Shown: positions 1 through 64,000 of the stretch, piece after piece
Position numbering within the stretch: position 1 is the first letter of the stretch
Layout: each line of letters opens with the position of its first letter
From: an uncultured Candidatus Binatia bacterium
GTDB taxonomy: Bacteria > Desulfobacterota > Binatia > UBA9968 > JAJDTQ01
Assembly (NCBI GenBank): GCA_964291295.2
Contig: OZ219754.1
Span: forward strand, 96,001-160,000
Direction: 5' to 3'
Length of the DNA: 64,000 nucleotides
Position numbers and translations under genes: made by a program
Notes under the pieces: generated by a model
Databases searched by the model: none
What the model saw: the letters and a program-made list of their open reading frames with translations, nothing else
What the model was told of the DNA's origin: nothing

Positions 1-284
1 TGTACATCGCCTCCGGTGACTGGATGACCCGCAACGTGGACCACCGCGTGGAGGTGGCCTGCCCCGTCCATGACCCGGCCCTGAAGAAACAGCTCCGGGA
101 CGTGCTGGACATCGTGTGGAACGACAACGTCAAGGCACGGGTGCTGGACAAGGACCTCGGGAACCGCTACCGGACCGCGGCCGGCGGCAAGAGAATCCGC
201 GCCCAGGAAGCCATCCACACCTGCCTGAAGGAACTGCACCCGCCGAGGCCGGCGGCCAACGAGTCGCTGCGGCTGGCCCGGTGA
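1..284 (+). CDS. ppk1: Polyphosphate kinase 1, C-terminal fragment (truncated by window start)
   Basis: Frame from nt 3 reads YIASGDWMTRNVDHRVEVACPV...DNVKAR...AQE, the conserved PPK1 C-terminus. Confidence 0.9.
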   Translation, partial: YIASGDWMTRNVDHRVEVACPVHDPALKKQLRDVLDIVWNDNVKARVLDKDLGNRYRTAAGGKRIRAQEAIHTCLKELHPPRPAANESLRLAR

Positions 285-396
285 GGCGCTGCCGGTCCCA
301 TCCATACGGTGGGAGACATTCCGGTTGCCGCCGAACCGCGGGCTCGAGGCGAACGTCCGATTCGGTACCGCGGAACAGGGAGGGAAGACCAGGAAG

Positions 397-2397
397 ATGA
401 AGAAGCTGCCATTGGGAGCCGTGGAGCCGTTTGCATGGCGCTCCTGGGGTGAGGGTTTCGTCAACGTCAACGACGCCGGCCACCTGGAGATCCTCACCGA
501 TCCGGCGACCCGGGGCAGGGTCGATCTCAACGCTCTCGTGACCCGGTTGCAGCGGCAGCGGACTCGCCCGCCGGTGCTGGTGCGCTTTCCGCAACTCATC
601 GACCGGCAGATGGAGAACCTCCAGCGGGCGTTCCGGACGGCCATCGAGACCTTCGACTACCGCGGCACCTACACCTCCGTCTACCCGCTCAAGGTCAACA
701 GCCGCAAGGCCACGGTAGCGCGGATCTGCGAGGCCGGGCGCCCCTACGGCGTCGGCCTGGAAGTGGGCAGCAAGGCGGAGTTGTGCATCGCCCTGTCGAT
801 GCTCGGCAACAGCCGCGGCCCGATCATCTGCAACGGCTACAAGGACACCGACTCGGTGGAGCTGGCGGCGGCCGCCAGCGAGGCCGGCTACAACATCGTG
901 GTGGTGTTCGAGCGGCCGCGCGAGTACGAACTGGTCAGCGAGCTGCGCGCCAAGGGACTCCCCTGCCCCACGCTGGGTGCGCGGGTGAAGCTCAACGCCT
1001 GCGGCATGGGCCGCTGGGAGGAATCGTCCGGAGACCTGTCCAAGTTCGGCCTCAACGCTTCCGACCTGCTGGAAGCCATCCGGCTGCTGAAGGATTGCAA
1101 GCTGCTCCACCGGCTGCGCCTGCTCCACTTCCACCTGGGCTCCCAGATCACCAACATCCGGAACTTCAAGCAGGCGCTTCAGGAGGCGTTGCGGTTCTAC
1201 GTCGAACTCAGGGAACTGGGGGTTCCCCTGGACACGCTGGACGTGGGCGGCGGGCTGGGCGTCGACTACGACGGCAGCAACAGTTCCGCGGATTCCAGCG
1301 TGAACTACAACGTTCAGGAATATGCCAACGACATCATCTACACCACGAAGGAAGTGTTGGACCGTGCGCGTATCACGGAACCGCGCATCATCACCGAAGC
1401 CGGCCGATTCCTGGTGACGCACCATGTCGCCCTGCTCGTGGACCCCCTTGAGCAGCCGCGGCTGACCCCGAAGCCGGCCCGCGCCCGGGCCCGGTCCTCC
1501 AACGTGGACGCCGTCAACGAGCTGGACGACATGGTGGTGGAGATCAACAGCAAGAACTGGCGCGAGTACCTGCACGATGCCTACCAGAAAAAGGACGAGA
1601 TGCTCTCGGCCTTCTCCCTCGGCTTCCTTTCACTGAAGCAAAGGGCCCAGGCGGAATCGGCATTTGCCCGAATCGTGGAACGGGCCAGCCGTTTCTCGCG
1701 TCACGGACGCTTCGACGGCGAGGACAAGGCGGCCCTGGAGCGCATCGCCGCCCGGTTGCACGCCTTCAACTTCTCGATCTTCCGGTCCTTGCCGGACAGT
1801 TGGATCCTGGACATGCTGTTTCCCATCCTGCCCACTAGCCGGCTCAAGGAGAAGCCCGCCATCAAGGCCGTCCTGGCGGACCTCACCTGTGACTCGGACG
1901 GCGTCATCAACAAGTTTTCGGACCCCCACGAGCCCCGCTCCACCTTCGAACTCCACGCCATGCCCTGGAATGACTCCTACACCCTGGCGATCCTGTTCCT
2001 GGGCGCCTATCAGGAGGCCCTCAGTACCGACCACAACCTCTTCGGACGGCCCGCGGAGGTCACGGTGGAAACCGACGGCAGCGGCGGCATGGAGATCCTC
2101 GACGCGCGCGCCCCCGACACCTGTGCCGACATGCTGACCCGGTGGGGGTTCGACGACCTCGTGCAGGGCCATCTTCCGCGGGACCTCCACGCCGTGCCCC
2201 CGGCGGCACAACCCGACTCGCCTGCCGCCCGCCTGGAGAGGATCATGGCCCGGGTCCTGACCGGCGGCACCTACCTGGACCGGCAGGACGGCCCGGCGGT
2301 GACGGCTGCCGCCGGAGAAGCCGGCGCGCCCAAGGAAAGGCCCCATGCCGTGACGGCCCGGGACAAGAGGCGGGCACATTCGGCCAGCGGTTCCTGA
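397..2397 (+). CDS. speA: Biosynthetic arginine decarboxylase
   Basis: YPLKVN PLP lysine, GLEVGSKAEL, CNGYKD, SKFGL, HFHLGSQ, DVGGGLGVDYDG, DLTCDSDG, LGAYQE; ATG at 397 after purine-rich RBS. Confidence 0.92.
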   Translation: MKKLPLGAVEPFAWRSWGEGFVNVNDAGHLEILTDPATRGRVDLNALVTRLQRQRTRPPVLVRFPQLIDRQMENLQRAFRTAIETFDYRGTYTSVYPLKVNSRKATVARICEAGRPYGVGLEVGSKAELCIALSMLGNSRGPIICNGYKDTDSVELAAAASEAGYNIVVVFERPREYELVSELRAKGLPCPTLGARVKLNACGMGRWEESSGDLSKFGLNASDLLEAIRLLKDCKLLHRLRLLHFHLGSQITNIRNFKQALQEALRFYVELRELGVPLDTLDVGGGLGVDYDGSNSSADSSVNYNVQEYANDIIYTTKEVLDRARITEPRIITEAGRFLVTHHVALLVDPLEQPRLTPKPARARARSSNVDAVNELDDMVVEINSKNWREYLHDAYQKKDEMLSAFSLGFLSLKQRAQAESAFARIVERASRFSRHGRFDGEDKAALERIAARLHAFNFSIFRSLPDSWILDMLFPILPTSRLKEKPAIKAVLADLTCDSDGVINKFSDPHEPRSTFELHAMPWNDSYTLAILFLGAYQEALSTDHNLFGRPAEVTVETDGSGGMEILDARAPDTCADMLTRWGFDDLVQGHLPRDLHAVPPAAQPDSPAARLERIMARVLTGGTYLDRQDGPAVTAAAGEAGAPKERPHAVTARDKRRAHSASGS

Positions 2398-2498
2398 AAA
2401 GTTCCCATACTCGAATATTCCTGATTTGAGCCCCAGGAATTCCTGTGCTAGGCTCTGCACCGGTGCGCCGCCGGCGGCGGCACCCGCGGATGCAGGAA

Positions 2499-4217
2499 AT
2501 GCAGACAAGCCCGGCAAGCGCGGCGCCCAGGGTTCCGCCCGTCCCCGCAATATCGGCCCTCTGGCGATGGCCCCGAGTGGACGGCTGGACCGCCGCTGTC
2601 CTGGCGGCGGCGGCGCTGTTCGCCAGCCCGCTCCTGGCGGTCCTGGGCATCGCCCTGGAAGGCAGCGGCGACGCTTGGGGACACCTTGGCTCGACCGTTC
2701 TCGCCAGCTATCTCCTTCAGACCCTGGGGCTCATCATCGGCGTCGGCGCCGGGGTTCTCGTCATCGGCGTCACCACGGCGTGGCTCGTCACCCGGTTCGA
2801 GTTCCCCGGACGCCCCGTGCTGCAGTGGGCGCTGTTGCTGCCGCTGGCCATGCCCGCGTACATCGCGGCGTACACCTACACCGACCTGCTCGAGTTCGCC
2901 GGTCCGGTGCAGACCGGCCTGCGCCAGTTGTTCGGGTGGCGAGGCCCGAGCGACTACTGGTTCCCGGAGGTTCGCTCCCTGGGCGGTGCCGTGACCTTCA
3001 TGTCCCTGGTGCTCTACCCCTACGTCTACCTGCTCGCCCGTGCGGCTTTCGTCGAACAGTCCCGGAATCTGTGGGACGCCGCGCGCGGGCTCGGACTCCG
3101 GCCCTGGCCATGCTTCCTGCGAGTGGGACTGCCGTTGGCGCGGCCGGCCATCGTCGCCGGCGTGCTGCTGGCCCTGATGGAAACCCTGAACGATTTCGGC
3201 ACCGTGGACTACTTCGCGGTACAGACGCTGACCATCGGCGTCTACCGGGTCTGGTTCGGCATGAACAACGCGCCCGCCGCCGCGCAGTTGGCGTCCCTGG
3301 TGCTGGTTCTGGTGCTGGTGATGTCCACCCTGGAGCGCACCGCCCGGGGCCGGCGGCGCTACCCGTTCAACCACAAGCCACGCCATCCCCTGGCAAGGCT
3401 GCGCGGCATCCGCGGGATGCTGGCGTTGCTCACCTGCGCGGCGCCGCTGACCCTGGGCTTCGTGGTGCCGGCGCTGCTGATGGCGGTGTCCGCGGCCGGC
3501 GGCGCCGGCTCCTTCACCGGCGTCGACACGCTGACCCTGGCCTTCAACAGCGTGGCCGTGGCCACCCTGGCAGCCTTGGCCTGCCTGTGCGCAGGTCTCT
3601 TCCTGGCCTACGGCGCGCGTCTGTCCGGGACCGCCCTGGTCCGCTGCGCGACCCGTGTGGCGAGCGTCGGCTATGCCGTGCCGGGAGTGGTACTGGCGGT
3701 CGGCGTCCTCACGACGGCGGCAGCGCTGGACAATGCCATCGACGGGTTCATGCGAACCCACTTCCAGGTCTCCACGGGGTTGATCCTCAGCGGCACGCTG
3801 TGCGCCCTGGTCTTCGCCTGCACGGTGCGGTTTCTGGCCCTGTCCTCCGGCTCGCTGGAAGCGGGGTTGACCCGGATCACGCCCAACATGGACGCCGCCG
3901 CGCGATCCCTGGGACAGCGTCCCGGCGGGATCCTGAGACGGGTCCACTTTCCGCTGCTGCGGGGCAGCCTCCTGACCGGCGCCATGCTGGTTTTTGTCGA
4001 CGCCATGAAGGAGTTGCCCATGACGCTGCTCCTGCGTCCATTCAACTTCAACACGCTGGCCACCCACGTCTACGAGTATGCCTCTTACGAAGCCTTCGAT
4101 CAGGCCGTGATCGCGGCCCTCGCCATCGTGGTCACCGGGCTGGCCCCGGTCATCGTTCTCAGCCTGCGCCTGGACGGCGCCGGACGACTCTCCCCGACCG
4201 CGAGACCGGCGTCGTGA
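2499..4217 (+). CDS. Fe(III) ABC transporter permease (FbpB/SfuB-like)
   Basis: Two permease halves with EAA-like loops (DAARGLG, AAARSLG), PYVYLLARAAF, DFGTVDYF, KELPMTLLLRPFNFNTLA; start 2490 or 2499. Confidence 0.88.
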   Translation: MQTSPASAAPRVPPVPAISALWRWPRVDGWTAAVLAAAALFASPLLAVLGIALEGSGDAWGHLGSTVLASYLLQTLGLIIGVGAGVLVIGVTTAWLVTRFEFPGRPVLQWALLLPLAMPAYIAAYTYTDLLEFAGPVQTGLRQLFGWRGPSDYWFPEVRSLGGAVTFMSLVLYPYVYLLARAAFVEQSRNLWDAARGLGLRPWPCFLRVGLPLARPAIVAGVLLALMETLNDFGTVDYFAVQTLTIGVYRVWFGMNNAPAAAQLASLVLVLVLVMSTLERTARGRRRYPFNHKPRHPLARLRGIRGMLALLTCAAPLTLGFVVPALLMAVSAAGGAGSFTGVDTLTLAFNSVAVATLAALACLCAGLFLAYGARLSGTALVRCATRVASVGYAVPGVVLAVGVLTTAAALDNAIDGFMRTHFQVSTGLILSGTLCALVFACTVRFLALSSGSLEAGLTRITPNMDAAARSLGQRPGGILRRVHFPLLRGSLLTGAMLVFVDAMKELPMTLLLRPFNFNTLATHVYEYASYEAFDQAVIAALAIVVTGLAPVIVLSLRLDGAGRLSPTARPAS

Positions 4218-4316
4218 GGCGGCGACAGCGCCCCGGGCGCCGGCTCCCGGCGGGCCGGTGGCGCGGGCTCCCGCGACGATTCGTGGACGCGGACAGGCTG
4301 GCCCTGGTTCGTCGTC

Positions 4317-6287
4317 TCAGACAGGCTGCCCGTTTTTCTCATCCAGGGCCGGCGCGGTGAGAAGCTGCACCGCACGGTCCAGGTCCGCATGGCTCCCCAG
4401 GAGCACCAGGATGTCCTGCGGCCTCAGTTGGCAGTCCATGGGCGGGCTCTCCACCGAGACGCCTTCCCGCACCAGCGCCAGGACGCTGGTGCGGCCCTCG
4501 AAGTGCGCCTTCAGCTCCCCGAGGGTATGGCCCGCCGCGGGCGCATCCTGCTCCACCAGGAGCGTATCGGCGGTGGCGCCGGTGAGAAACTGGCTGAACC
4601 GAGCCAGACTCTTGCCCTCCAGCCTCTGGCCGCGCAACATGCTGTAGCCCTCCCTGCGCACCATCTGCACCTGCAGATTGATGACGTTGCGCGGGACGTG
4701 GTACTCCCGCAGCACCCGCGCGAAGATCTCCACCGAGGTCTCGAACTCCTCGGGGATCACCTCATTGGCGCCCAAGGACATCAACCGCGGGATCTCGGCC
4801 ACGTACCGCGTCCGCACGATGATGTAGAGGTCGGGATTCAACCGCCGCGCGTGCCAGACGATACGCGACGTCGCCTGGGGATCGCTGATGGCCACCACCA
4901 GAACACGCGCGCGCGCCACGCCCATGGCCGCCAGCACCGCCGGACGCGTGCCGTCGCCGAACCGGACCCTCTCACCTTCGTCGCGCGCCGCCTCCGGGTT
5001 GAGGTCGAGTATCCGGTGAGGAATGGCCACCTCGCGCAAGACCCGGGCCAGGTTCCGCCCGTTGAGCCCATAGCCCACGATGAGGACGTGTCCGGCCGCG
5101 TCGTCCGCCGGCGCCCCGGCCTCGGCGTCGCCGCGGTGCAGCACGAAGCCCAGACGGCTTCCGCCCAGGACCAGCAGCGGGGTGGCCAGCATGCTGAGAA
5201 TCGCGGTGGCGAGAAAGATCTGCTCCTCGCCTGGCGAGAGGAGACGGAAGGCGCCGCCCATCCGGGCAAGGATGAGCGAGAACTCCCCGACCTGAGCCAG
5301 CGTCAGACCCAACGCCAGACCAAGCCGCAGCGATCGCTGGAGAAAGGAGAAGATGGCGGTGACAAGGCCGCCCTTGAGCATCACCAGCAGCAGCCAAGAG
5401 GCGGCCACGAGGACAAACTCCTGGCCGATGAAGTCGAGATCCACCTGCGTGCCGATGGAGATGAAGAAGATGCCGGCGAAACTGTCCCTCAGCGGAAGGA
5501 CGTCGGCCACCACCTGGTGGCTGTATTCCGAATCGGAAATGAGGAGTCCGGCAATGAACGAACCCAGGGCCAGGGAGATGCCGGACTGAAAGGCCAGCCA
5601 GGCGGTGCCCAGGCAGATGAGCAGCACGAACAGGACAAAGACCTCCTGGCTCCGAAGCCGCGCCACCTGGTGGAGGAGCCACGGCACCAGGAAACGCGAG
5701 GAGGTGAAGATGATGGCCACGGCGAGAACGGATTTGCCCAGCGTGACGGCCACCACCTGGAGGGACAACGCCGCGGTCTCCCCCAGCACCGGCACCGACA
5801 GCATCATGGGCACGGCGATGATGTCCTGGAGCAGCAGGACGCCCACCGCCAACCGCCCGTGAAGGGTCGAAAGCTCGTCCCGGTCGCTGTAGATCTTGAG
5901 CACGATGGCGGTGCTGCTGAGGGCGGCGAGCAGACCGAAGAAAAAGCTGATGCGCGGGGCGTAGCCCAGGTGAAGACCCACCGCCATGACCCCCAGGACG
6001 GTCAAGGCCACCTGCAGGAGGCCGCCCGTGAGGATCAACCCTTTCAGGGCGAGAAAACGCTCGAAGGAGAATTCGAGGCCGATGGAGAAGAGCAGCAGCA
6101 CGATGCCGATCTCCGCCAGGAGATCGAGTTCGGCGCCGTGGCCGATGACGTCGAAGCCATGCGGCCCCATGACCACGCCCACCGCAAGAAAACCGATGAC
6201 CGTGGGGAGCCGCAGCTTGTGGAAGGTGAAGACCGTGGCCACGGTGAGGGCCAGGACGGTCACCAGACTCGTGAGCACGTCAAGCAT
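4317..6287 (-). CDS. CPA2/Kef-type cation:proton antiporter with TrkA_N and TrkA_C domains
   Basis: LLFSIGLEFS, LSSTAIV, LLLQD, LAQVGEFS; GYGLNG Rossmann motif; GDGT; GANEVIPEEFE. Confidence 0.9.
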   Translation of the reverse strand: MLDVLTSLVTVLALTVATVFTFHKLRLPTVIGFLAVGVVMGPHGFDVIGHGAELDLLAEIGIVLLLFSIGLEFSFERFLALKGLILTGGLLQVALTVLGVMAVGLHLGYAPRISFFFGLLAALSSTAIVLKIYSDRDELSTLHGRLAVGVLLLQDIIAVPMMLSVPVLGETAALSLQVVAVTLGKSVLAVAIIFTSSRFLVPWLLHQVARLRSQEVFVLFVLLICLGTAWLAFQSGISLALGSFIAGLLISDSEYSHQVVADVLPLRDSFAGIFFISIGTQVDLDFIGQEFVLVAASWLLLVMLKGGLVTAIFSFLQRSLRLGLALGLTLAQVGEFSLILARMGGAFRLLSPGEEQIFLATAILSMLATPLLVLGGSRLGFVLHRGDAEAGAPADDAAGHVLIVGYGLNGRNLARVLREVAIPHRILDLNPEAARDEGERVRFGDGTRPAVLAAMGVARARVLVVAISDPQATSRIVWHARRLNPDLYIIVRTRYVAEIPRLMSLGANEVIPEEFETSVEIFARVLREYHVPRNVINLQVQMVRREGYSMLRGQRLEGKSLARFSQFLTGATADTLLVEQDAPAAGHTLGELKAHFEGRTSVLALVREGVSVESPPMDCQLRPQDILVLLGSHADLDRAVQLLTAPALDEKNGQPV

Positions 6288-6457
6288 GACTGGTTCGGAA
6301 CGGGAGTCCGAAGATCCCGGCTCTCCGTCACTCCCGCGGAAGCGAGTGTCCCGGAAGCGCGGGGCGGGGACCGCGGCACCGGTCGGGTGTTGAATTCCAC
6401 ATGCGCTTCGGTGAGGATAGACGATTTGCGGCCCCAGGAACAGCAACCGAGGAGACG

Positions 6458-7207
6458 ATGGACGAAAACGACAAGGTCATGGGCATCGACATCGGCGGCA
6501 CCGGAGTCAAGGCGGCGCTGGTGGACACCCGGAGCGGCGCAATGACGACGGAACGCGTACGGCTGCCCACGCCCCAACCGGCGACACCAGCGGCTGTCAT
6601 GGAAGCCATTGAAAGCCTGCGGCGGCAACTGCAATGGCGGGGGACGGTGGGCTGCGGCTTTCCGGGTCTGGTCAAGAAGGGCCGGGTCGAGCGGGCCCCG
6701 AACCTCGACTCATCCTGGGTCGGCTATGATCTGGCCCGACAGCTTCAGGCGCAACTGGCGGTGCCGCGAGTCGCCATCGGCAACGACGCCGATGCCGCCG
6801 GACTGGCGGAGTTCCGGTTCGGCGCCGGCCGGAACGTGAACGGGACCGTGATGATCGTCACCCTGGGAACCGGCATCGGCTCGGCCGTCTTTCGCGACGG
6901 CGTGCTCTTGCCCGACACCGAACTGGGCCATCTCGAAATGCACGGCAAGGTGGCGGAAAAGTGGGCCGCCGCCAGCGTCCGCGCAAACCGGAACCTGAGC
7001 TGGAAGAAATGGGCCCGGCGACTCAACGAATATCTGGTCCACGCGGAGTACCTCCTGGGCGTCGACCTGTTCATCATCGGCGGAGGGGTCAGCAAGAAGC
7101 CCGAGAAGTTCTTCCCTTACCTCCAGGGCGTGGGCTGCCGGGTGGAAGCCGCGTGTCTCGGAAACGCCGCCGGTGTCATCGGCGCCGCCCTGTTCCCCCT
7201 GCGCTAG
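6458..7207 (+). CDS. ppgK: Polyphosphate glucokinase (ROK family)
   Basis: GIDIGGTGVK, NDADAAGLAE, TLGTGIGSA, TELGHLE, IGGGVSK, NAAGVIGAA; GGAG RBS before ATG 6458. Confidence 0.88.
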   Translation: MDENDKVMGIDIGGTGVKAALVDTRSGAMTTERVRLPTPQPATPAAVMEAIESLRRQLQWRGTVGCGFPGLVKKGRVERAPNLDSSWVGYDLARQLQAQLAVPRVAIGNDADAAGLAEFRFGAGRNVNGTVMIVTLGTGIGSAVFRDGVLLPDTELGHLEMHGKVAEKWAAASVRANRNLSWKKWARRLNEYLVHAEYLLGVDLFIIGGGVSKKPEKFFPYLQGVGCRVEAACLGNAAGVIGAALFPLR

Positions 7208-8771
7208 TCGTCCGGTGCCGGATACGCGGCAGCCAGGGCAGCAGCAACGTGTACGGGGGCTCGGTTTCGCGGAGGCTCCGACCGAACCGGGCCAACAGAT
7301 CCGGAACCTTCGCGCATGCCAGTTCCCGCTCCACCCGCATGCGCGACGACAGCACCTCGGCGGCCGGGCACGCACGGCTGGCCCCGGCCCGGGACAGGAC
7401 GGCGGCGAAGTCCCGGGTGCGGGCCTCGTGCACCGTGAGATCCTGGATCCGGCCCAACGCGTCCTGGAGTTTTTTCAGGCGCGGCACCACATCCCGCGCC
7501 TCGGGCATCAACTCCCCGAGCATCTCCAGAAGATAGCGCAGCTGCTTGCATTCGATCCGAAGGGCGTGGAAGGAAGCGGCATCCGTCGGCTCCCGGAGGC
7601 GCGCCCCCTGTTCCAGCATGTTCCGGCACTTCCTCGCCACGCGCGCTGCCGCCAGCGGCAGGATGGGCTTCGTACCCCGTGGTCCCGTTCCGAGGACGCC
7701 GGCGTCCTGCACGGATGAGCGCCAGCACCGCAACGCGGCGTGCCAGTCGTCCGAACCCATGACTTCCACCAGCCGGCGGTGGGCCGCCGCCCGCTCGCGC
7801 GCGGCAAACTCGAACAGCGGGGTGAGGTCTTGCGCCAGGGGCGGCGCGAGCATGCCCCGGTAGGCGGTCTGCCGCTCCAGGTACACGTCCAGGTCTCTCA
7901 GCGCGTTGGTGGACTTGCCCAGCCAGGACAGCGTCTTCCTGAGCCTGTCCACGGGCTCAGGGGAAAAGACGCCCCGGAGCTGTCCCAGACAGGATCGGGC
8001 ACGGCGCACGGCCACCCGGAAATCATGCAGGAACTCCGTGTCGGTATCGTGGAGCATGCCTTCCTGGTTGGCGCGAACCACCGGGTACTGATCACGAATC
8101 ACGGCGCCCAGGGCCTCGGCGGCAGTCATGGAGGCGTCGAGCCGGGTCCGGGCGGCGGTGGCCGTGCCCAGGGGATCCAGGGACAGGGCCTCCAGTGCCC
8201 GCCGGTAGCGGGAGCCGCTTCCGGCGCGCACCCCGCGCTTTTCCCACCACTCGCATACCTCCCGGAAGATATTCCTGTAGCCCCGTACCTGCCGGACCAC
8301 GACCGAGTCCGCCAGCCGCGCACTCCGCCTCCCGTCCGCCACTTCGTCCTGGTTCAACAAGACGCGCAGGACCGTCTTCTGATCGTGGTTCCACCGGTAC
8401 CAGATGCGCACTCGTGAGCGCACCGAAAACAGCCGGAGCAGGGCCCGGTTCCGGGTCAGCGGCGCCAACTCGTCCCGCAACGCGCCAGGCGGCAGGCCGG
8501 CGGCGAATTCCGGAAGGCCGTCGAACTCCATGCGGCTCCGCGGGTCCGACCCATCCAGGCTCCCCAGGTGCAGCACACCCCCGGAACTCCACAGGGCGCG
8601 CGAATGGGCGAAGAGCCGCCCGTCGTGAGTGTCGAGGTACACGGCCTCGCGGACCAGGCGCGGCCCCTGGCGCAACGCGTACTGATGGCGCAGCTCGCGC
8701 AGCAATCGTGGCCCGGACCGGCCCCGGGGAATATCGAACGTCCGCTCCGAGACTGTGCCGGACAGTGTCAC
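7176..8771 (-). CDS. CYTH-like + CHAD domain polyphosphate-binding protein
   Basis: N-terminal YLDTHDGRL; CHAD motifs LHDFRVAVRRARS, LRDLDV, FHALRIECKQLRYLLE, LQDALGRIQD; GTG start overlaps the ParA stop. Confidence 0.85.
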   Translation of the reverse strand: MTLSGTVSERTFDIPRGRSGPRLLRELRHQYALRQGPRLVREAVYLDTHDGRLFAHSRALWSSGGVLHLGSLDGSDPRSRMEFDGLPEFAAGLPPGALRDELAPLTRNRALLRLFSVRSRVRIWYRWNHDQKTVLRVLLNQDEVADGRRSARLADSVVVRQVRGYRNIFREVCEWWEKRGVRAGSGSRYRRALEALSLDPLGTATAARTRLDASMTAAEALGAVIRDQYPVVRANQEGMLHDTDTEFLHDFRVAVRRARSCLGQLRGVFSPEPVDRLRKTLSWLGKSTNALRDLDVYLERQTAYRGMLAPPLAQDLTPLFEFAARERAAAHRRLVEVMGSDDWHAALRCWRSSVQDAGVLGTGPRGTKPILPLAAARVARKCRNMLEQGARLREPTDAASFHALRIECKQLRYLLEMLGELMPEARDVVPRLKKLQDALGRIQDLTVHEARTRDFAAVLSRAGASRACPAAEVLSSRMRVERELACAKVPDLLARFGRSLRETEPPYTLLLPWLPRIRHRTTSAGGTGRRR

Positions 8772-9559
8772 CCTCCCCGTGCGGGAACCGGAATAAACCG
8801 CAACAGGGCGGCCAACTCCTCCCAAAGCTCCCGATAGCGCTTCGTTGCCGTGCCGGAGGGCCGGAAGGCCGGCAACGGCGCCCGCACCAGGCCCATGCTC
8901 TCGACATCCGCGGCATAGGGAATCACGGCCGTCAGCCAATTCCGGGACTCCTCCCTCATGGCCGCCATGGTCGCCCGGTGCATCCTCTTGCGCGCCTCCA
9001 CCATGGAGAAGAAAGCCCGCATCCGGTTCTCGTCATGACCTTTGCGCCGGATGAAGGCCCGCAGGATGGAGTAGGCCCGAACGGCCAGCGTTGACGGGAC
9101 CACCGGGACCACCAGCAGGTCCGCCGCCATGAAGATGCCCTCGGCCAGCAGGGAGGCGGTGGCGGGGCTGTCCAGCACGATCAGGTCGTACTCGGCCCGG
9201 AACGGATCGAGTATCTCCCGCAGGCGTTTCCTGGAACGTCTGACCCGCCCGAGTGCCGCATCCAGATGCCGGTGGGACCAGTCCGCCGGCAGCAGATCCA
9301 GCCGCTCGTAGTCGGTTCCCTTGATGTTGTCGGAAAACTTCGTCCGCCCTTCAAGATAGACCGTTCCGGCCTTCCTGAGCCTGGGCTTGATACGAAAGTA
9401 GTAGGTGGTCGAACTCTGCGGATCAAGATCGCAAACGAGCGTCCGGAGTCCGGATTCGGCACTGAGGTAGGCCAGATTCACGGCGGTGGCGGTCTTTCCG
9501 ACACCACCCTTCAGGTGATAGACGGCCATGACCCTGCCCGGTCCGGACTTGCCCCGCAT
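8768..9559 (-). CDS. ParA/Soj/MinD-family ATPase
   Basis: Deviant Walker A KGGVGKT, DLDPQSS, YDLIVLDSP. Confidence 0.9.
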   Translation of the reverse strand: MRGKSGPGRVMAVYHLKGGVGKTATAVNLAYLSAESGLRTLVCDLDPQSSTTYYFRIKPRLRKAGTVYLEGRTKFSDNIKGTDYERLDLLPADWSHRHLDAALGRVRRSRKRLREILDPFRAEYDLIVLDSPATASLLAEGIFMAADLLVVPVVPSTLAVRAYSILRAFIRRKGHDENRMRAFFSMVEARKRMHRATMAAMREESRNWLTAVIPYAADVESMGLVRAPLPAFRPSGTATKRYRELWEELAALLRFIPVPARGG

Positions 9560-9639
9560 CGTCAAGGATCCAGCCAGGTCCGGCGGACCGCCGTGGCGGT
9601 TGGTGGCCACGCCCCCGGTGGCCACCAACCATGCGCGCT

Positions 9640-9948
9640 TCAGCTTCGGGGTTTTCTGGGCGGGACGATGGCGTCCTTGCAGGCTTTCGCAACGCGAAAC
9701 TTGACGACTCTTTTTGCCGGTATCTTGATCGCTTGCCCCGTCGCCGGATTGCGCCCCATGCGCGCCTTCCTGTTTGTCTTCACGAGCCGTCCGAGGCCCG
9801 GCACGATGAAAACCCCGTTCTTCTTGACCTCCTTGACCGCCAGCGTCGCCAAGTTGTCGAGGAAGTCCTTTGCGACCCGTTTGTTCAGGTCGCACTTGGC
9901 CGCCAAATCGGTCACTATCTGTGCCTGCGTCATCTTCGTAGCTGCCAT
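9640..9948 (-). CDS. HU/IHF-family DNA-binding protein
   Basis: PGLGRL...RKARMGRNPATGQAIKIPAKRVVKFRVAKACKD. Confidence 0.92.
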   Translation of the reverse strand: MAATKMTQAQIVTDLAAKCDLNKRVAKDFLDNLATLAVKEVKKNGVFIVPGLGRLVKTNRKARMGRNPATGQAIKIPAKRVVKFRVAKACKDAIVPPRKPRS

Positions 9949-10092
9949 GCCTCTCCCTTCCATGTCCTCCGAACCACCGAAGGCAAATCAAAATGAGCCG
10001 TAATATACGCGCATTTGCTCGAACTGTAAAGAATACGAGGAAAACGCAACGAGCAAATGTCGGCGGCGGTCCGCCGACAGGCCCCCCCCTTG

Positions 10093-11550
10093 CTACGGAA
10101 TACTCGCCCGCCAGTCGGGCAAGCGCGGGTGCGGGCGGCGGAACCCGTGGATGATATCGCTGTGGGCGAGGTCGTCATACCGGAACGAAGGCGGGTCCGA
10201 GTTGATCCGGGAGTGATACCGCATCAGTGTCAGATACCGTTTGACCAACTCGGGCAGCAGGAAGTTTCGGCGCACGTGCTCCCGTCCCTGCCGGCCGAGA
10301 GCGGCCGCCGCCTCGCCGTCATCCAGCACCGTTGCCATGTGCGAAGCGATGGCATCCACGTCCAGCGGCTCCACCAGGTAACCTGTCACGCCGTCGACGA
10401 TCTGCCGCTTGATGCCGCCCACCCGGGAACCGATCACCGGCGTCCCGTGCCAGAGTGCTTCTGTCACGACCAGCCCGAACCCTTCCCGGGTGGACACATG
10501 CACGAAGCCCCGCGCGATGCGCATCAGGGCGCCCACCACCCGGTCGTTGTCCTCGACGTTGACCCAGAACCGCACATCCGGGTGGCCGTCCGCCTGCCGC
10601 TTCAGGTCGTTCAGCACCCCCTCGCCCTCGGGGTCGTCGGACGCGGTGTTCCCGATGAAGAGGAGGCAGGGCTTCGGGTCCCGGCGCCGCCCCTCGCAAA
10701 GGCGCTGGAAGGCCTTCAGTATCGTGCCCTGGTTCTTGTGAACGTCGTAACGGGAAATGGCCGCGAGCAGGGGCCGTTCGGGGTCCACGCCGTGGGCCTG
10801 GAACAGGGGTTGCAGAATGTCCAGGGCTTCCGTCCGGGTATGGTGCCGGTTCTTCTCCGCCAGGGGGTCGATGCAGGGCATGATCTCGTACACCGGAATC
10901 TTGAGCCCCGGGCCCACGAACTCGTGCATGGTGAAGACGGCGCCGTCACAGTGGTTGACGTAGGGCAACAGGAAGCGCCAGACGGTCCGGTCGGGAGCCG
11001 AGGTATCGATGTGGCAGCGCCAGATGACGTTGCCGAGAATCGGCGCGTTCATGATCATGGCCGCCGGCTGCGGATCGTGGATGACGGTGAGATCCGACGC
11101 GATGAAGGTATTGCAGGCGTTCTCGTCGATGGTGTCGAGGTAGGCGCCGAAGATCTCCTCCAGGGAGATGGGCGGCCCCGCTCCCTGCAGCAGGTTGTGA
11201 AACTTCTTGGTGACCTGGAAGAACTCACGGTTGCCGCGAATGGTGCACCACCGGGCATCGACACCCAGCAGCCGGGCCAGGGGAACGGCGCTGCGAAGCA
11301 TCTCGGCCACTCCGCCGCCCACGGCCGTGGAGTTGACGTTCACCCAGCCGTGCCCTGTCAACGGCTCCGCAAGACGCCTGAGCTCGTCCAGCCCGGCCCT
11401 GCCGATGACCGCCTCATAGTCGGCGAGGCCGAAGGCTTGCTCCGGCCGATGTTCCTCCAGGCCGGCAACGGTCTCGTCCCTGTGGGCTTCGGGCGGCGGT
11501 GGGGGCGCGGGGAACCCCGGAGCGCCGGTGGTTTCGTTCAAGAACGTCAA
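10093..11550 (-). CDS. GT4 glycosyltransferase, trehalose synthase (TreT)-like
   Basis: NVNSTAVGGGVAEML, FFQVTKKFHNLLQG, IHDPQP, IWRCHID, EGFGLVVTEALW, VGGIKRQI; likely TTG start 11550 after GGAGG (ATG 11598 is an alternative). Confidence 0.82.
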   Translation of the reverse strand: MTFLNETTGAPGFPAPPPPPEAHRDETVAGLEEHRPEQAFGLADYEAVIGRAGLDELRRLAEPLTGHGWVNVNSTAVGGGVAEMLRSAVPLARLLGVDARWCTIRGNREFFQVTKKFHNLLQGAGPPISLEEIFGAYLDTIDENACNTFIASDLTVIHDPQPAAMIMNAPILGNVIWRCHIDTSAPDRTVWRFLLPYVNHCDGAVFTMHEFVGPGLKIPVYEIMPCIDPLAEKNRHHTRTEALDILQPLFQAHGVDPERPLLAAISRYDVHKNQGTILKAFQRLCEGRRRDPKPCLLFIGNTASDDPEGEGVLNDLKRQADGHPDVRFWVNVEDNDRVVGALMRIARGFVHVSTREGFGLVVTEALWHGTPVIGSRVGGIKRQIVDGVTGYLVEPLDVDAIASHMATVLDDGEAAAALGRQGREHVRRNFLLPELVKRYLTLMRYHSRINSDPPSFRYDDLAHSDIIHGFRRPHPRLPDWRASIP

Positions 11551-11650
11551 GGCCTGCCCTCCTGTGCCATGAGAATGGGCAACGATTTGCCCGACCATTA
11601 AAAGAGTTACGGACGAATGTCAACCGCCGTGGCGGGAACGAAAAGAGTTC

Positions 11651-11679
11651 TTGCCAGAGGGCCGGGGTTGAAGTATCCT
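11651..11679 (+). promoter_or_regulatory. Putative sigma70 promoter for the DUF502 gene
   Basis: TTGCCA-N17-TATCCT about 33 nt upstream of ATG 11713. Confidence 0.45.
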
Positions 11680-11712
11680 CTCACCACTTCGTTCACTCGA
11701 CCGACTCCCAGC

Positions 11713-12390
11713 ATGCATGCCAGAAAGCCCCATTTTCTGCGAAATACGATGATCACCGGGATCCTGATCCTGATCCCGCTGTTCGTCACCTACATCCTCA
11801 TCGCGTTCCTGTTCAACCTGCTGGGTAACGCGGGCGCGCCGATCATCCGCGGCTTCCTGGCCTTCCTCGACCTGGGCGAGATTCGTTGGTTGACGCCACT
11901 GGTTCCGTTCATCAACCTGGTCATCGTCCTGTCGCTGATCTTCTTCATCGGGCTGGTGGGCACCAACATCGTCGGCCGGCGCATCCTGGCGACGCTCAAC
12001 CAGGTGGTCATGCGTCTCCCTCTGGTGAGCACCGTCTACGGCGCGGTCAAGCAGGTGGTGGAGACCCTCCAGGGTCCTCACCGCAGCTTCCAGCGGGTGG
12101 TGCTGCTGGAGTATCCCAAACAGGGGGTGTGGATGATGGGGCTCGTGGCCACCCGCAGAACCGACACCTTCAACGTCTCCCCCGCCGAGACCCTGCTGGC
12201 CGTCTTCGTGCCGACGACGCCGAACCCCACCTCCGGCTTTCTCGTACTGGTGCCCGAGGAAGAGGTTGTCGAAACCGACTACACCGTCGAGGAAGCCTTC
12301 AAGTTCATCGTCTCGTCCGGCATCGTCGGCAGAGAGTTTGCGCCGCCGGAACGGGTGCCCGAGCGGGTAACGGAGGCCGTTCCGGAATAG
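11713..12390 (+). CDS. DUF502 membrane protein
   Basis: Two TM helices, PLVSTVYGAVKQ, VFVPTTPNPTSGFL, EEAFKFIVSSG. Confidence 0.88.
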   Translation: MHARKPHFLRNTMITGILILIPLFVTYILIAFLFNLLGNAGAPIIRGFLAFLDLGEIRWLTPLVPFINLVIVLSLIFFIGLVGTNIVGRRILATLNQVVMRLPLVSTVYGAVKQVVETLQGPHRSFQRVVLLEYPKQGVWMMGLVATRRTDTFNVSPAETLLAVFVPTTPNPTSGFLVLVPEEEVVETDYTVEEAFKFIVSSGIVGREFAPPERVPERVTEAVPE

Positions 12391-12405
12391 CGCCGGGAGC
12401 TCTCC

Positions 12406-13893
12406 TCACGCCGGCATCCCGGCGGAAGGTTCGTTGGGTGGCGGCGCGGGCTCCGGGGTCCCACCGGGGTCGGCGAAGCGGTCGTTGAGGGTCTGCACGT
12501 AGCCGTTGGCTTCGGTGATGACCTGAGAGAGTTGCCGACGGGTGCTCTGGCTCCAGCCGTACGGGCGGACGGTGAAGGTGGCCCGGAACAGGCGGGTGCT
12601 CTTGCGGAAACCGGCGGCAAGAGCATCCAGCACCGTCCCGTCGCGGCCGCTGTCCAGTTCCGCTCCGAGCCGCTTGAGCAGGCGGCGGGTGACAAGCCGC
12701 CGGAAGGTATGATGGATATAGCCGGCGGCCCCGGCCACCACCGCCAGCGCCGCCCAGGCCCACCCTGATTCGGTCCACAGAGCGGTCCAGAAGGGATGCG
12801 AGAACCGCAGGCCGTTCCATTCTCCGGTCCACAGGGTCCAGATCAGGGCGATGACGACAAGCCCCGCGAAGGCGATGCCGTCCAGCCAGCGGACCCGCCG
12901 CCGCCATTCCGTGATCATCGCCTGCAGGCGCGGCACCAGACGCAACTCGATATCACGGGCGCCCTGCTCGAGCACTCCCATGACGCGGTAGGCCCGGTCC
13001 ACCTCCACCTGCCGGATGCGCCGGTGGATCTCGACCAGGTCGACGTCGCGCTTCTGCTCGAAGCGCGCGCGCAGCCCCTCGTCCTCGATGGAGATGGCCG
13101 CGCCGGGACTGTAGATGCAATAGAACCGCCCCGCGGTAAGCCCCTTCTGCGCCAGCGCCCGCTGCCACGAGCCCACGATGTCCTCCGGGTTGTTCTCGCG
13201 GGCCGTGTGGTCCATCTGGTTCAGCACATACAGGAACTTGCTCGAATCGGTCCGGTGAATCGTCTCCGCCACCAGGTGCTGGAGGGTGTCCTGCATGGTG
13301 CCGGGTTCCGGATGCCTGGCGTCGAAGAACACCAGCACGAGATCCGCAAGGTCCATGATGTGGTCGGTGACGCGCAAGGTTTCCGTCCGCTGCTGGTCGG
13401 CGTCGAACCCCGGCGAGTCGATGATGATCTTGCCCCGAAGCACCTCGCTCGGGCAGGTCTTGAGCTGGAGATAGGCATCGATACGGCTTCCTTCGCCCGC
13501 GCTGGTCTCCTCGATGGCCCGGCTCATCTTGTAGAACGGAAACCGGGGGTCGGCGTCCAGCGCCACCCCCGGCAGCACCCGGACACCTTCCTCCCTGCCG
13601 AAGCACAGCACCGTAAACCGGTCGTCCACCGCCTGGTTGCCGGTGGGCTGCACCGGCTGGGCCAGGAAATCGTTGATGAACGTCGACTTGCCGGACGAGT
13701 AGGTGCCCAGGACGGCCACCAGCGGCCACCACGGAATGCGCGTGGCATGGGACTCGTCGGGGCCAAGAAACCCCAACCGGCGCGAGATGGCGTCGAGCTT
13801 GCGGAAACTCCGAACCGCGCTCAGAAGAATCGGGTTCTCCGTGCGCAGGTGATTCTCCAGGCTTTCCAGCCTCGCTTCCAGTTCAGCCGGCAC
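12406..13893 (-). CDS. Dynamin-superfamily (EHD-like) P-loop NTPase with C-terminal TM hairpin
   Basis: GTYSSGKSTFIN, VDDRFTVL, IIDSPGFD, LVLVFFD, LNQMD; two hydrophobic helices near the C-terminus. Confidence 0.78.
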   Translation of the reverse strand: MPAELEARLESLENHLRTENPILLSAVRSFRKLDAISRRLGFLGPDESHATRIPWWPLVAVLGTYSSGKSTFINDFLAQPVQPTGNQAVDDRFTVLCFGREEGVRVLPGVALDADPRFPFYKMSRAIEETSAGEGSRIDAYLQLKTCPSEVLRGKIIIDSPGFDADQQRTETLRVTDHIMDLADLVLVFFDARHPEPGTMQDTLQHLVAETIHRTDSSKFLYVLNQMDHTARENNPEDIVGSWQRALAQKGLTAGRFYCIYSPGAAISIEDEGLRARFEQKRDVDLVEIHRRIRQVEVDRAYRVMGVLEQGARDIELRLVPRLQAMITEWRRRVRWLDGIAFAGLVVIALIWTLWTGEWNGLRFSHPFWTALWTESGWAWAALAVVAGAAGYIHHTFRRLVTRRLLKRLGAELDSGRDGTVLDALAAGFRKSTRLFRATFTVRPYGWSQSTRRQLSQVITEANGYVQTLNDRFADPGGTPEPAPPPNEPSAGMPA

Positions 13894-13911
13894 GGCCCCC
13901 CCTTCGTTCGT

Positions 13912-14928
13912 CTACGCGTCCGGGCCGCCGACCGCCGCGCCGGCGGTCGCCAGCCGCTGCAACGCGCGCGCGACATAAACGCGGGTCATGCGCTTTCGAT
14001 ACCAGTAATCCATGTCCGCATTGTCCAGCGGATGGGATACGCGCATGGCCCGTTCCGCAGCTTCGGCGATGGCGGCACCGTCCAACGGCTTGCCGCACAG
14101 AACTTCGGGCGCGGCTTCCACCACCTTGGGCGCGGAAGCCACCGCGGTCAGCACGATCCTGGCCTGCGCGCAGATCCCCGAACCATCGACCCGCAGGGCC
14201 GCCGCCACGCCCAGCACGGGGAAGTCGAAGGAGCCTCTGCGACGCAGCTTGAGGTAGACGTTGCGCCATCCGAACGACTCCTCCGGGATCCACACCCCCT
14301 GCAACAACTCGTCCGGCTGCTTGGCCAGATAGTGGATGCCGTCGTCCCGGTACAGGCTGCCCAGCAGCACCTGGCGGCGGCCTCCGGCGCCCACGAGAAC
14401 GGCCTCGGCGCCGAGACTGCCGAGCACCGGCGCGGTGTCCGAGGAGCAGATGGCGAGGCAGACGCGGCTCCCCGGCGCCACCAGACAGATGTCTCCGTCC
14501 TTCTTCAGGCAGAAACCCACGGCCTGACGCCAGAAGAACGACTGGTCATAGTAGTTGCAGCGCGTGTCCACGAACAGATTGCCGCCGATGGTGCCGGCGT
14601 TGCGCAGCTGAAGCGTCGAGACCAGGCCGGCCGCGTCCGCCAGCGCCGGAAAGGCGCGGCGCACCGTCGCATGGCCGGACACCGCGCTCAAGGTTTCCCC
14701 GGCGCCGACCCACAGCCCGCGCCCCTCTTCCCGGCGGATGCCCCGATGTTCTTCCACCCGGCTCAGCGAAACCAGGTAGCGCGGCGTGAACTGCCCCCGC
14801 TTCATCTTGGGATAGACGTCGGTACCGGCGGCCACGGCCATGGCCGCCGGCCCCAGCTCCCTCAGCGCACGCGACGCCTCCGCCAGGGTCCGGGGCCTGA
14901 TATAGGTGAAGTCGGGAAGTCGCAGCAC
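13912..14928 (-). CDS. hcrB: 4-hydroxybenzoyl-CoA reductase beta (FAD, 4Fe-4S) subunit-like
   Basis: AAGTDVYP, QLRNAGTIGGNL, and the four-Cys insertion RCNYYDQS...FCLKKDGDICLVAPGSRVC typical of HcrB. Confidence 0.85.
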   Translation of the reverse strand: MLRLPDFTYIRPRTLAEASRALRELGPAAMAVAAGTDVYPKMKRGQFTPRYLVSLSRVEEHRGIRREEGRGLWVGAGETLSAVSGHATVRRAFPALADAAGLVSTLQLRNAGTIGGNLFVDTRCNYYDQSFFWRQAVGFCLKKDGDICLVAPGSRVCLAICSSDTAPVLGSLGAEAVLVGAGGRRQVLLGSLYRDDGIHYLAKQPDELLQGVWIPEESFGWRNVYLKLRRRGSFDFPVLGVAAALRVDGSGICAQARIVLTAVASAPKVVEAAPEVLCGKPLDGAAIAEAAERAMRVSHPLDNADMDYWYRKRMTRVYVARALQRLATAGAAVGGPDA

Positions 14929-14932
14929 GGCA

Positions 14933-17326
14933 TCAACTCTTCTGCGGCACCTCGACGCCCTGCCCCGGGGCCCAGCGAATGGGCGCGGGGAACGCGAAGT
15001 CGGGCACCGTGGGGGCCTTGAGCCGGTGGTCCAGGGCCCGCAGGATCTTGTCCGGGGTCACGGGTATCTCATGCAGGCGCACCCCCACGGCGTCATGAAC
15101 GGCATTGGCCACGGCCGGGATCACCGGCAGCAACGGACCCTGGCCCGCCTCCTTGGCGCCGAAGGGACCCTCGGGATCGTCGGTCTCCACCAGGATGGTC
15201 TCGATGGGCGGCGTTTCCAGCGTTGTCGGGCTTTTGTATTCGAGGATCGATGGAATCTTGTGCACACCGGATTTCCGGAACACCTGCTCCTCCATCAGCA
15301 CCTCGCCCAGGGCCATGTAGACGCTGCCCTCCACCTGTCCCTGCACCCACAGCGGGTTGAAGGCGCGGCCGCAGTCGTGGGCGATCCACACCTTGTCGAT
15401 GTGGAGCGCGCCGGTGGCACTGTCGCAGTGGAGCTCCACGACCGCGGCGGAGTAGCTGTAGGCCGGGGTGGGGCCGACCCCCGCCCCCTTGTAGTCGCCC
15501 GGATGGCGGGGCGGCCGGTAGCTGCCGGTGGCGCCCAGCGTGCCGAACCGGCTCTCCGTCCGCTCGACGCATTCGGCAAAACCCAGCGCCCGGTCGGGCA
15601 GGCTGCGGCTCCGCACCCGGCCCTCCGCCATCTCCAGGTCGTCGGCGGGCACCTCCAGGAGTTCGGCGGCGACCTGGAACAGGCGCTCCCTGAGGTTGCC
15701 GCAGGCCTGGATGGCGGCGTTGCCGGTCATCACCGTGACCCGGCTGGAATAGCTTCCCAGGTCCACCGGTGTGAGGTCGGTATCGGCGGTCACCACCCGC
15801 ACGTCCGCCGGCTGAAGCCCCAACTCTTCCGCCACCGCAAAGGCCAGGACGGAATCGGAGCCCTGGCCGATCTCCGTGGAGCCGCAGAAGACGGTGACGC
15901 CGCCGCCCCGGTCGGCGCGGAGCTGGACCCCCGAGTGGGGCATGTCGTTCCAGTAGATGGGCAGGCCGGCGCCGCTGATGTAGGAGCTGGCGGCGAAGCC
16001 GACGCCGTGTCCCCAGGGCAGCGAACGATGCTTCGCCTTCCAGCCTGAGCGCTCGGCCACCTTCTCGATGCACTCCCGCAGCCCGATGGTGCTGACCCGC
16101 AGGCCGTTCACCGTAACGGTGCCGGGCTCCACCACCTGCTTGAGCCGCAACTCCACCGGATCCATGCCCAGCTTCTCCGCGATCTCGTCGAGCTGCACCT
16201 CCATGGCGAACCGGGGCTGGGGCGTGCCGTGGCCGCGCTTGGGGCCGCAGGGCGGCTTGTTGGTGAACACCCGCGCGCCTTCGAACTTGTAGGCCGGCAG
16301 ACGGTAGGTCACGGTCTGCAACGCCCCGGTGTAGTAGACCGTGGCCAGTCCGTAGCTGCTGTAGCCGCCGCCGTCGAGAAAAGACCGGAACCACATGGCC
16401 TTGAGCGTGCCGTCACGCTTGACCCCGGTCCGCATCCACATCTTCACCGGGTGGCGCCCCCGGTGGACATAGAAAGACTCTTCCCGGCTGAGCGTGATCT
16501 TCACCGGTCGGCCGGTGATCATGGCCAGCCTGGCCACCGCGATCTCGTGGGAGAACGGGTCGCTCTTGCCGCCGAAGCCGCCGCCCACCGGCGTGGCGAC
16601 GACCCGGATGCGGCCCATGGGCAGGTCCAGAACCCGGGAAAGGGCCCGGTGCACGTAATGGGGCGTCTGGGTCGAAGACCATAGCGTCAGCTTGCCGTCC
16701 GGGGTGAAGGTCGCCAGCGCGCAGTACTGTTCCATCGGCAAGTGGGTGTTGCCCTGGAAGAAATACGTGCCCTCGACGATCTCGTCCGCCTCCTCGAAAC
16801 CGGCGTCGACGTCGCCGAACTCGAAGGAGACCGCCTTCTGGACGTTGGCTTGCCGGTTCCAGGTGTGGATGCGGCGGTCTGCCGCCCGGAGGGCCTCTTC
16901 GATGGAAAGAACGGGGTCGAGCACCTCGTAGTCGACATCGATGAGGCGCAACGCCTCCTCCGCCGCGTCCTCGCTGGCGGCGGCCACGGCCGCCACCGGG
17001 TCGCCGACGTAGCGGACCTTGTCCACCGCCAGCGCCTCCTCATCCTGGGTCGACGGCATGATGCCGAACTTCGTGGGCACGTCCTCGCCGGTGATGACCG
17101 CGTGGACTCCGGGCAGTTCTCGTGCCCGCCGCACCGACACGCCGTGAATCAGCGCATGCGGATGCGGGCTGCGCAACAGCCGGGAGAAGAGCATGCGCGG
17201 CATCGCCAGGTCGTCCGCATAACGTGTGCCGCCCGCACACTTGGCCGGCCCGTCGATGCGCGGCAACGGCTTGCCGATGACGGAGAAACCCTTCTTCTTC
17301 ATGGCCTTCCCGCTCACCCTTGCCAT
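14933..17326 (-). CDS. hcrA: 4-hydroxybenzoyl-CoA reductase alpha (molybdopterin) subunit-like
   Basis: Xanthine oxidase family motifs LRSPHPHA, STQTPH, GGGFGGK, RGHGTPQ, IGQGSD, GSYSSR, GQVEG, GPFGAKEAGQ; start 17326 or 17302. Confidence 0.85.
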   Translation of the reverse strand: MARVSGKAMKKKGFSVIGKPLPRIDGPAKCAGGTRYADDLAMPRMLFSRLLRSPHPHALIHGVSVRRARELPGVHAVITGEDVPTKFGIMPSTQDEEALAVDKVRYVGDPVAAVAAASEDAAEEALRLIDVDYEVLDPVLSIEEALRAADRRIHTWNRQANVQKAVSFEFGDVDAGFEEADEIVEGTYFFQGNTHLPMEQYCALATFTPDGKLTLWSSTQTPHYVHRALSRVLDLPMGRIRVVATPVGGGFGGKSDPFSHEIAVARLAMITGRPVKITLSREESFYVHRGRHPVKMWMRTGVKRDGTLKAMWFRSFLDGGGYSSYGLATVYYTGALQTVTYRLPAYKFEGARVFTNKPPCGPKRGHGTPQPRFAMEVQLDEIAEKLGMDPVELRLKQVVEPGTVTVNGLRVSTIGLRECIEKVAERSGWKAKHRSLPWGHGVGFAASSYISGAGLPIYWNDMPHSGVQLRADRGGGVTVFCGSTEIGQGSDSVLAFAVAEELGLQPADVRVVTADTDLTPVDLGSYSSRVTVMTGNAAIQACGNLRERLFQVAAELLEVPADDLEMAEGRVRSRSLPDRALGFAECVERTESRFGTLGATGSYRPPRHPGDYKGAGVGPTPAYSYSAAVVELHCDSATGALHIDKVWIAHDCGRAFNPLWVQGQVEGSVYMALGEVLMEEQVFRKSGVHKIPSILEYKSPTTLETPPIETILVETDDPEGPFGAKEAGQGPLLPVIPAVANAVHDAVGVRLHEIPVTPDKILRALDHRLKAPTVPDFAFPAPIRWAPGQGVEVPQKS

Positions 17327-17799
17327 CCGTCCGTTTCCTTGACCGCCCGCTCCACCGCCTCGATGATCTTGGTATAGCCGGTGCAGCGGCACAGATTGCC
17401 CGACAACGCCTCCTCGATGTCGGCGCGCGCCGGGTCGGGCCGCTTGTCCAGGAGCGCCTTGGCCGCCAGCAGGATGCCGGGAATGCAGTAGCCGCACTGG
17501 GCCGCGCCCAGGTCGGCGAACGCCCGCTGCAGGGGATGAGGCCGGCCCGCGCGGGCAAGGCCCTCCACCGTGGTGATCTCCGGCCCCTCGGCCTCCACCG
17601 CCAGCACGAGGCACGAATAGACGGGCTCCCCGCCCACGAGCACCGTGCAGGTGCCGCACTCCCCCAGCTCGCAGCCGTGCTTGGTGCCGGTGAGTCCCAT
17701 CTCCTCCCGCAGCACCTCCAGCAGGCTGTGGGTGACGTGGCCCGCCACCTCGCAAAGCTCGCCATTGACCCGCAGGCGCAACAGGCGCATTCCCGCCAT
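17314..17799 (-). CDS. hcrC: 2x[2Fe-2S] subunit (HcrC/CoxS family)
   Basis: GCELGECGTCTV...SC, QCGYCIPG, GNLCRCTGY. Confidence 0.88.
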   Translation of the reverse strand: MAGMRLLRLRVNGELCEVAGHVTHSLLEVLREEMGLTGTKHGCELGECGTCTVLVGGEPVYSCLVLAVEAEGPEITTVEGLARAGRPHPLQRAFADLGAAQCGYCIPGILLAAKALLDKRPDPARADIEEALSGNLCRCTGYTKIIEAVERAVKETDGWQG

Positions 17800-17825
17800 C
17801 GTCTCGATGCTGGAAGGATTGTCGC

Positions 17826-19076
17826 TCAATTCCGGAAGAACCTCCTGGCCTTGAGTTCGAAACGGGGCAGCGTCCCCGGCGCCACCACCTCCACCACCGG
17901 GCGGAGGTGCAGGCCGTGCCGAATGGATTCGGTCACGCCCTCCTGGAGCCCCGCCGCACCCGCCGCCGTGGCCGGCTCCACCGTGATCTTGAGTTCGGCC
18001 AGACCATCGCTCTCCCGCACCTCGACGCGGAACTCCTCGATCTCGGGAAACCGCCGCAGGACGCCTTCCACCGCGCTCGGGAAAACGTTGACGCCCCGCA
18101 CCACCCACATGTCATCGACGCGCCCGAGAACGCCCCCCTTCAACACCAGCGAGCCGCGCCCGCAGGCGCAGCGGCCGCGGCGGGGCTCCACCAGGTCGCC
18201 GGTGCGGTAGCGGATGACCGGGCTCCCCACCCGGCCCAGATTCGTCAGCACCAACTCGCCCCGACCGCCGTCCGGCACCGGCTCGCCCCTCTCCGGGTCC
18301 ACCACCTCGGCGACGAACTCATCCTCGTTGACATGCACGCCCCCCGCCGGCACCCCGCAGGCGAAGCCGAAGGCGCCCACCTCGGTGGCCCCGGTGTGGT
18401 CGAAGCAGCGGGCGCCCCACGCCTCCTCGATGCGCTGCTTCGTCGCGGCGATGCTGGCCCCGGGTTCCCCCGCGTGGACGGTGATGCGGACAGCGGAGTC
18501 CCGGGCCGGGTCCATGCCCGCCCGGCGCGCCTCCGCCGCCATGTGCAGGGCATACGTCGGGGTGCAGACCAACACGGTGGCGCCGTAGTCCAGCAGGCTC
18601 CTGAGCCGCTGCCGCGTGGTCTGCGCCGCGCCGGAAATGGCCAGCGCGCCGACCTTGCGGGCGCCTTCCCAACCGCTCCAGAAGCCCACGAACGGCCCGA
18701 AGGAAAACGGGAAGAAGATCCGGTCCCCGGCTTCGACCCCGGCCGCCTCCAGCACCGCCCTCCAGCACTCGCCCCACCAGTCCCAGGATGCCTCGGTGTC
18801 CAGCCAGTACATGGGCCGTCCGGTGGTGCCCGAGGTCTGATGCACGCGAATGTACCGCTCCAGCGGATACGTCAGGTCACTGCCGAAGGGTGGATGCCGG
18901 ATCTGATCGTCCACCAGCTCCTGCTTGGTGGTAAACGGCAGGCGGGACAGCGGTTCCCGTCCCCGCAGAGGCGGCACCGCGCACCCCGCGAGCTTGCGAC
19001 GATAGAACCCGTTGGTCCGGAGCACCTCGCCGAGCATGTCGTTGAGCCTGTCCAGCCGGGCGCGTTCCATGTCCAT
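17826..19076 (-). CDS. Phenylacetate-CoA ligase family (aryl-CoA ligase)
   Basis: LPFTTKQEL, HQTSGTTG, DHTGATE, IRYRTGD, GRVDDMWVVRGVNVFP. Confidence 0.85.
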   Translation of the reverse strand: MDMERARLDRLNDMLGEVLRTNGFYRRKLAGCAVPPLRGREPLSRLPFTTKQELVDDQIRHPPFGSDLTYPLERYIRVHQTSGTTGRPMYWLDTEASWDWWGECWRAVLEAAGVEAGDRIFFPFSFGPFVGFWSGWEGARKVGALAISGAAQTTRQRLRSLLDYGATVLVCTPTYALHMAAEARRAGMDPARDSAVRITVHAGEPGASIAATKQRIEEAWGARCFDHTGATEVGAFGFACGVPAGGVHVNEDEFVAEVVDPERGEPVPDGGRGELVLTNLGRVGSPVIRYRTGDLVEPRRGRCACGRGSLVLKGGVLGRVDDMWVVRGVNVFPSAVEGVLRRFPEIEEFRVEVRESDGLAELKITVEPATAAGAAGLQEGVTESIRHGLHLRPVVEVVAPGTLPRFELKARRFFRN

Positions 19077-19133
19077 TCAACCTTGACACGGAACGCCGGC
19101 GGGGCTCAAGCTTTCCCGCCACGGCGCGGCCGG

Positions 19134-20048
19134 TCAGCCCAGGCGCTGGCCGGGACGAATGCCGGCCGCGCCGGCGTATTCCGCGGCGGCCACCTTGTGC
19201 CGCCGGTCGTGGGGCCTCACCCGCTGCACCACCACGCTCGCACCGCCGGCGGCCACCGCCATGCCGGCGCCGGAAATATCCAGAACCTCTCCGTGGGTTC
19301 CCGTCCCGGTTCCCAACCGGCTGCCATACAGCTTCAACCTGTTCCCGCGGGCGGTGGTCCAGGCCCCGGGTTGAGGGTCGGTGCCGCAAATGAGGCGATG
19401 GACCTCTTCCGCCGGCCTGGACCAGTCGACTTCGGCATCCGCCTCGCGGCACCAGCCCTCGTAGGTGGCGCGGCCGTGGTCCTGGGCGATGCGCGGCGCC
19501 TTCCCGACGCGCACCAACTCCACCGCCTCCGCCATGGCATTGATGCCCATGGGAAAAAGCTTGTCGAAGTAGAGGCTGCCCACGGTATCGTCCCGGGCGA
19601 TGGCCACCTCCTTCTGCAACAGGATCGGGCCCTCGTCCAATCCTTCGTCGGGCCAGAAGATGGTAAGGCCGGTCTTGTCGTCCCCCATGATACGCGCCCA
19701 GTTGATGGAGCTGGGGCCGCGGTGCCGCGGCAGCAGCGACGGGTGATACTGGATGGTGCCCAGCCTCGGCGCATCCAGCACCCGTTGCGGCACCATCAGG
19801 GTGACGTAGGCCATGACGCACAGGTCGGCGTGAAAGGACTTCACGAACTCGAACGCCGGGTCCGTCTTCCAGGTCGTGGGCTGGTGCACCGGCAACCCCC
19901 GCTCCCGGGCCGCCTGCTTGAGCGGGTCCGGGGGCCGGCCCTCGCGGTCCGGCGGACAGAAGACCCCCGCCACCTCGTCCGGCACCGCCGCCAGCCGTTC
20001 CAGCACCGCCTTGCCGAACGCCTGCTGCCCGTGGATCAGAATCCGCAT
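19134..20048 (-). CDS. Formyltransferase family protein (Fmt / 10-formyl-THF hydrolase-like)
   Basis: YHPSLLPRHRGPSSINW, GLTIFWPDEGLDEGPILLQ, C-terminal Fmt domain (DPQPGAWT). Confidence 0.85.
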   Translation of the reverse strand: MRILIHGQQAFGKAVLERLAAVPDEVAGVFCPPDREGRPPDPLKQAARERGLPVHQPTTWKTDPAFEFVKSFHADLCVMAYVTLMVPQRVLDAPRLGTIQYHPSLLPRHRGPSSINWARIMGDDKTGLTIFWPDEGLDEGPILLQKEVAIARDDTVGSLYFDKLFPMGINAMAEAVELVRVGKAPRIAQDHGRATYEGWCREADAEVDWSRPAEEVHRLICGTDPQPGAWTTARGNRLKLYGSRLGTGTGTHGEVLDISGAGMAVAAGGASVVVQRVRPHDRRHKVAAAEYAGAAGIRPGQRLG

Positions 20049-20331
20049 CGGACTCCTCCGCACCCCGCGGCACTGACGCGCGGATGAACTTCATGGGCGC
20101 GGGTCATGCGCCGCGTCACGCCGTTCCGGGAACTTCGATCATACCAACACGATCCGGCACTGACAATTTTCGCGACGGCTTTCGCAACGGACTCCGCAAG
20201 CGAATTTTCGCGACCGAATTCGTCACGGACCGCAACAGGCGGACCGTCACCGACCATTCGGGGCCGGCGCCACCCATCGGGCACGGTGGCCGCCGGCGGG
20301 TGGGCGGCAGGTCCCCGGGGGCACCGCGGGC

Positions 20332-21885
20332 TCAGACTGTCTTGGTCAGCGTCAGGTGGTTGAAGCCGTCCTCCCGGCGGTATCCGATGTCGTCCGCGAA
20401 CTTGAGCACCAGCTGGATACCGATGCCGCTCCCCTCGACCCGATCCGCCAGAAACGCCTCGAAGTCCGGCTCCAGGTTGTCGGCAAGCGGGTCGTACTCA
20501 CGGGCGTCGTCGACAATGTGCACGACCAGGGTCCGGGTCTCTTCGTGAAACTGCAGGTCCACCTCGATCTCGTGTTCGGCCGCGTCGTTGTACCCGTAGT
20601 TGATGGTGTTCATGACCCATTCCTCAAGGGCCAACTGCAACTGGAACCGCGCCTCGTACGGGAACGCGTGGCGTCCGGCGAACTCCTCGACTTGCTGAGC
20701 GAGACGTCCGAGCTCGGCACTGTCGTTCTTGAGCATGAGGCTCAGGGCCTTCTCCGGATCGGTAACGGCGAGTTCCGTCGGACGTCTGGACGGGGCGACC
20801 GGCGGGAGCGCATCCGCGACGATGGCCTTCAACGCGGCGACATCGATGACCGCCTTCACCGAGTACTTGGCACTCCTGGGCGGCCAGGGCTCGGCGGGGT
20901 CCTTGAGAATGAGCTGCCTGATCTGATCGAACAGGTCCGCCACCAACGGCACGCGGCGGACCGCGTCAAAGGCCCGCTCCTTCTCCCGCAGCCGCATGTG
21001 GCGGTAGAAGGTCGTGTACGCCACGGAGTGGTTGTGGCCCAGGTCGAGCACGTCCATCAGCGAATCCGGCCCGTCGAGCGGCAGCTTCGCCGCACGGTGC
21101 AGTTCCGCCAGCGGTTCAGGTCCGATGCGGTCCTCATCAAGCCCCTTCCGGAAACGGCAAAGCGCTCCCAGCACGGCGAAATAGTCCGGTCTCGGCGGCT
21201 GGGTGAAGGTCCACAATGGCCGCACCGGGTCGTTCAGATATCGCGGCTCCCCGGCCTTGTGCTCACGTCCCAGAATGGCGTTCCGGTGGGGAAAGCGGCC
21301 GAAGACCAACAGCGCGTCGGAGTGCTCGATGGAGGCCTTGATGAACGACCAGCTGATGAACTGGTTGATCCTGCGGCGGCCCGACGCCACCACCCCCGCC
21401 AGATCCTTGCTCCAGCGCACGTACTTGTCGACGCACAGTTCCTGAAGCGCCAATTCTTCCGCGTGGGAAAGCGGCACATACACCCACATTCGCTCCAGGA
21501 TGTTGAACTCGGTCATGTCCCAGGCCGTCGTGCACAGATGCTCGGCCATGCGTACGGTAACGGAGTCGTTGGCGTACGCCACCGGGGTGCCCCGGTAGAC
21601 GCTGCGCGGGAACTGGTCGAGCACGATGAGTTTCGCCAACACGCCCTTGGGAGTCTCCCATGCGGGATCGGAAAAGAATGCGTCCACCCCTTCCTTGTGG
21701 ATCTGCTCGCACCAGTCCCGCTGGGCGTCGAAGAACTCCTTGTTCTCGGCGCTGCGGGCAAAGGGACCGAGGCGCCACATCAACATCCGGTCGCGCCAGT
21801 TGTCCCGGCTGGCGTCGCCAACCGAGCGCATCCCGCCCAACCAGAAACTGAGAACCCCCTCAGGGGTTCGCGAAGAAATCGTCAT
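20332..21885 (-). CDS. DUF924 domain fused to a C-terminal RsbW-like (HATPase_c_2) anti-sigma kinase domain
   Basis: DUF924: IVLDQFPRSVYRGTP, YVPLSHAE, FGRFPHRNAILGRE; kinase: LALEEWVMNTINYGY, IVDDAREYDP, GSGIGIQLV. Confidence 0.78.
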   Translation of the reverse strand: MTISSRTPEGVLSFWLGGMRSVGDASRDNWRDRMLMWRLGPFARSAENKEFFDAQRDWCEQIHKEGVDAFFSDPAWETPKGVLAKLIVLDQFPRSVYRGTPVAYANDSVTVRMAEHLCTTAWDMTEFNILERMWVYVPLSHAEELALQELCVDKYVRWSKDLAGVVASGRRRINQFISWSFIKASIEHSDALLVFGRFPHRNAILGREHKAGEPRYLNDPVRPLWTFTQPPRPDYFAVLGALCRFRKGLDEDRIGPEPLAELHRAAKLPLDGPDSLMDVLDLGHNHSVAYTTFYRHMRLREKERAFDAVRRVPLVADLFDQIRQLILKDPAEPWPPRSAKYSVKAVIDVAALKAIVADALPPVAPSRRPTELAVTDPEKALSLMLKNDSAELGRLAQQVEEFAGRHAFPYEARFQLQLALEEWVMNTINYGYNDAAEHEIEVDLQFHEETRTLVVHIVDDAREYDPLADNLEPDFEAFLADRVEGSGIGIQLVLKFADDIGYRREDGFNHLTLTKTV

Positions 21886-22005
21886 GTCCGTCCTGTCTCC
21901 AAAAAAAACTCGGGCAACCCTCGGGTTGAATCACCGGTTCCCATATCATACAGTTTGGAAACAATTAATGACAATCATGGTAATGAAGAGAGCAAATGAG
22001 AGATC

Positions 22006-22033
22006 AAAGAACAGGTTGTAAAAGAACAGATTG
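22006..22033. promoter_or_regulatory. Direct repeat in the AT-rich divergent control region
   Basis: AAAGAACAGGTTG (22006-22018) and AAAGAACAGATTG (22021-22033); a partial third copy ACAGGTTG near 22072. Confidence 0.4.
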
Positions 22034-22214
22034 ATGAAAAATGCAACGAAGGATGAACGGAGAGTCATGGGACAGGTTGCATGAGATCTGTTGAACTGCG
22101 TTTTGCACAAACCGCGGCCGGGCATGGAGGGCCTGTCGGCGTCCGCCGGCAATCGTGCGAGTCGGGCCTGGGGCGCGCACGAAGTCGGTGGCGGCAGTCA
22201 GTCGAGGTCAACGC

Positions 22215-24011
22215 ATGATCTTCCCGATTCCAGGAAAAAACGCCAGCCGCTGGCTTCTTGTCCCATGTCTGTTGGTGCTCGCGGCGGCGTCCGCGGCCGC
22301 ACGGCCCGCCGCCCCCGAGACCCCCATCGATTCCGAGGCCGCCCACCGGCCGCTTTTCCTGGAAGAACGATTTCCCTCTGCGGCCACATGCAGGACATGC
22401 CACGAGGATCATTACCGCGAGTGGTCGGTGTCGCCGCATGCCTATTCCCAGATGAGCCCCGTCTTCAACGCGTTGCACGGCGTCAGCCTTCAGCGAACCA
22501 ACGGAACCATCGGCGACTTTTGCATCCGCTGCCACTCACCCGTGGCCATGGGCCTTGGAGAGCCCTTGTTCATGAGCACCGCGGATCGGCATGTGGGTGC
22601 TCGTGAAGGCACCACCTGCATTGTCTGCCACCGTGTCAACCGCGCCTACGGGAAGGAAAGCGGCCGGATCAAGATCCTTGAGGGCGATCTCTTCGACACG
22701 GTCTACGGCACCGCCGGCAATGAGGAACTCCAGCGTGTGATCGCGAGCGAGGCCTACCAGGTCAACGCCGAGCGGGGCGAGCCGGGCAGGGCCATCCACG
22801 CCGAGGCGGAGCCGTTCTTCCAACTGGTCACTCCAGGGTTCTGCGGCACGTGTCACGATGTCAACTCACCCAATGGATTCCGTCTCGAGGAAGCCTTCAG
22901 CGAGTACAAGGCATCGCCGGCCGCAAGGCAGGGGATATCCTGTCAGGACTGCCACATGGGAACGGAGCCGGGGCGGCCGTCGGGATACGCCCGGGAGCCG
23001 GCGGCCCGCATCGGCGGTGTGGAGACCCGGCCGCGAAAGCGCACCAACCACATGTTCCCGGGACCGGACCATTCGGTGATCCATCCGGGTATCTTTCCAC
23101 ACAACCCCGAGGCCGCGGAACTGGCCACCATCCGTGAGTGGCTGGCGTTCGACCACAAGGCCGGATGGGGCACGGACGGATTCGAGGACAATGTCCCCGA
23201 GGGCGCCGTCTTTCCCGCACGCTGGAATTCCGTGGATGACCGGTATGACGCGCGCGAGATACTGGACCGGCAGATGGCGCTCCTGGACGAGTACATGGCC
23301 CAGCGAAAGCGGGTGTTGCAGGAGGGCTTCACGCTCGGCGCGGTGGTGACCGAACGGGCGGATGAGCGGGGGATCCGTTTCAGGGTGGAGGTGCGCAACA
23401 ACACTTCCGGCCACGGAGTGCCCACCGGCTTCGATGCGGAACGACTGGTCTACCTGCAGGTCACGGTGACGGACCGGGATGGCCAGGTCCTCTTCCGGTC
23501 CGGTGACCTGGATCCCAACGGCGACCTCCGCGACGGTCATTCCCGGTACGTTCATGACGGCGAACTGCCTCGGGATCCCCACCTGTTCAACCTTCAGTCC
23601 AAGTTCCTCATTCGCAACTTCCGCGGCAGCGAGAGCGAACGGGTCATACCGGTCAACGCCTCCTCCGACCCCTTGCCTTTCCTGCGTCCGTTGACGCAGT
23701 CGGGCATCCTCCTGGCACGTCCGGTGGGCTTGCGGAAGCACCGGAAGAACATCGAGCCTGGCGGGAATCGCTGGGGAACCTACGAGATCCCGGGCCGCCG
23801 GCTGACCGGAAAGGCCCCGTACACCGCCCATATCCGATTGATCTTCGGCATGGTTCCGGTCCATCTCGTGGACGAGATCAAGGGCGTGGGGTTCGACTAT
23901 GGCATGAGTGCCCGGGAGGTGGCGGAAGGGGTACTCGCCGGCCATGTCACGCTGCGGGAGCGCGACGTGGAATTCAACGTGCCCGCACGGAACGGCCGCG
24001 ACGTTCGATGA
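22215..24011 (+). CDS. Secreted pentaheme c-type cytochrome with large C-terminal domain
   Basis: Signal peptide; five CxxCH (CRTCH, CIRCH, CIVCH, CGTCH, CQDCH); GAGG RBS. Confidence 0.88.
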   Translation: MIFPIPGKNASRWLLVPCLLVLAAASAAARPAAPETPIDSEAAHRPLFLEERFPSAATCRTCHEDHYREWSVSPHAYSQMSPVFNALHGVSLQRTNGTIGDFCIRCHSPVAMGLGEPLFMSTADRHVGAREGTTCIVCHRVNRAYGKESGRIKILEGDLFDTVYGTAGNEELQRVIASEAYQVNAERGEPGRAIHAEAEPFFQLVTPGFCGTCHDVNSPNGFRLEEAFSEYKASPAARQGISCQDCHMGTEPGRPSGYAREPAARIGGVETRPRKRTNHMFPGPDHSVIHPGIFPHNPEAAELATIREWLAFDHKAGWGTDGFEDNVPEGAVFPARWNSVDDRYDAREILDRQMALLDEYMAQRKRVLQEGFTLGAVVTERADERGIRFRVEVRNNTSGHGVPTGFDAERLVYLQVTVTDRDGQVLFRSGDLDPNGDLRDGHSRYVHDGELPRDPHLFNLQSKFLIRNFRGSESERVIPVNASSDPLPFLRPLTQSGILLARPVGLRKHRKNIEPGGNRWGTYEIPGRRLTGKAPYTAHIRLIFGMVPVHLVDEIKGVGFDYGMSAREVAEGVLAGHVTLRERDVEFNVPARNGRDVR

Positions 24012-24015
24012 GATC

Positions 24016-25506
24016 ATGACCGATTCGGGTCCGACACGCCTGATGGGCGGGAAGAATGGGCGGGCATGCATGCCTGCCGCCATCGTGATGGCGCTGGCGT
24101 TGCTTGGAGCGGCGCCAGCGGCGTCCCCCGACACCGGGAACGAATCGCCGGAGCCTCCCCGAACGGCGGAGCCCGGGAGCCGCCTGTCGGACCAGCCGCT
24201 CCCGCTGCAGGTCGAGAAGGTACCCGACCGCCCGGCGCTGCTGCTGGAACTGGGGGAGCCCTTTCTTGGAACCGGTCCGCTGGGTCGGGAGTTCCAGCTG
24301 CCGACGGGGGCGGTGTGGCGGCCCGCGCTCTGGCTCTTCGGAACCTATCGGACCGCGATACAGACCTTCGACAACGACACCACCGCGTTGCGGACTCCCG
24401 ACTACCAAGGAACGCCCATTACGGAGTGGTCGCACCGCGTCGATCTTTTCGCCAATCTCAAGCTGTCGGCCACGGAACGCTTCCTCATCGGACTACGGCC
24501 CGTCGACCGCGGGATCGAGTTCACCCGCCTGTCCTTCCAGCCGCAGAGCGAGTTCACGACCTCGTTCAACTCGGTGGTCCGCACCCTGTTCCTCGAGGGC
24601 GATTTCGGCGAGATCTTTCCGAACCTCGACGTGGAAGACAGGCGAATGCTCGACTTCGGTTTCTCGGTCGGCCGGCAGCCCATGCTCTTCCAGGACGGAT
24701 TCCTGATCGACAGCGGGCAGATCTGTCATCCCGACGCCGTGACCCTGGTGCGCAACAACCTCCCGTTGCCGGGCGCGTCCAATCTGCGGGCTGCCCTCGT
24801 CTATGCCTGGGGCAACAATTTCCGGGACAACAACCGGTACGATCCGTACGCCAGGTTCTACGGCTTTTTCACGGAAGCGGACTTTGCCCTGACGACGGTG
24901 GACGTGGACTTCGTCTGGCTCGAATCCAAGGCCACGGGCAACGCCTTCCATGCCGGGATCCGGGGGGTTCAGCGCCTCGGGCCGTTCAACACCACGTTCG
25001 CCCTCAATACCTCGCACCCGCTGGAGCGCGAAACACCGGCGACAGGCCGCGGTACGCTGTTGTTCCAGGAAACCTCCTGGACCCCGCCGCACACCGACAA
25101 CGTCCTCTATCTCACCACGTTCTGGGCCATCGAGGAGTTCGCCTCGGCCTTCCGTGGTCCCGACATGGGCGGGTCACTGGGGCGGGCCGGGATTCTGTTC
25201 CAGGCACAACAGCTGGACCGCTACCGGGGAGCGTTGGACAGTCAGGCCCACAATGTCGTCGGGGGCAGTCTCGGGTATCAGATGTTCTTCGACGGTACGC
25301 GGCGGCAGCTCATCCTCGAACTGGGAGGGCGCAGGAACACGAAACGGACGGACGGGGCGGCCGGGGCGGATGAACTCGCCGCGGGCCTGCGATTCCAGCA
25401 GGCTTTCGGCCGACACTTTGTCGCGCAGGTGGATACCTTCAGTACCCTTCGGGAAGGAAGGAACCTCGCCTACGGAGCACGTTTCGAATGGCGAACGCAA
25501 TTCTGA
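24016..25506 (+). CDS. Putative outer-membrane beta-barrel protein
   Basis: Signal peptide (AIVMALALLGAAPA), amphipathic strands, C-terminal YGARFEWRTQF ending in Phe; start 24016 or 24070. Confidence 0.7.
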   Translation: MTDSGPTRLMGGKNGRACMPAAIVMALALLGAAPAASPDTGNESPEPPRTAEPGSRLSDQPLPLQVEKVPDRPALLLELGEPFLGTGPLGREFQLPTGAVWRPALWLFGTYRTAIQTFDNDTTALRTPDYQGTPITEWSHRVDLFANLKLSATERFLIGLRPVDRGIEFTRLSFQPQSEFTTSFNSVVRTLFLEGDFGEIFPNLDVEDRRMLDFGFSVGRQPMLFQDGFLIDSGQICHPDAVTLVRNNLPLPGASNLRAALVYAWGNNFRDNNRYDPYARFYGFFTEADFALTTVDVDFVWLESKATGNAFHAGIRGVQRLGPFNTTFALNTSHPLERETPATGRGTLLFQETSWTPPHTDNVLYLTTFWAIEEFASAFRGPDMGGSLGRAGILFQAQQLDRYRGALDSQAHNVVGGSLGYQMFFDGTRRQLILELGGRRNTKRTDGAAGADELAAGLRFQQAFGRHFVAQVDTFSTLREGRNLAYGARFEWRTQF

Positions 25507-25696
25507 ACAACTGGGCGGGTGCGCCGAGGGACGCTTCGGGATGCGGTCGGCGGGGGTGCTTTCATGGCTCTCCGTCCAAGGTGCCGGCAATCTGTTGCCT
25601 TGCCCCGTATCCGGCACGAGTTCGGGCACGAACCGGGGCTCTGGCCGACCCCTGTCCCACAAGGGTCTTCGGCGGCGCCGACTGCCGGGCTTCAAG

Positions 25697-26959
25697 ATGA
25701 TGGAAACGTGGCTGACAGCCGCGGTCCTGGTGGCCGTGGCGGCATGGGTCGCCGCCGCGGCGGCGGATGCCTGGTCCCGGGTGCGCTGGCGGCGTCGGCG
25801 TCTGGCCCTCGACGTGGAACGCTACTCGGCGCTGGCGAACCTCCTGGCCAGGCGCGACGAGGCCATCGTCCGGAACCTTGCCCGGACCTGGAGCGGCTAC
25901 CGGAACTTTCGCGTCATCTCCAGGGTTGACGAGGCGGAAGACATCGTGTCCTTCTACCTGCGCCCGCATGACGGACGGGCCGTCCCCGAGTTCCTTCCCG
26001 GCCAGTTCCTCACCTTCCGTCTCCATCACGAGGCCGGAGGGGAGCCGACGGTGCGCTGCTACTCGCTGTCCCGCGCCCATGCCCGGGACCGCGACTACCG
26101 CATCACCATCAAGCGGCTGGCGGCCCCGGAAGGCGCCGCACCGGGAACGCCCGGCGGCAAGGCGTCGTCCTGGTTCCACCATCGCATTGCCGAAGGCAGC
26201 GTGGTGGAGGTGGCCCCGCCCGCGGGTCGATTCACGCTGGACCTGGCCGGCGGGCGGGCGGTCGTGTTCATCGCCGCCGGCATCGGCATCACCCCTTTCC
26301 TTCCAATGGTGGAACAACTGGCGGAGCGCGAACCCGATCGGGAGGCATGGTTGTTCCACGGTGCAAGGAACCGGAAACAGCAGATGGGCGCCGACCTCCT
26401 GCAGTGTTGCGCCGAGAACCCCCGCTTCCATTTCATCAGTTGCTACAGCCGTCCCGCGGAACCCGACCTGCTCCCGGAAGGATCCGGCGACAGGGAACGG
26501 GGATGGGTCACTCCCGACCTCCTGCGGCGGCGGCTTCCCTCCTCGAATTACGAATTCTATGTATGCGGTCCGCCGCCGATGATGACGGCGGTCACGCAGG
26601 GGCTCCGTGACTGGGGAGTTCCACCCGGTTCCATCCACACGGAGGCCTTCTCTTCCGGCACGGTGCGCGAGATGGGCCGGGCCAGCCTGAACGCCGGGCA
26701 GACCGCAGCTTGCGACGTCTCCTTCCGCGGAAGCGGCAAGAAGCTGCGCTGGCAGGCGAATTCGGGCACCCTGCTGGACCTTGCGGAAAGGAACGCCGTC
26801 TTCCTGCCTTCGGGGTGCCGGGCCGGCAACTGCGGTACCTGCGCCACGCCCGTGCTTTCGGGAAACTTCACCTACCTTTCCAGGCCCGATGCGCGGGTCG
26901 ACGAGGGAAACTGCCTGGTCTGCATTTCGGTGCCGGCCGGAGACATGGAGCTCGCATGA
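25697..26959 (+). CDS. Membrane-anchored FAD/NAD(P)H/[2Fe-2S] ferredoxin reductase (PaaE/Hmp-reductase-like)
   Basis: N-terminal TM; PGQFLT, RCYSLS, GKASSW, AAGIGITPF, YVCGPPPMM, EAF, CRAGNCGTC...CLVC. Confidence 0.88.
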   Translation: MMETWLTAAVLVAVAAWVAAAAADAWSRVRWRRRRLALDVERYSALANLLARRDEAIVRNLARTWSGYRNFRVISRVDEAEDIVSFYLRPHDGRAVPEFLPGQFLTFRLHHEAGGEPTVRCYSLSRAHARDRDYRITIKRLAAPEGAAPGTPGGKASSWFHHRIAEGSVVEVAPPAGRFTLDLAGGRAVVFIAAGIGITPFLPMVEQLAEREPDREAWLFHGARNRKQQMGADLLQCCAENPRFHFISCYSRPAEPDLLPEGSGDRERGWVTPDLLRRRLPSSNYEFYVCGPPPMMTAVTQGLRDWGVPPGSIHTEAFSSGTVREMGRASLNAGQTAACDVSFRGSGKKLRWQANSGTLLDLAERNAVFLPSGCRAGNCGTCATPVLSGNFTYLSRPDARVDEGNCLVCISVPAGDMELA

Positions 26960-28005
26960 AAGTGACGCCCCGCAACCCGCTCCGGGATTGGCGGCCGTAC
27001 GCGCCGGCGTTCCTTGCGGTGGTGTTCCCGCTGCTCCTGGGCGCACCCGCGGCGGCCCAGGACGCCGCCGCGCGCACGCCGGGGCCGGGGCTTGATGTGA
27101 CGGCCGTTCAGGGGCCCAACGCCTGCGGCGAGTGCCACAAGAGGACCGCCCAAGTCTGGAAGAAGACCGTCCACCATGGCGTATTCAAGGAGACCCACCG
27201 CTCCCGCACGGGCCGGGCCTTCGCCAAGAGTCTGGGGATCCGACGCATCAAGGACCCCGAAGGGCTGTGCGCCACCTGCCACTACACGGTCCGGGCGGGA
27301 AAGAAACGCGCAAGGGCCATCGCCGGCATCTCGTGCGAGTCCTGCCACGGCGAGGGCCGTGACTGGATCCGGCTCCACAGCGCGTACAGCGGCAAGAACA
27401 GGGAGACCGAGTCCCCTCAGGAGGCCGCGTCCCGCTGGATGCGATCCGAGAAGGCCGGCATGGTCCGGCCCCGCAACCTCTACGCCATGGCGCGGAACTG
27501 CTACGCCTGCCATGCCGCCGCCCACGAGGATCTTGTCAACATCGCCGGGCACCCGCCGGGCCGCGGTTTCGAAATGTTGTCCTGGACCATGGGCGAGGTT
27601 CGGCACAATGTCTGGTACACGCCGGCCAACGATGAAGCCTCGCCGGCACGCAGGCGCATGCTCTATCTGGCGGGCCTTTCGCTCTCGCTGGAGACTTCCC
27701 TGGAGGCGCTCTCCAGGGCCCGCACGGCCGGCGGCGCCTATGCCGCGAACCTGAGCGCCCGAATCGACCAGGCCCGGGATGGGCTCGCGAAGGTGGCCGG
27801 GCGGCTGGCCGACCTGGAGGAGATCAAGGCCATGGTGGCCGTGGTGCCGCGCCAGGAGGCGACGGCGGAACAGTTGAAGGCGGCAGCCGCCGCGGTGGCC
27901 GAACAGGCGCGGCGGCTGTTGCAGCGCGACGGCACGGGCATGGAAGCCATCGACGACATGCTCCCCGGCCCCGCGGACTACGTCGGCAAGGTGGCGCGGC
28001 CTTGA
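26956..28005 (+). CDS. Secreted tetraheme c-type cytochrome (c554-like)
   Basis: Signal peptide ending PAAAQ; CGECH, CATCH, CESCH, CYACH; ATGA overlap with the upstream gene. Confidence 0.88.
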   Translation: MKVTPRNPLRDWRPYAPAFLAVVFPLLLGAPAAAQDAAARTPGPGLDVTAVQGPNACGECHKRTAQVWKKTVHHGVFKETHRSRTGRAFAKSLGIRRIKDPEGLCATCHYTVRAGKKRARAIAGISCESCHGEGRDWIRLHSAYSGKNRETESPQEAASRWMRSEKAGMVRPRNLYAMARNCYACHAAAHEDLVNIAGHPPGRGFEMLSWTMGEVRHNVWYTPANDEASPARRRMLYLAGLSLSLETSLEALSRARTAGGAYAANLSARIDQARDGLAKVAGRLADLEEIKAMVAVVPRQEATAEQLKAAAAAVAEQARRLLQRDGTGMEAIDDMLPGPADYVGKVARP

Positions 28006-28029
28006 ACGCCCGCCGCCGTCTGGAGCCAC

Positions 28030-29679
28030 ATGTTCAAGCAACTATCGGCCGCCGAGCGGGAGGAGGTTCGCCGTGGGGTGGCGCAGTCCCCTCTGCTTTC
28101 GAGCATCGCCGCAGACCCCTTCATGGAAACGCGGTTCGAAGAGTTCCTGGCTCAGTACACCCGGCCGGTCCATTTCGACACGGGGGAAGTCGTCTGCCGC
28201 AAGGGTGACTACGGCAGCCTGCTCTACTTCGTCCTGGAAGGGTCGCTCCGGGTGGTGCGCGAAGACCCGGAAGGCGTGGTGGGACTGTCCGATCCCCCCG
28301 GCCTGGTCTCCATCGGACCCGGACGCCGCTTCTGGAACTTCTGGAAGCGGTCCGAGGACGAGGAGATCCTGGTGGTGGACGTCAACTACCGCCGAAGGAT
28401 CACGAACATTGACGAAGTCCTGGAGGCCTGCGAGACGGCACGGCTCGCACCGGCGCGCGCAAGCGCCGGCGCGCCGGCCGCCGCCGCGAACGAGGCCATC
28501 GCCGGCGCCTTCGCCGTGCTGACCCGGTCCGCGTTCCAGCGCACCGTCTTCGCCGAAACGCCGGTCCGCGCACTGGCCGTGCACTGGCGCGGAATGCGTG
28601 ACATGGCCACCCTGCACGACCCCGCACGCAACGCCATCAACCACCACTGCCAAGCCGAGATCACCGACCTGGTATGCTCCGGCGGGTTCGAGATCCCCAT
28701 CTTCTCCTCGCTGCCGGAAAACGCCCTGGCCGCCCTCATGGCAGCCGGGGACTTCCGGTTCGCGGGCAAGGCCGCTTCGGAGTTCACCGCGGTCCGCCAA
28801 GGCGAGCCGCTGCGGGAGGTGTTCGTCGTGGTCTCCGGGTTCGGCCGGGTCCGCCATCTCTCGGCCGGCCAAAGCCGCAGCGTCGGTTTCGTCCGCCGGG
28901 GAGACGTGTTCGGACTGGCGGCGCTGGCGGCGGGCGGGCAAGGGGCCGTGAGCAGGACTTCCCTGGAACTGCTGGGCGACGCCAGCCTGCTGGCGTTGCC
29001 GGCGGCGGCGCTGCTGGAGGACTGCTTGCCGTTCCTTTCCGAAGAGGACATCTCGCAAACCGATCCCGCGACCCTCGTGGAACTCGGGGATCCGGACGCC
29101 GTGAGCCCCGAAGCGCTGCGCAACCGATCCCGGGAGGCCTCGCTCGTGGATTTCCTGGTTGACAACAGTTTTGTCCGGGGACGGCAGGCGATGGTCATCG
29201 ACCAGACCCGCTGCGTGGGCTGTGATGCCTGCGTCCAGGGCTGTGCGGACACCCACGGCGGCGTCCCCCGCTTCGTGCGGCAGGGTCCGTCAGCGGGCGG
29301 CTACGCCGTGGCCAACGCCTGCATGCATTGCGAGGAGGCGCCGTGCCTGGTCAACTGCCCCACCGAAGCCGTGCTGCGCAAATCCAGCGGCGAGGTGGTG
29401 GTGTCGGAGATCCTGTGCGTCGGCTGCGGCACCTGCACCGCCGCTTGTCCCTACGACAACATTCGCCTGGTGGAAATGGGGCTCAACGCGGAGCAGAAGG
29501 AACAGTCCATCCCGGTCGCCACCAAGTGCGACCTCTGCATCGGCCAGGAGGCAGGCCCCGCCTGCGTGCGCGCCTGCCCGCACGACGCCATCGCCCGCGT
29601 GGACCTCACGGACCATGCGCTGGTGCCGCGGTTGGCCGCCGGAGCGCCGCTGCGCACTTTGCAAACGAAGGGACGATGA
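28030..29679 (+). CDS. Tandem cNMP-binding-fold domains fused to a DmsB/NrfC-type 4x[4Fe-4S] ferredoxin
   Basis: GEVVCRKGDYGSLLYFVLEGSLRV and RQGEPLREVFVVVSGFGRV...GDVFG; CVGCDACVQGC, CMHCEEAPCLVNCP, CVGCGTCTAACP, KCDLC...PACVRACP. Confidence 0.85.
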   Translation: MFKQLSAAEREEVRRGVAQSPLLSSIAADPFMETRFEEFLAQYTRPVHFDTGEVVCRKGDYGSLLYFVLEGSLRVVREDPEGVVGLSDPPGLVSIGPGRRFWNFWKRSEDEEILVVDVNYRRRITNIDEVLEACETARLAPARASAGAPAAAANEAIAGAFAVLTRSAFQRTVFAETPVRALAVHWRGMRDMATLHDPARNAINHHCQAEITDLVCSGGFEIPIFSSLPENALAALMAAGDFRFAGKAASEFTAVRQGEPLREVFVVVSGFGRVRHLSAGQSRSVGFVRRGDVFGLAALAAGGQGAVSRTSLELLGDASLLALPAAALLEDCLPFLSEEDISQTDPATLVELGDPDAVSPEALRNRSREASLVDFLVDNSFVRGRQAMVIDQTRCVGCDACVQGCADTHGGVPRFVRQGPSAGGYAVANACMHCEEAPCLVNCPTEAVLRKSSGEVVVSEILCVGCGTCTAACPYDNIRLVEMGLNAEQKEQSIPVATKCDLCIGQEAGPACVRACPHDAIARVDLTDHALVPRLAAGAPLRTLQTKGR

Positions 29680-29734
29680 AGCTGCGGCGGGGCAGGGAGC
29701 CGCGGCCGGCACGGTCCATCCGCGGGCGGGCCGC

Positions 29735-30526
29735 ATGACGGCGCGGAACGCCATTGGATGGCTGACGGCCGGACTGGCGGTGCTGGCGGGCACGGTGCTT
29801 TACCGGGTCGCGGACACCGCCCTGCTTCCGACCGCCCACTGGAGCGGCTGGACCCTCGCCCTGGCCTTCCTGCTGCTGGGAGTGCACGGTGTGCACGGGA
29901 TAAAGCGGCGGTGGCCGGGACCGGTGCGGCTGCTGGTGCACCTCCATCTGGGATGGATCGCCGCCCTGCTGTTCCTGGTCCACGGCACTCTGCCCGGTTT
30001 CTCCCAAGGCGCCTTCCACGGAATCCTGTCGCTCTCCTTCGCCGCGGCGCTGGCGTCCGGCGCGGCGGGGTTGTGCCTTGAACGGTTCTGCACGCACCGG
30101 CAGCGGGACTGGGACGCGCTGCCCTGGCCACGCATCGCGCAAGAGCGCGGCGTGCTGGCCGCACAGGCCGGCGCAGCCTTTCACGAGATCGTGAAGCGGG
30201 GCTGTCCACCCCTCCTGGCGCGGCTCTACGCCCAGCGCCTGCTGCCGTTTCTGTCACGCCCGGCACATCTGTGGCAACACTGTATCGGGCACCGGCGCCC
30301 GCTTGAGGATCTCCTGCAGGAACTGTCCCATGCCGGCCGCCCGTTGGCGGACCACGAGGACTTCCTGCGCATCAGGGACATCGTGGTGCGAAAGGACCAT
30401 CTCGACCAGCGTCGGGCGCTCTACTGGCTCCAACGGGGCTGGCTCTTCGTGCACCTGCCCGCGGCCGCGGTGGCGGCGGTGTTCGCGGTCTTTCACGTGA
30501 TCTTCGTGTACTCGTTCGGCGGCTGA
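29735..30526 (+). CDS. Integral membrane protein, ferric-reductase-like di-heme b candidate
   Basis: About five TM helices; two His pairs each with 13 intervening residues (HLHLGWIAALLFLVH; HLPAAAVAAVFAVFH). Confidence 0.7.
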   Translation: MTARNAIGWLTAGLAVLAGTVLYRVADTALLPTAHWSGWTLALAFLLLGVHGVHGIKRRWPGPVRLLVHLHLGWIAALLFLVHGTLPGFSQGAFHGILSLSFAAALASGAAGLCLERFCTHRQRDWDALPWPRIAQERGVLAAQAGAAFHEIVKRGCPPLLARLYAQRLLPFLSRPAHLWQHCIGHRRPLEDLLQELSHAGRPLADHEDFLRIRDIVVRKDHLDQRRALYWLQRGWLFVHLPAAAVAAVFAVFHVIFVYSFGG

Positions 30527-30537
30527 GGATCGAGTCC

Positions 30538-32646
30538 ATGGAACCGCGCACCCGGCACCCCGCCGACGCGTTCATCTTCGCCCACGCCGACTGGGAGTGC
30601 GGACGGGAGGGTGTCCCCTGCCACTTCGGACCGGAGGCTTCGGGACAGTGCTCGGCGCGCGCGGAATGCGTTCCCCGACGGGACGGTGACCGCTGGCTGT
30701 GCCGGCGGCCGCTGGCCCGCGGGGGAGCCTGTGAGAAGGGTCCGCAGCCCCACGGCGCGTGCTGCTTCCCGCCAGCCGCATGCGTGCCCCGGGCGACCGT
30801 GCGGCGGCGGCTCCGGACCGCCTGGCGTCTGGCCGCCCTGTGCGCGCTGGCGGCGGCGCTGGCGCTGCTCACCAGCCGCTCCATGATCCTGCCGGGACCG
30901 GTGCTTTCGACACACGCGGCCTTCGAGCAGGACTGCGGCCAGTGTCACGTCGGCGTGGCCGAGCCGTGGCGGGTGTGGGCGGGAGAGGTCTTTCGCGCCG
31001 GCCTGTCCGGCCGGGAACGGCGACTGGCCAACGCCGCCCGCTGCCTCTCCTGTCATGACTTCGGTGCCGGCGCCATGGCCGCGCACACCGCGGGGCCGGC
31101 GGCGTTCCCGCAGGCCGGCGGCGGGGAACGGGACCGCCGGCGGCCGCCCGGGCCGTCTCCGGCCACCGCGGCGATGCTGCCGGAGGACCACCGGCCGGGG
31201 GGACCGGGCGAAAGCCGCGGGAACATCCCCTGCACCGTCTGTCACCGCGAGCACGAAGGCCGCGACTTCGTCGCCACCCGCATGACCGATGCCCGCTGCC
31301 AGACCTGCCACCGGGAGGTCTTCGCGGGCTTTCCCGCACACCCGCCCTTCACCGGCTATCCCCATCATGCGCTCTCCGCCATCGCCTTCGACCACGGCCG
31401 TCACTTCAGCCGACACTTTGCCGCCGCCGTCAAGGACGGCGTCTCCCCGCCCGAAAACTGCGCCTCGTGCCACGTCCAGGAGACCATGGCTCTCCGCGGT
31501 TTTGGCACGTGCGCCGCCTGCCACGACCAGGAGATCACGCGCGCATCCACCGATCTGGAGTTCCTGGCTCCGCCCGGCCTCGACCTGGAGACCCTGGCGG
31601 ACAGGCCCATCGGCGACTGGCCGCTGGATGCCGAGGCGGAGCCCAACGCGTTCCTGCGGCTGATGCTCGAGGCCGGCGGCTATCTGAACACAGAGGAATT
31701 GAAGACCGTCACCGAGATCGACCTGCTGGACCTGAGCAACGCCGGCAAGGCCGAAAAGGAGGCGGCCGCGGGACTGGCCTGGGCGTTCAAGAAGCTGATC
31801 CGGGACCTTGTGCGGAACGGCCCCTCGGTTTTCGTGGAAGTGGCCCAGGGACTTCCCGGCGGCGCTTCGGTCCCGGCCGATCTGGCCGGCTCGCTGTCGT
31901 TCGAGGTGGCGAGCCATGCGGCCAGCCAATGGTTCCCGGAACTGGAGCGCGAACTGGAGCGGCACGAACAGGGTGAAGCGGTGGCCACCCGCGCCGTCGA
32001 GACGAATCTCGACGATCCCGTGGACATGGACGAATGGCTGCGCTACGGCGGCTGGCGATATCGGGAACTGGCGCTGCGCTACCGGCCCACCGGACACGCC
32101 GACCGGTTCCTCCGCGGCTGGCTTGCGTTGTCCACCGCTCCGACCGCCGCCGGCACGGCGCTCTTCGAGGCGCTCACCGACGACGAGGCCCCGTCCGCGA
32201 CCTGCGCCCGATGTCACCGGTCCCGTGAAGCGGCGGACGCCGGAGACGGCCGGGAAGGCCCGCCGCGTGTCCACTGGCTGGCTCGGGGAACACGTGCGGC
32301 TGCGCCCGTGTCCATGGCTCGATCCTTCAGGGCTGTGGCCGACGCACCGGCGCAACCCGCGTCCGGGCCATCGTTTCACCTGCGGACCTTCTCGCACCGC
32401 TCCCACCACCACGCCGTGGCCACGGGCGGTTGCGCTTCGTGCCACCGCATGGCGGAAGGCAAGGAGCCGCGGCAGGGCCCCGCCGGCTTCGCCCCGGTAT
32501 CGCCCGCCGCCTGCGCCGCCTGCCACGATCGGGAGACGGCGTTGGCCAGTTGTACGACCTGCCACCGCTACCATTTCGGCAACGGCGACCCCAGGCTGCT
32601 GCACACCGGCGACCACGCCGCCGGCCCCCGTCCCTTCGGAGAATGA
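30538..32646 (+). CDS. Membrane-anchored decaheme c-type cytochrome with Cys-rich N-terminus
   Basis: Ten CxxCH (CGQCH, CLSCH, CTVCH, CQTCH, CASCH, CAACH, CARCH, CASCH, CAACH, CTTCH); nine Cys before an Arg-rich stretch and TM anchor. Confidence 0.88.
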   Translation: MEPRTRHPADAFIFAHADWECGREGVPCHFGPEASGQCSARAECVPRRDGDRWLCRRPLARGGACEKGPQPHGACCFPPAACVPRATVRRRLRTAWRLAALCALAAALALLTSRSMILPGPVLSTHAAFEQDCGQCHVGVAEPWRVWAGEVFRAGLSGRERRLANAARCLSCHDFGAGAMAAHTAGPAAFPQAGGGERDRRRPPGPSPATAAMLPEDHRPGGPGESRGNIPCTVCHREHEGRDFVATRMTDARCQTCHREVFAGFPAHPPFTGYPHHALSAIAFDHGRHFSRHFAAAVKDGVSPPENCASCHVQETMALRGFGTCAACHDQEITRASTDLEFLAPPGLDLETLADRPIGDWPLDAEAEPNAFLRLMLEAGGYLNTEELKTVTEIDLLDLSNAGKAEKEAAAGLAWAFKKLIRDLVRNGPSVFVEVAQGLPGGASVPADLAGSLSFEVASHAASQWFPELERELERHEQGEAVATRAVETNLDDPVDMDEWLRYGGWRYRELALRYRPTGHADRFLRGWLALSTAPTAAGTALFEALTDDEAPSATCARCHRSREAADAGDGREGPPRVHWLARGTRAAAPVSMARSFRAVADAPAQPASGPSFHLRTFSHRSHHHAVATGGCASCHRMAEGKEPRQGPAGFAPVSPAACAACHDRETALASCTTCHRYHFGNGDPRLLHTGDHAAGPRPFGE

Positions 32647-33021
32647 ACCCACGCCTCGACGCCCGCAGCGCTTCCCGGGTCACCCGCATCGTCCGACGCG
32701 CAGTCCTCCGGGTAGCCGCGATGCCGGGAATCGCGTGTCTCGCCTCGGGTGACGCCGGCATGCATCCGTGCGGCGCTGGCTCCACGAACCGCTGCGACCG
32801 TACCGCCGTCATGGCGTCCACGGCCGCTTGGTGAACCGGCCTCAAGAAGCCCGCGTCGTCAAACCGCGGGATGATCTGCAGGGCCGCGGCACAGGCCGCG
32901 TTCGTCAGGTTGCGGATGGCGGCGCAGACCCGAGCACCCCGGCTGCCAGGATCCGGACAAGGACAGCCGGCGAGCTTTCATCCGCTGCCAACGGCAGGCA
33001 GCCATCGCCGCGTCCAAGAAC

Positions 33022-33759
33022 TCACGCGTTCAGCAAGCTGCGAGAGAAATGACCTCGAAAGTGAACAACTCCGGGATTGACCCCGATGCGGGCCACGACT
33101 CCTTCACGACCCATCTTGCTTTCCTGTACTTTCGCCTGCCACGGCGGCGGCTTGCTGATCGTCGTTCCGGGAATCGGGTCCGGCAACTGCGAACCTTGCA
33201 GCGCGTTCGTCCGGATATGCCTCGCGAAATCGGCGTGCGCCATGAGTTGGCGCGACGGCCTGCCGGTCCCGGGGGTCACCAGCCCAATCCTCTTGCCATG
33301 ATGTTGCCTCACGAGGCGCATCGCCTCGGCGATGTCACTGTCATTGCTTACGACGACCGCACAATCGTAGGCATCCAGCCACGCATCGTTCAGCAGATGC
33401 ACCGCAAGATTGACGTCGGAGCCCTTTTCCTCGGTGCGGATCACTTCCGTCGTGCGCCGGTTTCCGACTGGCTGTACAAGAGGCGCCCGGACCCTGTGGC
33501 TGAGAAAGTGCCCGAAATAAACCGCGACCTCGGGCCGGTGGTGCCGCAGCGCACGGAGGTAGACGTCCTGCCGCTGCGGCTTCGACGGATCGGCAAGGGT
33601 CCCCGACACTCTCGCCGTGAAGTACTTGACCTTCAGGATATGGTGATGGGGCTGGAGAACTTTCGCGAACAGTGCCGGCAGGTCCAGCCATTTCCAGACC
33701 GTCCCCTTGAGTGCTCCGTAATAGAGATTGAAGCCGTCGACATGGACGTAGGTGCGCAT
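33022..33759 (-). CDS. NYN domain (LabA/DUF88, PIN fold) ribonuclease
   Basis: HVDGFNLYYG, VKYFTARV, EEKGSDVNLAVHLLNDA, VVSNDSDIAEA: acidic active-site set intact. Confidence 0.9.
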   Translation of the reverse strand: MRTYVHVDGFNLYYGALKGTVWKWLDLPALFAKVLQPHHHILKVKYFTARVSGTLADPSKPQRQDVYLRALRHHRPEVAVYFGHFLSHRVRAPLVQPVGNRRTTEVIRTEEKGSDVNLAVHLLNDAWLDAYDCAVVVSNDSDIAEAMRLVRQHHGKRIGLVTPGTGRPSRQLMAHADFARHIRTNALQGSQLPDPIPGTTISKPPPWQAKVQESKMGREGVVARIGVNPGVVHFRGHFSRSLLNA

Positions 33760-33771
33760 CAATGTCCGCCC

Positions 33772-33801
33772 AAAAAAAGCAGGGGCCTCCGAAGAGGCCC
33801 C
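33772..33801 (-). terminator. Intrinsic terminator immediately upstream of the NYN start codon
   Basis: Minus strand GGGGCCTC-TTCG-GAGGCCCC followed by TGC-T7, ending about 12 nt before the ATG. Confidence 0.75.
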
Positions 33802-33832
33802 GCGCCCTGCAGTCGAAACCGCAGGGGGTATC
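33772..33832 (-). ncRNA. Predicted ~60-nt two-hairpin leader/small RNA upstream of the NYN gene
   Basis: Hairpin 1 CCCTGCGGT-TTCG-ACTGCAGGG (33805-33826) and hairpin 2 (terminator), both with UUCG loops, between a promoter and a U-tract. Confidence 0.55.
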
Positions 33833-33838
33833 GGCAAC

Positions 33839-33867
33839 AGCTTAGGTGCTCGAGCCATGGAAATCAA
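33839..33867 (-). promoter_or_regulatory. Putative sigma70 promoter driving the leader RNA/NYN
   Basis: Minus strand TTGATT-N17-TAAGCT. Confidence 0.6.
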
Positions 33868-34218
33868 GTGGCCCCAGGCCGGCCCCATCGTCCTTCACGC
33901 CCTCCGGTTCCATCGCTTCGAGCATGTGGACCTGCTCTCCGAGGGAAGGTCCGGAATCCCGGGAAGTCGCGCCGCAAGTTCCTGAGCGCCCCCAAGGCCA
34001 AGTCGCGCCGGACCATGAAGCGGTTCGGGGGCAGTCACCGGCGTGACCTCATCCGGCACACGCTCGACAACCGGGCCGGGTTCCGTCCCGATGGCCTCTT
34101 TTCGCCGCCGGGTCCGGACCTCGTTGACACGGTTCAGCCGGTCTGATATCGGCGGGGCGTGGGCCGAAACGGGTCCTGCCGCAGGGCGCCGGGCCTGCCG
34201 GCCCGGGGGAGGTGAACG

Positions 34219-35250
34219 ATGGACCGACACGAACCGCGCGGCGTGGTGCACTGGATCGATCATTTCATCGTGGGCACCAATGACATGGTCACTTGGGTCG
34301 ACTGGGCCGTGAACGCCACCGGCATCACCCGGCGGCCGATTCGCGGCATTACCACCACGGCGCGAAAGAAGGATGTCCCGATCATGTGTTTCCTGTGGTG
34401 GGACAGCGAGTCCTGCCGCATCGGCGCCTTCCTGCAGCCCGAGGTCTACCCGGCCGCCAAGCCCCTGGGCGAGGACACGCCACGATGCGGATTCTACATC
34501 CGGCCCGAGGATGTGAACAGACACGTCAAGCGGCTCGAGCGCCACGCCATCCCGCACACCGGCCCGGTACGGACGGCGGACTGCGGCGAGGAGGGCACGG
34601 TGATCCACTTCGCCGACCCCGACGGCAACCAGTTCGAGTTCTGGGCGCCCGACCACATGCCGGAAGGGGCCATGGAGATATGCACGGCCGAGGGCGTCGG
34701 CCGCATCAGCCACGCGGTGTACGGCTCCCGGGATCTGGGCCGGACCGCCAGCTTTTTCGAACAGTACTGCGCCCTCAAGCCGGAGGTCGGCCCCAACGTC
34801 GCCGAGGGCAATCTGGTCCTGCGTCTGCACGCCGGCGGGCGGCTCATCTACAAGCTCGCCAACCAGGTCGACGAGCGCGTGGCCGGACACGGACCTTGGT
34901 GGGACATGCACACGGCGTTGACGGTGCGGGCGGAGGAGTTCATGCCCAACTACCGCCGGATGTGGGAAACTCTGCCAGAGGAGCGGCGGGCCAAGGAAGA
35001 GGACAACCTCTCGCTGGAGCAGGAGGACGCCCTGCCGGCCCGCACCGGTCTGCACCGGAGTCCGGTGGGTTACCGCTGGAAGGCCATGTTCGAGCGCGGC
35101 GACGAATTCTACGACTGGGACGGCCACGCCTTCCACTTCTTCGGCGGCAGGCCCGTCAAGGACGACGGTTCACTGGCCCTCTACACCATCGTGGAACAGG
35201 AAGACTATCTCACCGACGTCGCCGCGGAGGCGGAGAAGGCCCGCGCCTGA
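34219..35250 (+). CDS. VOC/glyoxalase-superfamily protein (two-module)
   Basis: WIDHFIV, IHFADPDGNQFEFW, RISHAVYGSRDL, DMHTALTV, FYDWDGHAFHF; GGAGG RBS. Confidence 0.75.
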   Translation: MDRHEPRGVVHWIDHFIVGTNDMVTWVDWAVNATGITRRPIRGITTTARKKDVPIMCFLWWDSESCRIGAFLQPEVYPAAKPLGEDTPRCGFYIRPEDVNRHVKRLERHAIPHTGPVRTADCGEEGTVIHFADPDGNQFEFWAPDHMPEGAMEICTAEGVGRISHAVYGSRDLGRTASFFEQYCALKPEVGPNVAEGNLVLRLHAGGRLIYKLANQVDERVAGHGPWWDMHTALTVRAEEFMPNYRRMWETLPEERRAKEEDNLSLEQEDALPARTGLHRSPVGYRWKAMFERGDEFYDWDGHAFHFFGGRPVKDDGSLALYTIVEQEDYLTDVAAEAEKARA

Positions 35251-35568
35251 GCCGCCGTCCTCCCACCACACCGTCACGGCCGCCGGTCACGCCCAGCGTG
35301 GCCCGGAGCGGTTCGCGAGCACCCGGAACGACCCGGTCCATCGGCCTGCGCTCCAGGCGCCGCTCGCAGGGCTGTCCCACCCTGTTTGCCGGGCCGACCT
35401 TCATTCCCTTGAAACAAGACAACTTCCATGGGCAATGGCCGTCACGCACGGACAGGCGTATGATGGCTGATTGAAACCTTCGGCTACAGCCGCAGCGGAC
35501 TCGGGGTTGTGCAGGCGCCGCTTCGCACGCCGTCACCGGGTGTACGCGGCCCGTGAAAGGACAGGGAC

Positions 35569-36213
35569 GTGACCGACCGGCACAGTCTCTCCGCGCTTCT
35601 CGACGGTGCCCGCGCCTTCCGGACGACCGAATACCGCGGCGCCGATTCCCTCATGGCCCGCCTGTCCATGGGCCAGGAGCCGGATGTCCTGGTGATCGCG
35701 TGCAGCGACTCCCGGGTGGATCCGGCGCTGGTTCTCGGCGCCCGGCCCGGGGACCTTTTCGTGGTACGCGTGGTGGCGAATCTGGTGCCGGCACGGCGCG
35801 CGGACGACACGATGGCCCACGGTGTGATGGCGGCGGTGGAATACGGGTCAAAGCGCTCGGGGTCTCGCATCTGGTGGTGTGCGGCCATTCCCACTGCGGC
35901 GGAATCAAGGCCGCGACGGACGCGGCGCGGGGAAGGGAACTGCCGCCGTTCGAGTGCCTGGGGCCGTGGCCGGCGCGTCGTTCCGGGAGGTGCTGGCGGA
36001 GAGCCCGGGGCCGGCCGCCCGGATGAGGAAGTGGCGGCCGCGGCGGAGCAGCGGTCGGTGCTCAAGTCTCTTGCCAACCTGCGGTCATACGGGTGGATTC
36101 AGGATCGGGTGGAAGGAAGCCGGCTCGCCCTGCACGGCTGGTGGTTCGATATCGATACCGGCCATCTGTGGATCGCGGACACCGCGATGGGGCTCTTCCG
36201 GCCGCTGGATTGA
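35569..36213 (+). pseudogene. Beta-carbonic anhydrase with internal frameshifts
   Basis: GQEPDVLVIACSDSRVDP and GDLFVVRVVANLV in frame 1; VKALGVSHLVVCGHSHCGGIKA only in another frame; SLANLRSY and LHGWWFDIDTG back in frame 1. Confidence 0.8.
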
Positions 36214-36289
36214 CGGCGCCCGCACCACGTCGATCCGGCGGATGCGGGCGGCCGGGAGGAGCCCGGGCCGCGTCCCCGGTTGAGGCCGT

Positions 36290-36766
36290 TCAGTCTCCTG
36301 CCTGCCGCTCCCGTTCGTGAAGCCCGGCGTGTTGCCGGGGGGTCTCGGGCCGCGTGTCCCTGCCCTTCCCCCGGGTGAGCCGCAGCGTGCCGACGAACTT
36401 GACGTTGGCGCAGGCGTCGGCCCCGCCGGTGGCGCACCCTTCGTCGTCGGGGATGAGGAAGCGCAACGGTCCGCCCTTGTCCCGGGGCAAGGGGTCTTCG
36501 CCGACGCGGTAGACGATGAACGCGCGGCGTAGCGCCTCCAGAGGCACGCTGGCGGCAAAGCCGCCGTCGGTGAACTCCACGGTGAGGTAGTCCAGGTCCG
36601 GTGCGGGTTGAAGATGGTCGAGGATGGCCTGAAGCGTCACCGCGCCGCCGACCCGGCCGGGGATCAGCGTGCCGACGTCGGCGACTTGGCCGTCCAGTGC
36701 CGCAAGCCGCCGGAAGTCGAGTTCCAGCGCGGGCTTCCCTTCCTGTTCGATGCGCAGACCGCTCAT
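36290..36766 (-). CDS. Small molybdopterin-oxidoreductase (sulfite oxidase fold) domain protein
   Basis: DGGFAASVPL, GEDPLPRDKGGPLRFLIP, CANVKFVGTL; GGAGG RBS. Confidence 0.65.
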   Translation of the reverse strand: MSGLRIEQEGKPALELDFRRLAALDGQVADVGTLIPGRVGGAVTLQAILDHLQPAPDLDYLTVEFTDGGFAASVPLEALRRAFIVYRVGEDPLPRDKGGPLRFLIPDDEGCATGGADACANVKFVGTLRLTRGKGRDTRPETPRQHAGLHERERQAGD

Positions 36767-37213
36767 GGTTCCCTCCTGCGGCCAGCGTACCGCCGCCCGC
36801 CCGTCTCCTCAAGCATCCGTTCCGGTTCGGCGGCGAAGGCCGTTTCTCTTGGCGGCAGACCGGCGCTGGCGAAGGACGCGAGGATGACGACCTCGGCCGT
36901 CATCCTCAGCGAGGTGCTGGGCGGGGACAGCCAGATGGCGCTGACGGGCGACGAGCAGTGCGAACTTCACGACCGGATGCTCCGCTTGGCCGTGCCTTGC
37001 CGCGCCACAGGCTGGGCTTCAGGCCGCCTGCCGACAGCGCCGATCAAGCGCGCCGGACCCCGGCAGACGGACAACCGCGACCGAACGGATGCGCCGTTCC
37101 GCCCTCGCTCGAAAATCAACCACCCCCTCGCCTCAACACGCCGGAACACAAGACCGACCGGACCTGGACCACCCTCTCCTGCGGCCGAACAGGCACCACG
37201 GCGCAAATTTTGC

Positions 37214-37285
37214 TTGCTTGACAGGGGGGGGATGGTAAGCGTCCGTGACAGGCCCACATGCAACCACATGAATGCAACCACATGA
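37214..37285 (+). promoter_or_regulatory. Putative promoter with a G8 tract and a 14-bp tandem repeat upstream of the RTX gene
   Basis: TTGCTTGACA, G8 (37224-37231), TGG-TAAGCG; ATGCAACCACATGA twice (37258-37285). Confidence 0.4.
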
Positions 37286-37768
37286 CCAGATCAGGAGGGT
37301 TTTACCATGGCTATTGAGCGGACCGGCGGTGCTGGCAACGAATGGCTTTGGGGAGAGAATGGCAATGACAGGTTGGATGGCGGTGCCGGTGACGACATTT
37401 TGACTGGCGGCGCCGGTGACGATACTTTGGCTGGCGGTTCGGGCAATGACCGGATCTGGGGCGGCATTGACGACGACAGGCTGGAAGGCGGCGCTGGAGA
37501 CGACAGACTGACGGGCGGCGTCGGCGCCGACACCTTCGTGTTCCGTACGGGAGACGGCAGCGACACCATTGCCGACTTCAAGGCCGACGATACGATCGAG
37601 ATGGTCGGCGTGTCGGGCGGGTTCGAAGCGTTGGTCATCGAGCAGGATGGCGTCAACGCCGTCATCCGCTACGGCGATCAGGACACGATCACGCTGCTGA
37701 ACGTGACGGCCGCATCGCTGAGCAGGGACGCCTTCCGTTTCGTGACCGCGGAAAGGAAGGTTCTGATG

Positions 37769-38005
37769 GGCGGCAAGGGCGACGACACGCTGAACGGCGG
37801 GGTCGGCGATGACACGCTGAGGGGCAACAAGGGCGACGATACGCTGAACGGCGGGGTCGGCGATGACACGCTGAGGGGCGGCAAGGGCGACGATACGCTG
37901 AACGGCGGGGTCGGCGGCGACACGCTGAGGGGCGGCAAGGGCGACGACACGCTGAACGGCGGGGTCGGCGATGACACGCTGAGGGGCGACAAGGGCGACG
38001 ATACC
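37769..38005 (+). repeat. 54-bp tandem repeat, about 4.4 copies ([18 protein letters not shown])
   Basis: Near-identical nucleotide units inside the RTX gene. Confidence 0.9.
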
Positions 38006-38332
38006 TTCGTGTTCGTGGTCGGAGACGGCGACGACACGATCACCGATTTCGAGGCCGGCGACAGGATTCGCCTGGATGGCGTATCCGGCGGGTTCGCGGC
38101 GCTGCGTATCGAACAGGACGGCACCGATACCGTCATCGGCTACAGCGGCGACGATACGATCACCCTGTCGGGCGTGTCAGCGGACAGCCTGGACGCGAAC
38201 GACTTCATCTTGCCCGCCGGCGCTGGCGAAACCACCGAAACACAATCCCGCAACGGCGTTACTCTCAGTGGCGGCGGCTATGACGACGATCTCAGAGGCG
38301 GCGACGGCAACGACGGGCTCTGAGGCGGCGAC

Positions 38333-38596
38333 GGCGACGACACCCTGAACGGCGGCGACGGCAATGACTACCTCTATGGCGGCGACGGTGCCGACACGCT
38401 GAACGGCGGCGAGGGTATTGACCATCTCCACGGCGGCGCTGGCGACGACACCCTGAACGGCGGCGACGGCAACGACTACCTCTATGGCGGCGACGGTGCC
38501 GACACGCTGAACGGCGGCGAGGGTATTGACCATCTCCACGGCGGCGCTGGCGACAACACCCTGAACGGCGGCGACGGCAACGACTACCTCTATGGC
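38333..38596 (+). repeat. 108-bp tandem repeat, about 2.4 copies (RTX units)
   Basis: [36 protein letters not shown] repeated almost exactly at the DNA level. Confidence 0.9.
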
Positions 38597-39084
38597 AAAG
38601 CTGGCGACGACACGCTGACGGGCGGCTCAGGGGCGGATGCGTTTGTGTTCACGGCCGGTGACGGGGCTGACACGATCACCGATTTCGAGGCAGGCGACAC
38701 AATCGCGATCACCGGTCACCGCGGCGGGTTTTCGGCTTTGCGCATCAAACAGGATGGTGCCGATACCGTTATCGGTTACGGTTCCGACACGATTCGTCTT
38801 GAAGACGTTCAGTCTGCGCAACTGACCGTATCCGATTTCGATTTTCCGTGGTTCTACTTTATGGGCTGATCTTTCCCGGTTTGACCTTTCGGGACGTCCG
38901 GCCTTGGTGGCGCCTGCAACCGCCGTTCCGTGCGCCACCCCGCCGGCAGTGGCAGTGACACATGGGTGCGGTCCCTGCCGGCGCCTGCCCGGGCGCGCCG
39001 CCGACCGAAACACTCAAGAGTCTCGTTCACTCACCCCGTCGACATGGACCTGAGCCTTGGGTTCCGCCGCCCGAGGGCTTGCAT

Positions 39085-39270
39085 GCAAGCGCCGCGCGGT
39101 TGCCCTTGTTGATGGTTGAAGCTTTTGATTGTCGGTGTGAAGTTCCAGGGCATGAGGTCGTCGATTGCCGGTCAGGTAGACCTGCGGATGGACGCCGTTG
39201 GGCTTGCGGGTGCCGATCAGGCTGGCGCATCGCGCTTGGGTTCTGTCGCCGTCATGGCTGCCGGCAAGCG
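39085..39270 (-). mobile_element. IS66-family transposase C-terminal remnant
   Basis: Minus strand LAGSHDGDRTQARCASLIGTRKPNGVHPQVYL, then after a shift IDDLMPWNF, resembling the IS66 TnpC C-terminus; GCAAGCG near 39085 resembles a decayed GTAAGCG end. Confidence 0.65.
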
Positions 39271-39526
39271 GGTGCGCGGGTCCGGACGGGAGGTGGGGAG
39301 TCCCCACCGGCAACGGGCGGGATGCCGGCGGACCTCCTCTCGCGGCGTCGGGATCTGCGGATACGATGCAGCGAGTCCTCTCCGGTTGCGAAGGAAGCCG
39401 TCCCATACCCCAGACCATCATCCCTTCGTGCAGACAGATGGTCGCAGAAGCCGAAGCGGCGGTACCCGTACTGGACGTGCAGGAAGCGAGATTGCGCTGG
39501 CGGACGGTGCGGGTGTCGCTACGGGC

Positions 39527-39790
39527 TCAGCGCCCGGGTCTGGTGGCCAGCACCTCGTCGAGGCTCGCCGCCACCAGCACCGCCTCCGCCCAAGTCTCCA
39601 GTTCGGCGGCCGAGGCGCCGCGGATCCGCTCGCGGACCACATCCGGCACGTCACCGAAATGCAGTTCCAGAAGACGAAGGACAATTCCAGCCTGGCCCTC
39701 CGCGCGGCCTTCCTCCCGGCCCTCGCTCCGGCCCCGTTCGATTCCCTCAGCTCTTCCCTGTTCGATCCAGGCTTGCGCGACCGTTCCCAT
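39527..39790 (-). CDS. Putative internally initiated small Rpn C-terminal protein (RpnS-like, 87 aa)
   Basis: GGAGG 5 nt before an in-frame ATG (MGTVAQAWIEQG...); open to the stop. Confidence 0.5.
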   Translation of the reverse strand: MGTVAQAWIEQGRAEGIERGRSEGREEGRAEGQAGIVLRLLELHFGDVPDVVRERIRGASAAELETWAEAVLVAASLDEVLATRPGR

Positions 39791-40509
39791 CAGCGCCTCC
39801 CAGCGGTCCGGCTTCGTCCGGCGCAGCGACGCCTCCAGCAAGGGCGGCGTCAGGTTCATGCGCTCGGCAATGTAACGCACGATATGACGCTCGAACGCGC
39901 TCCCCGCAACCGGCCCGCCCGTCATCTCGTCGAGAAGGTCGGGCGGTATCTCCTCGGCATAAACGACCCTGAGCGCCAGAAGCCCGGCCCGCACCTCGGG
40001 CGAGGCCGACAGCCGGCTTGGCGCGATCTCGCGTGCACCACATGGGCGAACTCCCTGACGAACGGCTCCAGCGCCTCGGGCGCGTCGATCATCCCCGGCA
40101 CCGAGCGCGGCGCCGTCCAGCGACCCCGGCCGTGGTAGAAGACCAGCGGGATGATCGCCGGCAGCCTGTCCCCGGCGACGCCATTCTCGATCTCGCGGCG
40201 CCAGATGTTGACCATGTATTTCAGGAGCTGGAGCGGCGTGTCGGCGTCGACCCGGCTCTTGTTCTCCAGGAGTACAGACAGGCGCGCATCGTGGCCGCTC
40301 CTCAGCCTGACCCGGAACAGCGCGTCGCACCGGGTCCGCGCCGCGTCCTCGTCGACGAAACCGCCCTCGACCGCCTCGGGCGGGGCCTCGGGGTCGAGGA
40401 GGGCGGCCACCTCTTGCGGCAGGTATTCCGCGAGCAGCGAAGCGGCGCGGGCCGGCTCGGAGACCAGCGCCCGGAACAGTGCATCGTGCGGCGTCGCCGG
40501 AAGGCTCAC
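39527..40509 (-). pseudogene. Rpn/YhgA-like (Transposase_31) PD-(D/E)XK nuclease, frameshifted near 40030
   Basis: PHDALFR, RCDALFRV, LENKS, QLLKYMVNIW, IIPLVFYHG in one frame; C-terminal EQGRAEGIERGRSEGREEGRAEG...LELHFG in another. Confidence 0.82.
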
Positions 40510-40679
40510 CGGGAGAGACCCCCGGCATCTCCGGGACGCTCCCGACGGACATCCCGCTCACGGGCTGGAAGAGAAAGGGCGTTCGACATGGCGGTACCCT
40601 ACGCCGGGCACTGTCGTGTCGGCAATCGCCGGCGTCTGCCCCGAGAACAGGCCGGGACCGTCATCACGAGCGGTAGTCC

Positions 40680-41410
40680 CCGAGGATATCGGCGGCAATG
40701 CTGTCGGAGTGACGCGGACGACGGACCCGCGCACCGGGTTCCGCGCCAGATGCGCATACCATGCGGTGGTCTCCACCCGGGTGTGGCCGAGCAGCCGGCC
40801 GATCATCGGCAAACCCTCGCCCGGCGCCAGCGCCCCGCTGGCGACCGACTGGCGGCAATCGTGAAGCCGGGCGTTCCCGATCCCCGCGCGCCGGCAGACC
40901 CGTTCCCACGGGTCATGGAGGTTGTGCATGTGCGTGCCCCTCTTCTTCCCAGGGATCACATGCGGGTTGCACTGGACGCGGGGAATGTTCGCCAGCACGT
41001 CCACTGCCTCCGGCGACACGGCGCGCGCCGGTCTTGGAATCCGCGAGCCGCAACTCGCGTGCATCCAGGTCCACATCCTGCCAGCGCAGCGTCACGATCT
41101 CGTTCCTGCGGCAGCCCATGAGCAGCAGGAGCCGGATCGCGGCAATGGCATGCACCGAGACCCCTTTGCGGTTCTCCGCCTCGGCCAGCGTCCGCCCGAG
41201 GTGGCGGAACTCCTCCTCGCTCAGGAACCGCTCGCGCCCAACGTTCCCGGTTCTTCACAACCAGCCGGCAGGGGTTGCTCGCCTTCGGCAGCTGCCCCTG
41301 GTCCTCCGCCGCGTTTCACAGGCGCGAAAGGGTGCTGACCACTTGGTCCGCCGTCACCGGGGTCGCGCGCAGGGAATGGCGCAGTTCCGTCACCTTGGCA
41401 TGGTCCAATG
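40680..41410 (-). pseudogene. Tyrosine recombinase/phage integrase remnant
   Basis: Frameshifted pieces ERFLSEEEF, LLLLMGCRRNEIVTLRWQDVD, DSKTG, RLHDCRQSVAS, IGRLLGHTRVETTAWYAHL. Confidence 0.85.
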
Positions 41411-41450
41411 CCAGTTGGACCAGGAGCCCGGCGAATTTCCAACCGCGGTT

Positions 41451-41686
41451 TTGTCCAACGCAAAGTGAGCCTGAAGCAGGGGTGTCGGGGATCATCAGGA
41501 GATGATCGTGACACTTCGAACGGAACGCCCGGGGACTATCGAGCCGGTTGCGGCCTTGTTCGAGGCGAACGAGCCTGTAGACTTTCACCCGACCGAGCGA
41601 GCCCCCGCTCACCCCGTCGGCCCACATCTCAACACAACCCCCGGCATGGGAAAGTCCTGGCGCCGCTCGCACATCGTATTGAAAAC
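41451..41686 (+). mobile_element. Possible internally deleted IS remnant
   Basis: TGTCCAACGCAAAGTGAGCCTGA end-like sequence; short ORF MIVTLRTER...EPVDF resembling a transposase N-terminus; weak inverted match CGCACATCGTATTGAAAA. Confidence 0.35.
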
Positions 41687-41741
41687 CCGTCCCTGATCTG
41701 CAAACATTCCGCAGAAATTCCTTCTCAATCGGGAGGCTCTC

Positions 41742-42626
41742 ATGGACGTGGTCAAGGTCGACTTCAGGAACACCAAGGGGATTCCGCCGTCCGGTCTCTG
41801 CGTGGGCGTGCACCGCGCCGGCGCCATGCATCGGAAGATGGTGCAAAAACACGGCAACGGCATCGCGGTGTGGTCGCTGAGGCCGGAGAACGACTTCATC
41901 GCCTTCAAGACGCTGGAAGATGAAGCGGGCATCCGTTCCACCAGCGACATGGAGTCGATCAGGGAGGAAAAGCTCATCTACGGCGTCCGGGGTGCGCCGC
42001 CGGAGGTTCGGCGGCAGGCGAAGGAGCAGGGTCTGGAACTGCTGGCCGACGCCACCTGTCCGTTCGTGGTTCAGCAGGAGGAAGCGGAACTGGAGCTGCT
42101 GGACCAGGGTTGCCACCTGGTCATCCTGAGCAGCCGCACGCACCACGGTATTCCGCGTCTCATGGGTATCGCCGAAGAGAAGGGGCGGGAGGTGTTCATC
42201 GTCGAGAGGGAAACGGATGTCGACGACATCCGACTGACCCGCTTCGAGCCCGTGGGAGTCATCGTCCAGACCACGTTCTGGATGGAGAGCTACACGAAGA
42301 TCATGACCCGGATCCTGGAGCGCTTCGCCAACGTTCGCATTCGCAACACCGCCTGCATCGACTCGCTGCAGCGGCTGCCCAAGGTCGAGGAATTGGCGCG
42401 TGACGTGGAGGCGGTGGTCATCTTCGGCTGGACCGAGGGCATGACCTACCGCATGGAGGAGGTGGCGCGGGCCTTCAATGACAACGTCTACCGTATCGAG
42501 AAGATCGAGGACCTGAACCCCGCGTGGTTCACGGGCAAGTCCCGGATCGGCATTGTCGGCGCCAACGAGACCACCGATGAATTGGTGGACGGGGCGGTGG
42601 AACGCATCAAGTCCATGGCCGCCTGA
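41742..42626 (+). CDS. IspH/LytB-like [4Fe-4S] protein, divergent
   Basis: GLCVGV, DATCPFV, VQTT, NTACIDS, DLNPAWF, GIVGA; substrate-binding residues altered. Confidence 0.75.
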   Translation: MDVVKVDFRNTKGIPPSGLCVGVHRAGAMHRKMVQKHGNGIAVWSLRPENDFIAFKTLEDEAGIRSTSDMESIREEKLIYGVRGAPPEVRRQAKEQGLELLADATCPFVVQQEEAELELLDQGCHLVILSSRTHHGIPRLMGIAEEKGREVFIVERETDVDDIRLTRFEPVGVIVQTTFWMESYTKIMTRILERFANVRIRNTACIDSLQRLPKVEELARDVEAVVIFGWTEGMTYRMEEVARAFNDNVYRIEKIEDLNPAWFTGKSRIGIVGANETTDELVDGAVERIKSMAA

Positions 42627-42641
42627 GCAGGATCAACACCC

Positions 42642-44120
42642 ATGTCCAAATCCCTGTCCAAGTCCGCCGCCGTGGAAGCCCGACTGCCTTATCACGATCT
42701 CCGCGAATGGATGGCCCGGGCCGATGCCCTGGGCGAACTCCGCACCGTCACCGGGGCCAGCTGGGAAGAAGACATCGGTCTGGCCGCCGACGCCGTGATC
42801 CGGGTCGACGACGGCCCGGCGGTGCTGTTCGACCAGGTTCCCGGCTGCCCCAGGGGGTTCCGCGTCCTGATCAACACGTTCGCCGGCAAGCGCCGGAACA
42901 TGACGCTCGGATTTCCCGGGCACCTCACCAAGCAGGAGTTGAGCCAGGCCTTCTTTGACCATTACATCAAGGTGCAGCGCCGGCTGCCCCATGTGGGGGT
43001 GGATGACGGACCGGTGTTCGAGAACATCCTCACCGGCGATGACATCGACATCACCCGGTTCCCCACGCCCAAGTGGCACGCGGACGACGGCGGCCGCTAC
43101 ATCGGAACGGGTTGCTTCTGCGTGACCATCGACCCCGAGGAGCGCTGGATCAACGTCGGCACCTACCGCGCCATGGTGCAGGACAGGAAATCGGTGAGCC
43201 TCCTGTTCGTCCCCGGCAAGCACGCCTACATGCACCGCAAGAAGTACTTCGACAAGGGCCAGCCCATGCCCGTGGCCCTGGTGGTGGGCAGCGACCCCAT
43301 GTCGTTCTTCGTGGGGGGCACGGAGTTTCCCTACGGCGTCTGCGAGTTCGACGTCGTGGGCGGGCTGCGCGGCACGCCCGTCGAAGTGGTGCGGGGCAAG
43401 GTCACCGGCCTGCCCTTCCCCGCCAACGCCGAGATCGTGCTGGAAGGATTCCTGACCGCGGACCACCGCGCGGTGGAGGGGCCGTTCGGGGAGTGGACCG
43501 GCTACTATGCCGGCGGTGCCAGCGAGCAGCCCACGCTGGACATCCGCGCCGTCTACCACCGCAACGACCCCATCATCCTGGGGGTGCCGCCGCTGGGCGC
43601 GGGCTCCGACGAGATGGCCCGCTACCGCGCCATCATGCGCTCGGCCATGCTGAAGCACGAACTGATCCAGGCCGGCGTCCCGGACGTGACCCAGGTATGG
43701 TGCCACGAGGTGGGCGCCTCGCGCCTGCTGCACGGCATCGGCATCAAGCAGCGTTATCCCGGCCACGCCCGGCAGGCGGGCACTCTGGCCTCCACCTGCG
43801 GCTCGGTGGTGTACGGCTGCAAGTTCGTCATCGTGGTGGACGACGACATCGACGTGTCCAACCTGGACCAGTTGATATGGGCCATGCTCACCCGGTGCGA
43901 TCCGGAGACCTCCATCGAGATCCTGCGCCGGATGCGCACCTCTCCCGCCGACCCGCGGGTGACGCCGGAACAGCGCAGGACCCGCGACATCACCAACTCC
44001 CGCGTCGTCGTGGACGCCTGCCGTCCCTTCGAGTGGTTCGACAGCTATCCCAAGGTCAATGCGCCCGGCCCGGATGTGGTCCGAAAGGCTCACGAAAAAT
44101 TCGGCTACCTGCTGGACTGA
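42642..44120 (+). CDS. UbiD-family (prFMN) decarboxylase/carboxylase
   Basis: DDGGRYIGT, NVGTYR, PANAEIVLEG, EGPFGEWTGYY, IVVDDDIDV, WAMLTRCDP. Confidence 0.92.
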   Translation: MSKSLSKSAAVEARLPYHDLREWMARADALGELRTVTGASWEEDIGLAADAVIRVDDGPAVLFDQVPGCPRGFRVLINTFAGKRRNMTLGFPGHLTKQELSQAFFDHYIKVQRRLPHVGVDDGPVFENILTGDDIDITRFPTPKWHADDGGRYIGTGCFCVTIDPEERWINVGTYRAMVQDRKSVSLLFVPGKHAYMHRKKYFDKGQPMPVALVVGSDPMSFFVGGTEFPYGVCEFDVVGGLRGTPVEVVRGKVTGLPFPANAEIVLEGFLTADHRAVEGPFGEWTGYYAGGASEQPTLDIRAVYHRNDPIILGVPPLGAGSDEMARYRAIMRSAMLKHELIQAGVPDVTQVWCHEVGASRLLHGIGIKQRYPGHARQAGTLASTCGSVVYGCKFVIVVDDDIDVSNLDQLIWAMLTRCDPETSIEILRRMRTSPADPRVTPEQRRTRDITNSRVVVDACRPFEWFDSYPKVNAPGPDVVRKAHEKFGYLLD

Positions 44121-44138
44121 GCGCACGGGGACCGACAC

Positions 44139-44693
44139 GTGACCCCCGGCGCCGCCCGCTTCGCCCAAGCCGCCCTGGTGGGAGACTCGGACGCATCCGA
44201 ACACAACCTGACGCTGGCCGAGGAGGCCGGCGCGATGCTTGCGCGGCTGGGCGTCACCCTGATCACCGGCGGACGGGGCGGGGTCATGGAGGCGGCTTCC
44301 CGAGGCGCCGCGCGGGCCGGCGGCCTCACCGTGGGAATCACCCCCGGCACCGACACGAGAGCCGCCAACCCCTGGTGTGACGTGATCCTGCCCACTGGCC
44401 TCGGCCATGCCCGCAACGTCCTCACCGCGCTGGCCGGCGACTTTGTCGTGGCGGTGGGCGGCGGTGCCGGCACCCTTTCCGAGCTGTGCTTCGCATGGAT
44501 TCACCGGCGCCCCCTGTACGTCCTGCGCGGTTCGGGCGGTTGGTCCGACCGGCTGGCCGGCGGCCCGCTCGATCACCGCGCCGCATCGGTGATCGTCGAC
44601 TGTGACAGCGTCAACACGCTGGAACGCCAGGTGGTGCGCTTCTGCGCCGCGAGCGGACTGCGGATCCGCGAGCCGGGTGCGGAACGAGGCTGA
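44139..44693 (+). CDS. LOG/SLOG family protein (TIGR00725-like)
   Basis: ITGGRGGVMEAASRGA, TGLGHARN, GGGAGTLSE. Confidence 0.85.
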   Translation: MTPGAARFAQAALVGDSDASEHNLTLAEEAGAMLARLGVTLITGGRGGVMEAASRGAARAGGLTVGITPGTDTRAANPWCDVILPTGLGHARNVLTALAGDFVVAVGGGAGTLSELCFAWIHRRPLYVLRGSGGWSDRLAGGPLDHRAASVIVDCDSVNTLERQVVRFCAASGLRIREPGAERG

Positions 44694-44732
44694 GGCGGCG
44701 TTCCGCCCGATGCCCGCGGTGGTGCATGAATC

Positions 44733-45788
44733 ATGAACGCGCGCTCACCGGCACTGTTCTGGCTCCTGGTGCTGGCGGCGGCGCTGCTGCTGGTCTGGCT
44801 TCTGAGCGATGTCCTGTTTCCCTTCGCGCTGGGCATCGCCCTGGCCTACGCCCTGGACCCGGCCGCCTCCTGGCTGGTCCGGCGCGGCTGCACGCGCACG
44901 GCGGCCGCGGTCCTCATTGGCGCCGGCTTTTTCGGCGCCGGATTGCTGCTGCTGTTGCTGCTCCTCCCGCCCGTGCTGGAGCAGGCTTCGGACCTGCTCC
45001 AGCACCTTCCGGGACTGGTCTCCCGAATCGGCGAATCCATCGGACCGCTTCTGGGCCGGGCCCTGCAAGCCGTGGGCGCCGACCCGCCCGAGGGACTGCC
45101 CGAGGCGCTGACCGGCATGGCCCGGCTGGGACGGGACCTGTTCAAGGGACTGGCGAGCGGCGGCGGTGCGGTCATCCACATCGCTTCCCTGCTGACCCTC
45201 ACCCCCCTCACCACTTTCTACGTGCTGCGGCAATGGCCCGGCATCGTCGCCGCCGTGGATGACGGGCTGCCCCGGGACCATGCCGGCACGGTGCGCGGCA
45301 TCATGCGCGACATCGACGTGGTGCTCAAGGGCTTCGTCCACGGCTCGGTCATCATCTGCGCGGTGCTGGGGGCTTTCTACGGCCTTGCGCTGTCGCTGGC
45401 CGGCCTCGACTACGGCCTCACCATCGGACTCGCCACCGGCCTCCTCTCCTTCATCCCCCATGTGGGAACAATCTTCGGGCTGGTGTCGTCCGCGGGCGTC
45501 GCCTTCCTGCAATTCTGGCCGGAATGGTTGCGCATCGCCGTGGTCCTGGGCATCTTCCTCGCGGGCCAACTGCTGGCCGACCACGTCCTGATGCCCCGGG
45601 TCATGGGCCGCCGCATCGCCCTCCACCCCCTGTGGCTGGTCTTCGGCCTGTTCGCCGGCGGCGCCCTCTTCGGCTTCGTCGGCATGCTGCTGTCGGTGCC
45701 CGCCACCGCCGCCGCCGGCGTCCTCACCCGCTTCTTCCTCCGGCGCTACAAGGACTCCCCCCTGTATCGCGGCGCGGGCGGCGCCTGA
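44733..45788 (+). CDS. AI-2E (PerM) family transporter
   Basis: LFPFALGIALAYALDP, SFIPHVG, PRVMG...LHPLWLVFGLFAGGALFGFVGMLLSVP. Confidence 0.88.
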   Translation: MNARSPALFWLLVLAAALLLVWLLSDVLFPFALGIALAYALDPAASWLVRRGCTRTAAAVLIGAGFFGAGLLLLLLLLPPVLEQASDLLQHLPGLVSRIGESIGPLLGRALQAVGADPPEGLPEALTGMARLGRDLFKGLASGGGAVIHIASLLTLTPLTTFYVLRQWPGIVAAVDDGLPRDHAGTVRGIMRDIDVVLKGFVHGSVIICAVLGAFYGLALSLAGLDYGLTIGLATGLLSFIPHVGTIFGLVSSAGVAFLQFWPEWLRIAVVLGIFLAGQLLADHVLMPRVMGRRIALHPLWLVFGLFAGGALFGFVGMLLSVPATAAAGVLTRFFLRRYKDSPLYRGAGGA

Positions 45789-46106
45789 CCCGCGGCCGAC
45801 GCTCCGGAGCCACACGCCGCGCCCGTCTTGCCACGCACACCGGGGTGGGCTTGCATCGCATCCATGGGCATCCTGACCACGCCGCCAGGCTGCTGGACAT
45901 TCGAATTCGTGGGTCATGGCCGCGGGCCGTCGAGGTTCGCGCGCCGACTTCGCACGTCCACGCGCCTGGGATTGATCGGCATGAATTCGCGACTCGCTCC
46001 GCATACCCGCCGCCGGCACGGATGCCGCCTTGGCAAGTGCGGTCCGGCGGTGTTACAGGGTCGGTGGAGTGGTTCAAGGCGCGACCGTCGACGTACGAGG
46101 TGAGGA

Positions 46107-47183
46107 ATGGAACTGGAGCGGGATATCGAGGAAATTCGCGATGCGGCGAGGACCGGTCTCATGGAAACGGCGGCGGACGTTTCCCAGGGCATCGTGCTTC
46201 GATTGCTGCAATCTCTGGGATGGCCAACCTTCGATACGCGAACGGTCCGCCCGCAATACGGTCTTGAAAAGAGCCGGGTCGATTTCGCTCTCTGCCATCC
46301 GCCGGGAAGGCCGGTTGTCTTCATCAAGGTGACGAGGAAGCATATCGGTCAGGGCGGCGGCGCGGAAAGACAACTGTTCGAGCATGCGTTTCACACGGAA
46401 GTGCGGCTGGTGATCCTGACGGATGGTCGGGAGTGGCATTTCTTTCTTCCCTTTCTTCCGGGGCAGCGGCGCGGCTACGAGGAGCGGCGTATCTGCAAAC
46501 TCGATATCGTGGAACGGCAGATTGACGAATGTGCGCAGAGGCTGAGCCGATACCTGAAGTACGACGACATGCGTTCCGGGAGGGCAATCGAAGCTGCACG
46601 GGAGGACTATCGAGATGCCTCCCGCAAACGGCAAATCGAGAAGACCCTGCGGCAGGCATGGATGCAACTGGTGGCGGAAGAGGATGATATCCTGCTGGAG
46701 TTGCTGGCAGACAAGGTGAAAAGTCTCTGCGGATACAAACCGGACCCCGATACGATTGCACGCTTCCTCAAGAAGAGTTCAGCCTCTTTCGTACCGACCC
46801 TACCGCCTCCCACACCTGCGCCACCCGAGGGAGGTGAATCAAAGGCACCCGGATTCACATTCGAGGGGAAACGGCACCCGGCGCACAGTGCCATGGATGT
46901 CCTTGTGAGCCTGCTGGAGAAGCTGACCGAACACGACCCCTCGTTTCCGGAACGATTTGCCCGTCTTCCCACTCATGGTCGCACGCGGCGGTATCTCGCA
47001 CGCGACCGCGAGGCCTTGTACCCGGGTCGTCCCGACCTGGCGCGGGACTGTTCCAGACGATTGGAATCGGGTTGGTGGGTGGGTACAAACTTCAGCCGCG
47101 CAGGCATCCGCCGAATTATCGGGATGGCCTGCGATGTCGCCGGTATTCGGTACGACGACCTGCATGTGGAGTTGGGCGGGTAA
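46107..47183 (+). CDS. HsdR_N-type restriction endonuclease-like protein with a putative SeqA-like C-terminal DNA-binding domain
   Basis: VLRLLQSLGW, RVDFAL, QLFEHA, ILTDGREWHF; Pro linker; C-terminal GRTRRYLA...GWWVGTNFS. Confidence 0.68.
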   Translation: MELERDIEEIRDAARTGLMETAADVSQGIVLRLLQSLGWPTFDTRTVRPQYGLEKSRVDFALCHPPGRPVVFIKVTRKHIGQGGGAERQLFEHAFHTEVRLVILTDGREWHFFLPFLPGQRRGYEERRICKLDIVERQIDECAQRLSRYLKYDDMRSGRAIEAAREDYRDASRKRQIEKTLRQAWMQLVAEEDDILLELLADKVKSLCGYKPDPDTIARFLKKSSASFVPTLPPPTPAPPEGGESKAPGFTFEGKRHPAHSAMDVLVSLLEKLTEHDPSFPERFARLPTHGRTRRYLARDREALYPGRPDLARDCSRRLESGWWVGTNFSRAGIRRIIGMACDVAGIRYDDLHVELGG

Positions 47184-47364
47184 CGCGGCCTGTCTCGATG
47201 GCCCGATTCGGGCGGGACGACCGTGACGCGCCAGGACATGGTTGTCCACCTCGATCGTTCTTCGGGCAGAACGGAACGCTGTCACGACTGCAATAACGCC
47301 ACGGGTGTTGCCGCATGGTGTCGCGCGCGGTCTCCGCCGCGGTGCGCACCTTGAGACCGGCGGT

Positions 47365-48576
47365 TCAGCGTCGTCGAAAACTCAGCGGAAACACCATGCA
47401 GGCGCCCGCCAGCAGGCAGACTCCGGGGAAGAAGAAGGCTGCCATGATGCCGAACCGCTCGCTGAGAAATCCCGCCAGCGTGGGCGCGGGCACCACCAGG
47501 ATGTGGGTGCCCAGGGACACCAGACCGAAAGAAGAAGCCTGACTCTCCTTCTCCGCCACATCGAGCGCCACCGTCGTGGTGACGTTGGCCACGGTGTAGA
47601 AGAGAAACCCGATGACGAAGACGACGGCGGCCAGTGCCAGACCCGGCGGCGCCCATTGCAGCAGGAAGTAGGCCAGCCCGAGAGCCACCAGCGAAGGCGC
47701 CAGCACCGCCTTCCGCCCCAGCCGGTCCGACAGCACCCCCATCACCGGCTGGGCCACCAGACCCGACACGGCCATGGGCGTCAGGTAGATCCCCAGTGCG
47801 ATGTCGGACACGCCGAGTTTCTCGACCAGGTAGATGGGCAGGAAGGTAAGGGTCACCTGCCGCGCGATCTGATTGAAGCTTCGCACCAGCATCATCACCA
47901 GGATGACCGGGTTCCGCGCCAGCATCTTGAGATCCCGAAGCGGCTTGGGTTTCTTCGCCGGAACCTCGTCGCCCTCGAAGGTGCGCGCACCGTACATCCA
48001 GACCAGGCCGGCGGCGGCCATGGCCACCAGCAACTGGCTTTCCGCGAATCCCCGCCAAGAGAAGCCCGCCAGCAGGAAGCCGACGGTGACGTAGGTGACG
48101 GTGTTGCCCAGGGTGGCGCCCATGCCGTAGACGGCAACGGCGGTGCCGCGTCGCTCCGGGAAACGGTTCGACAACGAGGCCACCGACGCCGGATGGAACA
48201 GAGTGGTCCCCGTGGCCAGGAGCGCGACGGCCAGCAGTGCCCACCCGTACCCGGACAACGCTCCCAACACCCAGTAGCAGACGCCCATGCACACCAGCGA
48301 CGCGGTGACGATGATCCCGCGCAGCTGCACCCAGGTGTCGGCAAGGATACCCGACGGGACGTCCAGGACGGCCTGGCCGAACATCCGCATGGAGGCCAGG
48401 CCGCCCACCTGCACGTCGTTGAGCCCCATGCCCGCCTTGAGATGCGGATTGAGCATGGTGAGGAGCTGCATGAACCAATGAATGGCCATGTGCGCCGCGG
48501 TGATGAAACCCAGGAACCTGAGGCGTTCCCGGCCCACGTCCGCGGCCAGTGTGCGGACCCGCTCGAGCGTCTTCAT
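47365..48576 (-). CDS. MFS transporter
   Basis: About 12 TM helices; GILADTW, FHPASVASLSNRFPERRG, GVLSDRLGRK. Confidence 0.88.
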   Translation of the reverse strand: MKTLERVRTLAADVGRERLRFLGFITAAHMAIHWFMQLLTMLNPHLKAGMGLNDVQVGGLASMRMFGQAVLDVPSGILADTWVQLRGIIVTASLVCMGVCYWVLGALSGYGWALLAVALLATGTTLFHPASVASLSNRFPERRGTAVAVYGMGATLGNTVTYVTVGFLLAGFSWRGFAESQLLVAMAAAGLVWMYGARTFEGDEVPAKKPKPLRDLKMLARNPVILVMMLVRSFNQIARQVTLTFLPIYLVEKLGVSDIALGIYLTPMAVSGLVAQPVMGVLSDRLGRKAVLAPSLVALGLAYFLLQWAPPGLALAAVVFVIGFLFYTVANVTTTVALDVAEKESQASSFGLVSLGTHILVVPAPTLAGFLSERFGIMAAFFFPGVCLLAGACMVFPLSFRRR

Positions 48577-48641
48577 GAACGTGCTCCGAATCGGAAAAAC
48601 ACGGTCGTGAGGCAATTCGCGGCGCGGCACCGGGACCCCGG

Positions 48642-50120
48642 CTACCCCGCGCCGTTCACCCCGCGGGCCTGCAGCACGAGCCGGGTCTTCATGTCGTGCA
48701 GCCGGGCTTCGAGGCCCACCGGATATTCGTGCGGATTCACCCGGCGTTTGATGCTGTTGTGAAAACCCGCCAGCTCCGCCCGGGCGCGCTCCCGGGCCTC
48801 GTGCACGGAAGGCACTTCGTAGACCGGCTCTCCGTCCCGGAACACCGGCACCAGCAGATCCCGGAACCCGGTGCCGCCGGCAACACGCTTTCTGCGGGTC
48901 ATGTTCATGGGATCGACGATGGTGCAGCCGTCGGCGATGCCCAGGGTCTCGTCATAGATGGCGTCCGCCACGAACCGGCCGCCCTGGTGGAAACGCCGCG
49001 CCTGGAGGATGCCCGGCGTGGACACCTTGACCGCCTGCTCCGAGAGCTTCACCTTGTGGATCCACTCGTTGCCTTCCGACCGGACGCACGAAAGCTTGTA
49101 GACTCCCCCCAGGGCGGGCTGGTCGTAGCCGGTGGCGAGCCGGGTGCCCACGCCCCAGACATTGATGCGAGCGCCTTCCTCCTTGAGCGAGGCGATGACG
49201 TGCTCGTCGAGATCGTTGCTGCCAACGATGACCGCGTCCCGGAAACCGGCTTCGTCCAGGATCTGGCGCGCTTCGATGCTGAGAAACGCCAGGTCGCCGG
49301 AATCCAGCCGGATGCCCACCATCTCGTGGCCGCGTTCCCGCAGCCGGCGCCCGATCTCCACCGCCTTGCGCACGCCGTTCAGGCTGTCGAAGGTGTCCAC
49401 CAGCAGAAGACAGTTGTTGGGCATGGCGTCGGCGTATGTTTCGAAGGCCTCCATCTCGTCGTCGAAGGACAGCACCCAGCTATGGGCGTGGGTTCCCTTG
49501 ACCGGAATGTCGAAGAGCTTTCCGGCCAGGGCGTTGGAGGTCCCGGCGCAGCCGCCCACGTAGGCCGCCCGGCTCGCCGCCAGCGCCCCGTCGAACCCCT
49601 GCGCCCTTCTCAGACCGAACTCCAGCACCGGCTCCCCCCGGGCCGACTGGCACACCCGCGCCGCCTTGGTGGCGATGAGGGTCTGAAAGCAGATGATGTT
49701 GAGCAGCACCGTCTCCAGGATCTGACACTGGAGGATGGGACCCCGGACCCGCACCAGCGGCTCGTGGGGGAACACCACCGTCCCCTCGGGAATGGCATCC
49801 ACGTCGCAGGCGAACGGGCGTTCCCGCAACTCGTCGAGGAAGACGTGTTCGAACAACGGCTCGCCGTCGTTGCCCCGCAGCCCGGACAGATACTCGAGGT
49901 CGCTGGCATCGAACCCGAACCGCCTCAGCACCCCCACCACGTGCCCGAGCCCGCAACACACGGCAAATCCTCCCTGGTAGGGGTTCTCGCGGAAGGAGAG
50001 GTGGAACACCGCCTCCTTTCGGGCGGTCCCGGACTTCCAGTAGGCATACGCCATGGTGAGCTGGTAGAGGTCCGTCAACAGTGCGAGGGAGTTGTTGTAG
50101 AGCTGTTCGAGGGTATGCAT
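48642..50120 (-). CDS. pncB: Nicotinate phosphoribosyltransferase
   Basis: LLTDLYQLTM, EFGLRRAQG, GTHAHSW, LVDTFD, IRLDSGDL, GVGTRL, GGVYKL. Confidence 0.95.
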   Translation of the reverse strand: MHTLEQLYNNSLALLTDLYQLTMAYAYWKSGTARKEAVFHLSFRENPYQGGFAVCCGLGHVVGVLRRFGFDASDLEYLSGLRGNDGEPLFEHVFLDELRERPFACDVDAIPEGTVVFPHEPLVRVRGPILQCQILETVLLNIICFQTLIATKAARVCQSARGEPVLEFGLRRAQGFDGALAASRAAYVGGCAGTSNALAGKLFDIPVKGTHAHSWVLSFDDEMEAFETYADAMPNNCLLLVDTFDSLNGVRKAVEIGRRLRERGHEMVGIRLDSGDLAFLSIEARQILDEAGFRDAVIVGSNDLDEHVIASLKEEGARINVWGVGTRLATGYDQPALGGVYKLSCVRSEGNEWIHKVKLSEQAVKVSTPGILQARRFHQGGRFVADAIYDETLGIADGCTIVDPMNMTRRKRVAGGTGFRDLLVPVFRDGEPVYEVPSVHEARERARAELAGFHNSIKRRVNPHEYPVGLEARLHDMKTRLVLQARGVNGAG

Positions 50121-50302
50121 ACCGGAGCCGGAAACGCCAAGCGAGGGTCACGGTCAGTTTAGGTGCCGGCACCCCGGTAATCAAGCGGCCGTACCGGTCC
50201 CCGGCCGGAGCGGTTGCTCCCGCCGCCCGATTCTTGCACAATCGGCGGCACGATCCCGGGCGCGCACGTCACCGGGGACCGGACGAGACAAGGGGGTTCG
50301 GC

Positions 50303-51067
50303 ATGACAGGGAGAAGGGAACCACTCCCGCACGACAGCGAAGCGGCCCGGAAGGCGCGCCTCGACCTCGCCGCCGCCTTCCGCCTCGCGGTCCGCTTCGG
50401 ATTGCATGAGGCCATCGACAACCACTTCAGCCTTCTCCTGCCCGGAAGAGACGACCTGATGTTGTTGAATCCCTATCCACTGCACTGGACGGAGATCACG
50501 GCCAGCAACCTCCTTGTCACCGACTTCCGGGGAAACCGCCTGGAGGGTTCGCACGAGGTGGAGCCCACCGCACTCCACATCCATGGGCCGCTGCACCGGG
50601 CCGATCCGGAAACCTTCCGTTGCCTGCTGCACACCCATATGCCCTACGCCACTGCCCTCGCCTGTCGCCAGGGGGGCCGCCTCGAGATGATTCATCAGAG
50701 CAGTACCCGGTTCGACGGCGATGTCGCCTACCTTGAGGACTACAACGGTCTGGTGCTGGATCCCGCGGAAGGCGGACGCATCGCCCGGGCGATGGCCGGC
50801 AGGAACGTGCTGTTCATGGCGAACCACGGGGTCCTCACCGCCGGCCGGACGGTGGCCGAGGCCTTCGACCGGCTGTATTTCCTGGAACGGGCCTGCCAGG
50901 TGCAGGTGCTCGCGGATGCCGGCGGACACCCGCTCCGGCGACTGTCCCGGGAGACCACCCACCACCTGCGCACACAACGGGCAGGTGCTGGAGACCTGGC
51001 CGCCAAGCGCCATTTCGCCGCGCTGAAACGCATCCTGGACCGCGAAGAGCCCGATTACTCCGACTGA
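50303..51067 (+). CDS. Class II aldolase/adducin family protein
   Basis: EAIDNHFS, TALHIHGPLH, LHTHMPYATAL, MANHGVL, YFLERACQVQ. Confidence 0.88.
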   Translation: MTGRREPLPHDSEAARKARLDLAAAFRLAVRFGLHEAIDNHFSLLLPGRDDLMLLNPYPLHWTEITASNLLVTDFRGNRLEGSHEVEPTALHIHGPLHRADPETFRCLLHTHMPYATALACRQGGRLEMIHQSSTRFDGDVAYLEDYNGLVLDPAEGGRIARAMAGRNVLFMANHGVLTAGRTVAEAFDRLYFLERACQVQVLADAGGHPLRRLSRETTHHLRTQRAGAGDLAAKRHFAALKRILDREEPDYSD

Positions 51068-51804
51068 CGCGCCGAGTCCGGCGGCTTGCGCCCGAACAGC
51101 CAGGCGATGCCGATGCTGAGAAGATAGAGGCCCATCAGCGGTCCGGCCAGGAGGAGTTGCGACACCACGTCCGGTGGAGTCAGCACCGCGGCCATGACGA
51201 ACATGACCAGCACGGCATACCGGAAATGGTGCCAGAGGAAACGGTGGTTCCAAACCCCCGCTCGGGCCAGGAAAAACGAGAATACCGGCAGTTGAAAGGT
51301 GACCCCGAAGGCACCGACGATACGGAAGAAGAAAGAGAAGTACTCGGCCACCCGGATCTCCGGGTTGACACCGATGGTGTCGTATTGCTCCAGGAAATAG
51401 AGGTACGCCAAAGGCAGCACCGCCTGGTAGCAGAAGAGCGCGCCCGAGAGAAAGAGCATCGAGGTGGTGGCGACGAAGCCCACCCGAGAGGCGGTCTTGC
51501 CCTCGGAGCCGAACAGCGGTGCCAGGAGCCGCCAGACCTGAAGGAAGATGAAGGGGCTGCCGGCCATCACGGCGGCGAGCAGCGCCACCTTGATCTCCAC
51601 GAAGAAGACCTCGGCCACGCCGGTGCCAATGAGAGTCTGCCCCGGTTGAAGCCGGCTTCTCAAGGGCTCGACCAGGACTTCGAACAGTCGCGGAGCGAGG
51701 AGAAAACTCACGGTGAACAGGACCAGCACGACCGCCAGGGATCGCGTCAGGCACGACCTCGCCCGTTCCATCCCGTCGGTGAGTCTCGGCAGAATCGGGG
51801 GCAT
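51055..51804 (-). CDS. tatC: Twin-arginine translocase subunit TatC
   Basis: EVFFVEIKVAL, QVWRLLAPL, FGVTFQLP, AAVLTPPDVVSQLLLAGP. Confidence 0.92.
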   Translation of the reverse strand: MPPILPRLTDGMERARSCLTRSLAVVLVLFTVSFLLAPRLFEVLVEPLRSRLQPGQTLIGTGVAEVFFVEIKVALLAAVMAGSPFIFLQVWRLLAPLFGSEGKTASRVGFVATTSMLFLSGALFCYQAVLPLAYLYFLEQYDTIGVNPEIRVAEYFSFFFRIVGAFGVTFQLPVFSFFLARAGVWNHRFLWHHFRYAVLVMFVMAAVLTPPDVVSQLLLAGPLMGLYLLSIGIAWLFGRKPPDSARQSE

Positions 51805-51999
51805 GACACCGTTGAGAATAGCATGATCGGCCGGTTTTTCGCCTTCGCGGCATTCAAAGAAGCGGATTCCTGTTGAACTGGCGGATGAATCAGGTTAATA
51901 CTCTGCGTTGGACAGCGTGTTGTCGGCACAATCATCCTCAGCCGAGGACTCAGCCGGCGAATCGGACCCTTGAAACCCTGGATGGAGAAGGAGGCCGTT

Positions 52000-52341
52000 G
52001 TGAACTTTTCAACCCGTTATTTTTCAACCCGATATGCAGGTGTATTCGGCAGGTGCGCCCTATCCCTGGGGGTGCTCGCCCTGCTGGGCAGCGGTTGTGG
52101 AGTGGTCGAACACGATCACCCGGAATACGAGACCAACGTCCAGGCGGTGGAGGCCGCAACCCGCACGTCGCAGGATGCGGCCAACAGCGCACAGGCTGCC
52201 GCCAGGAACGCCGCCGCGGCCGCCGACAAGGCTGAAGCCGCCGCCAGCAGTGCCGCCGACAAGGCCGCAGCCGCCGCCGAGCGGGCGGAACGCGCCGCCG
52301 ACAAGGCGGAGAGCATCTTCGAGAAACTGATGACGAAATAG
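52000..52341 (+). CDS. Lpp/OprI-like alanine-zipper lipoprotein
   Basis: AAGGAGG RBS, GTG start; lipobox LGSGC; Ala-rich heptads; C-terminal Lys. Confidence 0.72.
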   Translation: MNFSTRYFSTRYAGVFGRCALSLGVLALLGSGCGVVEHDHPEYETNVQAVEAATRTSQDAANSAQAAARNAAAAADKAEAAASSAADKAAAAAERAERAADKAESIFEKLMTK

Positions 52342-52343
52342 CG

Positions 52344-54020
52344 TCATGCCTTCGCCCGACCTGGGAGTCGCGCCATGAGGGCGATTCCCAGATCTCGGGC
52401 GATGGGCCAGTCGGGGCTTTGCAACAGCCTTGCAGCCGTAACGTAAAGCGCCATCCCTCCCGCAACCAGAGCGGCAAAGCCCAGGAGTTGCGCCGGCAAG
52501 GTGCCGGCGCTCCACGACATTCGTTCCGCCAACAGCAACAGCGGGCCTGCCATGAATGCCGCCGCGGTGAGGTTGCGCCACAGCGACGAGAGATACGCTC
52601 CCCAGGCCATTCCCCCGAGGCGCCGGACCGCCAGCCACAGGAGCACCGCGAACTGAAAGGTCGCGGACAACGCGTTGGCCAGCGCCAGTCCCGCATAGGA
52701 CAGGTCGAGCACACCCGCACCCTGACTCAGCGCCGCCACCGCCCGCACGAACCCGTTGTCTCCCGGGGCCGCATCCACCGGGCCGATGAGCATCAGGCTC
52801 AGCAACAGATTGAGCACGAATGTCCAGAACGCCACCCTCACCGGCGTTCGCGTATCCATCATGGCGTGAAACAGGGGAACGAGCACACGGCTGGCGGAGA
52901 CGGCCCACAGGCCCATGGCCAGGAACACCAGCGTCCGGGCGCTGGCAAGGACATCCTCGGCCGCGAACGCTCCACGCTGGAACAGCAGCGAGAACACCGG
53001 CACGGCGATCACCATCAACCCGAGGGCGGACGGCAGCGCGATGAAATTCACCATCCTCAACGCGTAACCCAGCGTCGTCTTCAGGCCGGACAGGTCGTTG
53101 CGGGCGGCGAGCGACGAGAAACTCGGCAGAGCGGCGGTTCCCAGCGCGACGGCGAACACCCCGAGGGGAAACTGCAACAGTCGGTCGGCGTAGTAGAGGT
53201 AGGAGACGCTGCCCGGCTCCAGCAGCGAAGCCAGGATGGTGCTGGCCAGGACATTCAGTTGATAGACGGCGGCGCCGATGACCGCCGGTCCCATGAGCCG
53301 CAGGAACCGGAACAACGCCGTGCTGCGGAAGTCCAGGCTGGGTCGCCACGAAAACCCGTACCGGTGAAGAAAGGGAAGCTGCAACAGGAGTTGGGCCACG
53401 CTGCCGAGCAGCACCCCGCAGGCCAGGCTCACGACCGGTTGGGCCAGCAACGGAACGAGCAGGAAAGCCGCCGCGATGATCGACAGGTTCAGCAGCACCG
53501 GCGCCAGCGCCGGTGCCATGAAGTGGCGGAAAGTGTTGAGGTATCCCATGGCCAGGGCGGCGAGACTGACGAAGAGGATGCTCGGGAACATGATCCGCAC
53601 CAACCGCACGGTGAGCGAGAACTGGTCCGGTGCCGCCGCGAAACCGGGCGCGAACAAGCGGGCAAGCAGCGCCGGGAAGAGCAGTCCCGCGACTGTCAGC
53701 AGCAGGAGGCAGAGGATTGCGAAGGTGACGATCACGCGGCTGGCCTCGATGGCCTCCCGCCGGCCCCGGGTGGTCAGGTACTCGGAAAGAACCGGCACGA
53801 AACCGGCGGAAAGGGCTCCTTCCGCGGTAAGGCGCCGCAACAGGTTCGGTATCCGGAACGCGACGAAGAACGCGTCGGCCGCACTCCGCGCCCCAAGCAG
53901 GTAGCCGATGACGACATCCCTGGCGAGCCCTGAAACGCGGCTCAAGAGCGTCAGGGAGCCGACGACGCCCGTCGCCCCGGCCACCCTGCGGAACTCGCCG
54001 GCCGTTGACTCATCACTCAT
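52344..54020 (-). CDS. murJ: Lipid II flippase MurJ
   Basis: SRVSGLARD, ADAFFVAFRIPNLLRRLTAEGA, YYADRLLQFPLGVF, DTRTPV. Confidence 0.95.
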   Translation of the reverse strand: MSDESTAGEFRRVAGATGVVGSLTLLSRVSGLARDVVIGYLLGARSAADAFFVAFRIPNLLRRLTAEGALSAGFVPVLSEYLTTRGRREAIEASRVIVTFAILCLLLLTVAGLLFPALLARLFAPGFAAAPDQFSLTVRLVRIMFPSILFVSLAALAMGYLNTFRHFMAPALAPVLLNLSIIAAAFLLVPLLAQPVVSLACGVLLGSVAQLLLQLPFLHRYGFSWRPSLDFRSTALFRFLRLMGPAVIGAAVYQLNVLASTILASLLEPGSVSYLYYADRLLQFPLGVFAVALGTAALPSFSSLAARNDLSGLKTTLGYALRMVNFIALPSALGLMVIAVPVFSLLFQRGAFAAEDVLASARTLVFLAMGLWAVSASRVLVPLFHAMMDTRTPVRVAFWTFVLNLLLSLMLIGPVDAAPGDNGFVRAVAALSQGAGVLDLSYAGLALANALSATFQFAVLLWLAVRRLGGMAWGAYLSSLWRNLTAAAFMAGPLLLLAERMSWSAGTLPAQLLGFAALVAGGMALYVTAARLLQSPDWPIARDLGIALMARLPGRAKA

Positions 54021-54033
54021 GCGGTGTTACAAA
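54005..54033 (+). promoter_or_regulatory. Putative rpsT sigma70 promoter overlapping the murJ start codon
   Basis: TTGACT-N17-TACAAA with an extended TG. Confidence 0.45.
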
Positions 54034-54056
54034 ACGGGACTTTCAGGAGGTAAACT

Positions 54057-54347
54057 TTGGCGAACCACAAATCGGCCGTCAAGCGGCACCAGCAGAGCGT
54101 CCGGCGTCACCAGCGCAACCAGGCGCTTCAATCCAGAATCAAGACCCTGATCAAGAAGGTCCGGTCCACCATCGACAGCAGGAACCCGGAAGAGATCACC
54201 GAGAAGATCCGGGAAGTCAACGGTTTGCTCGACAAGGCCGTGGTCAAGGGAGTTCTCAAGCGCAACACGGCTTCGAGGAAGCTCTCCCGCCTGGCGCGGG
54301 CCGGCCACGAAGCCACGGCCTCCGCCGAAGCGATACCCTTGGCGTAG
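54057..54347 (+). CDS. rpsT: 30S ribosomal protein S20
   Basis: MANHKSAVKR...DKAVVKGVLKRNTASRKLSRL; AGGAGG RBS, TTG start. Confidence 0.96.
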   Translation: MANHKSAVKRHQQSVRRHQRNQALQSRIKTLIKKVRSTIDSRNPEEITEKIREVNGLLDKAVVKGVLKRNTASRKLSRLARAGHEATASAEAIPLA

Positions 54348-54451
54348 GCATCTTCGCCCCAGGCGCCCTCCGCCCCGGACATATTTCCGACTCGCTTTCG
54401 ACTCGCCGGCATGCGCGTCGCGCACTGCCGGGACGGTCCGCCGCGGTGCCG

Positions 54452-55057
54452 TCAGAATCCCTCCGCCATCCGCTGCCGCAGCCACCGGGCAAAACCTTCC
54501 AGCAGCCGTTGCCTCGCAGCCGCGCGTGAGTCTTCCGCCAGTCTCGCATCGGACAACCGGCCCACGTCTTCCAGGTTCAGGGTATTCCGGAGAGTTCCGG
54601 AGGAACCGGCCGCCACGGCCCCTCTGGCGGCGTCATGAACATCCCGGAGACGGATGGTCCGCGGCGGCCACAGGACCTCGTTGCCCGGCCTGCGCCTGAG
54701 CGTGGCCTCCACCTCCAGCCGCGCTTCCACCTGCAGCACCTGGTCGAACCGGTTGACCGAGACATGCCTGATCCCATAGTGCCGAATGACGCCGGAAAGG
54801 ACCGCGTCGGCGTTCTCGGCGTCGGCCGCCAGGCGTGGACGCGGCTGGCGCCTCAACTCCCGCCGCACCGCCCGCGCCAGGCCGTCCTCCAGACCGACGG
54901 CGCGGGTGCGGTTGTCAAAGGGCGCCACGTAGACGGCGCGGACATCGTCCGGCAGCGCCGCGTCCGGTTCCACGAACCGGTAGCCGCATGCTCCCGCCGA
55001 AAGGGCCGCGCTCAGCCAGACCGCCAGCGGCCGGACGAGTCGGCGAACCGGCCTCAT
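54452..55057 (-). CDS. lptE: LPS assembly lipoprotein LptE-like
   Basis: Lipobox [18 protein letters not shown]; located directly downstream of leuS. Confidence 0.78.
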
Positions 55058-57543
55058 CCTTCGATCACGATGTTGACCAACCGACCGGGAACCTGCACGA
55101 CCCGCCTGACCCCGCGGCCGTCAATGAAGGATGCCACCCGGGGGTCGGTCAGCGCCGCCGTCTCGACATGCTCCGCGCCGGCATCCGCCGGAACCGAGAT
55201 CTTTCCGCGCAGCCTGCCGTTCACCTGCACGACAATGACACGGCTCTCCTGGACCAGGGCCGCGTTGGAGTACTCCGGCCACGCCTTGTCCACCAGGGAG
55301 TCGGTGTGGCCCAGCCGTTCCCACAACTCGCTGGTGATGTGCGGCACGAACGGCGACAGCAGGACAATCTCGGTCTCCAGGGCCGCCTTCGCCAGCGCGG
55401 CTCCGTCTTGCTGCCGTAAATCGTCATCGCTCAACGCGCTCAGGGAGTTGTGAAGTTCCATGATGGCGGCGATGGCGGTGTTGAAATGAAACCGCCGATC
55501 GATATCGTCGGTGACCTTCCTGATGGTCCAGTGGATCCGGCGCCGCAGCTCCCTGAGCCCGCCGGCGGCCGGTATGCGGTCGGCATCCGCCGCCACATCC
55601 GCCAACCGCTCGCGGTGCCGCATGGCGAAGCGCCACAACCGGCTCAGGAACCGGTGGGCGCCCTCGACCCCCTGATCGCTCCAGTCCAGATCCTTCTCGG
55701 GCGGGGACGCGAACAGGGTGAACAGCCGCGCGGTGTCCGCGCCGTAGCGATGGATGAGATCGTCCGGGTCGACGACGTTCATCTTGGACTTGGACATCTT
55801 GGCGCCGTCCTTGATGACCATGCCCTGGGTCAGGAGATTCGTGAACGGCTCGGTCACCGACAGCCAGCCCATGTCCCGCAGAACCCGGGTAAAGAAGCGG
55901 GCGTAAAGCAGGTGCAGCACGGCGTGCTCGACCCCGCCCACGTACTGGTCCACGGCCATCCAGTAGGCGGTGCGCTGGCGGTCGAGGGGCTGACGGTCCT
56001 CGTCCGGGCAGGCGTAGCGCGCGAAGTACCACGACGACTCCACGAACGTGTCCATGGTATCGGTCTCCCGGCGGGCAGGCCGGCGGCACGTCGGACACGG
56101 GGTCTCGTAGAATTCCGGAAGCCGGGCCAGCGGCGAGCCGTCCACTCCCGTGAACTCCACGTGGGTCGGAAGCCGCACCGGCAGCTGGTCCACGGGAACC
56201 GGCACCATGCCGCAGTCGTCGCAGTAGACCACGGGGATGGGCGCGCCCCAGTAACGCTGCCGGGAAATGCCCCAGTCCCGCAGCCGGTAGCGGACGGTGC
56301 CCTTGCCCCAGCCGCGCTCCTCAAGGAACGCGGCGATGCGGCTGCGGCCCTCCTCGCTGCCCAAGCCGCTGAACTCCCCGCTGTCGGCCATCACCCCGTC
56401 GGCGGTGTAGGCCTCGGTCATCTCGTCGGCCACCAGGGTGGTCCCGCGCGGGTGGATCACCGGCCGCACCGGCAGACCGTACTTCCTGGCGAACTCGAAG
56501 TCTCTCTGGTCGTGGGCCGGAACCGCCATGACCGCACCGGTGCCGTATTCCATCAAGACGAAGTTGGCCACATAGATGGGGATATTCTCCCCGGTGAAAG
56601 GGTTGAGACAGAACGAGCCGGTGAAGAGGCCCTCCTTCTCCATCTCGACGTCATCGCGCCGGGAATGGCTGAGGCGCTTCACCCTCCGGGCGAATTCCTC
56701 CACCGCGCCCTGTTGCGGCGTGCCGCCGGAGAGTTCCAGGGCCATGGGGTGTTCGGCGGCGAGGGAGACGAACGTCGCGCCATGGACGGTGTCCTGACGG
56801 GTGGTGAAGACGGTGAGGTGACCCTCCCGCCCCACCATCGGAAAGCGGATCTCCGCGCCGATGGACTTGCCGATCCAGTTGCGCTGCATGGTGAGCACCT
56901 TGTCCGGCCATCCCGGGAGTCCGTCGCATGCTGCCAGCAGGTCCTCGGCGTAGGCGGTGATGCGGAAGAACCACTGGGGCAACTCGCGCAGGACCACCTC
57001 GTGCTCGCAGCGCCAGCAGCGGCCGTCCACCACCTGCTCGTTGGCCAGGACGGTCCCGCAACCGCCGCACCAGTTGACCGCCGCGTTGCGCTTGTAGGCC
57101 AGGCCGCGCTCCAGCATCTCCAGGAAGAACACCTGCTCCCAGCGATAGTAGCTGGCATCGGAGGTGGCCAGCTCGCGCGCCCAATCGTAGCTGAACCCCA
57201 TCTTCTTGAGTTGTGCCCGCATGTAGTCGATGTTGTCCACGGTCCAGCGGGCGGGGTGGACCTTGTGGGCGAGGGCGGCGTTCTCCGCCGGCAGCCCGAA
57301 GGCGTCCCAGCCCATGGGGTGCAGCACGTTGAAACCGCGCATGCGCTTGTAGCGCGCGATGACATCGCCGATGGAGTAGTTGCGCACGTGCCCCATGTGG
57401 ATCCGGCCCGACGGATAGGGAAACATCTCCAGCAGATAGTACTTCGGCAGGTCCGAGGTCTCGTCCACTCGAAAGCTCCCGGCCCGCTCCCATTCGGCCT
57501 GCCAGCGCTCTTCGATCTTCCAGAACTCGTACTTTTCGATCAT
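55054..57543 (-). CDS. leuS: Leucine--tRNA ligase
   Basis: [66 protein letters not shown]. Confidence 0.97.
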
Positions 57544-57974
57544 GGTTCCGGCCGCTCGCTCTCCTTGAGTCCGTTGGCGTGCGCGACGTGGTCGAGCACG
57601 CCGTTGATGAACGCGGAGGAGCCGTCCGACCCGTAGCGGTCGCCGATCTCGATCGCTTCGTCGATGCTCACGTGCAACGGGATGTCCGGGCAATAGACCA
57701 ACTCGTAGGTGGCGAACCGAAGGATGATCAGGTCCACCTTCGACAGGCGCCCGAGCTTCCAGTTCTCCAACGCCTGCTCGAGCCACCCGTCGATTTCGTC
57801 ACGGTGCTCCACGGTCCCGGCGATCAGGCGTTGGGCGAAATCCCTGGCTGCGGCATGCGACGGAAAATGCCCCCAGAAAATGGCCGGACCGGCGGGAGAA
57901 GGGTCTCCGGTGATCTCCATCTGATAGAGCACCTGCAACGCCAGCTCCCGAGCCTTGCGGCGAATACCTGTCAT
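57540..57974 (-). CDS. nusB: Transcription antitermination factor NusB
   Basis: [36 protein letters not shown]. Confidence 0.95.
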
Positions 57975-58031
57975 CGGAAATCTGCGGTTGGAACCGGGAC
58001 GCGGGGAGAGGGGACGCGGGGGCCGGGGAGG

Positions 58032-58499
58032 TCAGGAAAGTTCCTTGCTCAAACTCGCCATCTCGATGGCGGTGACCGCGGCCTCGTACCCCTTGTTGCC
58101 CATCTTCGCCCCGGCGCGGTCGACCGCCTGCTCCACCGTGTGGGTGGTCAAGAGGCCGAAGGCGATGGGGATGCCGTACCGGTCCATGGCATGGCCCACG
58201 CCGCGCGCGGCTTCCCCGCAAATATAGTCGAAGTGGGGCGTCTCCCCGCGAATGACCGCCCCGACGCATATCAAGGCGTCGTACTTGCCGCTCTCCGCCA
58301 TCTTGTGGGCGCAGAAGGAGATCTCGAACGCACCGGGCACCCACGCGACATCCACGTTCTCGTCGGAGTTCGCACCATGCCGCCTCAGGGCGCGCACCGC
58401 GCCGTCGAGAAGCCGCTCGGTTATGAAGCCGTTGAACCGGCTGGCGATGATGCCGAACCGCATCGCCGTCGCATCCAGTTTTCCTTCGATCACTCGCAT
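58032..58499 (-). CDS. ribH: 6,7-dimethyl-8-ribityllumazine synthase
   Basis: SRFNGFIT, VPGAFEI, GAVIRGETPHFDY, GNKGYEAA. Confidence 0.96.
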   Translation of the reverse strand: MRVIEGKLDATAMRFGIIASRFNGFITERLLDGAVRALRRHGANSDENVDVAWVPGAFEISFCAHKMAESGKYDALICVGAVIRGETPHFDYICGEAARGVGHAMDRYGIPIAFGLLTTHTVEQAVDRAGAKMGNKGYEAAVTAIEMASLSKELS

Positions 58500-58518
58500 G
58501 GCCGCCACCTTCAACGCA

Positions 58519-59724
58519 TCAGTGCCGGGTCAGAAGATGCCCGAGCTTGTCGCGCTTGGTCTGCAGGTATCCCGCGTTGCGGTCGTGGGGTTCGATCTCC
58601 AGCGGAATCCGTTCGCTCACCGACAAGCCGTAGCCTTCCAGGCTGACGATCTTGCGCGGATTGTTGGTCATGAGGCGCAGCCGCCGAATGCCCAGGTGGC
58701 GCAGGATCTCCGCGGCGACCCCGTAATCCCTCAGATCCACGTCGAACCCCAGCTCCAGGTTCGCCTCCACCGTGTCACGCCCCTCGTCCTGCAGCGCGTA
58801 CGCCCTGATCTTGTTGGTCAGACCGATCCCGCGGCCTTCCTGATGCAGGTACACGATGACGCCGCACTCTTCCTGACCGATGATGCGGATGGCCGCACGG
58901 AGTTGCTCGCCGCAGTCACACCGCTCCGACGAGAACACGTCGCCGGTAAGGCATTCCGAATGCACTCGCACCGTGACCGCGTCGCTTCGGCTCACGTCGC
59001 CCTTCACCAGGGCCATGTGCTCGAACGGGTCCAGGCTGGTGCGGTACAGGATCGCCTTGAACGACTTGTCGTGAATGCTCGGGAAATCTCCCTCCCAGAC
59101 CTGCCGGATGCTGGCTTCGTTGCGAAGGCGGAATCCGATGAGTTCGACGATGGAGAGCATCCGCAGATCGTGCCGAGCGGCAAAGGCGTGGAGCGCCGCT
59201 CCCGTGGCGACGGAGCCGTCGTCGTCCAGAATCTGGCAGATGACCGCCACCGGTTGCAGGCCGCAGAGGGCGGCAAGGTCCGTTGCGGCTTCCGCCGGAC
59301 CGGCCTTGACCAAGACTCCTCCCGGAGTGGCCTGCATCGGCAACACGTTGCCGGGGGTGATGAAGTCCCGGGAGCCCGCATCCGGCATGGCGGCCGCGCG
59401 GATGGTATGCGCCCTGCCCGCCGCCGACACCTCAAGGCCCAGGGACGAATGGGCGCCTACCGGCGCGCCCACCGGCCGCTGACCCGGAACCGGGATGGCC
59501 GCCGAATCCACGTCGAGCCCCAGCTTTTCCAGACGCGACGGTTCCATGACCAGATAGGGGACGCCCCGCACATGCCGCAGCATGAAGTTGACATGCTCCG
59601 GGGTCACCTTTTCGGCGACCATGCAGACGTGGCCCTTGCCCTGGTCGCTTTCCTGGTCCACCAGAACGATCGGCCGACCTTGGCGCAACTCGTCCCGGAT
59701 GGTCTCAATCGAGGTCGGTGACAT
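58519..59724 (-). CDS. ribBA: RibBA-type fusion: degenerate DHBP synthase domain + intact GTP cyclohydrolase II
   Basis: RVHSECLTGD, RCDCGEQL, QEGRGIGL, LMTNNPRK intact; N-terminal half has DQESDQGKG in place of DDEDRENEG. Confidence 0.88.
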   Translation of the reverse strand: MSPTSIETIRDELRQGRPIVLVDQESDQGKGHVCMVAEKVTPEHVNFMLRHVRGVPYLVMEPSRLEKLGLDVDSAAIPVPGQRPVGAPVGAHSSLGLEVSAAGRAHTIRAAAMPDAGSRDFITPGNVLPMQATPGGVLVKAGPAEAATDLAALCGLQPVAVICQILDDDGSVATGAALHAFAARHDLRMLSIVELIGFRLRNEASIRQVWEGDFPSIHDKSFKAILYRTSLDPFEHMALVKGDVSRSDAVTVRVHSECLTGDVFSSERCDCGEQLRAAIRIIGQEECGVIVYLHQEGRGIGLTNKIRAYALQDEGRDTVEANLELGFDVDLRDYGVAAEILRHLGIRRLRLMTNNPRKIVSLEGYGLSVSERIPLEIEPHDRNAGYLQTKRDKLGHLLTRH

Positions 59725-60331
59725 GTCTCGCGTCGGGCGTTCGGAAGGATTTCACGAATCGGAGAACGTATTTTCCGATGATGTCCGCTTCGAGGTTGAC
59801 TCTATCACCAACACCACGGCTCTGCAAATTCGTATTCGCCAGCGTGAAGGGGATGGTGGCCACCGAAAAGGACCGCGAGGTGCAGTCGTTGACGGTCAGG
59901 CTGATGCCGTCCACGGCAATGGAACCCTTGGGGACCAGAAGACGGGTGACCGCCGCCGGCGCGCGGAAGCGAAAGAACGTGAACTCGCCGCTCTTGTGAA
60001 TGCGCGCGACCTGCCCCACGGCATCCACGTGGCCGGTGACCATGTGCCCGCCCAGCCGCCCGCCCAGCTTGAGCGGCCGCTCCAGATTGAGGCGGTGGTC
60101 CTCGCGCACATCGTCGAGGTTCGTGCGCTTCAGGGTCTCGGGCGAAACGTCCACGGTGAGCCGCCGCCGGGCCTTCCGCACCACCGTCAGGCAACACCCG
60201 TTCACCGCGATGCTGTCCCCCGGGGAAATCTCGCGGCCGGGCAGCCCGGTCTCGAAGGTCAGTTCGCCCCCGCCGGTGCCGGCGCGCCAGCGGGAGACCC
60301 GGCCAACCTCTTCAATCAGTCCGGTAAACAT
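59705..60331 (-). CDS. ribE: Riboflavin synthase
   Basis: MFTGLIEE, GDSIAVNGCCLTV, LNLER, GGHMVTGHVD, KGSIAVDGISLT. Confidence 0.96.
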   Translation of the reverse strand: MFTGLIEEVGRVSRWRAGTGGGELTFETGLPGREISPGDSIAVNGCCLTVVRKARRRLTVDVSPETLKRTNLDDVREDHRLNLERPLKLGGRLGGHMVTGHVDAVGQVARIHKSGEFTFFRFRAPAAVTRLLVPKGSIAVDGISLTVNDCTSRSFSVATIPFTLANTNLQSRGVGDRVNLEADIIGKYVLRFVKSFRTPDARHVTDLD

Positions 60332-61449
60332 GAGCCTCCGCGCTTCGTGGGCGACAGGTAGGCGGTGATCAGTATATCGTCGCCGAGCCGCCTCACGACC
60401 GTTTCCGCAAGCCGCGGGGAGCCGCGCATGCGCGTGACGCCGAGATCCCCCATCATGGGCAGCCCGTCGCCGCCAATGAACTTCGGCGCATAGAAGCACA
60501 ACACCTTGTCCACAACCTTTTCCGCGATGGCCCGGCTCGCCGTCACGCCGCCTCCCTCCATCATGACGCTGAGCACTCCGGCGCGGGCCAGCTTCCGGAA
60601 CACCCGCCTGAACGAGATGCGGCCGTGCCGCACGGGGAAACTCCACACCTGGACTCCCAGATCCTCGAGGCGCTTCCTCCGGACCGCGGGAGCGGCGTCT
60701 CCCGTGACCACCACGGTCTTCTCGGGCTGCCGCTGCCGGACCAGCCTGGCGGTGACCGGCGTGCGCAACCTTCCATCCAGCACGATGCGCCAAGGATCCC
60801 GTCCTCCCGGCAGCCGACAGGTGAGCTGGGGATCGTCGGCCAGCACCGTGCCCGAGCCCACCAGCACGGCGTCGAGTTCGTTGCGCAGCCGGTGCACGTA
60901 TTTCCGGGCGGCGGGCCCTGTCACCCACCTGGAATCACCGGTCGCGGTGGCGATCCTGCCGTCCAGGGACGCGGCCAGCTTGAGGGTCACGAAGGGCAGC
61001 CCGCGTGTGACGTGCTTGACGAAGCCCTCGTTCAGGCGGCGGCATTCCTCTTCGCGCAGCGGCGCTTCGACCCGGATGCCGGCTTTCCTCAGGGCCTCCA
61101 GCCCGCGGCCGGCCACCATGGGATTGGGGTCCACCATGCCCGCCACGACGCGCCCGACGCCCGCCTCGATCACCGCCCGGGTGCACGGCGGCGTACGGCC
61201 GAAGTGGCCGCAGGGTTCCAGGTTGACATAGAGCGTGGCGCCGCGGGCCGCCCCGCCCGCCTGCCGGAGCGCCACCACCTCGGCATGGTCGCCGCCGGCC
61301 CGGGCATGATAGCCCCGCCCCACGATTCGCCCGTCCCGCACCACCACCGCCCCCACCATGGGGTTGGGACTGGTCCTGCCGGCGCCCCGGCGCGCCAGCC
61401 CGAGGGCCGCCCGCATGTACCGGCGGTCGCTGTCCCGGGAAACGTCCAC
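60316..61449 (-). CDS. ribD: Riboflavin biosynthesis deaminase/reductase
   Basis: TSPNPMVGAV, HAEV, NLEPCGHFGRTPPC, KLAASLDG, DDPQLTCR, MEGG; start approximate. Confidence 0.95.
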   Translation of the reverse strand: MDVSRDSDRRYMRAALGLARRGAGRTSPNPMVGAVVVRDGRIVGRGYHARAGGDHAEVVALRQAGGAARGATLYVNLEPCGHFGRTPPCTRAVIEAGVGRVVAGMVDPNPMVAGRGLEALRKAGIRVEAPLREEECRRLNEGFVKHVTRGLPFVTLKLAASLDGRIATATGDSRWVTGPAARKYVHRLRNELDAVLVGSGTVLADDPQLTCRLPGGRDPWRIVLDGRLRTPVTARLVRQRQPEKTVVVTGDAAPAVRRKRLEDLGVQVWSFPVRHGRISFRRVFRKLARAGVLSVMMEGGGVTASRAIAEKVVDKVLCFYAPKFIGGDGLPMMGDLGVTRMRGSPRLAETVVRRLGDDILITAYLSPTKRGGSCLPD

Positions 61450-61521
61450 CAAACGTCCAGCCCCTTTCCAAGGGAAGCCGCTGGCGGCAAGTCCAACACC
61501 GTTCGCGCCAGCGCCCACCCG

Positions 61522-62073
61522 CTATTCTTTACCGGAGGGGACGGGCGTGCCCGCGCGCGGGGTCTTCCTTCGTGTCCTCTTGCGGGGGGTCCCCGCGCCC
61601 GTTCCCGCGGCCCCGTGTCCGCGGCCGTTCAGCAGCTCCTCCAGTTCCGCCCTGAATTCGTTGAGATCCCTGAAGGAGCGGTAGACCGACGCGAACCGTA
61701 CATAGGCCACCGGATCGGTGTCATGAAGCTCGCGCATCGCCGCCTCGCCGATGATCGCGCCCGGTATCTCCTTCTCGCCTCGTTCCTGGATCCCGCGCTC
61801 GATACGGTCGGTGATGGCCTCGATGGCAGCCATGCTGACGGGGCGTTTCTGACAGGCGCGCTTCAGGCCGTTGATGATCTTGAGCCGGTCGAAGGCCTCG
61901 CGGCGCCCGTCCTTCTTCACCACCATGGGCATGGTCTCTTCCACCCGCTCGTAGGTGGTGAAGCGGCGCGCGCACGAGAGGCACTCCCTGCGCCGCCGGA
62001 TCATCTCGCCGTCTTTCCCGAGACGGGAATCGATGACGTGGTTGCTGGCCTGGCGGCAAAAGGGGCATTTCAT
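61522..62073 (-). CDS. nrdR: Transcriptional repressor NrdR
   Basis: [27 protein letters not shown] cone, [10 protein letters not shown]. Confidence 0.96.
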
Positions 62074-62112
62074 GGGATGCCCGACGCTTCCGGGACACGG
62101 CGGTCCGAGTTG

Positions 62113-63372
62113 TCAGGCCGCTGCCGTGTTCCTTCGATAGACGGGAAAGCACTCGCACAGCGCCCGCACTTCGGCGGCCACGGCGGCGAGGCCGGCGTCG
62201 TCCCCGACCCGGGCGAGGGCGCGCTGAATCAACTCGGCGATGGCGCGCATCTCCGGTTCGTTCATGCCGCGGGTGGTAACGGCCGGGGTTCCGATGCGCA
62301 CCCCGCTGGTGACGAACGGAGAGCGGGTCTCGAACGGCACGGTGTTGCGGTTCGCGGTGATCCCCGCCTGCTCCAGCGTCTCCTGGGCAAGTTTTCCGGT
62401 GAGCTCCGAGTTCCGCAGGTCCATGAGCAGAAGGTGGTTGTCGGTACCGCCCGAGACCAGGCGGAACCCCCGATCCGCCAGCGCGCCCGCCAGGGCCCCG
62501 GCATTGGCCACGACCTGCCGCTGATAGGCGGCGAACTCCGGCGCCGCCGCTTCCTTCAACGCCACCGCCTTGGCCGCGACGACATGCATGAGCGGGCCTC
62601 CCTGCATGCCGGGGAACACCCGGCTGTTGAGGGTCTTGGCATGCTCCTGGCGACAGAGGATCATTCCCCCGCGAGGCCCGCGCAGCGTCTTGTGCGTCGT
62701 CGTCGTGACATAGTCCGCGAAGGGGACCGGGCTCGGGTGGCAGCCGGCGGCCACCAGACCGGCGATGTGGGCCATGTCCACCATCAGCAGGGCTCCCACC
62801 TCGTCGGCGATGGCGCGAAACCGTTCATAGTCAAGAGTTCTCGGGTAGGCGCTGGCGCCGGCGACGATGAGCCGCGGGCGATGCTCCCGGGCCAGCTCCG
62901 CCAGGGCATCGTAGTCGATGGTCTCGGTTTCCGCCGACACGCCGTAGGGCACCACGTTGTACAGCCGGCCGGAGAAGTTCGCGGGGCTCCCCATGGAAAG
63001 GTGGCCGCCGTGGGAGAGGTCCATGCCGAGATAGGTGTCTCCGGGGTTCAGAACCGCGAAGTAGACCGCCATGTTGGCCTGGGTCCCGGAGTGGGGCTGG
63101 ACGTTCGCATGCTCCGCCCCGAACAGTTCCCGGGCCCGCTCCATGGCCAGGCGCTCCACCACGTCCACATGCTCGCACCCGCCGTAGTAGCGCCGTCCGG
63201 GATAGCCCTCGGCGTACTTGTTGGTCATGAGGCAACCCTGCGCCTCGAGAACCGCTTCGCTCACCACATTCTCGGAAGCGATCAGCTCCAGGTTGCACTC
63301 CAGGCGCTCGCCCTCCTTGTGGATCGCCTCGAAAACCTCCGGGTCGACGTGTTCCAGGCCTGCGGTGATCAT
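62113..63372 (-). CDS. glyA: Serine hydroxymethyltransferase
   Basis: [48 protein letters not shown]. Confidence 0.97.
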
Positions 63373-63605
63373 CGGTGGCTTTCGATGTACTCGATCACGT
63401 CCTGAACCGTCTTGATCTTTTCGGCGTCCTCGTCGGATATCTCCATCTCGTACTCTTCCTCCAACGCCATGACCAACTCGACGATATCCAGCGAATCGGC
63501 TCCCAGATCCTCGATGAACGACGCGTCCGGACTGACCTCCGTGTCGCTCACTCCCAGTTGTTCGCAGATGATCTGCTTGACCCGCGCATCAATGTCTGTT
63601 GCCAT
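63369..63605 (-). CDS. acpP: Acyl carrier protein
   Basis: [20 protein letters not shown]; stop overlaps the glyA ATG. Confidence 0.96.
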
Positions 63606-63678
63606 GTGTACTTCCTTTCTCGTCTCTCCCCCGGTGCTGCGTTCCGAAGACCCGGGACATCTGAAGGCAGCGCCATGT

Positions 63679-63708
63679 GTCGATCCCCGAACCGTCGATC
63701 CCCGAACC
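63679..63708. repeat. 15-bp perfect tandem repeat in the fabG-acpP spacer
   Basis: GTCGATCCCCGAACC twice. Confidence 0.7.
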
Positions 63709-63788
63709 ATTCCCCGGCCGGGCACTCCCCGGCGGGGAGGGCGTCGGAGGGCTGTTGAACCCACCTCCACGACAACTCCACCGTGAAG

Positions 63789-64000
63789 TCACATGTACAG
63801 GCCGCCATTGACGGCGATGGTCTGTCCCGTGATGTAGCGGCCCCCCGGACCTGCCAGAAACGCCACCGCCCCGGCTACGTCGTCGCTGCCGCCGAACCGT
63901 CCCAAGGGAATCAGGTCAAGATACTTGCTCCGGGTGTCCTCGTCCAGAGCGGCGGTCATGTCCGTTTCGATGAAGCCGGGAGCCACGGCATTGACCGTGA
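63789..64000 (-). CDS. fabG: 3-oxoacyl-ACP reductase, C-terminal fragment (truncated by window end)
   Basis: [37 protein letters not shown]; upstream of acpP. Confidence 0.92.

Follow-up and report, generated by a model that had tools for sequence, protein, structure and literature searches.

The barrel protein MtrB folds 26 strands around the decaheme cytochrome MtrA (PMC7198977), and in Geobacter the porin ExtI is found with a pentaheme polysulfide reductase, ExtKL/MccSep (PMC13510729, PMC11976967). The ptdABCDEFG operon was named and described in a preprint that terms its function "completely unknown" (bioRxiv 10.1101/2023.11.21.568154). The locus analyzed here, positions 22215-32646 of a 64,000-nucleotide stretch of DNA (hereafter the window), is a copy of this operon, matched gene for gene through the preprint's description. 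The preliminary description of the window had found no counterpart for the set among known systems; the operon is not new, as it has already been named, though it is functionally uncharacterized. The gene set is far beyond chance. What is new here is an 18-strand porin model of PtdB, a predicted PtdA-PtdB complex, natural fusions of PtdE with PtdF, and a linkage with cyclase genes. The seven open reading frames, and two segments discussed below, are the following:

ptdA, 22215-24011, + strand, 598 aa, 5 CXXCH
PtdA residues 485-517, 23667-23765, + strand, segment predicted to lie inside the PtdB lumen
ptdB, 24016 (or, more likely, 24043)-25506, + strand, C-terminus ...WRTQF
PtdB residues 44-66 (counted from the start at 24043), 24172-24240, + strand, conserved N-terminal extension in the periplasm, with predicted pairing to PtdA 556-570
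ptdC, 25697-26959, + strand, 420 aa, with Pfam FAD_binding_6, NAD_binding_1, and Fer2
ptdD, 26956-28005, + strand, 349 aa, 4 CXXCH
ptdE, 28030-29679, + strand, 549 aa, with Pfam cNMP_binding in two stretches and Fer4_11
ptdF, 29735-30526, + strand, 263 aa, five-helix inner-membrane protein with two His-x13-His pairs
ptdG, 30538-32646, + strand, 702 aa, 10 CXXCH, with a single hydrophobic helix at residues 94-112

From ptdA to ptdG, the genes are spaced by 4-31, 190, -4, 24, 55, and 11 bp, and the CXXCH motifs of PtdA, PtdD, and PtdG (5, 4, and 10) add up to 19. The preliminary description had given the seven co-oriented genes at these same coordinates and had correctly recognized the 19 c-hemes, the anchored FAD/NAD/2Fe-2S reductase, the protein with two cNMP folds and four [4Fe-4S] clusters, the two His-x13-His pairs of the membrane protein, and the anchored decaheme. 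Its gene list was right in content and wrong in placing the pentaheme and the tetraheme together, since the genes for the barrel and the reductase stand between them: the order is pentaheme, barrel, reductase, tetraheme, cNMP-FeS protein, membrane protein, decaheme. We read the operon, with somewhat more confidence than doubt, as a quinone-independent electron-export chain that is fed by NAD(P)H and ends at a pentaheme cytochrome docked on a porin.

The chain would start with the oxidation of cytoplasmic NAD(P)H by PtdC, through FAD and 2Fe-2S. By its sequence, PtdC is an FNR-type FAD/NAD(P)H reductase that is anchored in the membrane, carries a plant-type 2Fe-2S domain at its C-terminus, and has its catalytic part in the cytoplasm: a hydrophobic N-terminal transmembrane helix (residues 5-23) is followed by RVRWRRRR, and the best relative in the PDB is the reductase module of the flavohemoprotein Hmp (1GVH, E = 4.3e-35). 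To our knowledge, every known relative of this module (FNR/Hmp/PDR family) is an NAD(P)H oxidizer.

Electrons would then pass to PtdE, seated on PtdF. The PtdE N-terminus has neither a signal nor a twin-arginine motif, and its domain matches indicate a cytoplasmic protein made of two cNMP-binding-fold domains (cNMP_binding, 68 bits) and a ferredoxin domain of the HycB/NrfC type (residues ~385-528, nt 29182-29613). The PDB matches include HycB3 of 7QV7 (3.5e-21), HycB of 7Z0S, and the NrfC-like subunit of 2VPW. The Fe-S cysteines number 16, in four groups, and none of them varies in sets of 22 and of 102 sequences; hence four [4Fe-4S] clusters are assigned here, whereas the preprint's account of PtdE gives two (bioRxiv 10.1101/2023.11.21.568154).

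PtdE and PtdF go together in the genomes as well. Of the 74 loci with room for them, 70 have ptdF and ptdG after ptdE, and PtdE and PtdF occur as natural fusions in four independent sequences (P0019, P0123, P0193, and L015 from Oceanospirillum sediminis). The AlphaFold2 model of PtdF (pLDDT 91.2) has five helices and a cytoplasmic helical insert. Its paired histidines, H69/H83 (nt 29939-29983) and H240/H254 (nt 30452-30496), are invariant in 52 of 52 orthologs, some of which have weak matches to DUF4405 (19/52), cytochrome b561 (Ni_hydr_CYTB, 17/52), or Ferric_reduct (4/52). From the histidine spacing and these weak profile matches, PtdF is presumed to be a di-heme b carrier, so that the inner membrane would be crossed via two bis-His hemes between two parallel helices. 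A place in the NOX/ferric-reductase family is not supported for PtdF. The preprint describes it as ferric-reductase-like (bioRxiv 10.1101/2023.11.21.568154) and the preliminary description made a similar assignment, but the window protein has no Pfam match and its model has no structural neighbor in the PDB at E <0.1 by Foldseek.

On the periplasmic side, electrons would go from PtdF to PtdG, then to PtdD, and from there to the soluble PtdA. PtdG consists of a cytoplasmic Cys-rich N-terminal domain (~19-92, nt 30592-30813), a lone helix preceded by basic residues (94-112, nt 30817-30873), and a periplasmic heme domain, whose 10 CXXCH motifs are found in every ortholog except those cut by a contig end. 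A four-Cys repeat ahead of the helix is present in two copies in 55 of 73 sequences, in one copy in 8, and is absent in 10. The N-terminal domain matched no Pfam family in the 10 orthologs tested, and a search of the PDB gave no sequence relative of PtdG. PtdD has a signal-like N-terminus and matches both Pfam Cytochrome_C554 (7.7e-12) and the structure of cytochrome c554 (1BVB, E = 6.1e-6), and is by these criteria a periplasmic c554-like tetraheme. Cytochrome c554 is the acceptor of hydroxylamine oxidoreductase.

The cNMP-fold domains of PtdE may act as a regulatory switch on this wire, one that a neighboring cyclase would feed in many relatives. Class III nucleotide cyclase genes accompany ptd at 20 of 80 loci by clustering (21 of 80 by tblastn), where they take up one of three positions with respect to the operon. 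The ligand gating suggested earlier is not supported for the copy in the window: both phosphate-binding cassettes of its PtdE are degenerate, with the canonical Glu and Arg missing, and the window has no cyclase gene beside ptd. The canonical cNMP contacts are lost across the window's clade.

PtdA has a signal-like helix at its N-terminus and is the most conserved protein of the set (50-58% identity across phyla). Its N-terminal part matches Pfam Cytochrome_C554, and its best PDB match is the pentaheme c552 of T. tepidum (5ZE8, E = 4.7e-14), which also aligns over a second stretch in the C-terminal domain; the homology with c552 is noted in the preprint as well (bioRxiv 10.1101/2023.11.21.568154). 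Six conserved histidines outside the motifs would allow all five hemes to be bis-His, and there is no obvious open catalytic site. Outside CXXCH, mature PtdA conserves no Cys, 20 of 35 sequences carrying just the 10 motif cysteines; hence it lacks a His/Cys heme like those of TsdA, SoxAX, and MccSep (PMC13510729).

PtdB has a signal-like N-terminus, no Pfam match, and an aromatic C-terminal residue, as do most of its 33 orthologs. [quoted passage not shown] Modeling of the barrel with the pentaheme, also proposed there, predicts binding. The complex scores 0.88 (0.88, 0.88, and 0.89 in the separate runs) and the best of three controls 0.00, a mark that 116 of 157 solved complexes and 2 of 215 mismatched pairs attain, counts that apply only roughly because the alignments were our own. 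The prediction was made without hemes, from alignments of 30 and 34 rows; at least 84% of the contacts agree between runs, and the partner pLDDT is at least 86. PtdA residues 491-496 and 509-512 face alternating lumen-facing residues of PtdB strands, which places a heme-free PtdA hairpin in the barrel lumen. In this region P488 and R507 are invariant among 30 sequences, and R491, P492, P503, P515, and R519 nearly so. The PtdB N-terminal extension has the consensus S.LSD.P.P...LP.R..PL.E.G..FLGTG (34 sequences). These data support, but do not show, binding of PtdA to PtdB.

The arrangement bears on whether the operon is an Mtr/Pio-type respiratory conduit, as the preliminary description held and as the preprint suggests in proposing extracellular electron transfer (bioRxiv 10.1101/2023.11.21.568154). 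A porin gene adjoining a multiheme gene, the 19 hemes of the operon, and the predicted PtdA-PtdB binding would all fit such a conduit, as would weak MtrC/MtrF-domain and DmsE-family similarities. However, the corresponding NCBIfam models (DmsE, OmcA/MtrC) give 18-24 bits against cut-offs of 192-209, the 18 strands of PtdB are those of substrate-specific porins and not the 26 with which MtrB sheathes MtrA, and the part of PtdA in the lumen is predicted to be a hairpin free of heme. PtdA has no lipobox, since its first Cys is the first CXXCH in 28 of 34 orthologs, and the operon encodes neither a lipoprotein surface cytochrome nor a quinol dehydrogenase. A feed from NAD(P)H would bypass the quinone pool, so that energy conservation would be lost, and record titles place aerobic heterotrophs among the hosts. 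Such a conduit is thus unlikely, and the analogy to MtrAB drawn earlier is not supported. In the export chain that we favor, PtdA would dock at the periplasmic mouth of PtdB, with the hairpin of its beta-sandwich domain within the barrel, and the hemes themselves would stay short of crossing the outer membrane; the acceptor would then be some small, soluble molecule with access to PtdA either at the pore or through it. The complete wire of the preliminary description agrees with the domain content and topology of the seven proteins and lacks support for its MtrAB-like outer-membrane crossing; its direction and acceptor are inferred.

Among 80 related loci fetched, all seven genes occur in the same order in 23, which span Alpha- and Gammaproteobacteria, SAR324, Planctomycetota, Verrucomicrobiota, and Gemmatimonadota. 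The genes are thus syntenic in several phyla. In 32 of 35 loci, ptdB comes next after ptdA. The nearest relative of the window is from a Binatia MAG. The preprint places the hosts in marine and saline settings (bioRxiv 10.1101/2023.11.21.568154), to which the present loci add lake, soil-survey, and other non-marine record titles. The same preprint reports ptd in autotrophic nitrite oxidizers and, separately, transcription of ptd with that of sulfide-oxidation genes; an oxidative role would fit this too.

The loci also speak to the possibility that two separable modules travel together, ptdCDEFG being a general cytoplasm-to-periplasm gate for several partners and ptdAB an optional porin-enzyme pair with a chemistry of its own. 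ptdC-G occur with no ptdAB within 10 kb in 28 of 80 loci (some on short contigs), and therefore the outer-membrane module can be detached, and the core may work with other acceptors. In 7 of 80 loci all seven genes are present but rearranged, with ptdAB in another place or orientation, and six verrucomicrobial loci have, in place of ptdAB, a protein of ~867 aa with 5 CXXCH and LVIVD repeats. Locus L001 has 62-77% identity with the window in ptdC-G but only 49% in ptdA and 30% in ptdB; because these last values fall below those of ptdA and ptdB in other phyla, an exchange of modules is indicated. Against this stand the seven-gene order kept across phyla and the short intergenic gaps of the window. 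That the two modules no more than travel together seems quite improbable, and this reading differs from the export chain in degree, not in kind.

Least probable is the reverse direction, with PtdA oxidizing a donor in the periplasm or outside the cell (for example, reduced sulfur, Fe(II), or a nitrogen intermediate) and PtdC making NAD(P)H. It draws on the relatives of PtdA in sulfur bacteria, T. tepidum c552 having a suggested role in sulfur metabolism (PMC11976967), on the resemblance of PtdD to c554, and on the presence of ptd in Nitrospirales and of ptdAB transcripts alongside those of sulfide-oxidation genes (bioRxiv 10.1101/2023.11.21.568154). We regard it as very doubtful, because outward flow would run with the membrane potential whereas inward electrons would have to climb it and reach about -320 mV, so that only very low-potential donors could drive uptake, because FNR/Hmp-type modules are established as NAD(P)H oxidizers, and because PtdA lacks the His/Cys heme mentioned above.

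Among described systems, ExtHIJKL of Geobacter resembles the outer end of the export chain. PtdA has a weak match to the ExtKL NCBIfam model (39.7 bits, cut-off 250) and shares with ExtKL/MccSep, in an alignment by eye, a G-H-x-[IV]-P-x-G loop motif. Yet the selenocysteine position of MccSep is Phe in PtdA, which also lacks the distal Cys, Ptd has no ExtH-like rhodanese partner, and the form described for MccSep is soluble and homotetrameric (PMC13510729, PMC11976967), while for PtdA docking on a porin is predicted. Like MtrCAB/PioAB, Ptd combines a barrel in the outer membrane with a multiheme c-type cytochrome and has periplasmic multihemes as feeders (PMC7198977). It differs from them in lacking a surface lipoprotein cytochrome and a quinol dehydrogenase, and in having NAD(P)H as its electron source.

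In NADPH oxidases, ferric reductases, and the Fre-MsrQ-MsrP system, electrons pass from NAD(P)H to a flavin, then to a pair of bis-His hemes carried by two parallel helices, and on to an acceptor at the outer side of the cytoplasmic membrane. The same route is proposed for Ptd, but Ptd divides flavoreductase, four-cluster ferredoxin, and heme protein among separate subunits, PtdF has a cytoplasmic insert besides its five helices, and the acceptor is a c-type chain of 19 hemes. Tmc and Hmc of sulfate reducers and the Geobacter CbcL join the two sides of the membrane through a multiheme cytochrome in the periplasm, a membrane-integral cytochrome b, and an Fe-S protein in the cytoplasm, a three-part layout also proposed for Ptd. 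NCBIfam matches to HmcA, HmcB, and TmcA are weak, all being far below the cut-offs. In contrast with Hmc and Tmc, the Fe-S subunit of Ptd is HycB-like with cNMP domains, and not HdrD-like, and Ptd adds to their layout a dedicated NAD(P)H reductase and an outer-membrane module.

The seven open reading frames on the plus strand of window 22215-32646, all with high third-position GC, carry 19 c-heme sites, with five CXXCH motifs in g1, four in g4, and ten in g7. Hydropathy profiles give signal-like N-termini to g1, g2, and g4, an N-terminal anchor to g3, several helices to g6, a single helix at residues 94-112 to g7, and none of these features to g5. The g2 product ends in Phe and has no family match in Pfam or NCBIfam. 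Intergenic distances from g1 to g7 are 4-31, 190, -4, 24, 55, and 11 bp. The genes code, co-oriented and in this order, for a penta-heme, a porin, an FAD/NAD(P) oxidoreductase, a tetra-heme, a cNMP + 4Fe-4S protein, a transmembrane protein, and a deca-heme, which equals item for item the order of ptdABCDEFG as described in a preprint (bioRxiv 10.1101/2023.11.21.568154). [quoted passage not shown] The methods given there are PSORTb, CXXCH counts, and a gene-neighbourhood tool; its authors call the function of ptd completely unknown, propose extracellular electron transfer or nitrogen cycling, and report high transcription of ptdAB in an oxygen-deficient zone. Literature searches by domain combination, operon names, and related terms returned this preprint as the only description of the cluster in the library searched. 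A Methylobacter porin-cytochrome cluster belongs, from the available part of the article (PMC13322032), to the MtrAB family and is unrelated to ptd. In conclusion, the window feature is a real, further copy of a named but uncharacterised operon. The preliminary description of the seven genes agrees with these ORFs, CXXCH counts, domains, and hydropathy, and its listing is right in content but not in the order of the two smaller cytochromes; the novelty that it implied for the set does not stand beside ptdABCDEFG. A promoter and terminator scan of 21500-33300 gave no more sites than shuffled sequences, and searches for tRNA and Rfam families in the window found none.

Close full-length relatives of the g5 protein number about 20 (50-77% identity), and a profile built from their alignment retrieved 433 confirmed relatives from genome_contigs. 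The best 80 loci were analysed by calling ORFs and assigning them to window genes by best BLASTP match. Among these best 80 of 433, all seven ptd genes co-occur in the same order and strand in 23 loci, as expected for the single module first proposed, and are rearranged in 7; ptdC-G lack ptdAB inside the available stretch in 28, and the remaining 22 have partial sets, mostly on short contigs. Downstream of ptdE, ptdF and ptdG come next in 70 of the 74 loci long enough to contain them. Likewise, ptdB comes after ptdA in 32 of 35; the three other cases are explained by an ORF-boundary artefact, a weak ptdB, and the end of a contig. By record title, the hosts are Alpha-, Beta-, and Gammaproteobacteria, SAR324, Planctomycetota, Verrucomicrobiota, Gemmatimonadota, and one Binatia MAG, i.e., at least six phyla. 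The orthologous clusters that the preprint states for Alpha-/Gammaproteobacteria and Planctomycetes are found among the 80 loci. The operon is widespread, the PtdF profile matching, among 1.84 billion representatives, 4391 clusters at E<=1e-3, 2093 at 1e-10, and 646 at 1e-30.

Three points favour the explanation that ptdAB and ptdC-G are exchangeable modules. One is the set of 28 loci without ptdAB. Another is a protein of about 867 aa with five CXXCH motifs and LVIVD repeats, which is found with ptdC-G in six verrucomicrobial loci lacking ptdAB (L011, L023, L037, L042, L058, and L080) and may be an alternative terminal partner of verrucomicrobial ptdC-G. An example is:

L080:10649-13249, minus strand, LVIVD-repeat protein with five CXXCH motifs

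The third point comes from the locus closest to the window, L001 (L001:3676-7003 versus window 22215-25506), where ptdC-G are 62-77% identical to those of the window, ptdA only 49%, and ptdB only 30%. The last two values are lower than those of ptdA and ptdB in distant phyla, a sign that one lineage may have exchanged its outer-membrane module. By motif count, ptdA of L001 has four CXXCH, not five.

L001 and the window also share a gene upstream of ptd, the first below, which is divergent from ptdA and, among the 80 loci, is conserved in this position only in L001 (75% identity). The other genes flanking ptd in the window, including the molybdoenzyme group, are not conserved beside ptd elsewhere.

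20335-21930, minus strand, DUF924 + HATPase_c_2 ORF (anti-sigma/serine-kinase-like)
13915-20090, minus strand, xanthine-dehydrogenase-family molybdoenzyme with FAD_binding_5/CO_deh_flav_C and MoCoBD subunits, grouped with CoA-ligase-like and formyltransferase genes
37286-38866, two neighbouring ORFs, mostly RTX calcium-binding nonapeptide repeats
39925-40557, minus strand, YhgA-like transposase (Transposase_31)
46107-47183, plus strand, 358-aa ORF in a lower-GC stretch (0.624 at 46-48 kb)

The last two may together mark mobile or foreign DNA.

PtdA is the most conserved of the seven Ptd proteins. Judged by sequence, it is, as the preprint also states, a homologue of the T. tepidum pentaheme c552 (5ZE8, E 4.7e-14) with a C-terminal beta-rich domain, where a second aligned stretch lies at PtdA residues 378-437. 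In 20 of 35 PtdA sequences the only cysteines are the 10 of the CXXCH motifs, and no other Cys is conserved, while the six conserved non-motif His of the 35 sequences are sufficient for five bis-His hemes. There is no lipobox in PtdA. An NrfA-like nitrite reductase identity was rejected, as CXXCK is absent from all 35 sequences.

The porin model, computed from 34 PtdB sequences, has a pLDDT of 83.8 and 18 long strands counted in its secondary-structure list, in line with the barrel proposed from the sequence of g2. MOMP, chitoporin, OccK/OpdK, and AlgE, all porins with 18 strands, are its Foldseek matches at E 5e-10 to 1e-7. The 50 Foldseek matches listed are all porins or other outer-membrane barrels, with MtrB absent among them; a sequence search of PDB gave no match for PtdB. 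Because the PtdA-PtdB pair discriminates a wire from a substrate pore, it was selected for complex prediction, using PtdA residues 44-598 and PtdB residues 44-487 with their own alignments and without hemes. The complex scores 0.88 (runs 0.88, 0.88, and 0.89) versus 0.00 for the best of three controls, with at least 84% contact agreement between runs and partner pLDDT of at least 86. Among solved complexes 116 of 157 score this high, and among mismatched pairs 2 of 215, a calibration that is only rough here since own alignments were used. No solved complex of this type, from which the predictor could have learned the arrangement, is known to us. The prediction thus supports the binding of PtdA to PtdB, the barrel and pentaheme pairing put forward earlier. 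In the models, residues 44-66 of PtdB, a conserved N-terminal extension, are paired with PtdA residues 556-570, and PtdA residues ~485-517 contact every second residue of many PtdB strands as well as periplasmic turns. This alternation would place a heme-free PtdA hairpin, in which Pro and Arg are invariant or nearly so, inside the periplasmic half of the barrel, whose mouth the heme domain would cap.

At the other end of the putative chain, PtdC has an N-terminal hydrophobic helix and five Arg, followed by FAD_binding_6, NAD_binding_1, and Fer2; its Pfam matches include PF00970, PF00175, and, weakly, PF08030. Its nearest solved relative is the reductase portion of flavohemoprotein Hmp (1GVH, 4.3e-35), and it also resembles phthalate dioxygenase reductase and NqrF. 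For PtdD, the best match is cytochrome c554 (1BVB, 6.1e-6). PtdE contains two cNMP_binding stretches (PF00027, 68 bits against a cut-off of 27.5) and Fer4_11. The nearest solved relatives of its Fe-S domain are two cytoplasmic polyferredoxins, HycB3 and HycB, together with the NrfC-like subunit of 2VPW. The 16 Cys of PtdE, in four groups, are invariant in 22/22 and 102/102 sequences, and this indicates four clusters instead of the two mentioned in the available text of the preprint. The N-terminus of PtdE has neither a twin-arginine motif nor another export signal, and since it also has cNMP domains, PtdE is most simply placed in the cytoplasm. A role as a Tat-exported NrfC/DmsB protein was rejected, as the signal, NrfD, and a molybdoenzyme partner are all absent from the cluster; the lack of the latter two had been noticed from the start.

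In 52 PtdF orthologues only eight columns are invariant, four of which are H69, H83, H240, and H254. The PtdF model (pLDDT 91.2) consists of five long membrane helices and, between residues 131 and 200, a helical insert. If the basic N-terminus lies inside, helices 3 and 5 would be parallel, H69/H240 binding a heme toward the cytoplasm and H83/H254 a heme toward the periplasm. The window PtdF has no Pfam match, and the matches of the 52 family members are all weak (DUF4405 in 19, prokaryotic cytochrome b561 in 17, Ferric_reduct in 4). Foldseek against PDB gave nothing at E<0.1, the best match being a chemoreceptor sensor domain (E 0.25, TM 0.37), and the matches in ESM Atlas were all PtdF-like clusters, none with a Pfam family. 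PDB sequence searches gave nothing useful for PtdF and nothing for PtdG. Natural PtdE-PtdF fusions of ~820-860 aa (L015:9896-12475 and the proteins P0019, P0123, and P0193) provide strong comparative evidence that both proteins act as one unit.

All PtdG orthologues that are not truncated at the edge of a contig have 10 CXXCH. The single helix of PtdG is preceded by a conserved, cytoplasmic Cys-rich domain (residues 19-92, window 30592-30813), in which a 4-Cys repeat is present in two copies in 55 of 73 sequences, in one copy in 8, and in none in 10. Pfam searches with ten such N-termini gave only chance-level matches, and ESM Atlas no usable one. We favour a role of this head as a metal-stabilised docking site for PtdE/PtdF.

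The cNMP domains of PtdE may have a counterpart in the genomic context. When the ORFs flanking ptd in all 80 loci are clustered, one extra family stands out, a class III adenylate/guanylate cyclase (Guanylate_cyc, 4.1e-12). It lies beside ptd in 20 of the 80 loci (L017, L021, L024, L029, L033, L035, L038, L041, L042, L047, L049, L055, L056, L058, L061, L068, L070, L075, L076, and L080), and tblastn raises the count to 21 by adding L064. An example is:

L024:5800-7383, minus strand, linked class III cyclase

Its position changes with the host: it is divergent and upstream of ptdC in the Pirellulales-type loci, directly after ptdG in the verrucomicrobial ones, and upstream of ptdA in a SAR324 locus. 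In the window, none of 18 queries matched a cyclase gene. CRP/PKA-type cNMP domains share a phosphate-binding cassette, Gly-Glu ... Arg-Thr/Ser-Ala. Of the 102 PtdE sequences, 59 have the canonical cassette in domain 1 and none has it in domain 2; both cassettes are missing in the window PtdE and in 19 further sequences of its close clade (L001, L002, and P0002-P0018). Hence, the ligand gating considered in the preliminary description is, at the level of sequence, well motivated for the family and doubtful for the window copy, which may sense something else or be ungated.

Put in order, the cofactors would be FAD, 2Fe-2S, four 4Fe-4S, two hemes b, and then 10, 4, and 5 hemes c. With the predicted topology, this series would link NAD(P)H in the cytoplasm without a break to the periplasmic side of the outer membrane. 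The trans-envelope wire first proposed thus largely holds in composition and topology, but not in its novelty or in its Mtr and NOX memberships. To our knowledge, every PtdC relative that has been characterised is an NAD(P)H oxidiser, which favours an outward direction. Electrons moving outward would also follow the membrane potential. The opposite explanation, inward electron uptake, fits the sulfur and nitrogen associations; it is disfavoured on energetic grounds, as it would require a donor with a potential far below -320 mV. An outward ptd chain would skip the quinone pool and spend proton-motive force. One would then expect detoxification, assimilation, repair, or redox balancing to fit better than respiration, and the same cost and bypass would account for a regulatory domain on the wire.

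At the outer membrane, PtdAB would be a reductase sealed onto its own substrate pore. Ptd could then be an NAD(P)H-driven, potential-assisted, second-messenger-gated export valve ending in an enzyme-capped porin, whose hemes stay inside the outer membrane, with a small oxidant reaching the pentaheme reductase through the 18-strand barrel. Taken jointly, these elements make a tentative proposal that is rather unlikely to hold in every part. Within it, the oxidant would probably be anionic, conserved arginines of the PtdA hairpin would line the barrel, and electrons leaving along the membrane potential could deliver reducing power below the potential of NAD(P)H. If true, the valve could explain unassigned reductive activities in aerobic or microaerobic marine, lake, and soil bacteria, candidates being extracellular superoxide formation and the reduction of iodate, metal chelates, and sulfur or selenium oxyanions. 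If NAD(P)H were connected to the outer membrane without quinones, non-specialist bacteria would have a distinct means of reducing extracytoplasmic compounds, and a cyclic-nucleotide-switched redox wire would be unusual. Predictions that can be tested in cultured hosts follow from the capped porin, the fusion of PtdE with PtdF, the invariant His, the Cys-rich domain of PtdG, and the cyclase linked to ptd. Cultured carriers among the retrieved loci are Nisaea denitrificans DSM 18348, Nisaea nitritireducens DSM 19540, Oceanospirillum sediminis D5, Ferruginivarius sediminum, and Aeoliella sp. SH292.

Several known systems share elements with ptd. In the available part of PMC7198977, MtrB has 26 strands and surrounds MtrA. 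An Mtr-like conduit to solids is disfavoured by the size of the predicted PtdB barrel (18 strands, unlike the large sheathing barrels of the MtrB/PioB family) and its modelled heme-free plug, by the absence of a surface cytochrome, and by NAD(P)H as the electron source. The models of the MtrA/DmsE decaheme (TIGR03508, 18.4 bits versus a cut-off of 192) and of the MtrC/OmcA surface cytochrome (TIGR03507, 23.5 bits versus 209) are far from reached, and PtdA lacks the lipobox. For PtdE, all equivalog scores for ferredoxins of the periplasmic NrfC/PsrB/DmsB type fall below their cut-offs. With NOX and ferric reductases, ptd shares the FNR-type FAD + NAD(P)H module, present in PtdC, and the two His pairs 13 residues apart on two helices (H69/H83 and H240/H254 of PtdF), which would hold two b hemes. 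Ferric_reduct itself (PF01794) does not match the window PtdF and is found in 4 of 52 orthologues, at best with E 1.2e-3. A parallel is in Geobacter, where, as far as the available part of PMC13510729 describes it, ExtKL/MccSep reduces polysulfide. MccSep has five hemes, an Ig-like stem, and an active site made of a His/Cys heme and a selenocysteine in a loop. A MccSep-type identity was rejected for PtdA, since Cys/Sec is missing at the catalytic positions: in an alignment by eye its loop reads GHGVPTGF, with Phe at the Sec position. PtdA scores 39.7 bits against the ExtKL model NF040886, whose cut-off is 250, and is a relative, not a member, of the ExtKL/MccSep family. By analogy, the arrangement of PtdAB would resemble that of ExtI with ExtKL.

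Follow-up and report, generated by a model that had tools for sequence, protein, structure and literature searches.

What does a short hairpin RNA do when it carries its own terminator and lies directly in front of a predicted ribonuclease gene: is it part of that gene's expression signal, or a second gene that acts on the ribonuclease? The question was raised by a locus in a 64,000-nt stretch of bacterial DNA (the window), for which an earlier note, written from the sequence alone, had proposed a promoter, a ~60-nt RNA with two UUCG hairpins, a terminator and an NYN ribonuclease gene, together forming a type III-like RNA-antitoxin module. The sequence was read directly, and all of these elements were found on the minus strand where the note had placed them (Table 1).

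Table 1. Features of the RNA–NYN locus in window coordinates
Feature	Position	Strand	Basis or description
-35-like hexamer TTGATT	33862..33867	-	Read from the sequence; TTGAYY in the same register in relatives
-10-like hexamer TAAGCT	33839..33844	-	Read from the sequence; 17-nt spacer after the -35 hexamer
Predicted small RNA, ~61 nt	33772..33832	-	C-rich 5' tail, hairpin 1, CGC linker, terminator hairpin, U tract
Hairpin 1	33805..33826	-	CCCTGCGGT / TTCG / ACTGCAGGG; 9-bp stem including one G-U pair, UUCG loop
CGC linker	between 33805 and 33801	-	Joins hairpin 1 to hairpin 2
Hairpin 2 (terminator stem)	33782..33801	-	GGGGCCTC / TTCG / GAGGCCCC; 8-bp G+C-rich stem, UUCG loop
Terminator tail	33772..33781	-	TGC then T7 (UGC and U7 in the RNA)
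Intrinsic terminator, whole	33772..33801	-	Terminator scan and covariation
Spacer, 12 nt	33760..33771	-	Contains GGGCGG, a weak purine-rich stretch ahead of the ATG
NYN-fold nuclease gene, conserved 207-codon part, HEC-09 family	33139..33759	-	Pfam, PADLOC, structure model
38-codon read-through extension and stop codon	33022..33138	-	CAG at 33138-33136 replaces the stop codon of relatives

The promoter stood only in part: both hexamers and their 17-nt spacing are present, but, counted by hand, they match the consensus at 4/6 (-35) and 3/6 (-10) positions and are thus weak, and a consensus promoter scan of positions 32000–35500 returned 0 sites, TTGATT not being called. The start of the small RNA was inferred from the position of the -10 hexamer. 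Hairpins 1 and 2 were both present in the minimum-free-energy and the centroid folds, and in the terminator scan the stem of hairpin 2 has 8 pairs (7 G-C), its loop a length of 4 and its tail the sequence TGCTTTTTTT. Taken by themselves, the single-sequence statistics of the feature are unimpressive: the fold z-score of the window RNA is −2.33, with 2/200 shuffles folding equally well, and 2 terminator-like sites were counted vs 1.6 expected. That the feature exceeds chance follows from the comparison with relatives, not from the window sequence alone. The RNA is a single unit, no tandem repeats being found in positions 33650–34250, and a 27-nt inverted match (78%) between the RNA and positions 34170–34196 was discarded, as it looks like chance in G+C-rich DNA. 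The NYN reading frame opens with the ATG at 33759, 12 nt past the U tract; to describe it as lacking a strong ribosome-binding site was fair, since only the weak GGGCGG stands 6–11 nt ahead of this ATG.

The open reading frame comprises 245 aa, whereas its relatives end after an invariant Trp at residue 207 (in alignment A6, 113/126 family members end exactly there and the others are at most a few residues longer), and with its 38-codon read-through extension the window protein may be weakened. Pfam NYN (PF01936) was matched by residues 2–177 with 34 bits vs a cut-off of 24.2 (E 4.9e-8), and the PADLOC profile HEC-09 over its full length, residues 2–207 corresponding to profile positions 3–202 of 203 (E 2.1e-43). 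An earlier structure model from an 8-sequence alignment was poor (pLDDT 58.3) and was replaced by an AlphaFold model from the 126-sequence alignment (pLDDT 95.9). Best Foldseek matches of the latter were 2qip (E 3e-8) and the MARF1 NYN domains 6fdl and 5yaa (E 3.5e-6 to 1.7e-4), and a long beta-hairpin (residues 84–112) is inserted into the NYN core of the predicted structure. D115, D140 and D142 do not vary among the 126 sequences, and D8, E110 and E111 are kept in 90% or more of them; the window protein has all six, in line with the acidic residues having been called intact. The assignment of metal-binding residues among them is inferred from MARF1 (Payne et al., bioRxiv 10.1101/2024.01.29.577857), and the predicted catalytic fold is, by the model, intact. 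A PDB sequence search with the protein gave no match, an NCBIfam search gave nothing meaningful (best E 0.093), and no family of the ToxN, CptN or TenpN type was found in it, Pfam returning NYN only and the fold search NYN domains.

The ~62-nt RNA was represented by a covariance model, R1, which matches positions 33772–33833 at 82.4 bits and finds no other strong copy in the 3.7-Mb genome. Among 137 non-redundant NYN loci, collected in two scans from many phyla, R1 matches adjoin NYN within ~110 nt in 133; three of the four exceptions are truncated at contig ends, and the fourth gives a match of just 18.6 bits. A leader not conserved upstream of homologues had been named beforehand as the outcome that would speak against the module, and the two-hairpin leader was found conserved upstream of NYN homologues, with covariation, in many phyla. 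In alignment A3 and the independent set A5, both fitted to the covariance model, compensatory changes occur at 17/17 and 16/17 pairs, and 95.2% and 96.4% of the cells concerned are paired. Hairpin 1 contributes 9/9 pairs in A3 and 8/9 in A5; the terminator stem contributes 8/8 in both, with 99.5% and 99.8% of its cells paired. The observed covariation values of 0.617 and 0.638 were reached by 0/500 shuffles, and slid controls scored at most 0.147. Identity of the RNA to its relatives is 82–94%, compared with 46–67% at NYN third codon positions and only 20–48% in the 60 nt upstream. Conserved single-stranded parts are the C-run of the nearly constant 5' tail and a YGC linker, and the loop of hairpin 1 is usually UUCG across the family. 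This comparison shows both the predicted structure and the sequence of the RNA to be under selection.

Promoter-like motifs recur at the same place. TTGA[CT] lies 24–36 nt ahead of the RNA in 75/133 loci (4.3 expected), TANNNT ends 3–10 nt ahead of the R1 match in 84/133 (23.4 expected), and the strict pattern TTGNNN-N16-18-TANNNT occurs in 50/133 (1.9 expected). In Rfam 15, the best matches of the window region reached 16.3 bits vs a gathering score of 75 and 10.1 vs 100, and ten related loci spanning all three layouts described below yielded no match but RNAI of ColE1 plasmids, which lay elsewhere than the RNA. Mimicry of a tRNA T-arm by hairpin 1, judged by eye, was rejected because loop length and sequence do not fit.

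The position of the RNA relative to NYN is variable. At 103 of the 133 loci it lies in tandem upstream (median distance from RNA end to NYN start, 13 nt), at 22 it is convergent, at the NYN stop codon or 3' end, and at 8 divergent; at 30/133 loci it is therefore outside any 5' untranslated region. A mycobacterial prophage carries the convergent form, in which the shared hairpin could serve NYN termination as well. Promoter-like hexamers stand in the same register in all three classes, and the three orientations argue that the RNA is an independent small-RNA gene and not only a leader. Placed on the NYN tree, the layout changes trace to few apparent events (four, where two is the minimum possible and well-supported branches force only one per class). 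Next to the pair no protein gene is conserved, the commonest neighbour family, integrase, occurring in only 10/137 loci, which bears out the remark that a protein antitoxin gene is missing. The comparison thus shows the predicted RNA to be the sole conserved partner of the NYN family, genetically linked to it in three orientations.

The best reading of these data, to which we give an even chance, is a type III-like RNA antitoxin paired with an NYN toxin in a self-contained two-gene module. The first gene would encode a ~60-nt small RNA with its own sigma-70-type promoter, ending in a G+C-rich intrinsic terminator; the second, starting 12 nt past the U tract, would encode a 207-residue NYN (PIN-like) ribonuclease of the HEC-09 family. 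The small RNA would bind the NYN protein and hold it inactive, like a type III RNA antitoxin, and in the tandem layout the terminator would provide far more RNA than NYN mRNA, because NYN would be made only by read-through. Should the supply of RNA drop or the RNA be displaced, as on phage shut-off of host transcription or on plasmid loss, free NYN would cut RNA and growth would stop. The earlier note had left open whether the RNA binds or attenuates NYN. An RNA gene that can be convergent to or divergent from NYN favours binding, and pure attenuation is disfavoured by the 22 convergent and 8 divergent loci; the RNA-antitoxin proposal as a whole is partly supported.

Loci at which the pair has decayed or multiplied bear on what the RNA does. 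The RNA is kept at 71–80 bits where NYN has internal deletions or survives as remnants only (L022, L115, L118) and also where NYN is gone (L117, L120, L121), and no intact NYN of this subfamily without the RNA was seen among the loci examined. In 150 other genomes of the window's phylum, R1 gave 13 matches, 6 with NYN directly downstream and 1 with a C-terminal NYN remnant; genome G124 (99% complete) lacks NYN but has the RNA three times, each copy with a promoter, and these copies may have an NYN-independent role or be orphan antitoxins. Such asymmetric decay, with the RNA staying and NYN being lost, would by analogy resemble that of antitoxins, and is partly expected from target size alone, a 62-nt RNA outlasting a broken 620-nt gene. 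Multiplication takes several forms: a tandemly duplicated block of promoter, RNA and dead NYN stub (L048 and L061), two RNA units within one predicted transcript (L239), and four units of ~31–33 nt before the terminator in 17 small E. coli, Salmonella and Klebsiella plasmids (e.g. L316). The RNAs of L033 were considered as attachment-site duplicates of an integrase element and rejected as such, since the copies differ at many positions and both have promoters.

These copies bear on the explanation that the RNA is a cofactor or structural subunit of an NYN–RNA ribonucleoprotein, serving folding, assembly, activation or target choice and not inhibition. Linkage, covariation and the three orientations fit it equally; the single-stranded 5' C-run and YGC linker could be contact or pairing sites, the inserted beta-hairpin could, judging from the model, hold RNA, and for HEC-09 cloned in E. 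coli neither toxicity nor protection is reported in the accessible part of its description. A lone cofactor would be useless, however, so that the decayed loci that keep the RNA without NYN, and the genome with three RNAs and no NYN, count against it. RNA-only duplications and multi-unit arrays raise the RNA:protein dosage, which fits an inhibitor in excess, and a 5' tail that is nearly constant is not a variable guide. On balance, a cofactor role is considered unlikely.

Distinctly less probable is a purely cis-acting leader, either an attenuator or a site at which NYN cleaves its own mRNA, with the short RNA as a by-product. The tandem layout does resemble terminator-based leaders (attenuators, riboswitch expression platforms) in having an intrinsic terminator in the 5' untranslated region near the start codon; at 103/133 loci, including the window, this terminator separates the one visible promoter from the NYN start, so that NYN there needs read-through. 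RNase III and RNase E self-regulate through stem-loops in their own leaders, which provides a precedent. Unlike such leaders, the RNA has no Rfam match and lies outside the 5' untranslated region in 30/133 loci; the 22 convergent copies at the NYN 3' end and the 8 divergent ones, with promoter-like hexamers of their own, cannot be 5' leaders. Promoter-bearing RNA copies also persist where the downstream NYN is dead or absent, and the alignments show no conserved pairing of an alternative, antiterminator kind, the two hairpins being paired in 91–99.8% of cells.

An antisense regulator, whose C-run would pair with the ribosome-binding region of NYN or with a different RNA of the cell or of a phage, is judged improbable to the same degree. 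The constant single-stranded C-run at the RNA 5' end and the purine-rich stretches that follow the U tract in many tandem loci are compatible with pairing, and read-through from NYN would, in the convergent form, yield a transcript antisense to the RNA. The NYN upstream regions of the convergent and divergent classes, however, share no G-run, and several, including convergent-class mRNAs, look leaderless, for which reason pairing of the C-run with the NYN ribosome-binding site was rejected; in the tandem layout the RNA has the sense of the NYN transcript, so that one scheme of pairing does not account for all three layouts. That RNA and NYN are unrelated neighbours, with ordinary terminators, repeat elements or an integration site lying beside NYN by chance or shared mobility, is very improbable: at three loci from the same genus the RNA comes immediately after the stop codon of a preceding gene, whose transcript it could end, and integrase genes do adjoin some loci, but adjacency within ~110 nt spans many phyla, strong copies are as rare as one in the 3.7-Mb genome and 13 matches in 150 others of the phylum, and the sequence of hairpin 1 and the linker, needless for a terminator, is conserved.

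Type III toxin–antitoxin families number three. With these (ToxIN, CptIN, TenpIN) the RNA-antitoxin reading shares the order of promoter, non-coding RNA, Rho-independent terminator and RNase gene without a protein antitoxin, as found in the window and in 103/133 loci, the occurrence of the module on plasmids and prophages and, in some relatives, the tandem array of ~31–33-nt RNA units; type III antitoxins are described as repeat arrays in the accessible part of one account (PMC8860590). The present module differs in its protein, which has an NYN/PIN-like fold and no ToxN-type family by Pfam, in an RNA that has no repeats in the window or at most loci but a single hairpin unit plus terminator, and in an RNA gene whose orientation to the RNase gene may be convergent or divergent. 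Other observations go against the antitoxin reading: most loci hold a single RNA unit where an array of repeats would be usual for type III, and the high G+C content and stable tetraloops of the RNA give no evidence of the lability that is usual for antitoxins. Work from 2026 sorts type III systems into named families, tenpIN first, in the part of it that is accessible (PMC13682666). The statement that no NYN system of RNA-antitoxin type has been characterised agrees with our literature searches, which found none; NYN together with a type III toxin–antitoxin system was not found in the literature searched, and in PMC10441182 an NYN gene appears only in deletion tables.

The protein belongs to the same family as HEC-09, a PADLOC candidate defence gene presented, in the accessible part of its description, as a single NYN protein with MARF1-like conserved aspartates. 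According to the same part of that source, the candidate was defined by its embedding in Hma systems, and a HEC-09 gene, cloned together with the native promoter region in the one published test, did not protect against the phages used; no toxicity is reported there, and HEC-09 is treated as a single protein, an RNA going unmentioned in those sections (bioRxiv 10.1101/2024.01.29.577857). Unlike this defining context, the window copy has no flanking Hma (helicase, methylase, ATPase) genes, none being found in a Pfam search of its neighbours. Eukaryotic NYN nucleases such as MARF1 have the fold and acidic pocket in common with the bacterial protein (Foldseek E 3.5e-6 to 6fdl), but identity is 12–14%, and the bacterial protein adds the beta-hairpin 84–112 and a C-terminal tail ending in the invariant Trp. 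Regnase-1 (ZC3H12A) is another eukaryotic NYN nuclease that we take to be comparable; Regnase-type enzymes recognise stem-loop RNAs, and we know of no dedicated partner RNA for a eukaryotic NYN enzyme.

Genomic relatives of NYN number >587 among the matches listed, and 456 plasmid records carry them, including plasmids of 3.4–5.7 kb; many small enterobacterial plasmids carry little besides the RNA–NYN module. On prophage and viral contigs the RNA was present in 32/37 loci. R1 gave no credible match on Klebsiella, Xanthomonas, M. avium, Pseudomonas, Rhizobium and Erwinia plasmid loci; in the Klebsiella and Xanthomonas clade R1 misses the leaders, which were judged to be related by eye only, and at one Rhizobium locus (L314) no obvious terminator leader was seen by eye. 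An RNA gene beside a predicted RNA-cutting enzyme in hundreds of bacteria, plasmids and prophages points to a putative, undescribed RNA-controlled toxin or defence module. The wider proposal, which in our estimate falls just short of an even chance, is a further RNA-antitoxin family with a fold unrelated to ToxN, CptN and TenpN, in which an NYN ribonuclease would be held inactive by a dedicated ~60-nt hairpin RNA, usually of one unit and in any orientation, spread over many phyla, common on enterobacterial plasmids and prophages, and acting in abortive infection or plasmid maintenance.

If this is true, RNA-antitoxin systems would extend beyond the listed type III families to a much wider set built on a PIN-like nuclease, and HEC-09, so far a single protein that failed its phage test, would gain a second component, which would change how it is cloned and assayed. 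Small enterobacterial plasmids that carry little else would receive a testable reason for keeping the module. A new, strongly covarying bacterial RNA family, absent from Rfam, would be defined as well.

In the window itself, the locus had been placed at the edge of a decaying accessory region, which is plausible: to its right are an integrase fragment, a gene for a YhgA-like transposase and an RTX gene, to its left respiratory cytochrome genes. Pfam identifies multihaem cytochrome and Fe-S genes in one flank; in the opposite flank it finds a glyoxalase-like gene and a carbonic anhydrase. NYN genes of this family are commonly annotated as a nicotine-pathway hydroxylase, a label that is flagged here as a misannotation.

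The arrangement described in the earlier note, that is, promoter hexamers, twin UUCG hairpins, a run of seven U and the ATG of an NYN nuclease gene, was found in full on the minus strand (see table), and the initial observation was thereby confirmed. By itself the window sequence makes a weak case, since a promoter scan of 32000–35500 returned no sites, the terminator scan found 2 terminator-like sites against 1.6 expected, and the fold z-score of the single RNA sequence was −2.33. The element is present once in the 3.7-Mb genome. A 27-nt inverted match (78%) between 33795–33821 in the RNA and 34170–34196 in the promoter region of a glyoxalase-like gene is probably due to chance in G+C-rich DNA.

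Features of the RNA–NYN module and of the mobile stretch to its right (window coordinates)
Feature	Position	Strand	Basis or remark
Promoter −35-like TTGATT	33867–33862	minus	sequence reading
Spacer between TTGATT and TAAGCT, 17 nt		minus	sequence reading
−10-like TAAGCT	33844–33839	minus	sequence reading; 12 nt, then hairpin 1
Hairpin 1, 9 bp, UUCG cap	33826–33805	minus	minimum-energy and centroid folds
Linker CGC between the hairpins		minus	sequence reading
Hairpin 2, 8 bp, G+C-rich, UUCG cap	33801–33782	minus	both folds and terminator scan
Tail, UGC and seven U	33781–33772	minus	sequence reading
NYN ORF start ATG	33759	minus	12 nt past U tract; product Pfam NYN, E 4.9e-8
RTX repeat protein	37307–38323
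YhgA-like transposase (195 aa) adjoining 172-aa integrase fragment	39922–41076	minus

Multihaem cytochrome and Fe–S genes lie to the left of the module; to its right follow the glyoxalase-like gene, carbonic anhydrase, a molybdopterin-domain fragment and the RTX protein, and further right the transposase, the integrase fragment, then LytB and UbiD. Transposase, integrase fragment and RTX gene mark a decaying mobile stretch, and the flanking genes fit an accessory region with the module at its border, as had been proposed.

Within the genus, 12 NYN copies formed three protein groups with 75–85%, about 45% and about 40% identity to the window protein. In all 12, hexamers resembling a promoter are followed by a hairpin and a terminator, with the start codon some 10 nt beyond, and the differences among their stems were compensating. 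A wider scan using one genome per species gave at least 587 relatives; the best 80 of these came from Alpha-, Beta- and Gammaproteobacteria, Acidobacteriota, Nitrospinota, Bacteroidota, Planctomycetota, Chloroflexota, Verrucomicrobiota, Deinococcota, Saccharibacteria and others, and nearly all of these 80 carried the shared leader. A covariance model of the RNA (R1; 62 positions, 17 pairs) was built from 24 hand-picked sequences. In two alignments of its matches, both fitted to R1 and hence biased in the model's favour, 95.2% of cells were paired with compensatory change in 17/17 pairs (A3, 98 sequences; covariation score 0.617, slid control at most 0.147) and 96.4% with 16/17 pairs (A5, 60 sequences; 0.638, slid control at most 0.124), and 0/500 shuffles reached the observed value in either. 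For A5, taken from a second scan led by an actinobacterial homologue, 58 sources were searched (57 of 79 new loci plus locus L108); the 22 loci repeating contigs of the first set were left out, and no seeds were among the sources. The two-hairpin leader anticipated upstream of homologues is thus conserved, with covariation. Compared with ten close relatives, the RNA was 82–94% identical, against 46–67% at NYN third codon positions and 20–48% in the 60 nt upstream, so that selection acts on the RNA's own sequence, over and above the demands of terminator function.

The best R1 match beside NYN was scored at 137 non-redundant loci, which remained of 159 once 22 duplicate contigs had been removed. 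The RNA lay upstream on the same strand at 103 (tandem; median 13 nt to the NYN start), on the opposite strand, immediately next to the NYN stop codon, at 22 (convergent; Actinomycetota and three others) and on the opposite strand 71–112 nt upstream at 8 (divergent; Acidobacteriaceae). No layout was assigned to two loci with the NYN gene cut by the contig start and one with only 23 nt of contig left beyond the gene; at one locus the best match reached 18.6 bits. Promoter-like hexamers occurred at the same register in all three layouts: the strict pattern at 50/133 loci (1.9 expected), TANNNT at 84/133 (23.4 expected) and TTGA[CT] at 75/133 (4.3 expected). Layouts clustered on the NYN tree, which requires 4 changes and whose well-supported branches demand just one for each class. 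Few independent rearrangements thus took place, yet each was retained across much divergence. As a 5′ leader is impossible at a gene's 3′ end or on the other strand, the RNA constitutes a separate gene, with the NYN protein as the constant of its neighbourhood. No constant protein-coding neighbour was found among the 137 loci, the commonest being a tyrosine integrase (10/137), in agreement with the proposed lack of a protein antitoxin gene. The RNA is very probably a conserved, independently encoded partner of the NYN nuclease. At L108, the convergent RNA gene, adjoining NYN, lies 38 nt beyond the end of a gene of the T4-type RNA ligase family (PF09511; 2715–3953, minus).

The window NYN matched PADLOC HEC-09, a candidate defence gene, over its full length (E 2.1e-43). 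In the accessible part of its account, HEC-09 is a MARF1-like candidate, embedded in Hma systems, in which three aspartates are conserved; it did not protect E. coli, and no RNA is mentioned there (bioRxiv 10.1101/2024.01.29.577857). A structure model from 126 homologues (pLDDT 95.9) had 2qip and MARF1 NYN domains as top matches; model and homologues show a core with a long beta-hairpin inserted at 84–112 and, at the end of the tail, an invariant Trp, the last residue in 113/126 members. At 33136–33138 (minus) the window has CAG where all close relatives have a stop after this Trp, and the resulting 38-residue extension may impair this allele.

Several features suggest an inhibitor made in excess. 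The tandem layout leaves no room for a promoter of NYN's own, and the gene is expressed only when transcription reads through a strong terminator. Four of the 12 same-genus NYN copies are broken by frameshift, stop or deletion; RNA at 71–80 bits is kept within the genus beside NYN with internal deletions or remnants (L022, L115, L118), and it is retained directly after the upstream gene's stop where NYN is gone (L117, L120, L121). A Paracoccaceae pair has promoter, RNA and dead NYN stub duplicated two extra times ahead of the intact gene, and a transcript on one viral contig contains two RNA units, of which the first lacks a U tract. On the 4.6-kb E. coli plasmid NZ_LR890655.1 (L316:225–378), four tandem units of ~31–33 nt, each a C-run and a hairpin resembling hairpin 1, precede terminator and NYN; 17 small mobilizable plasmids, from E. 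coli, Salmonella and Klebsiella, carry this module. An unbiased R1 scan of 150 genomes of the window's phylum gave 13 matches: six with NYN directly downstream, one with the NYN interior replaced, three promoter-bearing orphans in one genome without NYN and three weak. On this sequence evidence, an antitoxin of NYN is the best-supported reading of the RNA, at roughly even odds. Chief among the points against it are the apparently high stability of the RNA, the negative outcome of the sole phage test of HEC-09 in the accessible published account, and target size, which by itself makes the longer gene the likelier one to be lost.

In same-genus genome G008, the NYN frame at L015:2130 aligns from an ATC codon, a nearby ATG being out of frame, in an otherwise open copy. 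The three promoter-bearing orphans belong to genome G124 (99% complete), in which no NYN gene was found; they are near-identical and lie within a repeated element (L139, L146, L147). At L141:1–1136, two small ORFs are inserted after the RNA, the larger acetyltransferase-like by eye, and behind them come the conserved last NYN residues, as if the interior had been replaced. At L033:162–1696, an orphan promoter-bearing RNA lies 1.7 kb ahead of a full RNA–NYN module and is followed by a tyrosine integrase with the Pfam domains Phage_integrase and Arm-DNA-bind_3.

No Rfam family matched the RNA in any of the three layouts, and no NYN-based RNA-antitoxin system was found in the literature searched, as the earlier note had supposed. 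Judged by its sequence, the module would work most like a type III toxin–antitoxin system, a class sorted, in the accessible portion of a 2026 source, into named families beginning with tenpIN (PMC13682666). The type III-like proposal held for the layout; however, the window module lacks an antitoxin repeat array and its NYN falls outside the type III toxin families, so it is not counted among the type III members.

The NYN family was present in 456 plasmid records (Klebsiella 207, Xanthomonas 61, Escherichia 49, others), including plasmids of 3.4–5.7 kb, in 3 phage records, one with NYN adjoining the immunity repressor of a mycobacterial prophage and the RNA convergent, and in 74 viral contigs. 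Of the latter, 58 were searched for the RNA, which was found in 32/37 with 39–66% identity. In a more distant plasmid clade (Klebsiella, Erwinia, Xanthomonas, Pseudomonas), whose leaders R1 did not detect, NYN is preceded by a promoter, by a hairpin that is different and longer, and by a strong terminator 25–45 nt from the NYN start (L233, L315, L235, L313); the Klebsiella, Erwinia and Xanthomonas leaders share a AUUAAGUU stretch, and this leader is probably a sister RNA family. NYN homologues in plasmid records H38, H40, H41 and H57 are annotated as 6-hydroxy-3-succinoylpyridine hydroxylase or monooxygenase (HspA, nicB), which looks like a propagated misannotation.

Follow-up and report, generated by a model that had tools for sequence, protein, structure and literature searches.

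An IspH-like protein subfamily of Candidatus Binatia with altered pocket residues, a recurrent ferredoxin partner and a lineage-specific UbiD neighbour

Genes at the locus

The locus lies in a stretch of 64,000 nucleotides (C1:96001-160000; hereafter, the window) and opens with a forward-strand gene for a 294-aa IspH-like (LytB-fold) protein (41742..42626), a predicted [4Fe-4S] protein of a largely Binatia-restricted subfamily that matched PF02401 (LYTB) with 139.9 bits in a profile search. Three genes follow on the same strand: those for a 492-aa UbiD-family decarboxylase (42642..44120), a 184-aa SLOG cluster4/TIGR00725 protein (44139..44693) and a 351-aa AI-2E family permease (44733..45788; PF01594, 172.3 bits), the last being the fourth gene of a genus-specific block and following SLOG at 22 of the 25 genus loci. 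The ORF coordinates bear out the short gaps around ubiD that had been remarked on earlier, with 15 nt between the IspH-like and UbiD genes and 18 nt between the UbiD and SLOG genes; another 39 nt separate the SLOG gene from the permease. A promoter and terminator scan of positions 41000-46200 gave no signal exceeding that of shuffled sequences.

Upstream, a VOC/glyoxalase-superfamily gene (34219..35220, forward strand) was recognized by tblastn from its 91% identity to the usual upstream gene of the genus, and it matches PF00903 weakly (23.8-25.4 bits). This gene stands 5' of the IspH-like gene in 14 of the 25 genus loci; in the window it is 6.5 kb away, displaced by inserted DNA. In between lie genes for a carbonic anhydrase, a molybdopterin-domain protein and an RTX protein that are specific to the window and occur at none of the other 63 loci.

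The UbiD protein contains the domains PF01977 (212.7 bits), PF20696 (102.5 bits) and PF20695 (33.1 bits) and passes TIGR00148 (267.3 bits against a cut-off of 244.85). Among solved structures its best match is PhdA (7PDA; E 9e-109, spanning residues 18-474), which PMC10850782 describes as the phenazine-1-carboxylic acid decarboxylase of Mycolicibacterium fortuitum, with Glu269 in the active site. The stretch around the catalytic Glu, EGPFGEWTGY in the window protein, is identical in the 7PDA alignment. The window UbiD is one of 27 UbiD paralogues in its genome; the genomes counted hold 12-59 UbiD genes each.

The protein of the third gene passes the family models for SLOG cluster4 (PF18306, 135.9 bits) and TIGR00725 (127.1 against a cut-off of 106.9), and its nearest solved chains are 1RCU and 6Y01 (E ~1e-22) and the molybdenum cofactor carrier protein 2IZ5 (E ~7e-22). 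Assignment as a LOG phosphoribohydrolase was rejected, the protein scoring under the thresholds of PF03641 (24.2 against 27), TIGR00730 (47.1 against 96.35) and NF058542 (33.3 against 300). The SLOG gene adjoins this UbiD gene at all 25 genus loci and nowhere else among those examined.

The IspH-like protein and its pocket

A predicted structure of the IspH-like protein (pLDDT 90.6) had significant Foldseek matches to IspH entries only, with a full-length model superposition at TM 0.79-0.82 to E. coli IspH:HMBPP, and an Atlas search returned LytB clusters only. As modeled, the protein is a three-domain trefoil of the LytB/IspH fold (PF02401; TIGR00216; 3DNF, 3KE8). All motifs on which the original prediction was built (GLCVGV, DATCPF, TACID, QTT, VRG, HHG, TEGM and GAN) were found in the translation. 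Alignment to the genome's own canonical IspH and to the solved A. aeolicus and E. coli enzymes confirmed that the three cluster cysteines and QTT are kept: C20, C106 and C205 align with the cluster cysteines of the canonical enzyme, and the clade shows no variation at these positions.

The predicted change in the diphosphate-binding set also held up in these alignments. The ligands in E. coli IspH, which we take to be H41, H74, H124, S225, S226, N227 and S269, are largely replaced, with the His of VHN becoming Glu49, the His of AHG becoming Arg83, SSN becoming E/G/M, and the Ser of GAS becoming Asn275 or Glu276. In the proton-relay pair, presumably E126 and T167 of the E. coli enzyme, the Thr is kept (in QTT) and the Glu is replaced. 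The proposed conversion of HPE to HHG stood in part: neither alignment retains the catalytic Glu, but the register is ambiguous. MAFFT sets the HPE Glu over Arg139, whereas HMMER sets H-P-E over H134-H135-G136, and in the HMMER register alone the equivalent of H124 may persist as H134.

A second, canonical ispH was found at C1:1.16 Mb (PF02401, 321.7 bits) that passes its equivalog model (NF002188, 469.9 against a cut-off of 420), establishing that the window gene is a paralogue, as had been proposed. Canonical ispH co-occurs with the paralogue in all examined genomes that hold the latter (24 of 24 in the genus and two distant ones). The window protein itself scores under the cut-off of all seven IspH equivalog models, among them TIGR00216 (117.7 against 187.85) and NF002187 (129.6 against 276), and clade members from two other loci (L111 and L102) likewise fall under every one of these cut-offs. 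Judged by these scores, the product of the IspH-like gene is not the housekeeping HMBPP reductase.

Its subfamily is rare. Among 1.84 billion proteins only 24 representatives fell below E 1e-30, and the subfamily is almost confined to Candidatus Binatia. In our tree the clade is split from canonical-type sequences with a support of 100, although this tree and that of UbiD described below were quick searches with SH-aLRT support only. Across 34 members, with identities down to 39%, 47 columns are invariant, and the invariant pocket set (SLRP-E/D, RGAPP, QE after the second Cys, HHG.PR, C.D..R.P after the third Cys, GW.EGM and GANET) stands where IspH has the Glu and its His/Ser/Asn cradle for the diphosphate. 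Because the same changes are invariant over so divergent a clade, the substitution pattern is not a matter of chance. The dN/dS ratio is ~0.12 over 25 non-independent pairs, and the gene is under purifying selection. Four distant members (P0124, P0130, P0141 and P0143) are singletons; of two metagenome scans for their contexts, one yielded no relative and the other only canonical-type matches at 22-28%.

Neighboring genes across lineages

The original prediction relied on a conserved linkage to ubiD, and this linkage largely fails. UbiD stands beside the IspH-like gene at all 25 species-level loci of the genus (in two of them with an opposite-strand AAA_14/DUF4143 gene in between) and at two loci of one distant lineage (L101 and L111), but at none of the 36 others. 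The UbiD of the distant lineage was considered as a strict orthologue of the window UbiD, and this was rejected: with added rows it falls, together with a second copy from genome G047, in a sister orthogroup. The window UbiD's own orthogroup comprises 13 rows (support 100), and the two sister orthogroups lie inside a 16-row clade, also with a support of 100. In the distant lineage the IspH-like and ferredoxin genes are joined to a sister-orthogroup UbiD and a TauE-type permease.

Nor do the two genes always sit side by side in genomes that have both: they lie apart in all five tested genomes outside the UbiD-linked loci. Five tested genomes of family f3, in which the only IspH match is of the canonical type, hold 27-59 UbiD genes each, and three of the five hold the orthologue of the window UbiD. 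In family f2 the IspH-like gene is present and the best UbiD match reaches 47-48%, with no clear orthologue; one f2 sequence (L122) was unplaced in the UbiD tree. This separate occurrence in the tested genomes indicates that the IspH-like gene and this UbiD each work without the other, and where a genome holds 12-59 UbiD genes, it is not very surprising that one of them should be the neighbor. The UbiD link is weaker than first held, and these observations point to a partnership that is lineage-specific and not obligatory.

Outside the genus, the usual neighbor is a ferredoxin. A gene for a 93-aa 2Fe-2S ferredoxin lies 2-23 nt 3' of the IspH-like gene, on the same strand, at 30 of 33 judgeable loci, and was not found at the other three (L093, L099 and L110). 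The protein matches PF00111 (nearest solved chain 1I7H, E 1.1e-9) and shares the Fer2 fold of ISC-type and plant-type ferredoxins, but it scores under all NCBIfam ferredoxin cut-offs and has Asp in place of the third Cys of C-x4-C-x2-C. The resulting Cys-Cys-Asp-Cys ligand set (C-x4-C-x2-D...C) is found in the 30 listed sequences and, with the copy from the genome studied here, in 31. That copy, at C1:539030-539305, is 72% identical and lies ~400 kb from the IspH-like gene. At L111 the ferredoxin is accompanied by a ferredoxin reductase (Pyr_redox_2 and Reductase_C).

Gene order suggests how the genus may have come by its arrangement. Family f2 has the order MBL-IspH-like-Fdx, and a member of the genus has MBL-Fdx. 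The IspH-like gene of the genus would thus appear to have left a slot between the MBL-fold gene and the ferredoxin gene for its present place before the UbiD, SLOG and permease genes, the ferredoxin presumably staying behind at the old site. Relocation beside a PhdA-like UbiD would imply a lineage-specific use alongside a (de)carboxylase of aromatic or unsaturated acids. Elsewhere the contexts vary by clade and include DAHP synthase, MBL, OCD/mu-crystallin, Fer4, AhpD-like selenoprotein, GntR, VOC and cupin genes, and because these neighbors differ between clades, no consistent pathway emerges.

As stated in the original prediction, the window contains no ubiX. The genome's two PF02441 matches lie at C1:3.10 and 3.25 Mb, far outside it, and the latter, a 197-aa ORF at C1:3252788-3253381, passes the ubiX model NF004685 (271.1 against a cut-off of 188). 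No ubiX was found within 7 kb of the IspH-like gene at any of 63 loci.

Functional interpretation

We weighed several explanations against these observations. A second IspH isozyme that still reduces HMBPP would fit the Pfam LYTB match, the full-length IspH fold and the public annotation of relatives as HMBPP reductase; it is scarcely plausible in view of the failed equivalog models (TIGR00216 and all others), the replacement of the diphosphate ligands and Glu, and the canonical copy in every examined genome with the paralogue. The placement of an IspH fold beside a UbiD, in genomes with at least 27 UbiD genes, also invites the idea of prFMN supply, in which a monophosphate analogue of HMBPP would be reduced to dimethylallyl phosphate for UbiX in the service of many UbiDs, and UbiX does use dimethylallyl monophosphate. 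Of the roles suggested in the original prediction, prFMN supply or maturation was not upheld as a general function: relatives that lack the paralogue, the five f3 genomes, keep 27-59 UbiD genes, including this UbiD's orthologue in three of five, which makes such a function unlikely. With no ubiX nearby at any locus, no UbiD at most loci, and the loss of the Glu and of the Ser and His residues that would also grip a monophosphate, we consider the supply route highly improbable. Very unlikely, too, is an accessory or maturation factor for UbiD, which might, for example, oxidize reduced prFMN to the iminium form without O2, the SLOG protein acting as cofactor carrier. The IspH-like gene does precede UbiD in the operon order and the solved relatives of the SLOG protein do include the molybdenum cofactor carrier, but UbiD and IspH-like genes occur apart (in the five other holders and the f3 genomes), the SLOG gene adjoins this UbiD in one genus only, and the conserved pocket residues would seem to resemble a substrate site more than a docking surface.

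The loss of the catalytic Glu and the lack of a pathway context consistent across clades could also indicate that the fold alone is kept, in a non-catalytic Fe-S protein serving as electron carrier, sensor or regulator. We regard this as quite unlikely given the retention of QTT, the many invariant polar residues at positions that, as mapped by alignment only, line the IspH pocket, and the tight pairing with an electron-donor gene, as in reductase systems. More substantial, if still improbable, is the reading that the protein serves the pathway of the UbiD next to it through a dedicated step, making or consuming the acid that this UbiD handles, with the VOC, IspH-like, UbiD, SLOG and permease genes forming one catabolic or biosynthetic unit. 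The 15- and 18-nt gaps, the retention of the block in 25 of 25 species-level genus loci, the joining of the IspH-like and ferredoxin genes to a sister-orthogroup UbiD and TauE-type permease in a distant lineage, and the transporter gene in both arrangements all speak for such a unit. Against it, the five other tested holders keep the UbiD orthologue elsewhere, three of the five f3 genomes have this UbiD without the IspH-like gene, and family f2 has the IspH-like gene without a clear orthologue of this UbiD.

Since the usual partner is a ferredoxin and the adjacency to UbiD is narrow, the IspH-like protein is probably an uncharacterized ferredoxin-driven enzyme. Even chances are what we would give to the proposal that it is a ferredoxin-dependent [4Fe-4S] enzyme acting on a non-diphosphate substrate and placed, in this genus, beside a PhdA-like UbiD. 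What stands of the earlier interpretation is the paralogue and the non-diphosphate substrate, which is how the rebuilt pocket is most naturally read; the UbiD link does not stand as a general rule. The protein would bind a [4Fe-4S] cluster in which one iron is left open, receive electrons from the neighboring ferredoxin, and act on a small molecule that bears no diphosphate. Its chemistry would be a two-electron step of the IspH type, for instance the reductive loss of a hydroxyl in an allylic or benzylic position. In plants, cyanobacteria and the apicoplast, IspH takes electrons from a 2Fe-2S ferredoxin, and dependence on reduced ferredoxin is a likely common trait, alongside the shared cluster cysteines and the Thr of QTT. 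The subfamily differs from IspH in the invariant set that takes the place of the diphosphate ligands and Glu, in failing the equivalogs, in its coexistence with canonical IspH and in being almost confined to one candidate phylum. Two new invariant arginines suggest that the substrate may carry a carboxylate. Counting against the proposal are the three judgeable loci that lack the ferredoxin, its distance of ~400 kb in this genus and the shifting neighborhoods outside the genus; and with the proton-relay Glu gone, the chemistry could differ from that of IspH or be absent altogether.

To our knowledge, the LytB/IspH fold has one reaction only on record so far. Searches of the openly accessible literature found neither a LytB-family paralogue described as acting on another substrate nor an account of UbiD in Binatota. 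We tentatively propose, at a confidence slightly short of even, a second enzymatic function of this fold, in which the protein, paired with a dedicated Cys3-Asp ferredoxin, would use its open iron to cleave a C-O bond reductively, or to perform a related two-electron reaction, on a substrate of the carboxylate type; in some lineages this step would feed or follow a PhdA-like UbiD. IspH is regarded as an enzyme family with a single function and as a drug target. If the proposal is true, the subfamily would be a natural branch in which the cluster is kept and the cradle rebuilt, showing other chemistry of the open-iron [4Fe-4S] site, and the automatic annotation of its public relatives as HMBPP reductase would be corrected. 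Binatia are uncultured bacteria, widespread in soils and sponges, and with 27-59 UbiD genes in each genome, any lead on how they metabolize aromatic or unsaturated acids would be useful.

An IspH paralogue at the head of a four-gene row

The IspH-like gene of the window (41742–42626; 294 aa; PF02401 LYTB, 139.9 bits) opens a row of four forward-strand genes, followed by a UbiD gene (42642–44120; 492 aa, three UbiD domains; TIGR00148, 267.3 against a cut-off of 244.85), a SLOG gene (44139–44693; 184 aa; PF18306 SLOG cluster4, 135.9 bits; TIGR00725, 127.1 against 106.9) and an AI-2E family permease gene (44733–45788; 351 aa), with intergenic gaps of 15, 18 and 39 nt. The original prediction of tight spacing between the first three genes (15 and 18 nt) was borne out, and every motif it quoted for the IspH-like protein is present in the translation. 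Its LOG-family label for the third gene was not upheld: the protein passes TIGR00725 and matches SLOG cluster4 but scores far below the LOG phosphoribohydrolase models, and it is closest to the structures 1RCU, 6Y01 and the molybdenum cofactor carrier protein 2IZ5 (E ~1e-22). The closest solved relative of the window's UbiD is PhdA (7PDA; E 9e-109, residues 18–474), with which it shares an identical EGPFGEWTGY stretch.

The gene is a paralogue, as had been proposed, and not the housekeeping enzyme. A canonical ispH lies elsewhere in the host genome (3.70 Mb, 99% complete, in which the window is C1:96001–160000 of contig OZ219754.1, here C1) at C1:1159660–1160490 (321.7 bits), and its product passes NF002188 (469.9 against 420) and TIGR00216 (313.9 against 187.85), whereas the window's protein falls below the cut-off of all seven IspH models, as do its relatives at loci L111 and L102. 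All 24 other genomes of the genus carry the paralogue (86–93% identity) together with a canonical-type match. The window lacks ubiX, as stated originally; the two flavoprotein-family matches of the genome are UbiX at C1:3252788–3253381 (NF004685, 271.1 against 188) and a 422-aa frame at 3.10 Mb.

A conserved fold with a rebuilt pocket

The IspH-like protein was compared by alignment with the canonical IspH of its own genome and with solved IspH. The cluster cysteines (C20, C106 and C205) and the QTT motif are retained, in agreement with the original reading, while the His/Ser/Asn cradle and the Glu of the canonical enzyme are replaced: E49 stands at the VHN His, R83 at the AHG His, E/G/M at SSN, and N275 or E276 at the GAS Ser, confirming the predicted change of the diphosphate-binding set. 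The register at HPE is ambiguous, HMMER placing H134-H135-G136 there and MAFFT placing the Glu on R139, and the catalytic Glu is absent in either register, as predicted. Here we assume the roles, and the E. coli numbering, of the diphosphate-cradle and Glu positions in IspH. A structure model built from 34 clade members (pLDDT 90.6, pTM 0.85) significantly matched IspH structures only, with a TM-score of 0.79–0.82 to E. coli IspH:HMBPP and at most 0.23 for the matches that followed.

The subfamily is small, with only 24 of 1.84 billion protein representatives reaching E <1e-30, and a quick tree of 64 rows separated it from canonical-type sequences with a support of 100. Across 34 members 47 columns are invariant, including S45-L-R47-P48, R83-G-A-P-P, Q112-E113, H134-H135-G136, R139, D207, R211, P213, N275 and T277. 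Among full-length distant relatives, P0124 (43% identity) and P0130 (39%) share the SLRP-E/D, RGAPP, HHG (followed two residues later by R), QTT and GAN-type motifs, of which P0141 and P0143 (34–35%) have only part; P0141 is also missing the first Cys. The public names of relatives are HMBPP reductase or hypothetical protein, and the listings and abstract openings of the literature searched yielded no LytB-family branch with another substrate. The gene is under purifying selection: between the window and 25 genus orthologues (non-independent pairs), median dN/dS was 0.12, and 0.11 for UbiD. At L103 (G039:C427, a 3.2-kb contig of a bin from the related family f3) the gene appears as two overlapping pieces (468–1136 and 1100–1732), and P0083 (370 aa) has an internal repeat of ~75 residues; both may be assembly or frameshift artefacts.

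Gene neighbourhoods and a neighbouring ferredoxin

Scanning one genome per prokaryote species yielded 63 loci, compared by tblastn, of which 25 belong to the window's genus and 38 lie outside it. Nearly all are titled Candidatus Binatia or belong to bins under names such as Deltaproteobacteria; the few under other taxon labels may be binning errors. None of the 63 contains ubiX. The order IspH-like, UbiD, SLOG holds in all 25 genus loci, with the permease present in 22, although in two of them a 383-aa AAA_14/DUF4143 ATPase gene on the opposite strand (L053:7900–9051 and L061:8100–9251) separates the IspH-like gene from UbiD. Upstream, 14 of the 25 have a VOC-superfamily gene (346 aa) at variable distance (34219–35220 in the window). 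Between it and the IspH-like gene the window carries DNA of its own (35569–41076), encoding a beta-carbonic anhydrase (35569–36213), a molybdopterin-domain ORF (36290–36766, reverse strand), an RTX-repeat protein (37307–38323), a YhgA-like transposase with DUF4351 (39527–40561, reverse) and a phage-integrase fragment (40558–41076, reverse); the first three occur in none of the other loci of the 63-locus set.

Outside the genus, the usual downstream neighbour (in loci between L073 and L113) is a same-strand gene for a 93-aa Fer2 ferredoxin, found in 30 of the 33 loci that could be judged (those with the gene complete and 350 nt or more of sequence after it), with a spacing of 2–23 nt in 27, and absent from L093, L099 and L110. 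All 30 ferredoxins listed, and the copy in the window's genome, read C-x4-C-x2-D...C, with Asp where the usual 2Fe-2S ferredoxin motif has its third Cys. Among solved chains, E. coli Fdx (1I7H; E 1.1e-9) is the closest, and no NCBIfam ferredoxin cut-off is reached. The Cys3-Asp orthologue of the window's genome (72% identity) lies ~400 kb from the IspH-like gene at C1:539030–539305 (L128:7022–7306, reverse strand of L128), with a PEP-mutase-family gene next after it and an MBL-fold gene 3.2 kb upstream. Since the order is MBL, IspH-like, ferredoxin in f2, another related family, and MBL and ferredoxin are direct neighbours in another genus member, we infer that the IspH-like gene left this locus in the genus's ancestor.

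The other gene contexts found beyond the genus are diverse (DAHP synthase, MBL, OCD/mu-crystallin, a Fer4 protein, AhpD-like selenoproteins, GntR, VOC, cupin, GST and NMT1-type binding proteins) and name no pathway. All five CMD/AhpD-like genes looked at (L080:8226–8780, L082:10495–11049, L087:3472–4026, L108:3529–4077 and L107:10554–10900) have an in-frame TGA within a C-S-Y-(TGA) motif, which looks like the selenoprotein type known among AhpD-like proteins.

The UbiD link and a proposed role

Binatia show a very large UbiD-family expansion, with 27 genes over cut-off in the window's 3.7-Mb genome and 25–59 in related genomes (25–31 in three of f2, 27–59 in five of f3); the L111 and L101 genomes have 12 and 18. 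A literature search found no paper joining 'Binatota' and 'UbiD'.

The predicted linkage to ubiD holds throughout the genus but fails in most loci beyond it, where UbiD adjoins the IspH-like gene only in L101 and L111 (TauE-type permease, IspH-like, ferredoxin, UbiD). Among 11 f3 genomes, eight gave canonical-type IspH matches only, two gave no IspH match and one has the split paralogue on its 3.2-kb contig. Three of five canonical-only f3 genomes nevertheless encode an orthologue of the window's UbiD (71–75% identity), none of them with an IspH-like, SLOG or permease gene within 6 kb. By eye, the N-termini of ORFs around these orthologues (L147–L149) resemble a PF04909 Amidohydro_2 protein and, in L147 and L148, NMT1-type binding proteins. 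Five of five further genomes with the IspH-like/ferredoxin pair have the UbiD orthologue (70–75%) elsewhere, and no gene for an IspH-like protein, SLOG or permease lies within 1.5 kb of it; the best f2 match is 47–48%. A quick tree built on 46 UbiD rows placed the window's UbiD in a 13-row orthogroup (support 100), with the L101/L111 UbiDs and a second copy from genome G047 as its sister group (96); the two groups make up a 16-row clade (100). The neighbourhoods, tree and orthologues therefore show the IspH-like gene beside a different UbiD type in each of two lineages, the two types being close relatives; SLOG is linked to the window-type UbiD in the genus only. IspH-like gene and UbiD each also occur without the other, a pattern that fits an optional, lineage-specific cooperation and speaks against a general part, along the lines originally proposed, in supplying prFMN or maturing UbiD, the canonical-only f3 genomes holding 27–59 UbiD genes.

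Given the observed fold, cluster ligands, rebuilt invariant pocket, purifying selection and ferredoxin neighbour, and in one lineage (L111) a ferredoxin reductase (Pyr_redox_2 and Reductase_C) encoded upstream on the opposite strand with a ThDP enzyme, we propose that the IspH-like protein would be an enzyme whose [4Fe-4S] cluster has an open iron site, that it would take its electrons from the Cys3-Asp ferredoxin, and that it would carry out a two-electron step like that of IspH on a diphosphate-free substrate. Because two invariant Arg and two acidic residues have been gained, the sequence suggests a carboxylate-bearing or zwitterionic molecule. Though contexts outside the genus vary, a carboxylate substrate would fit an acid of the kind that a UbiD handles.
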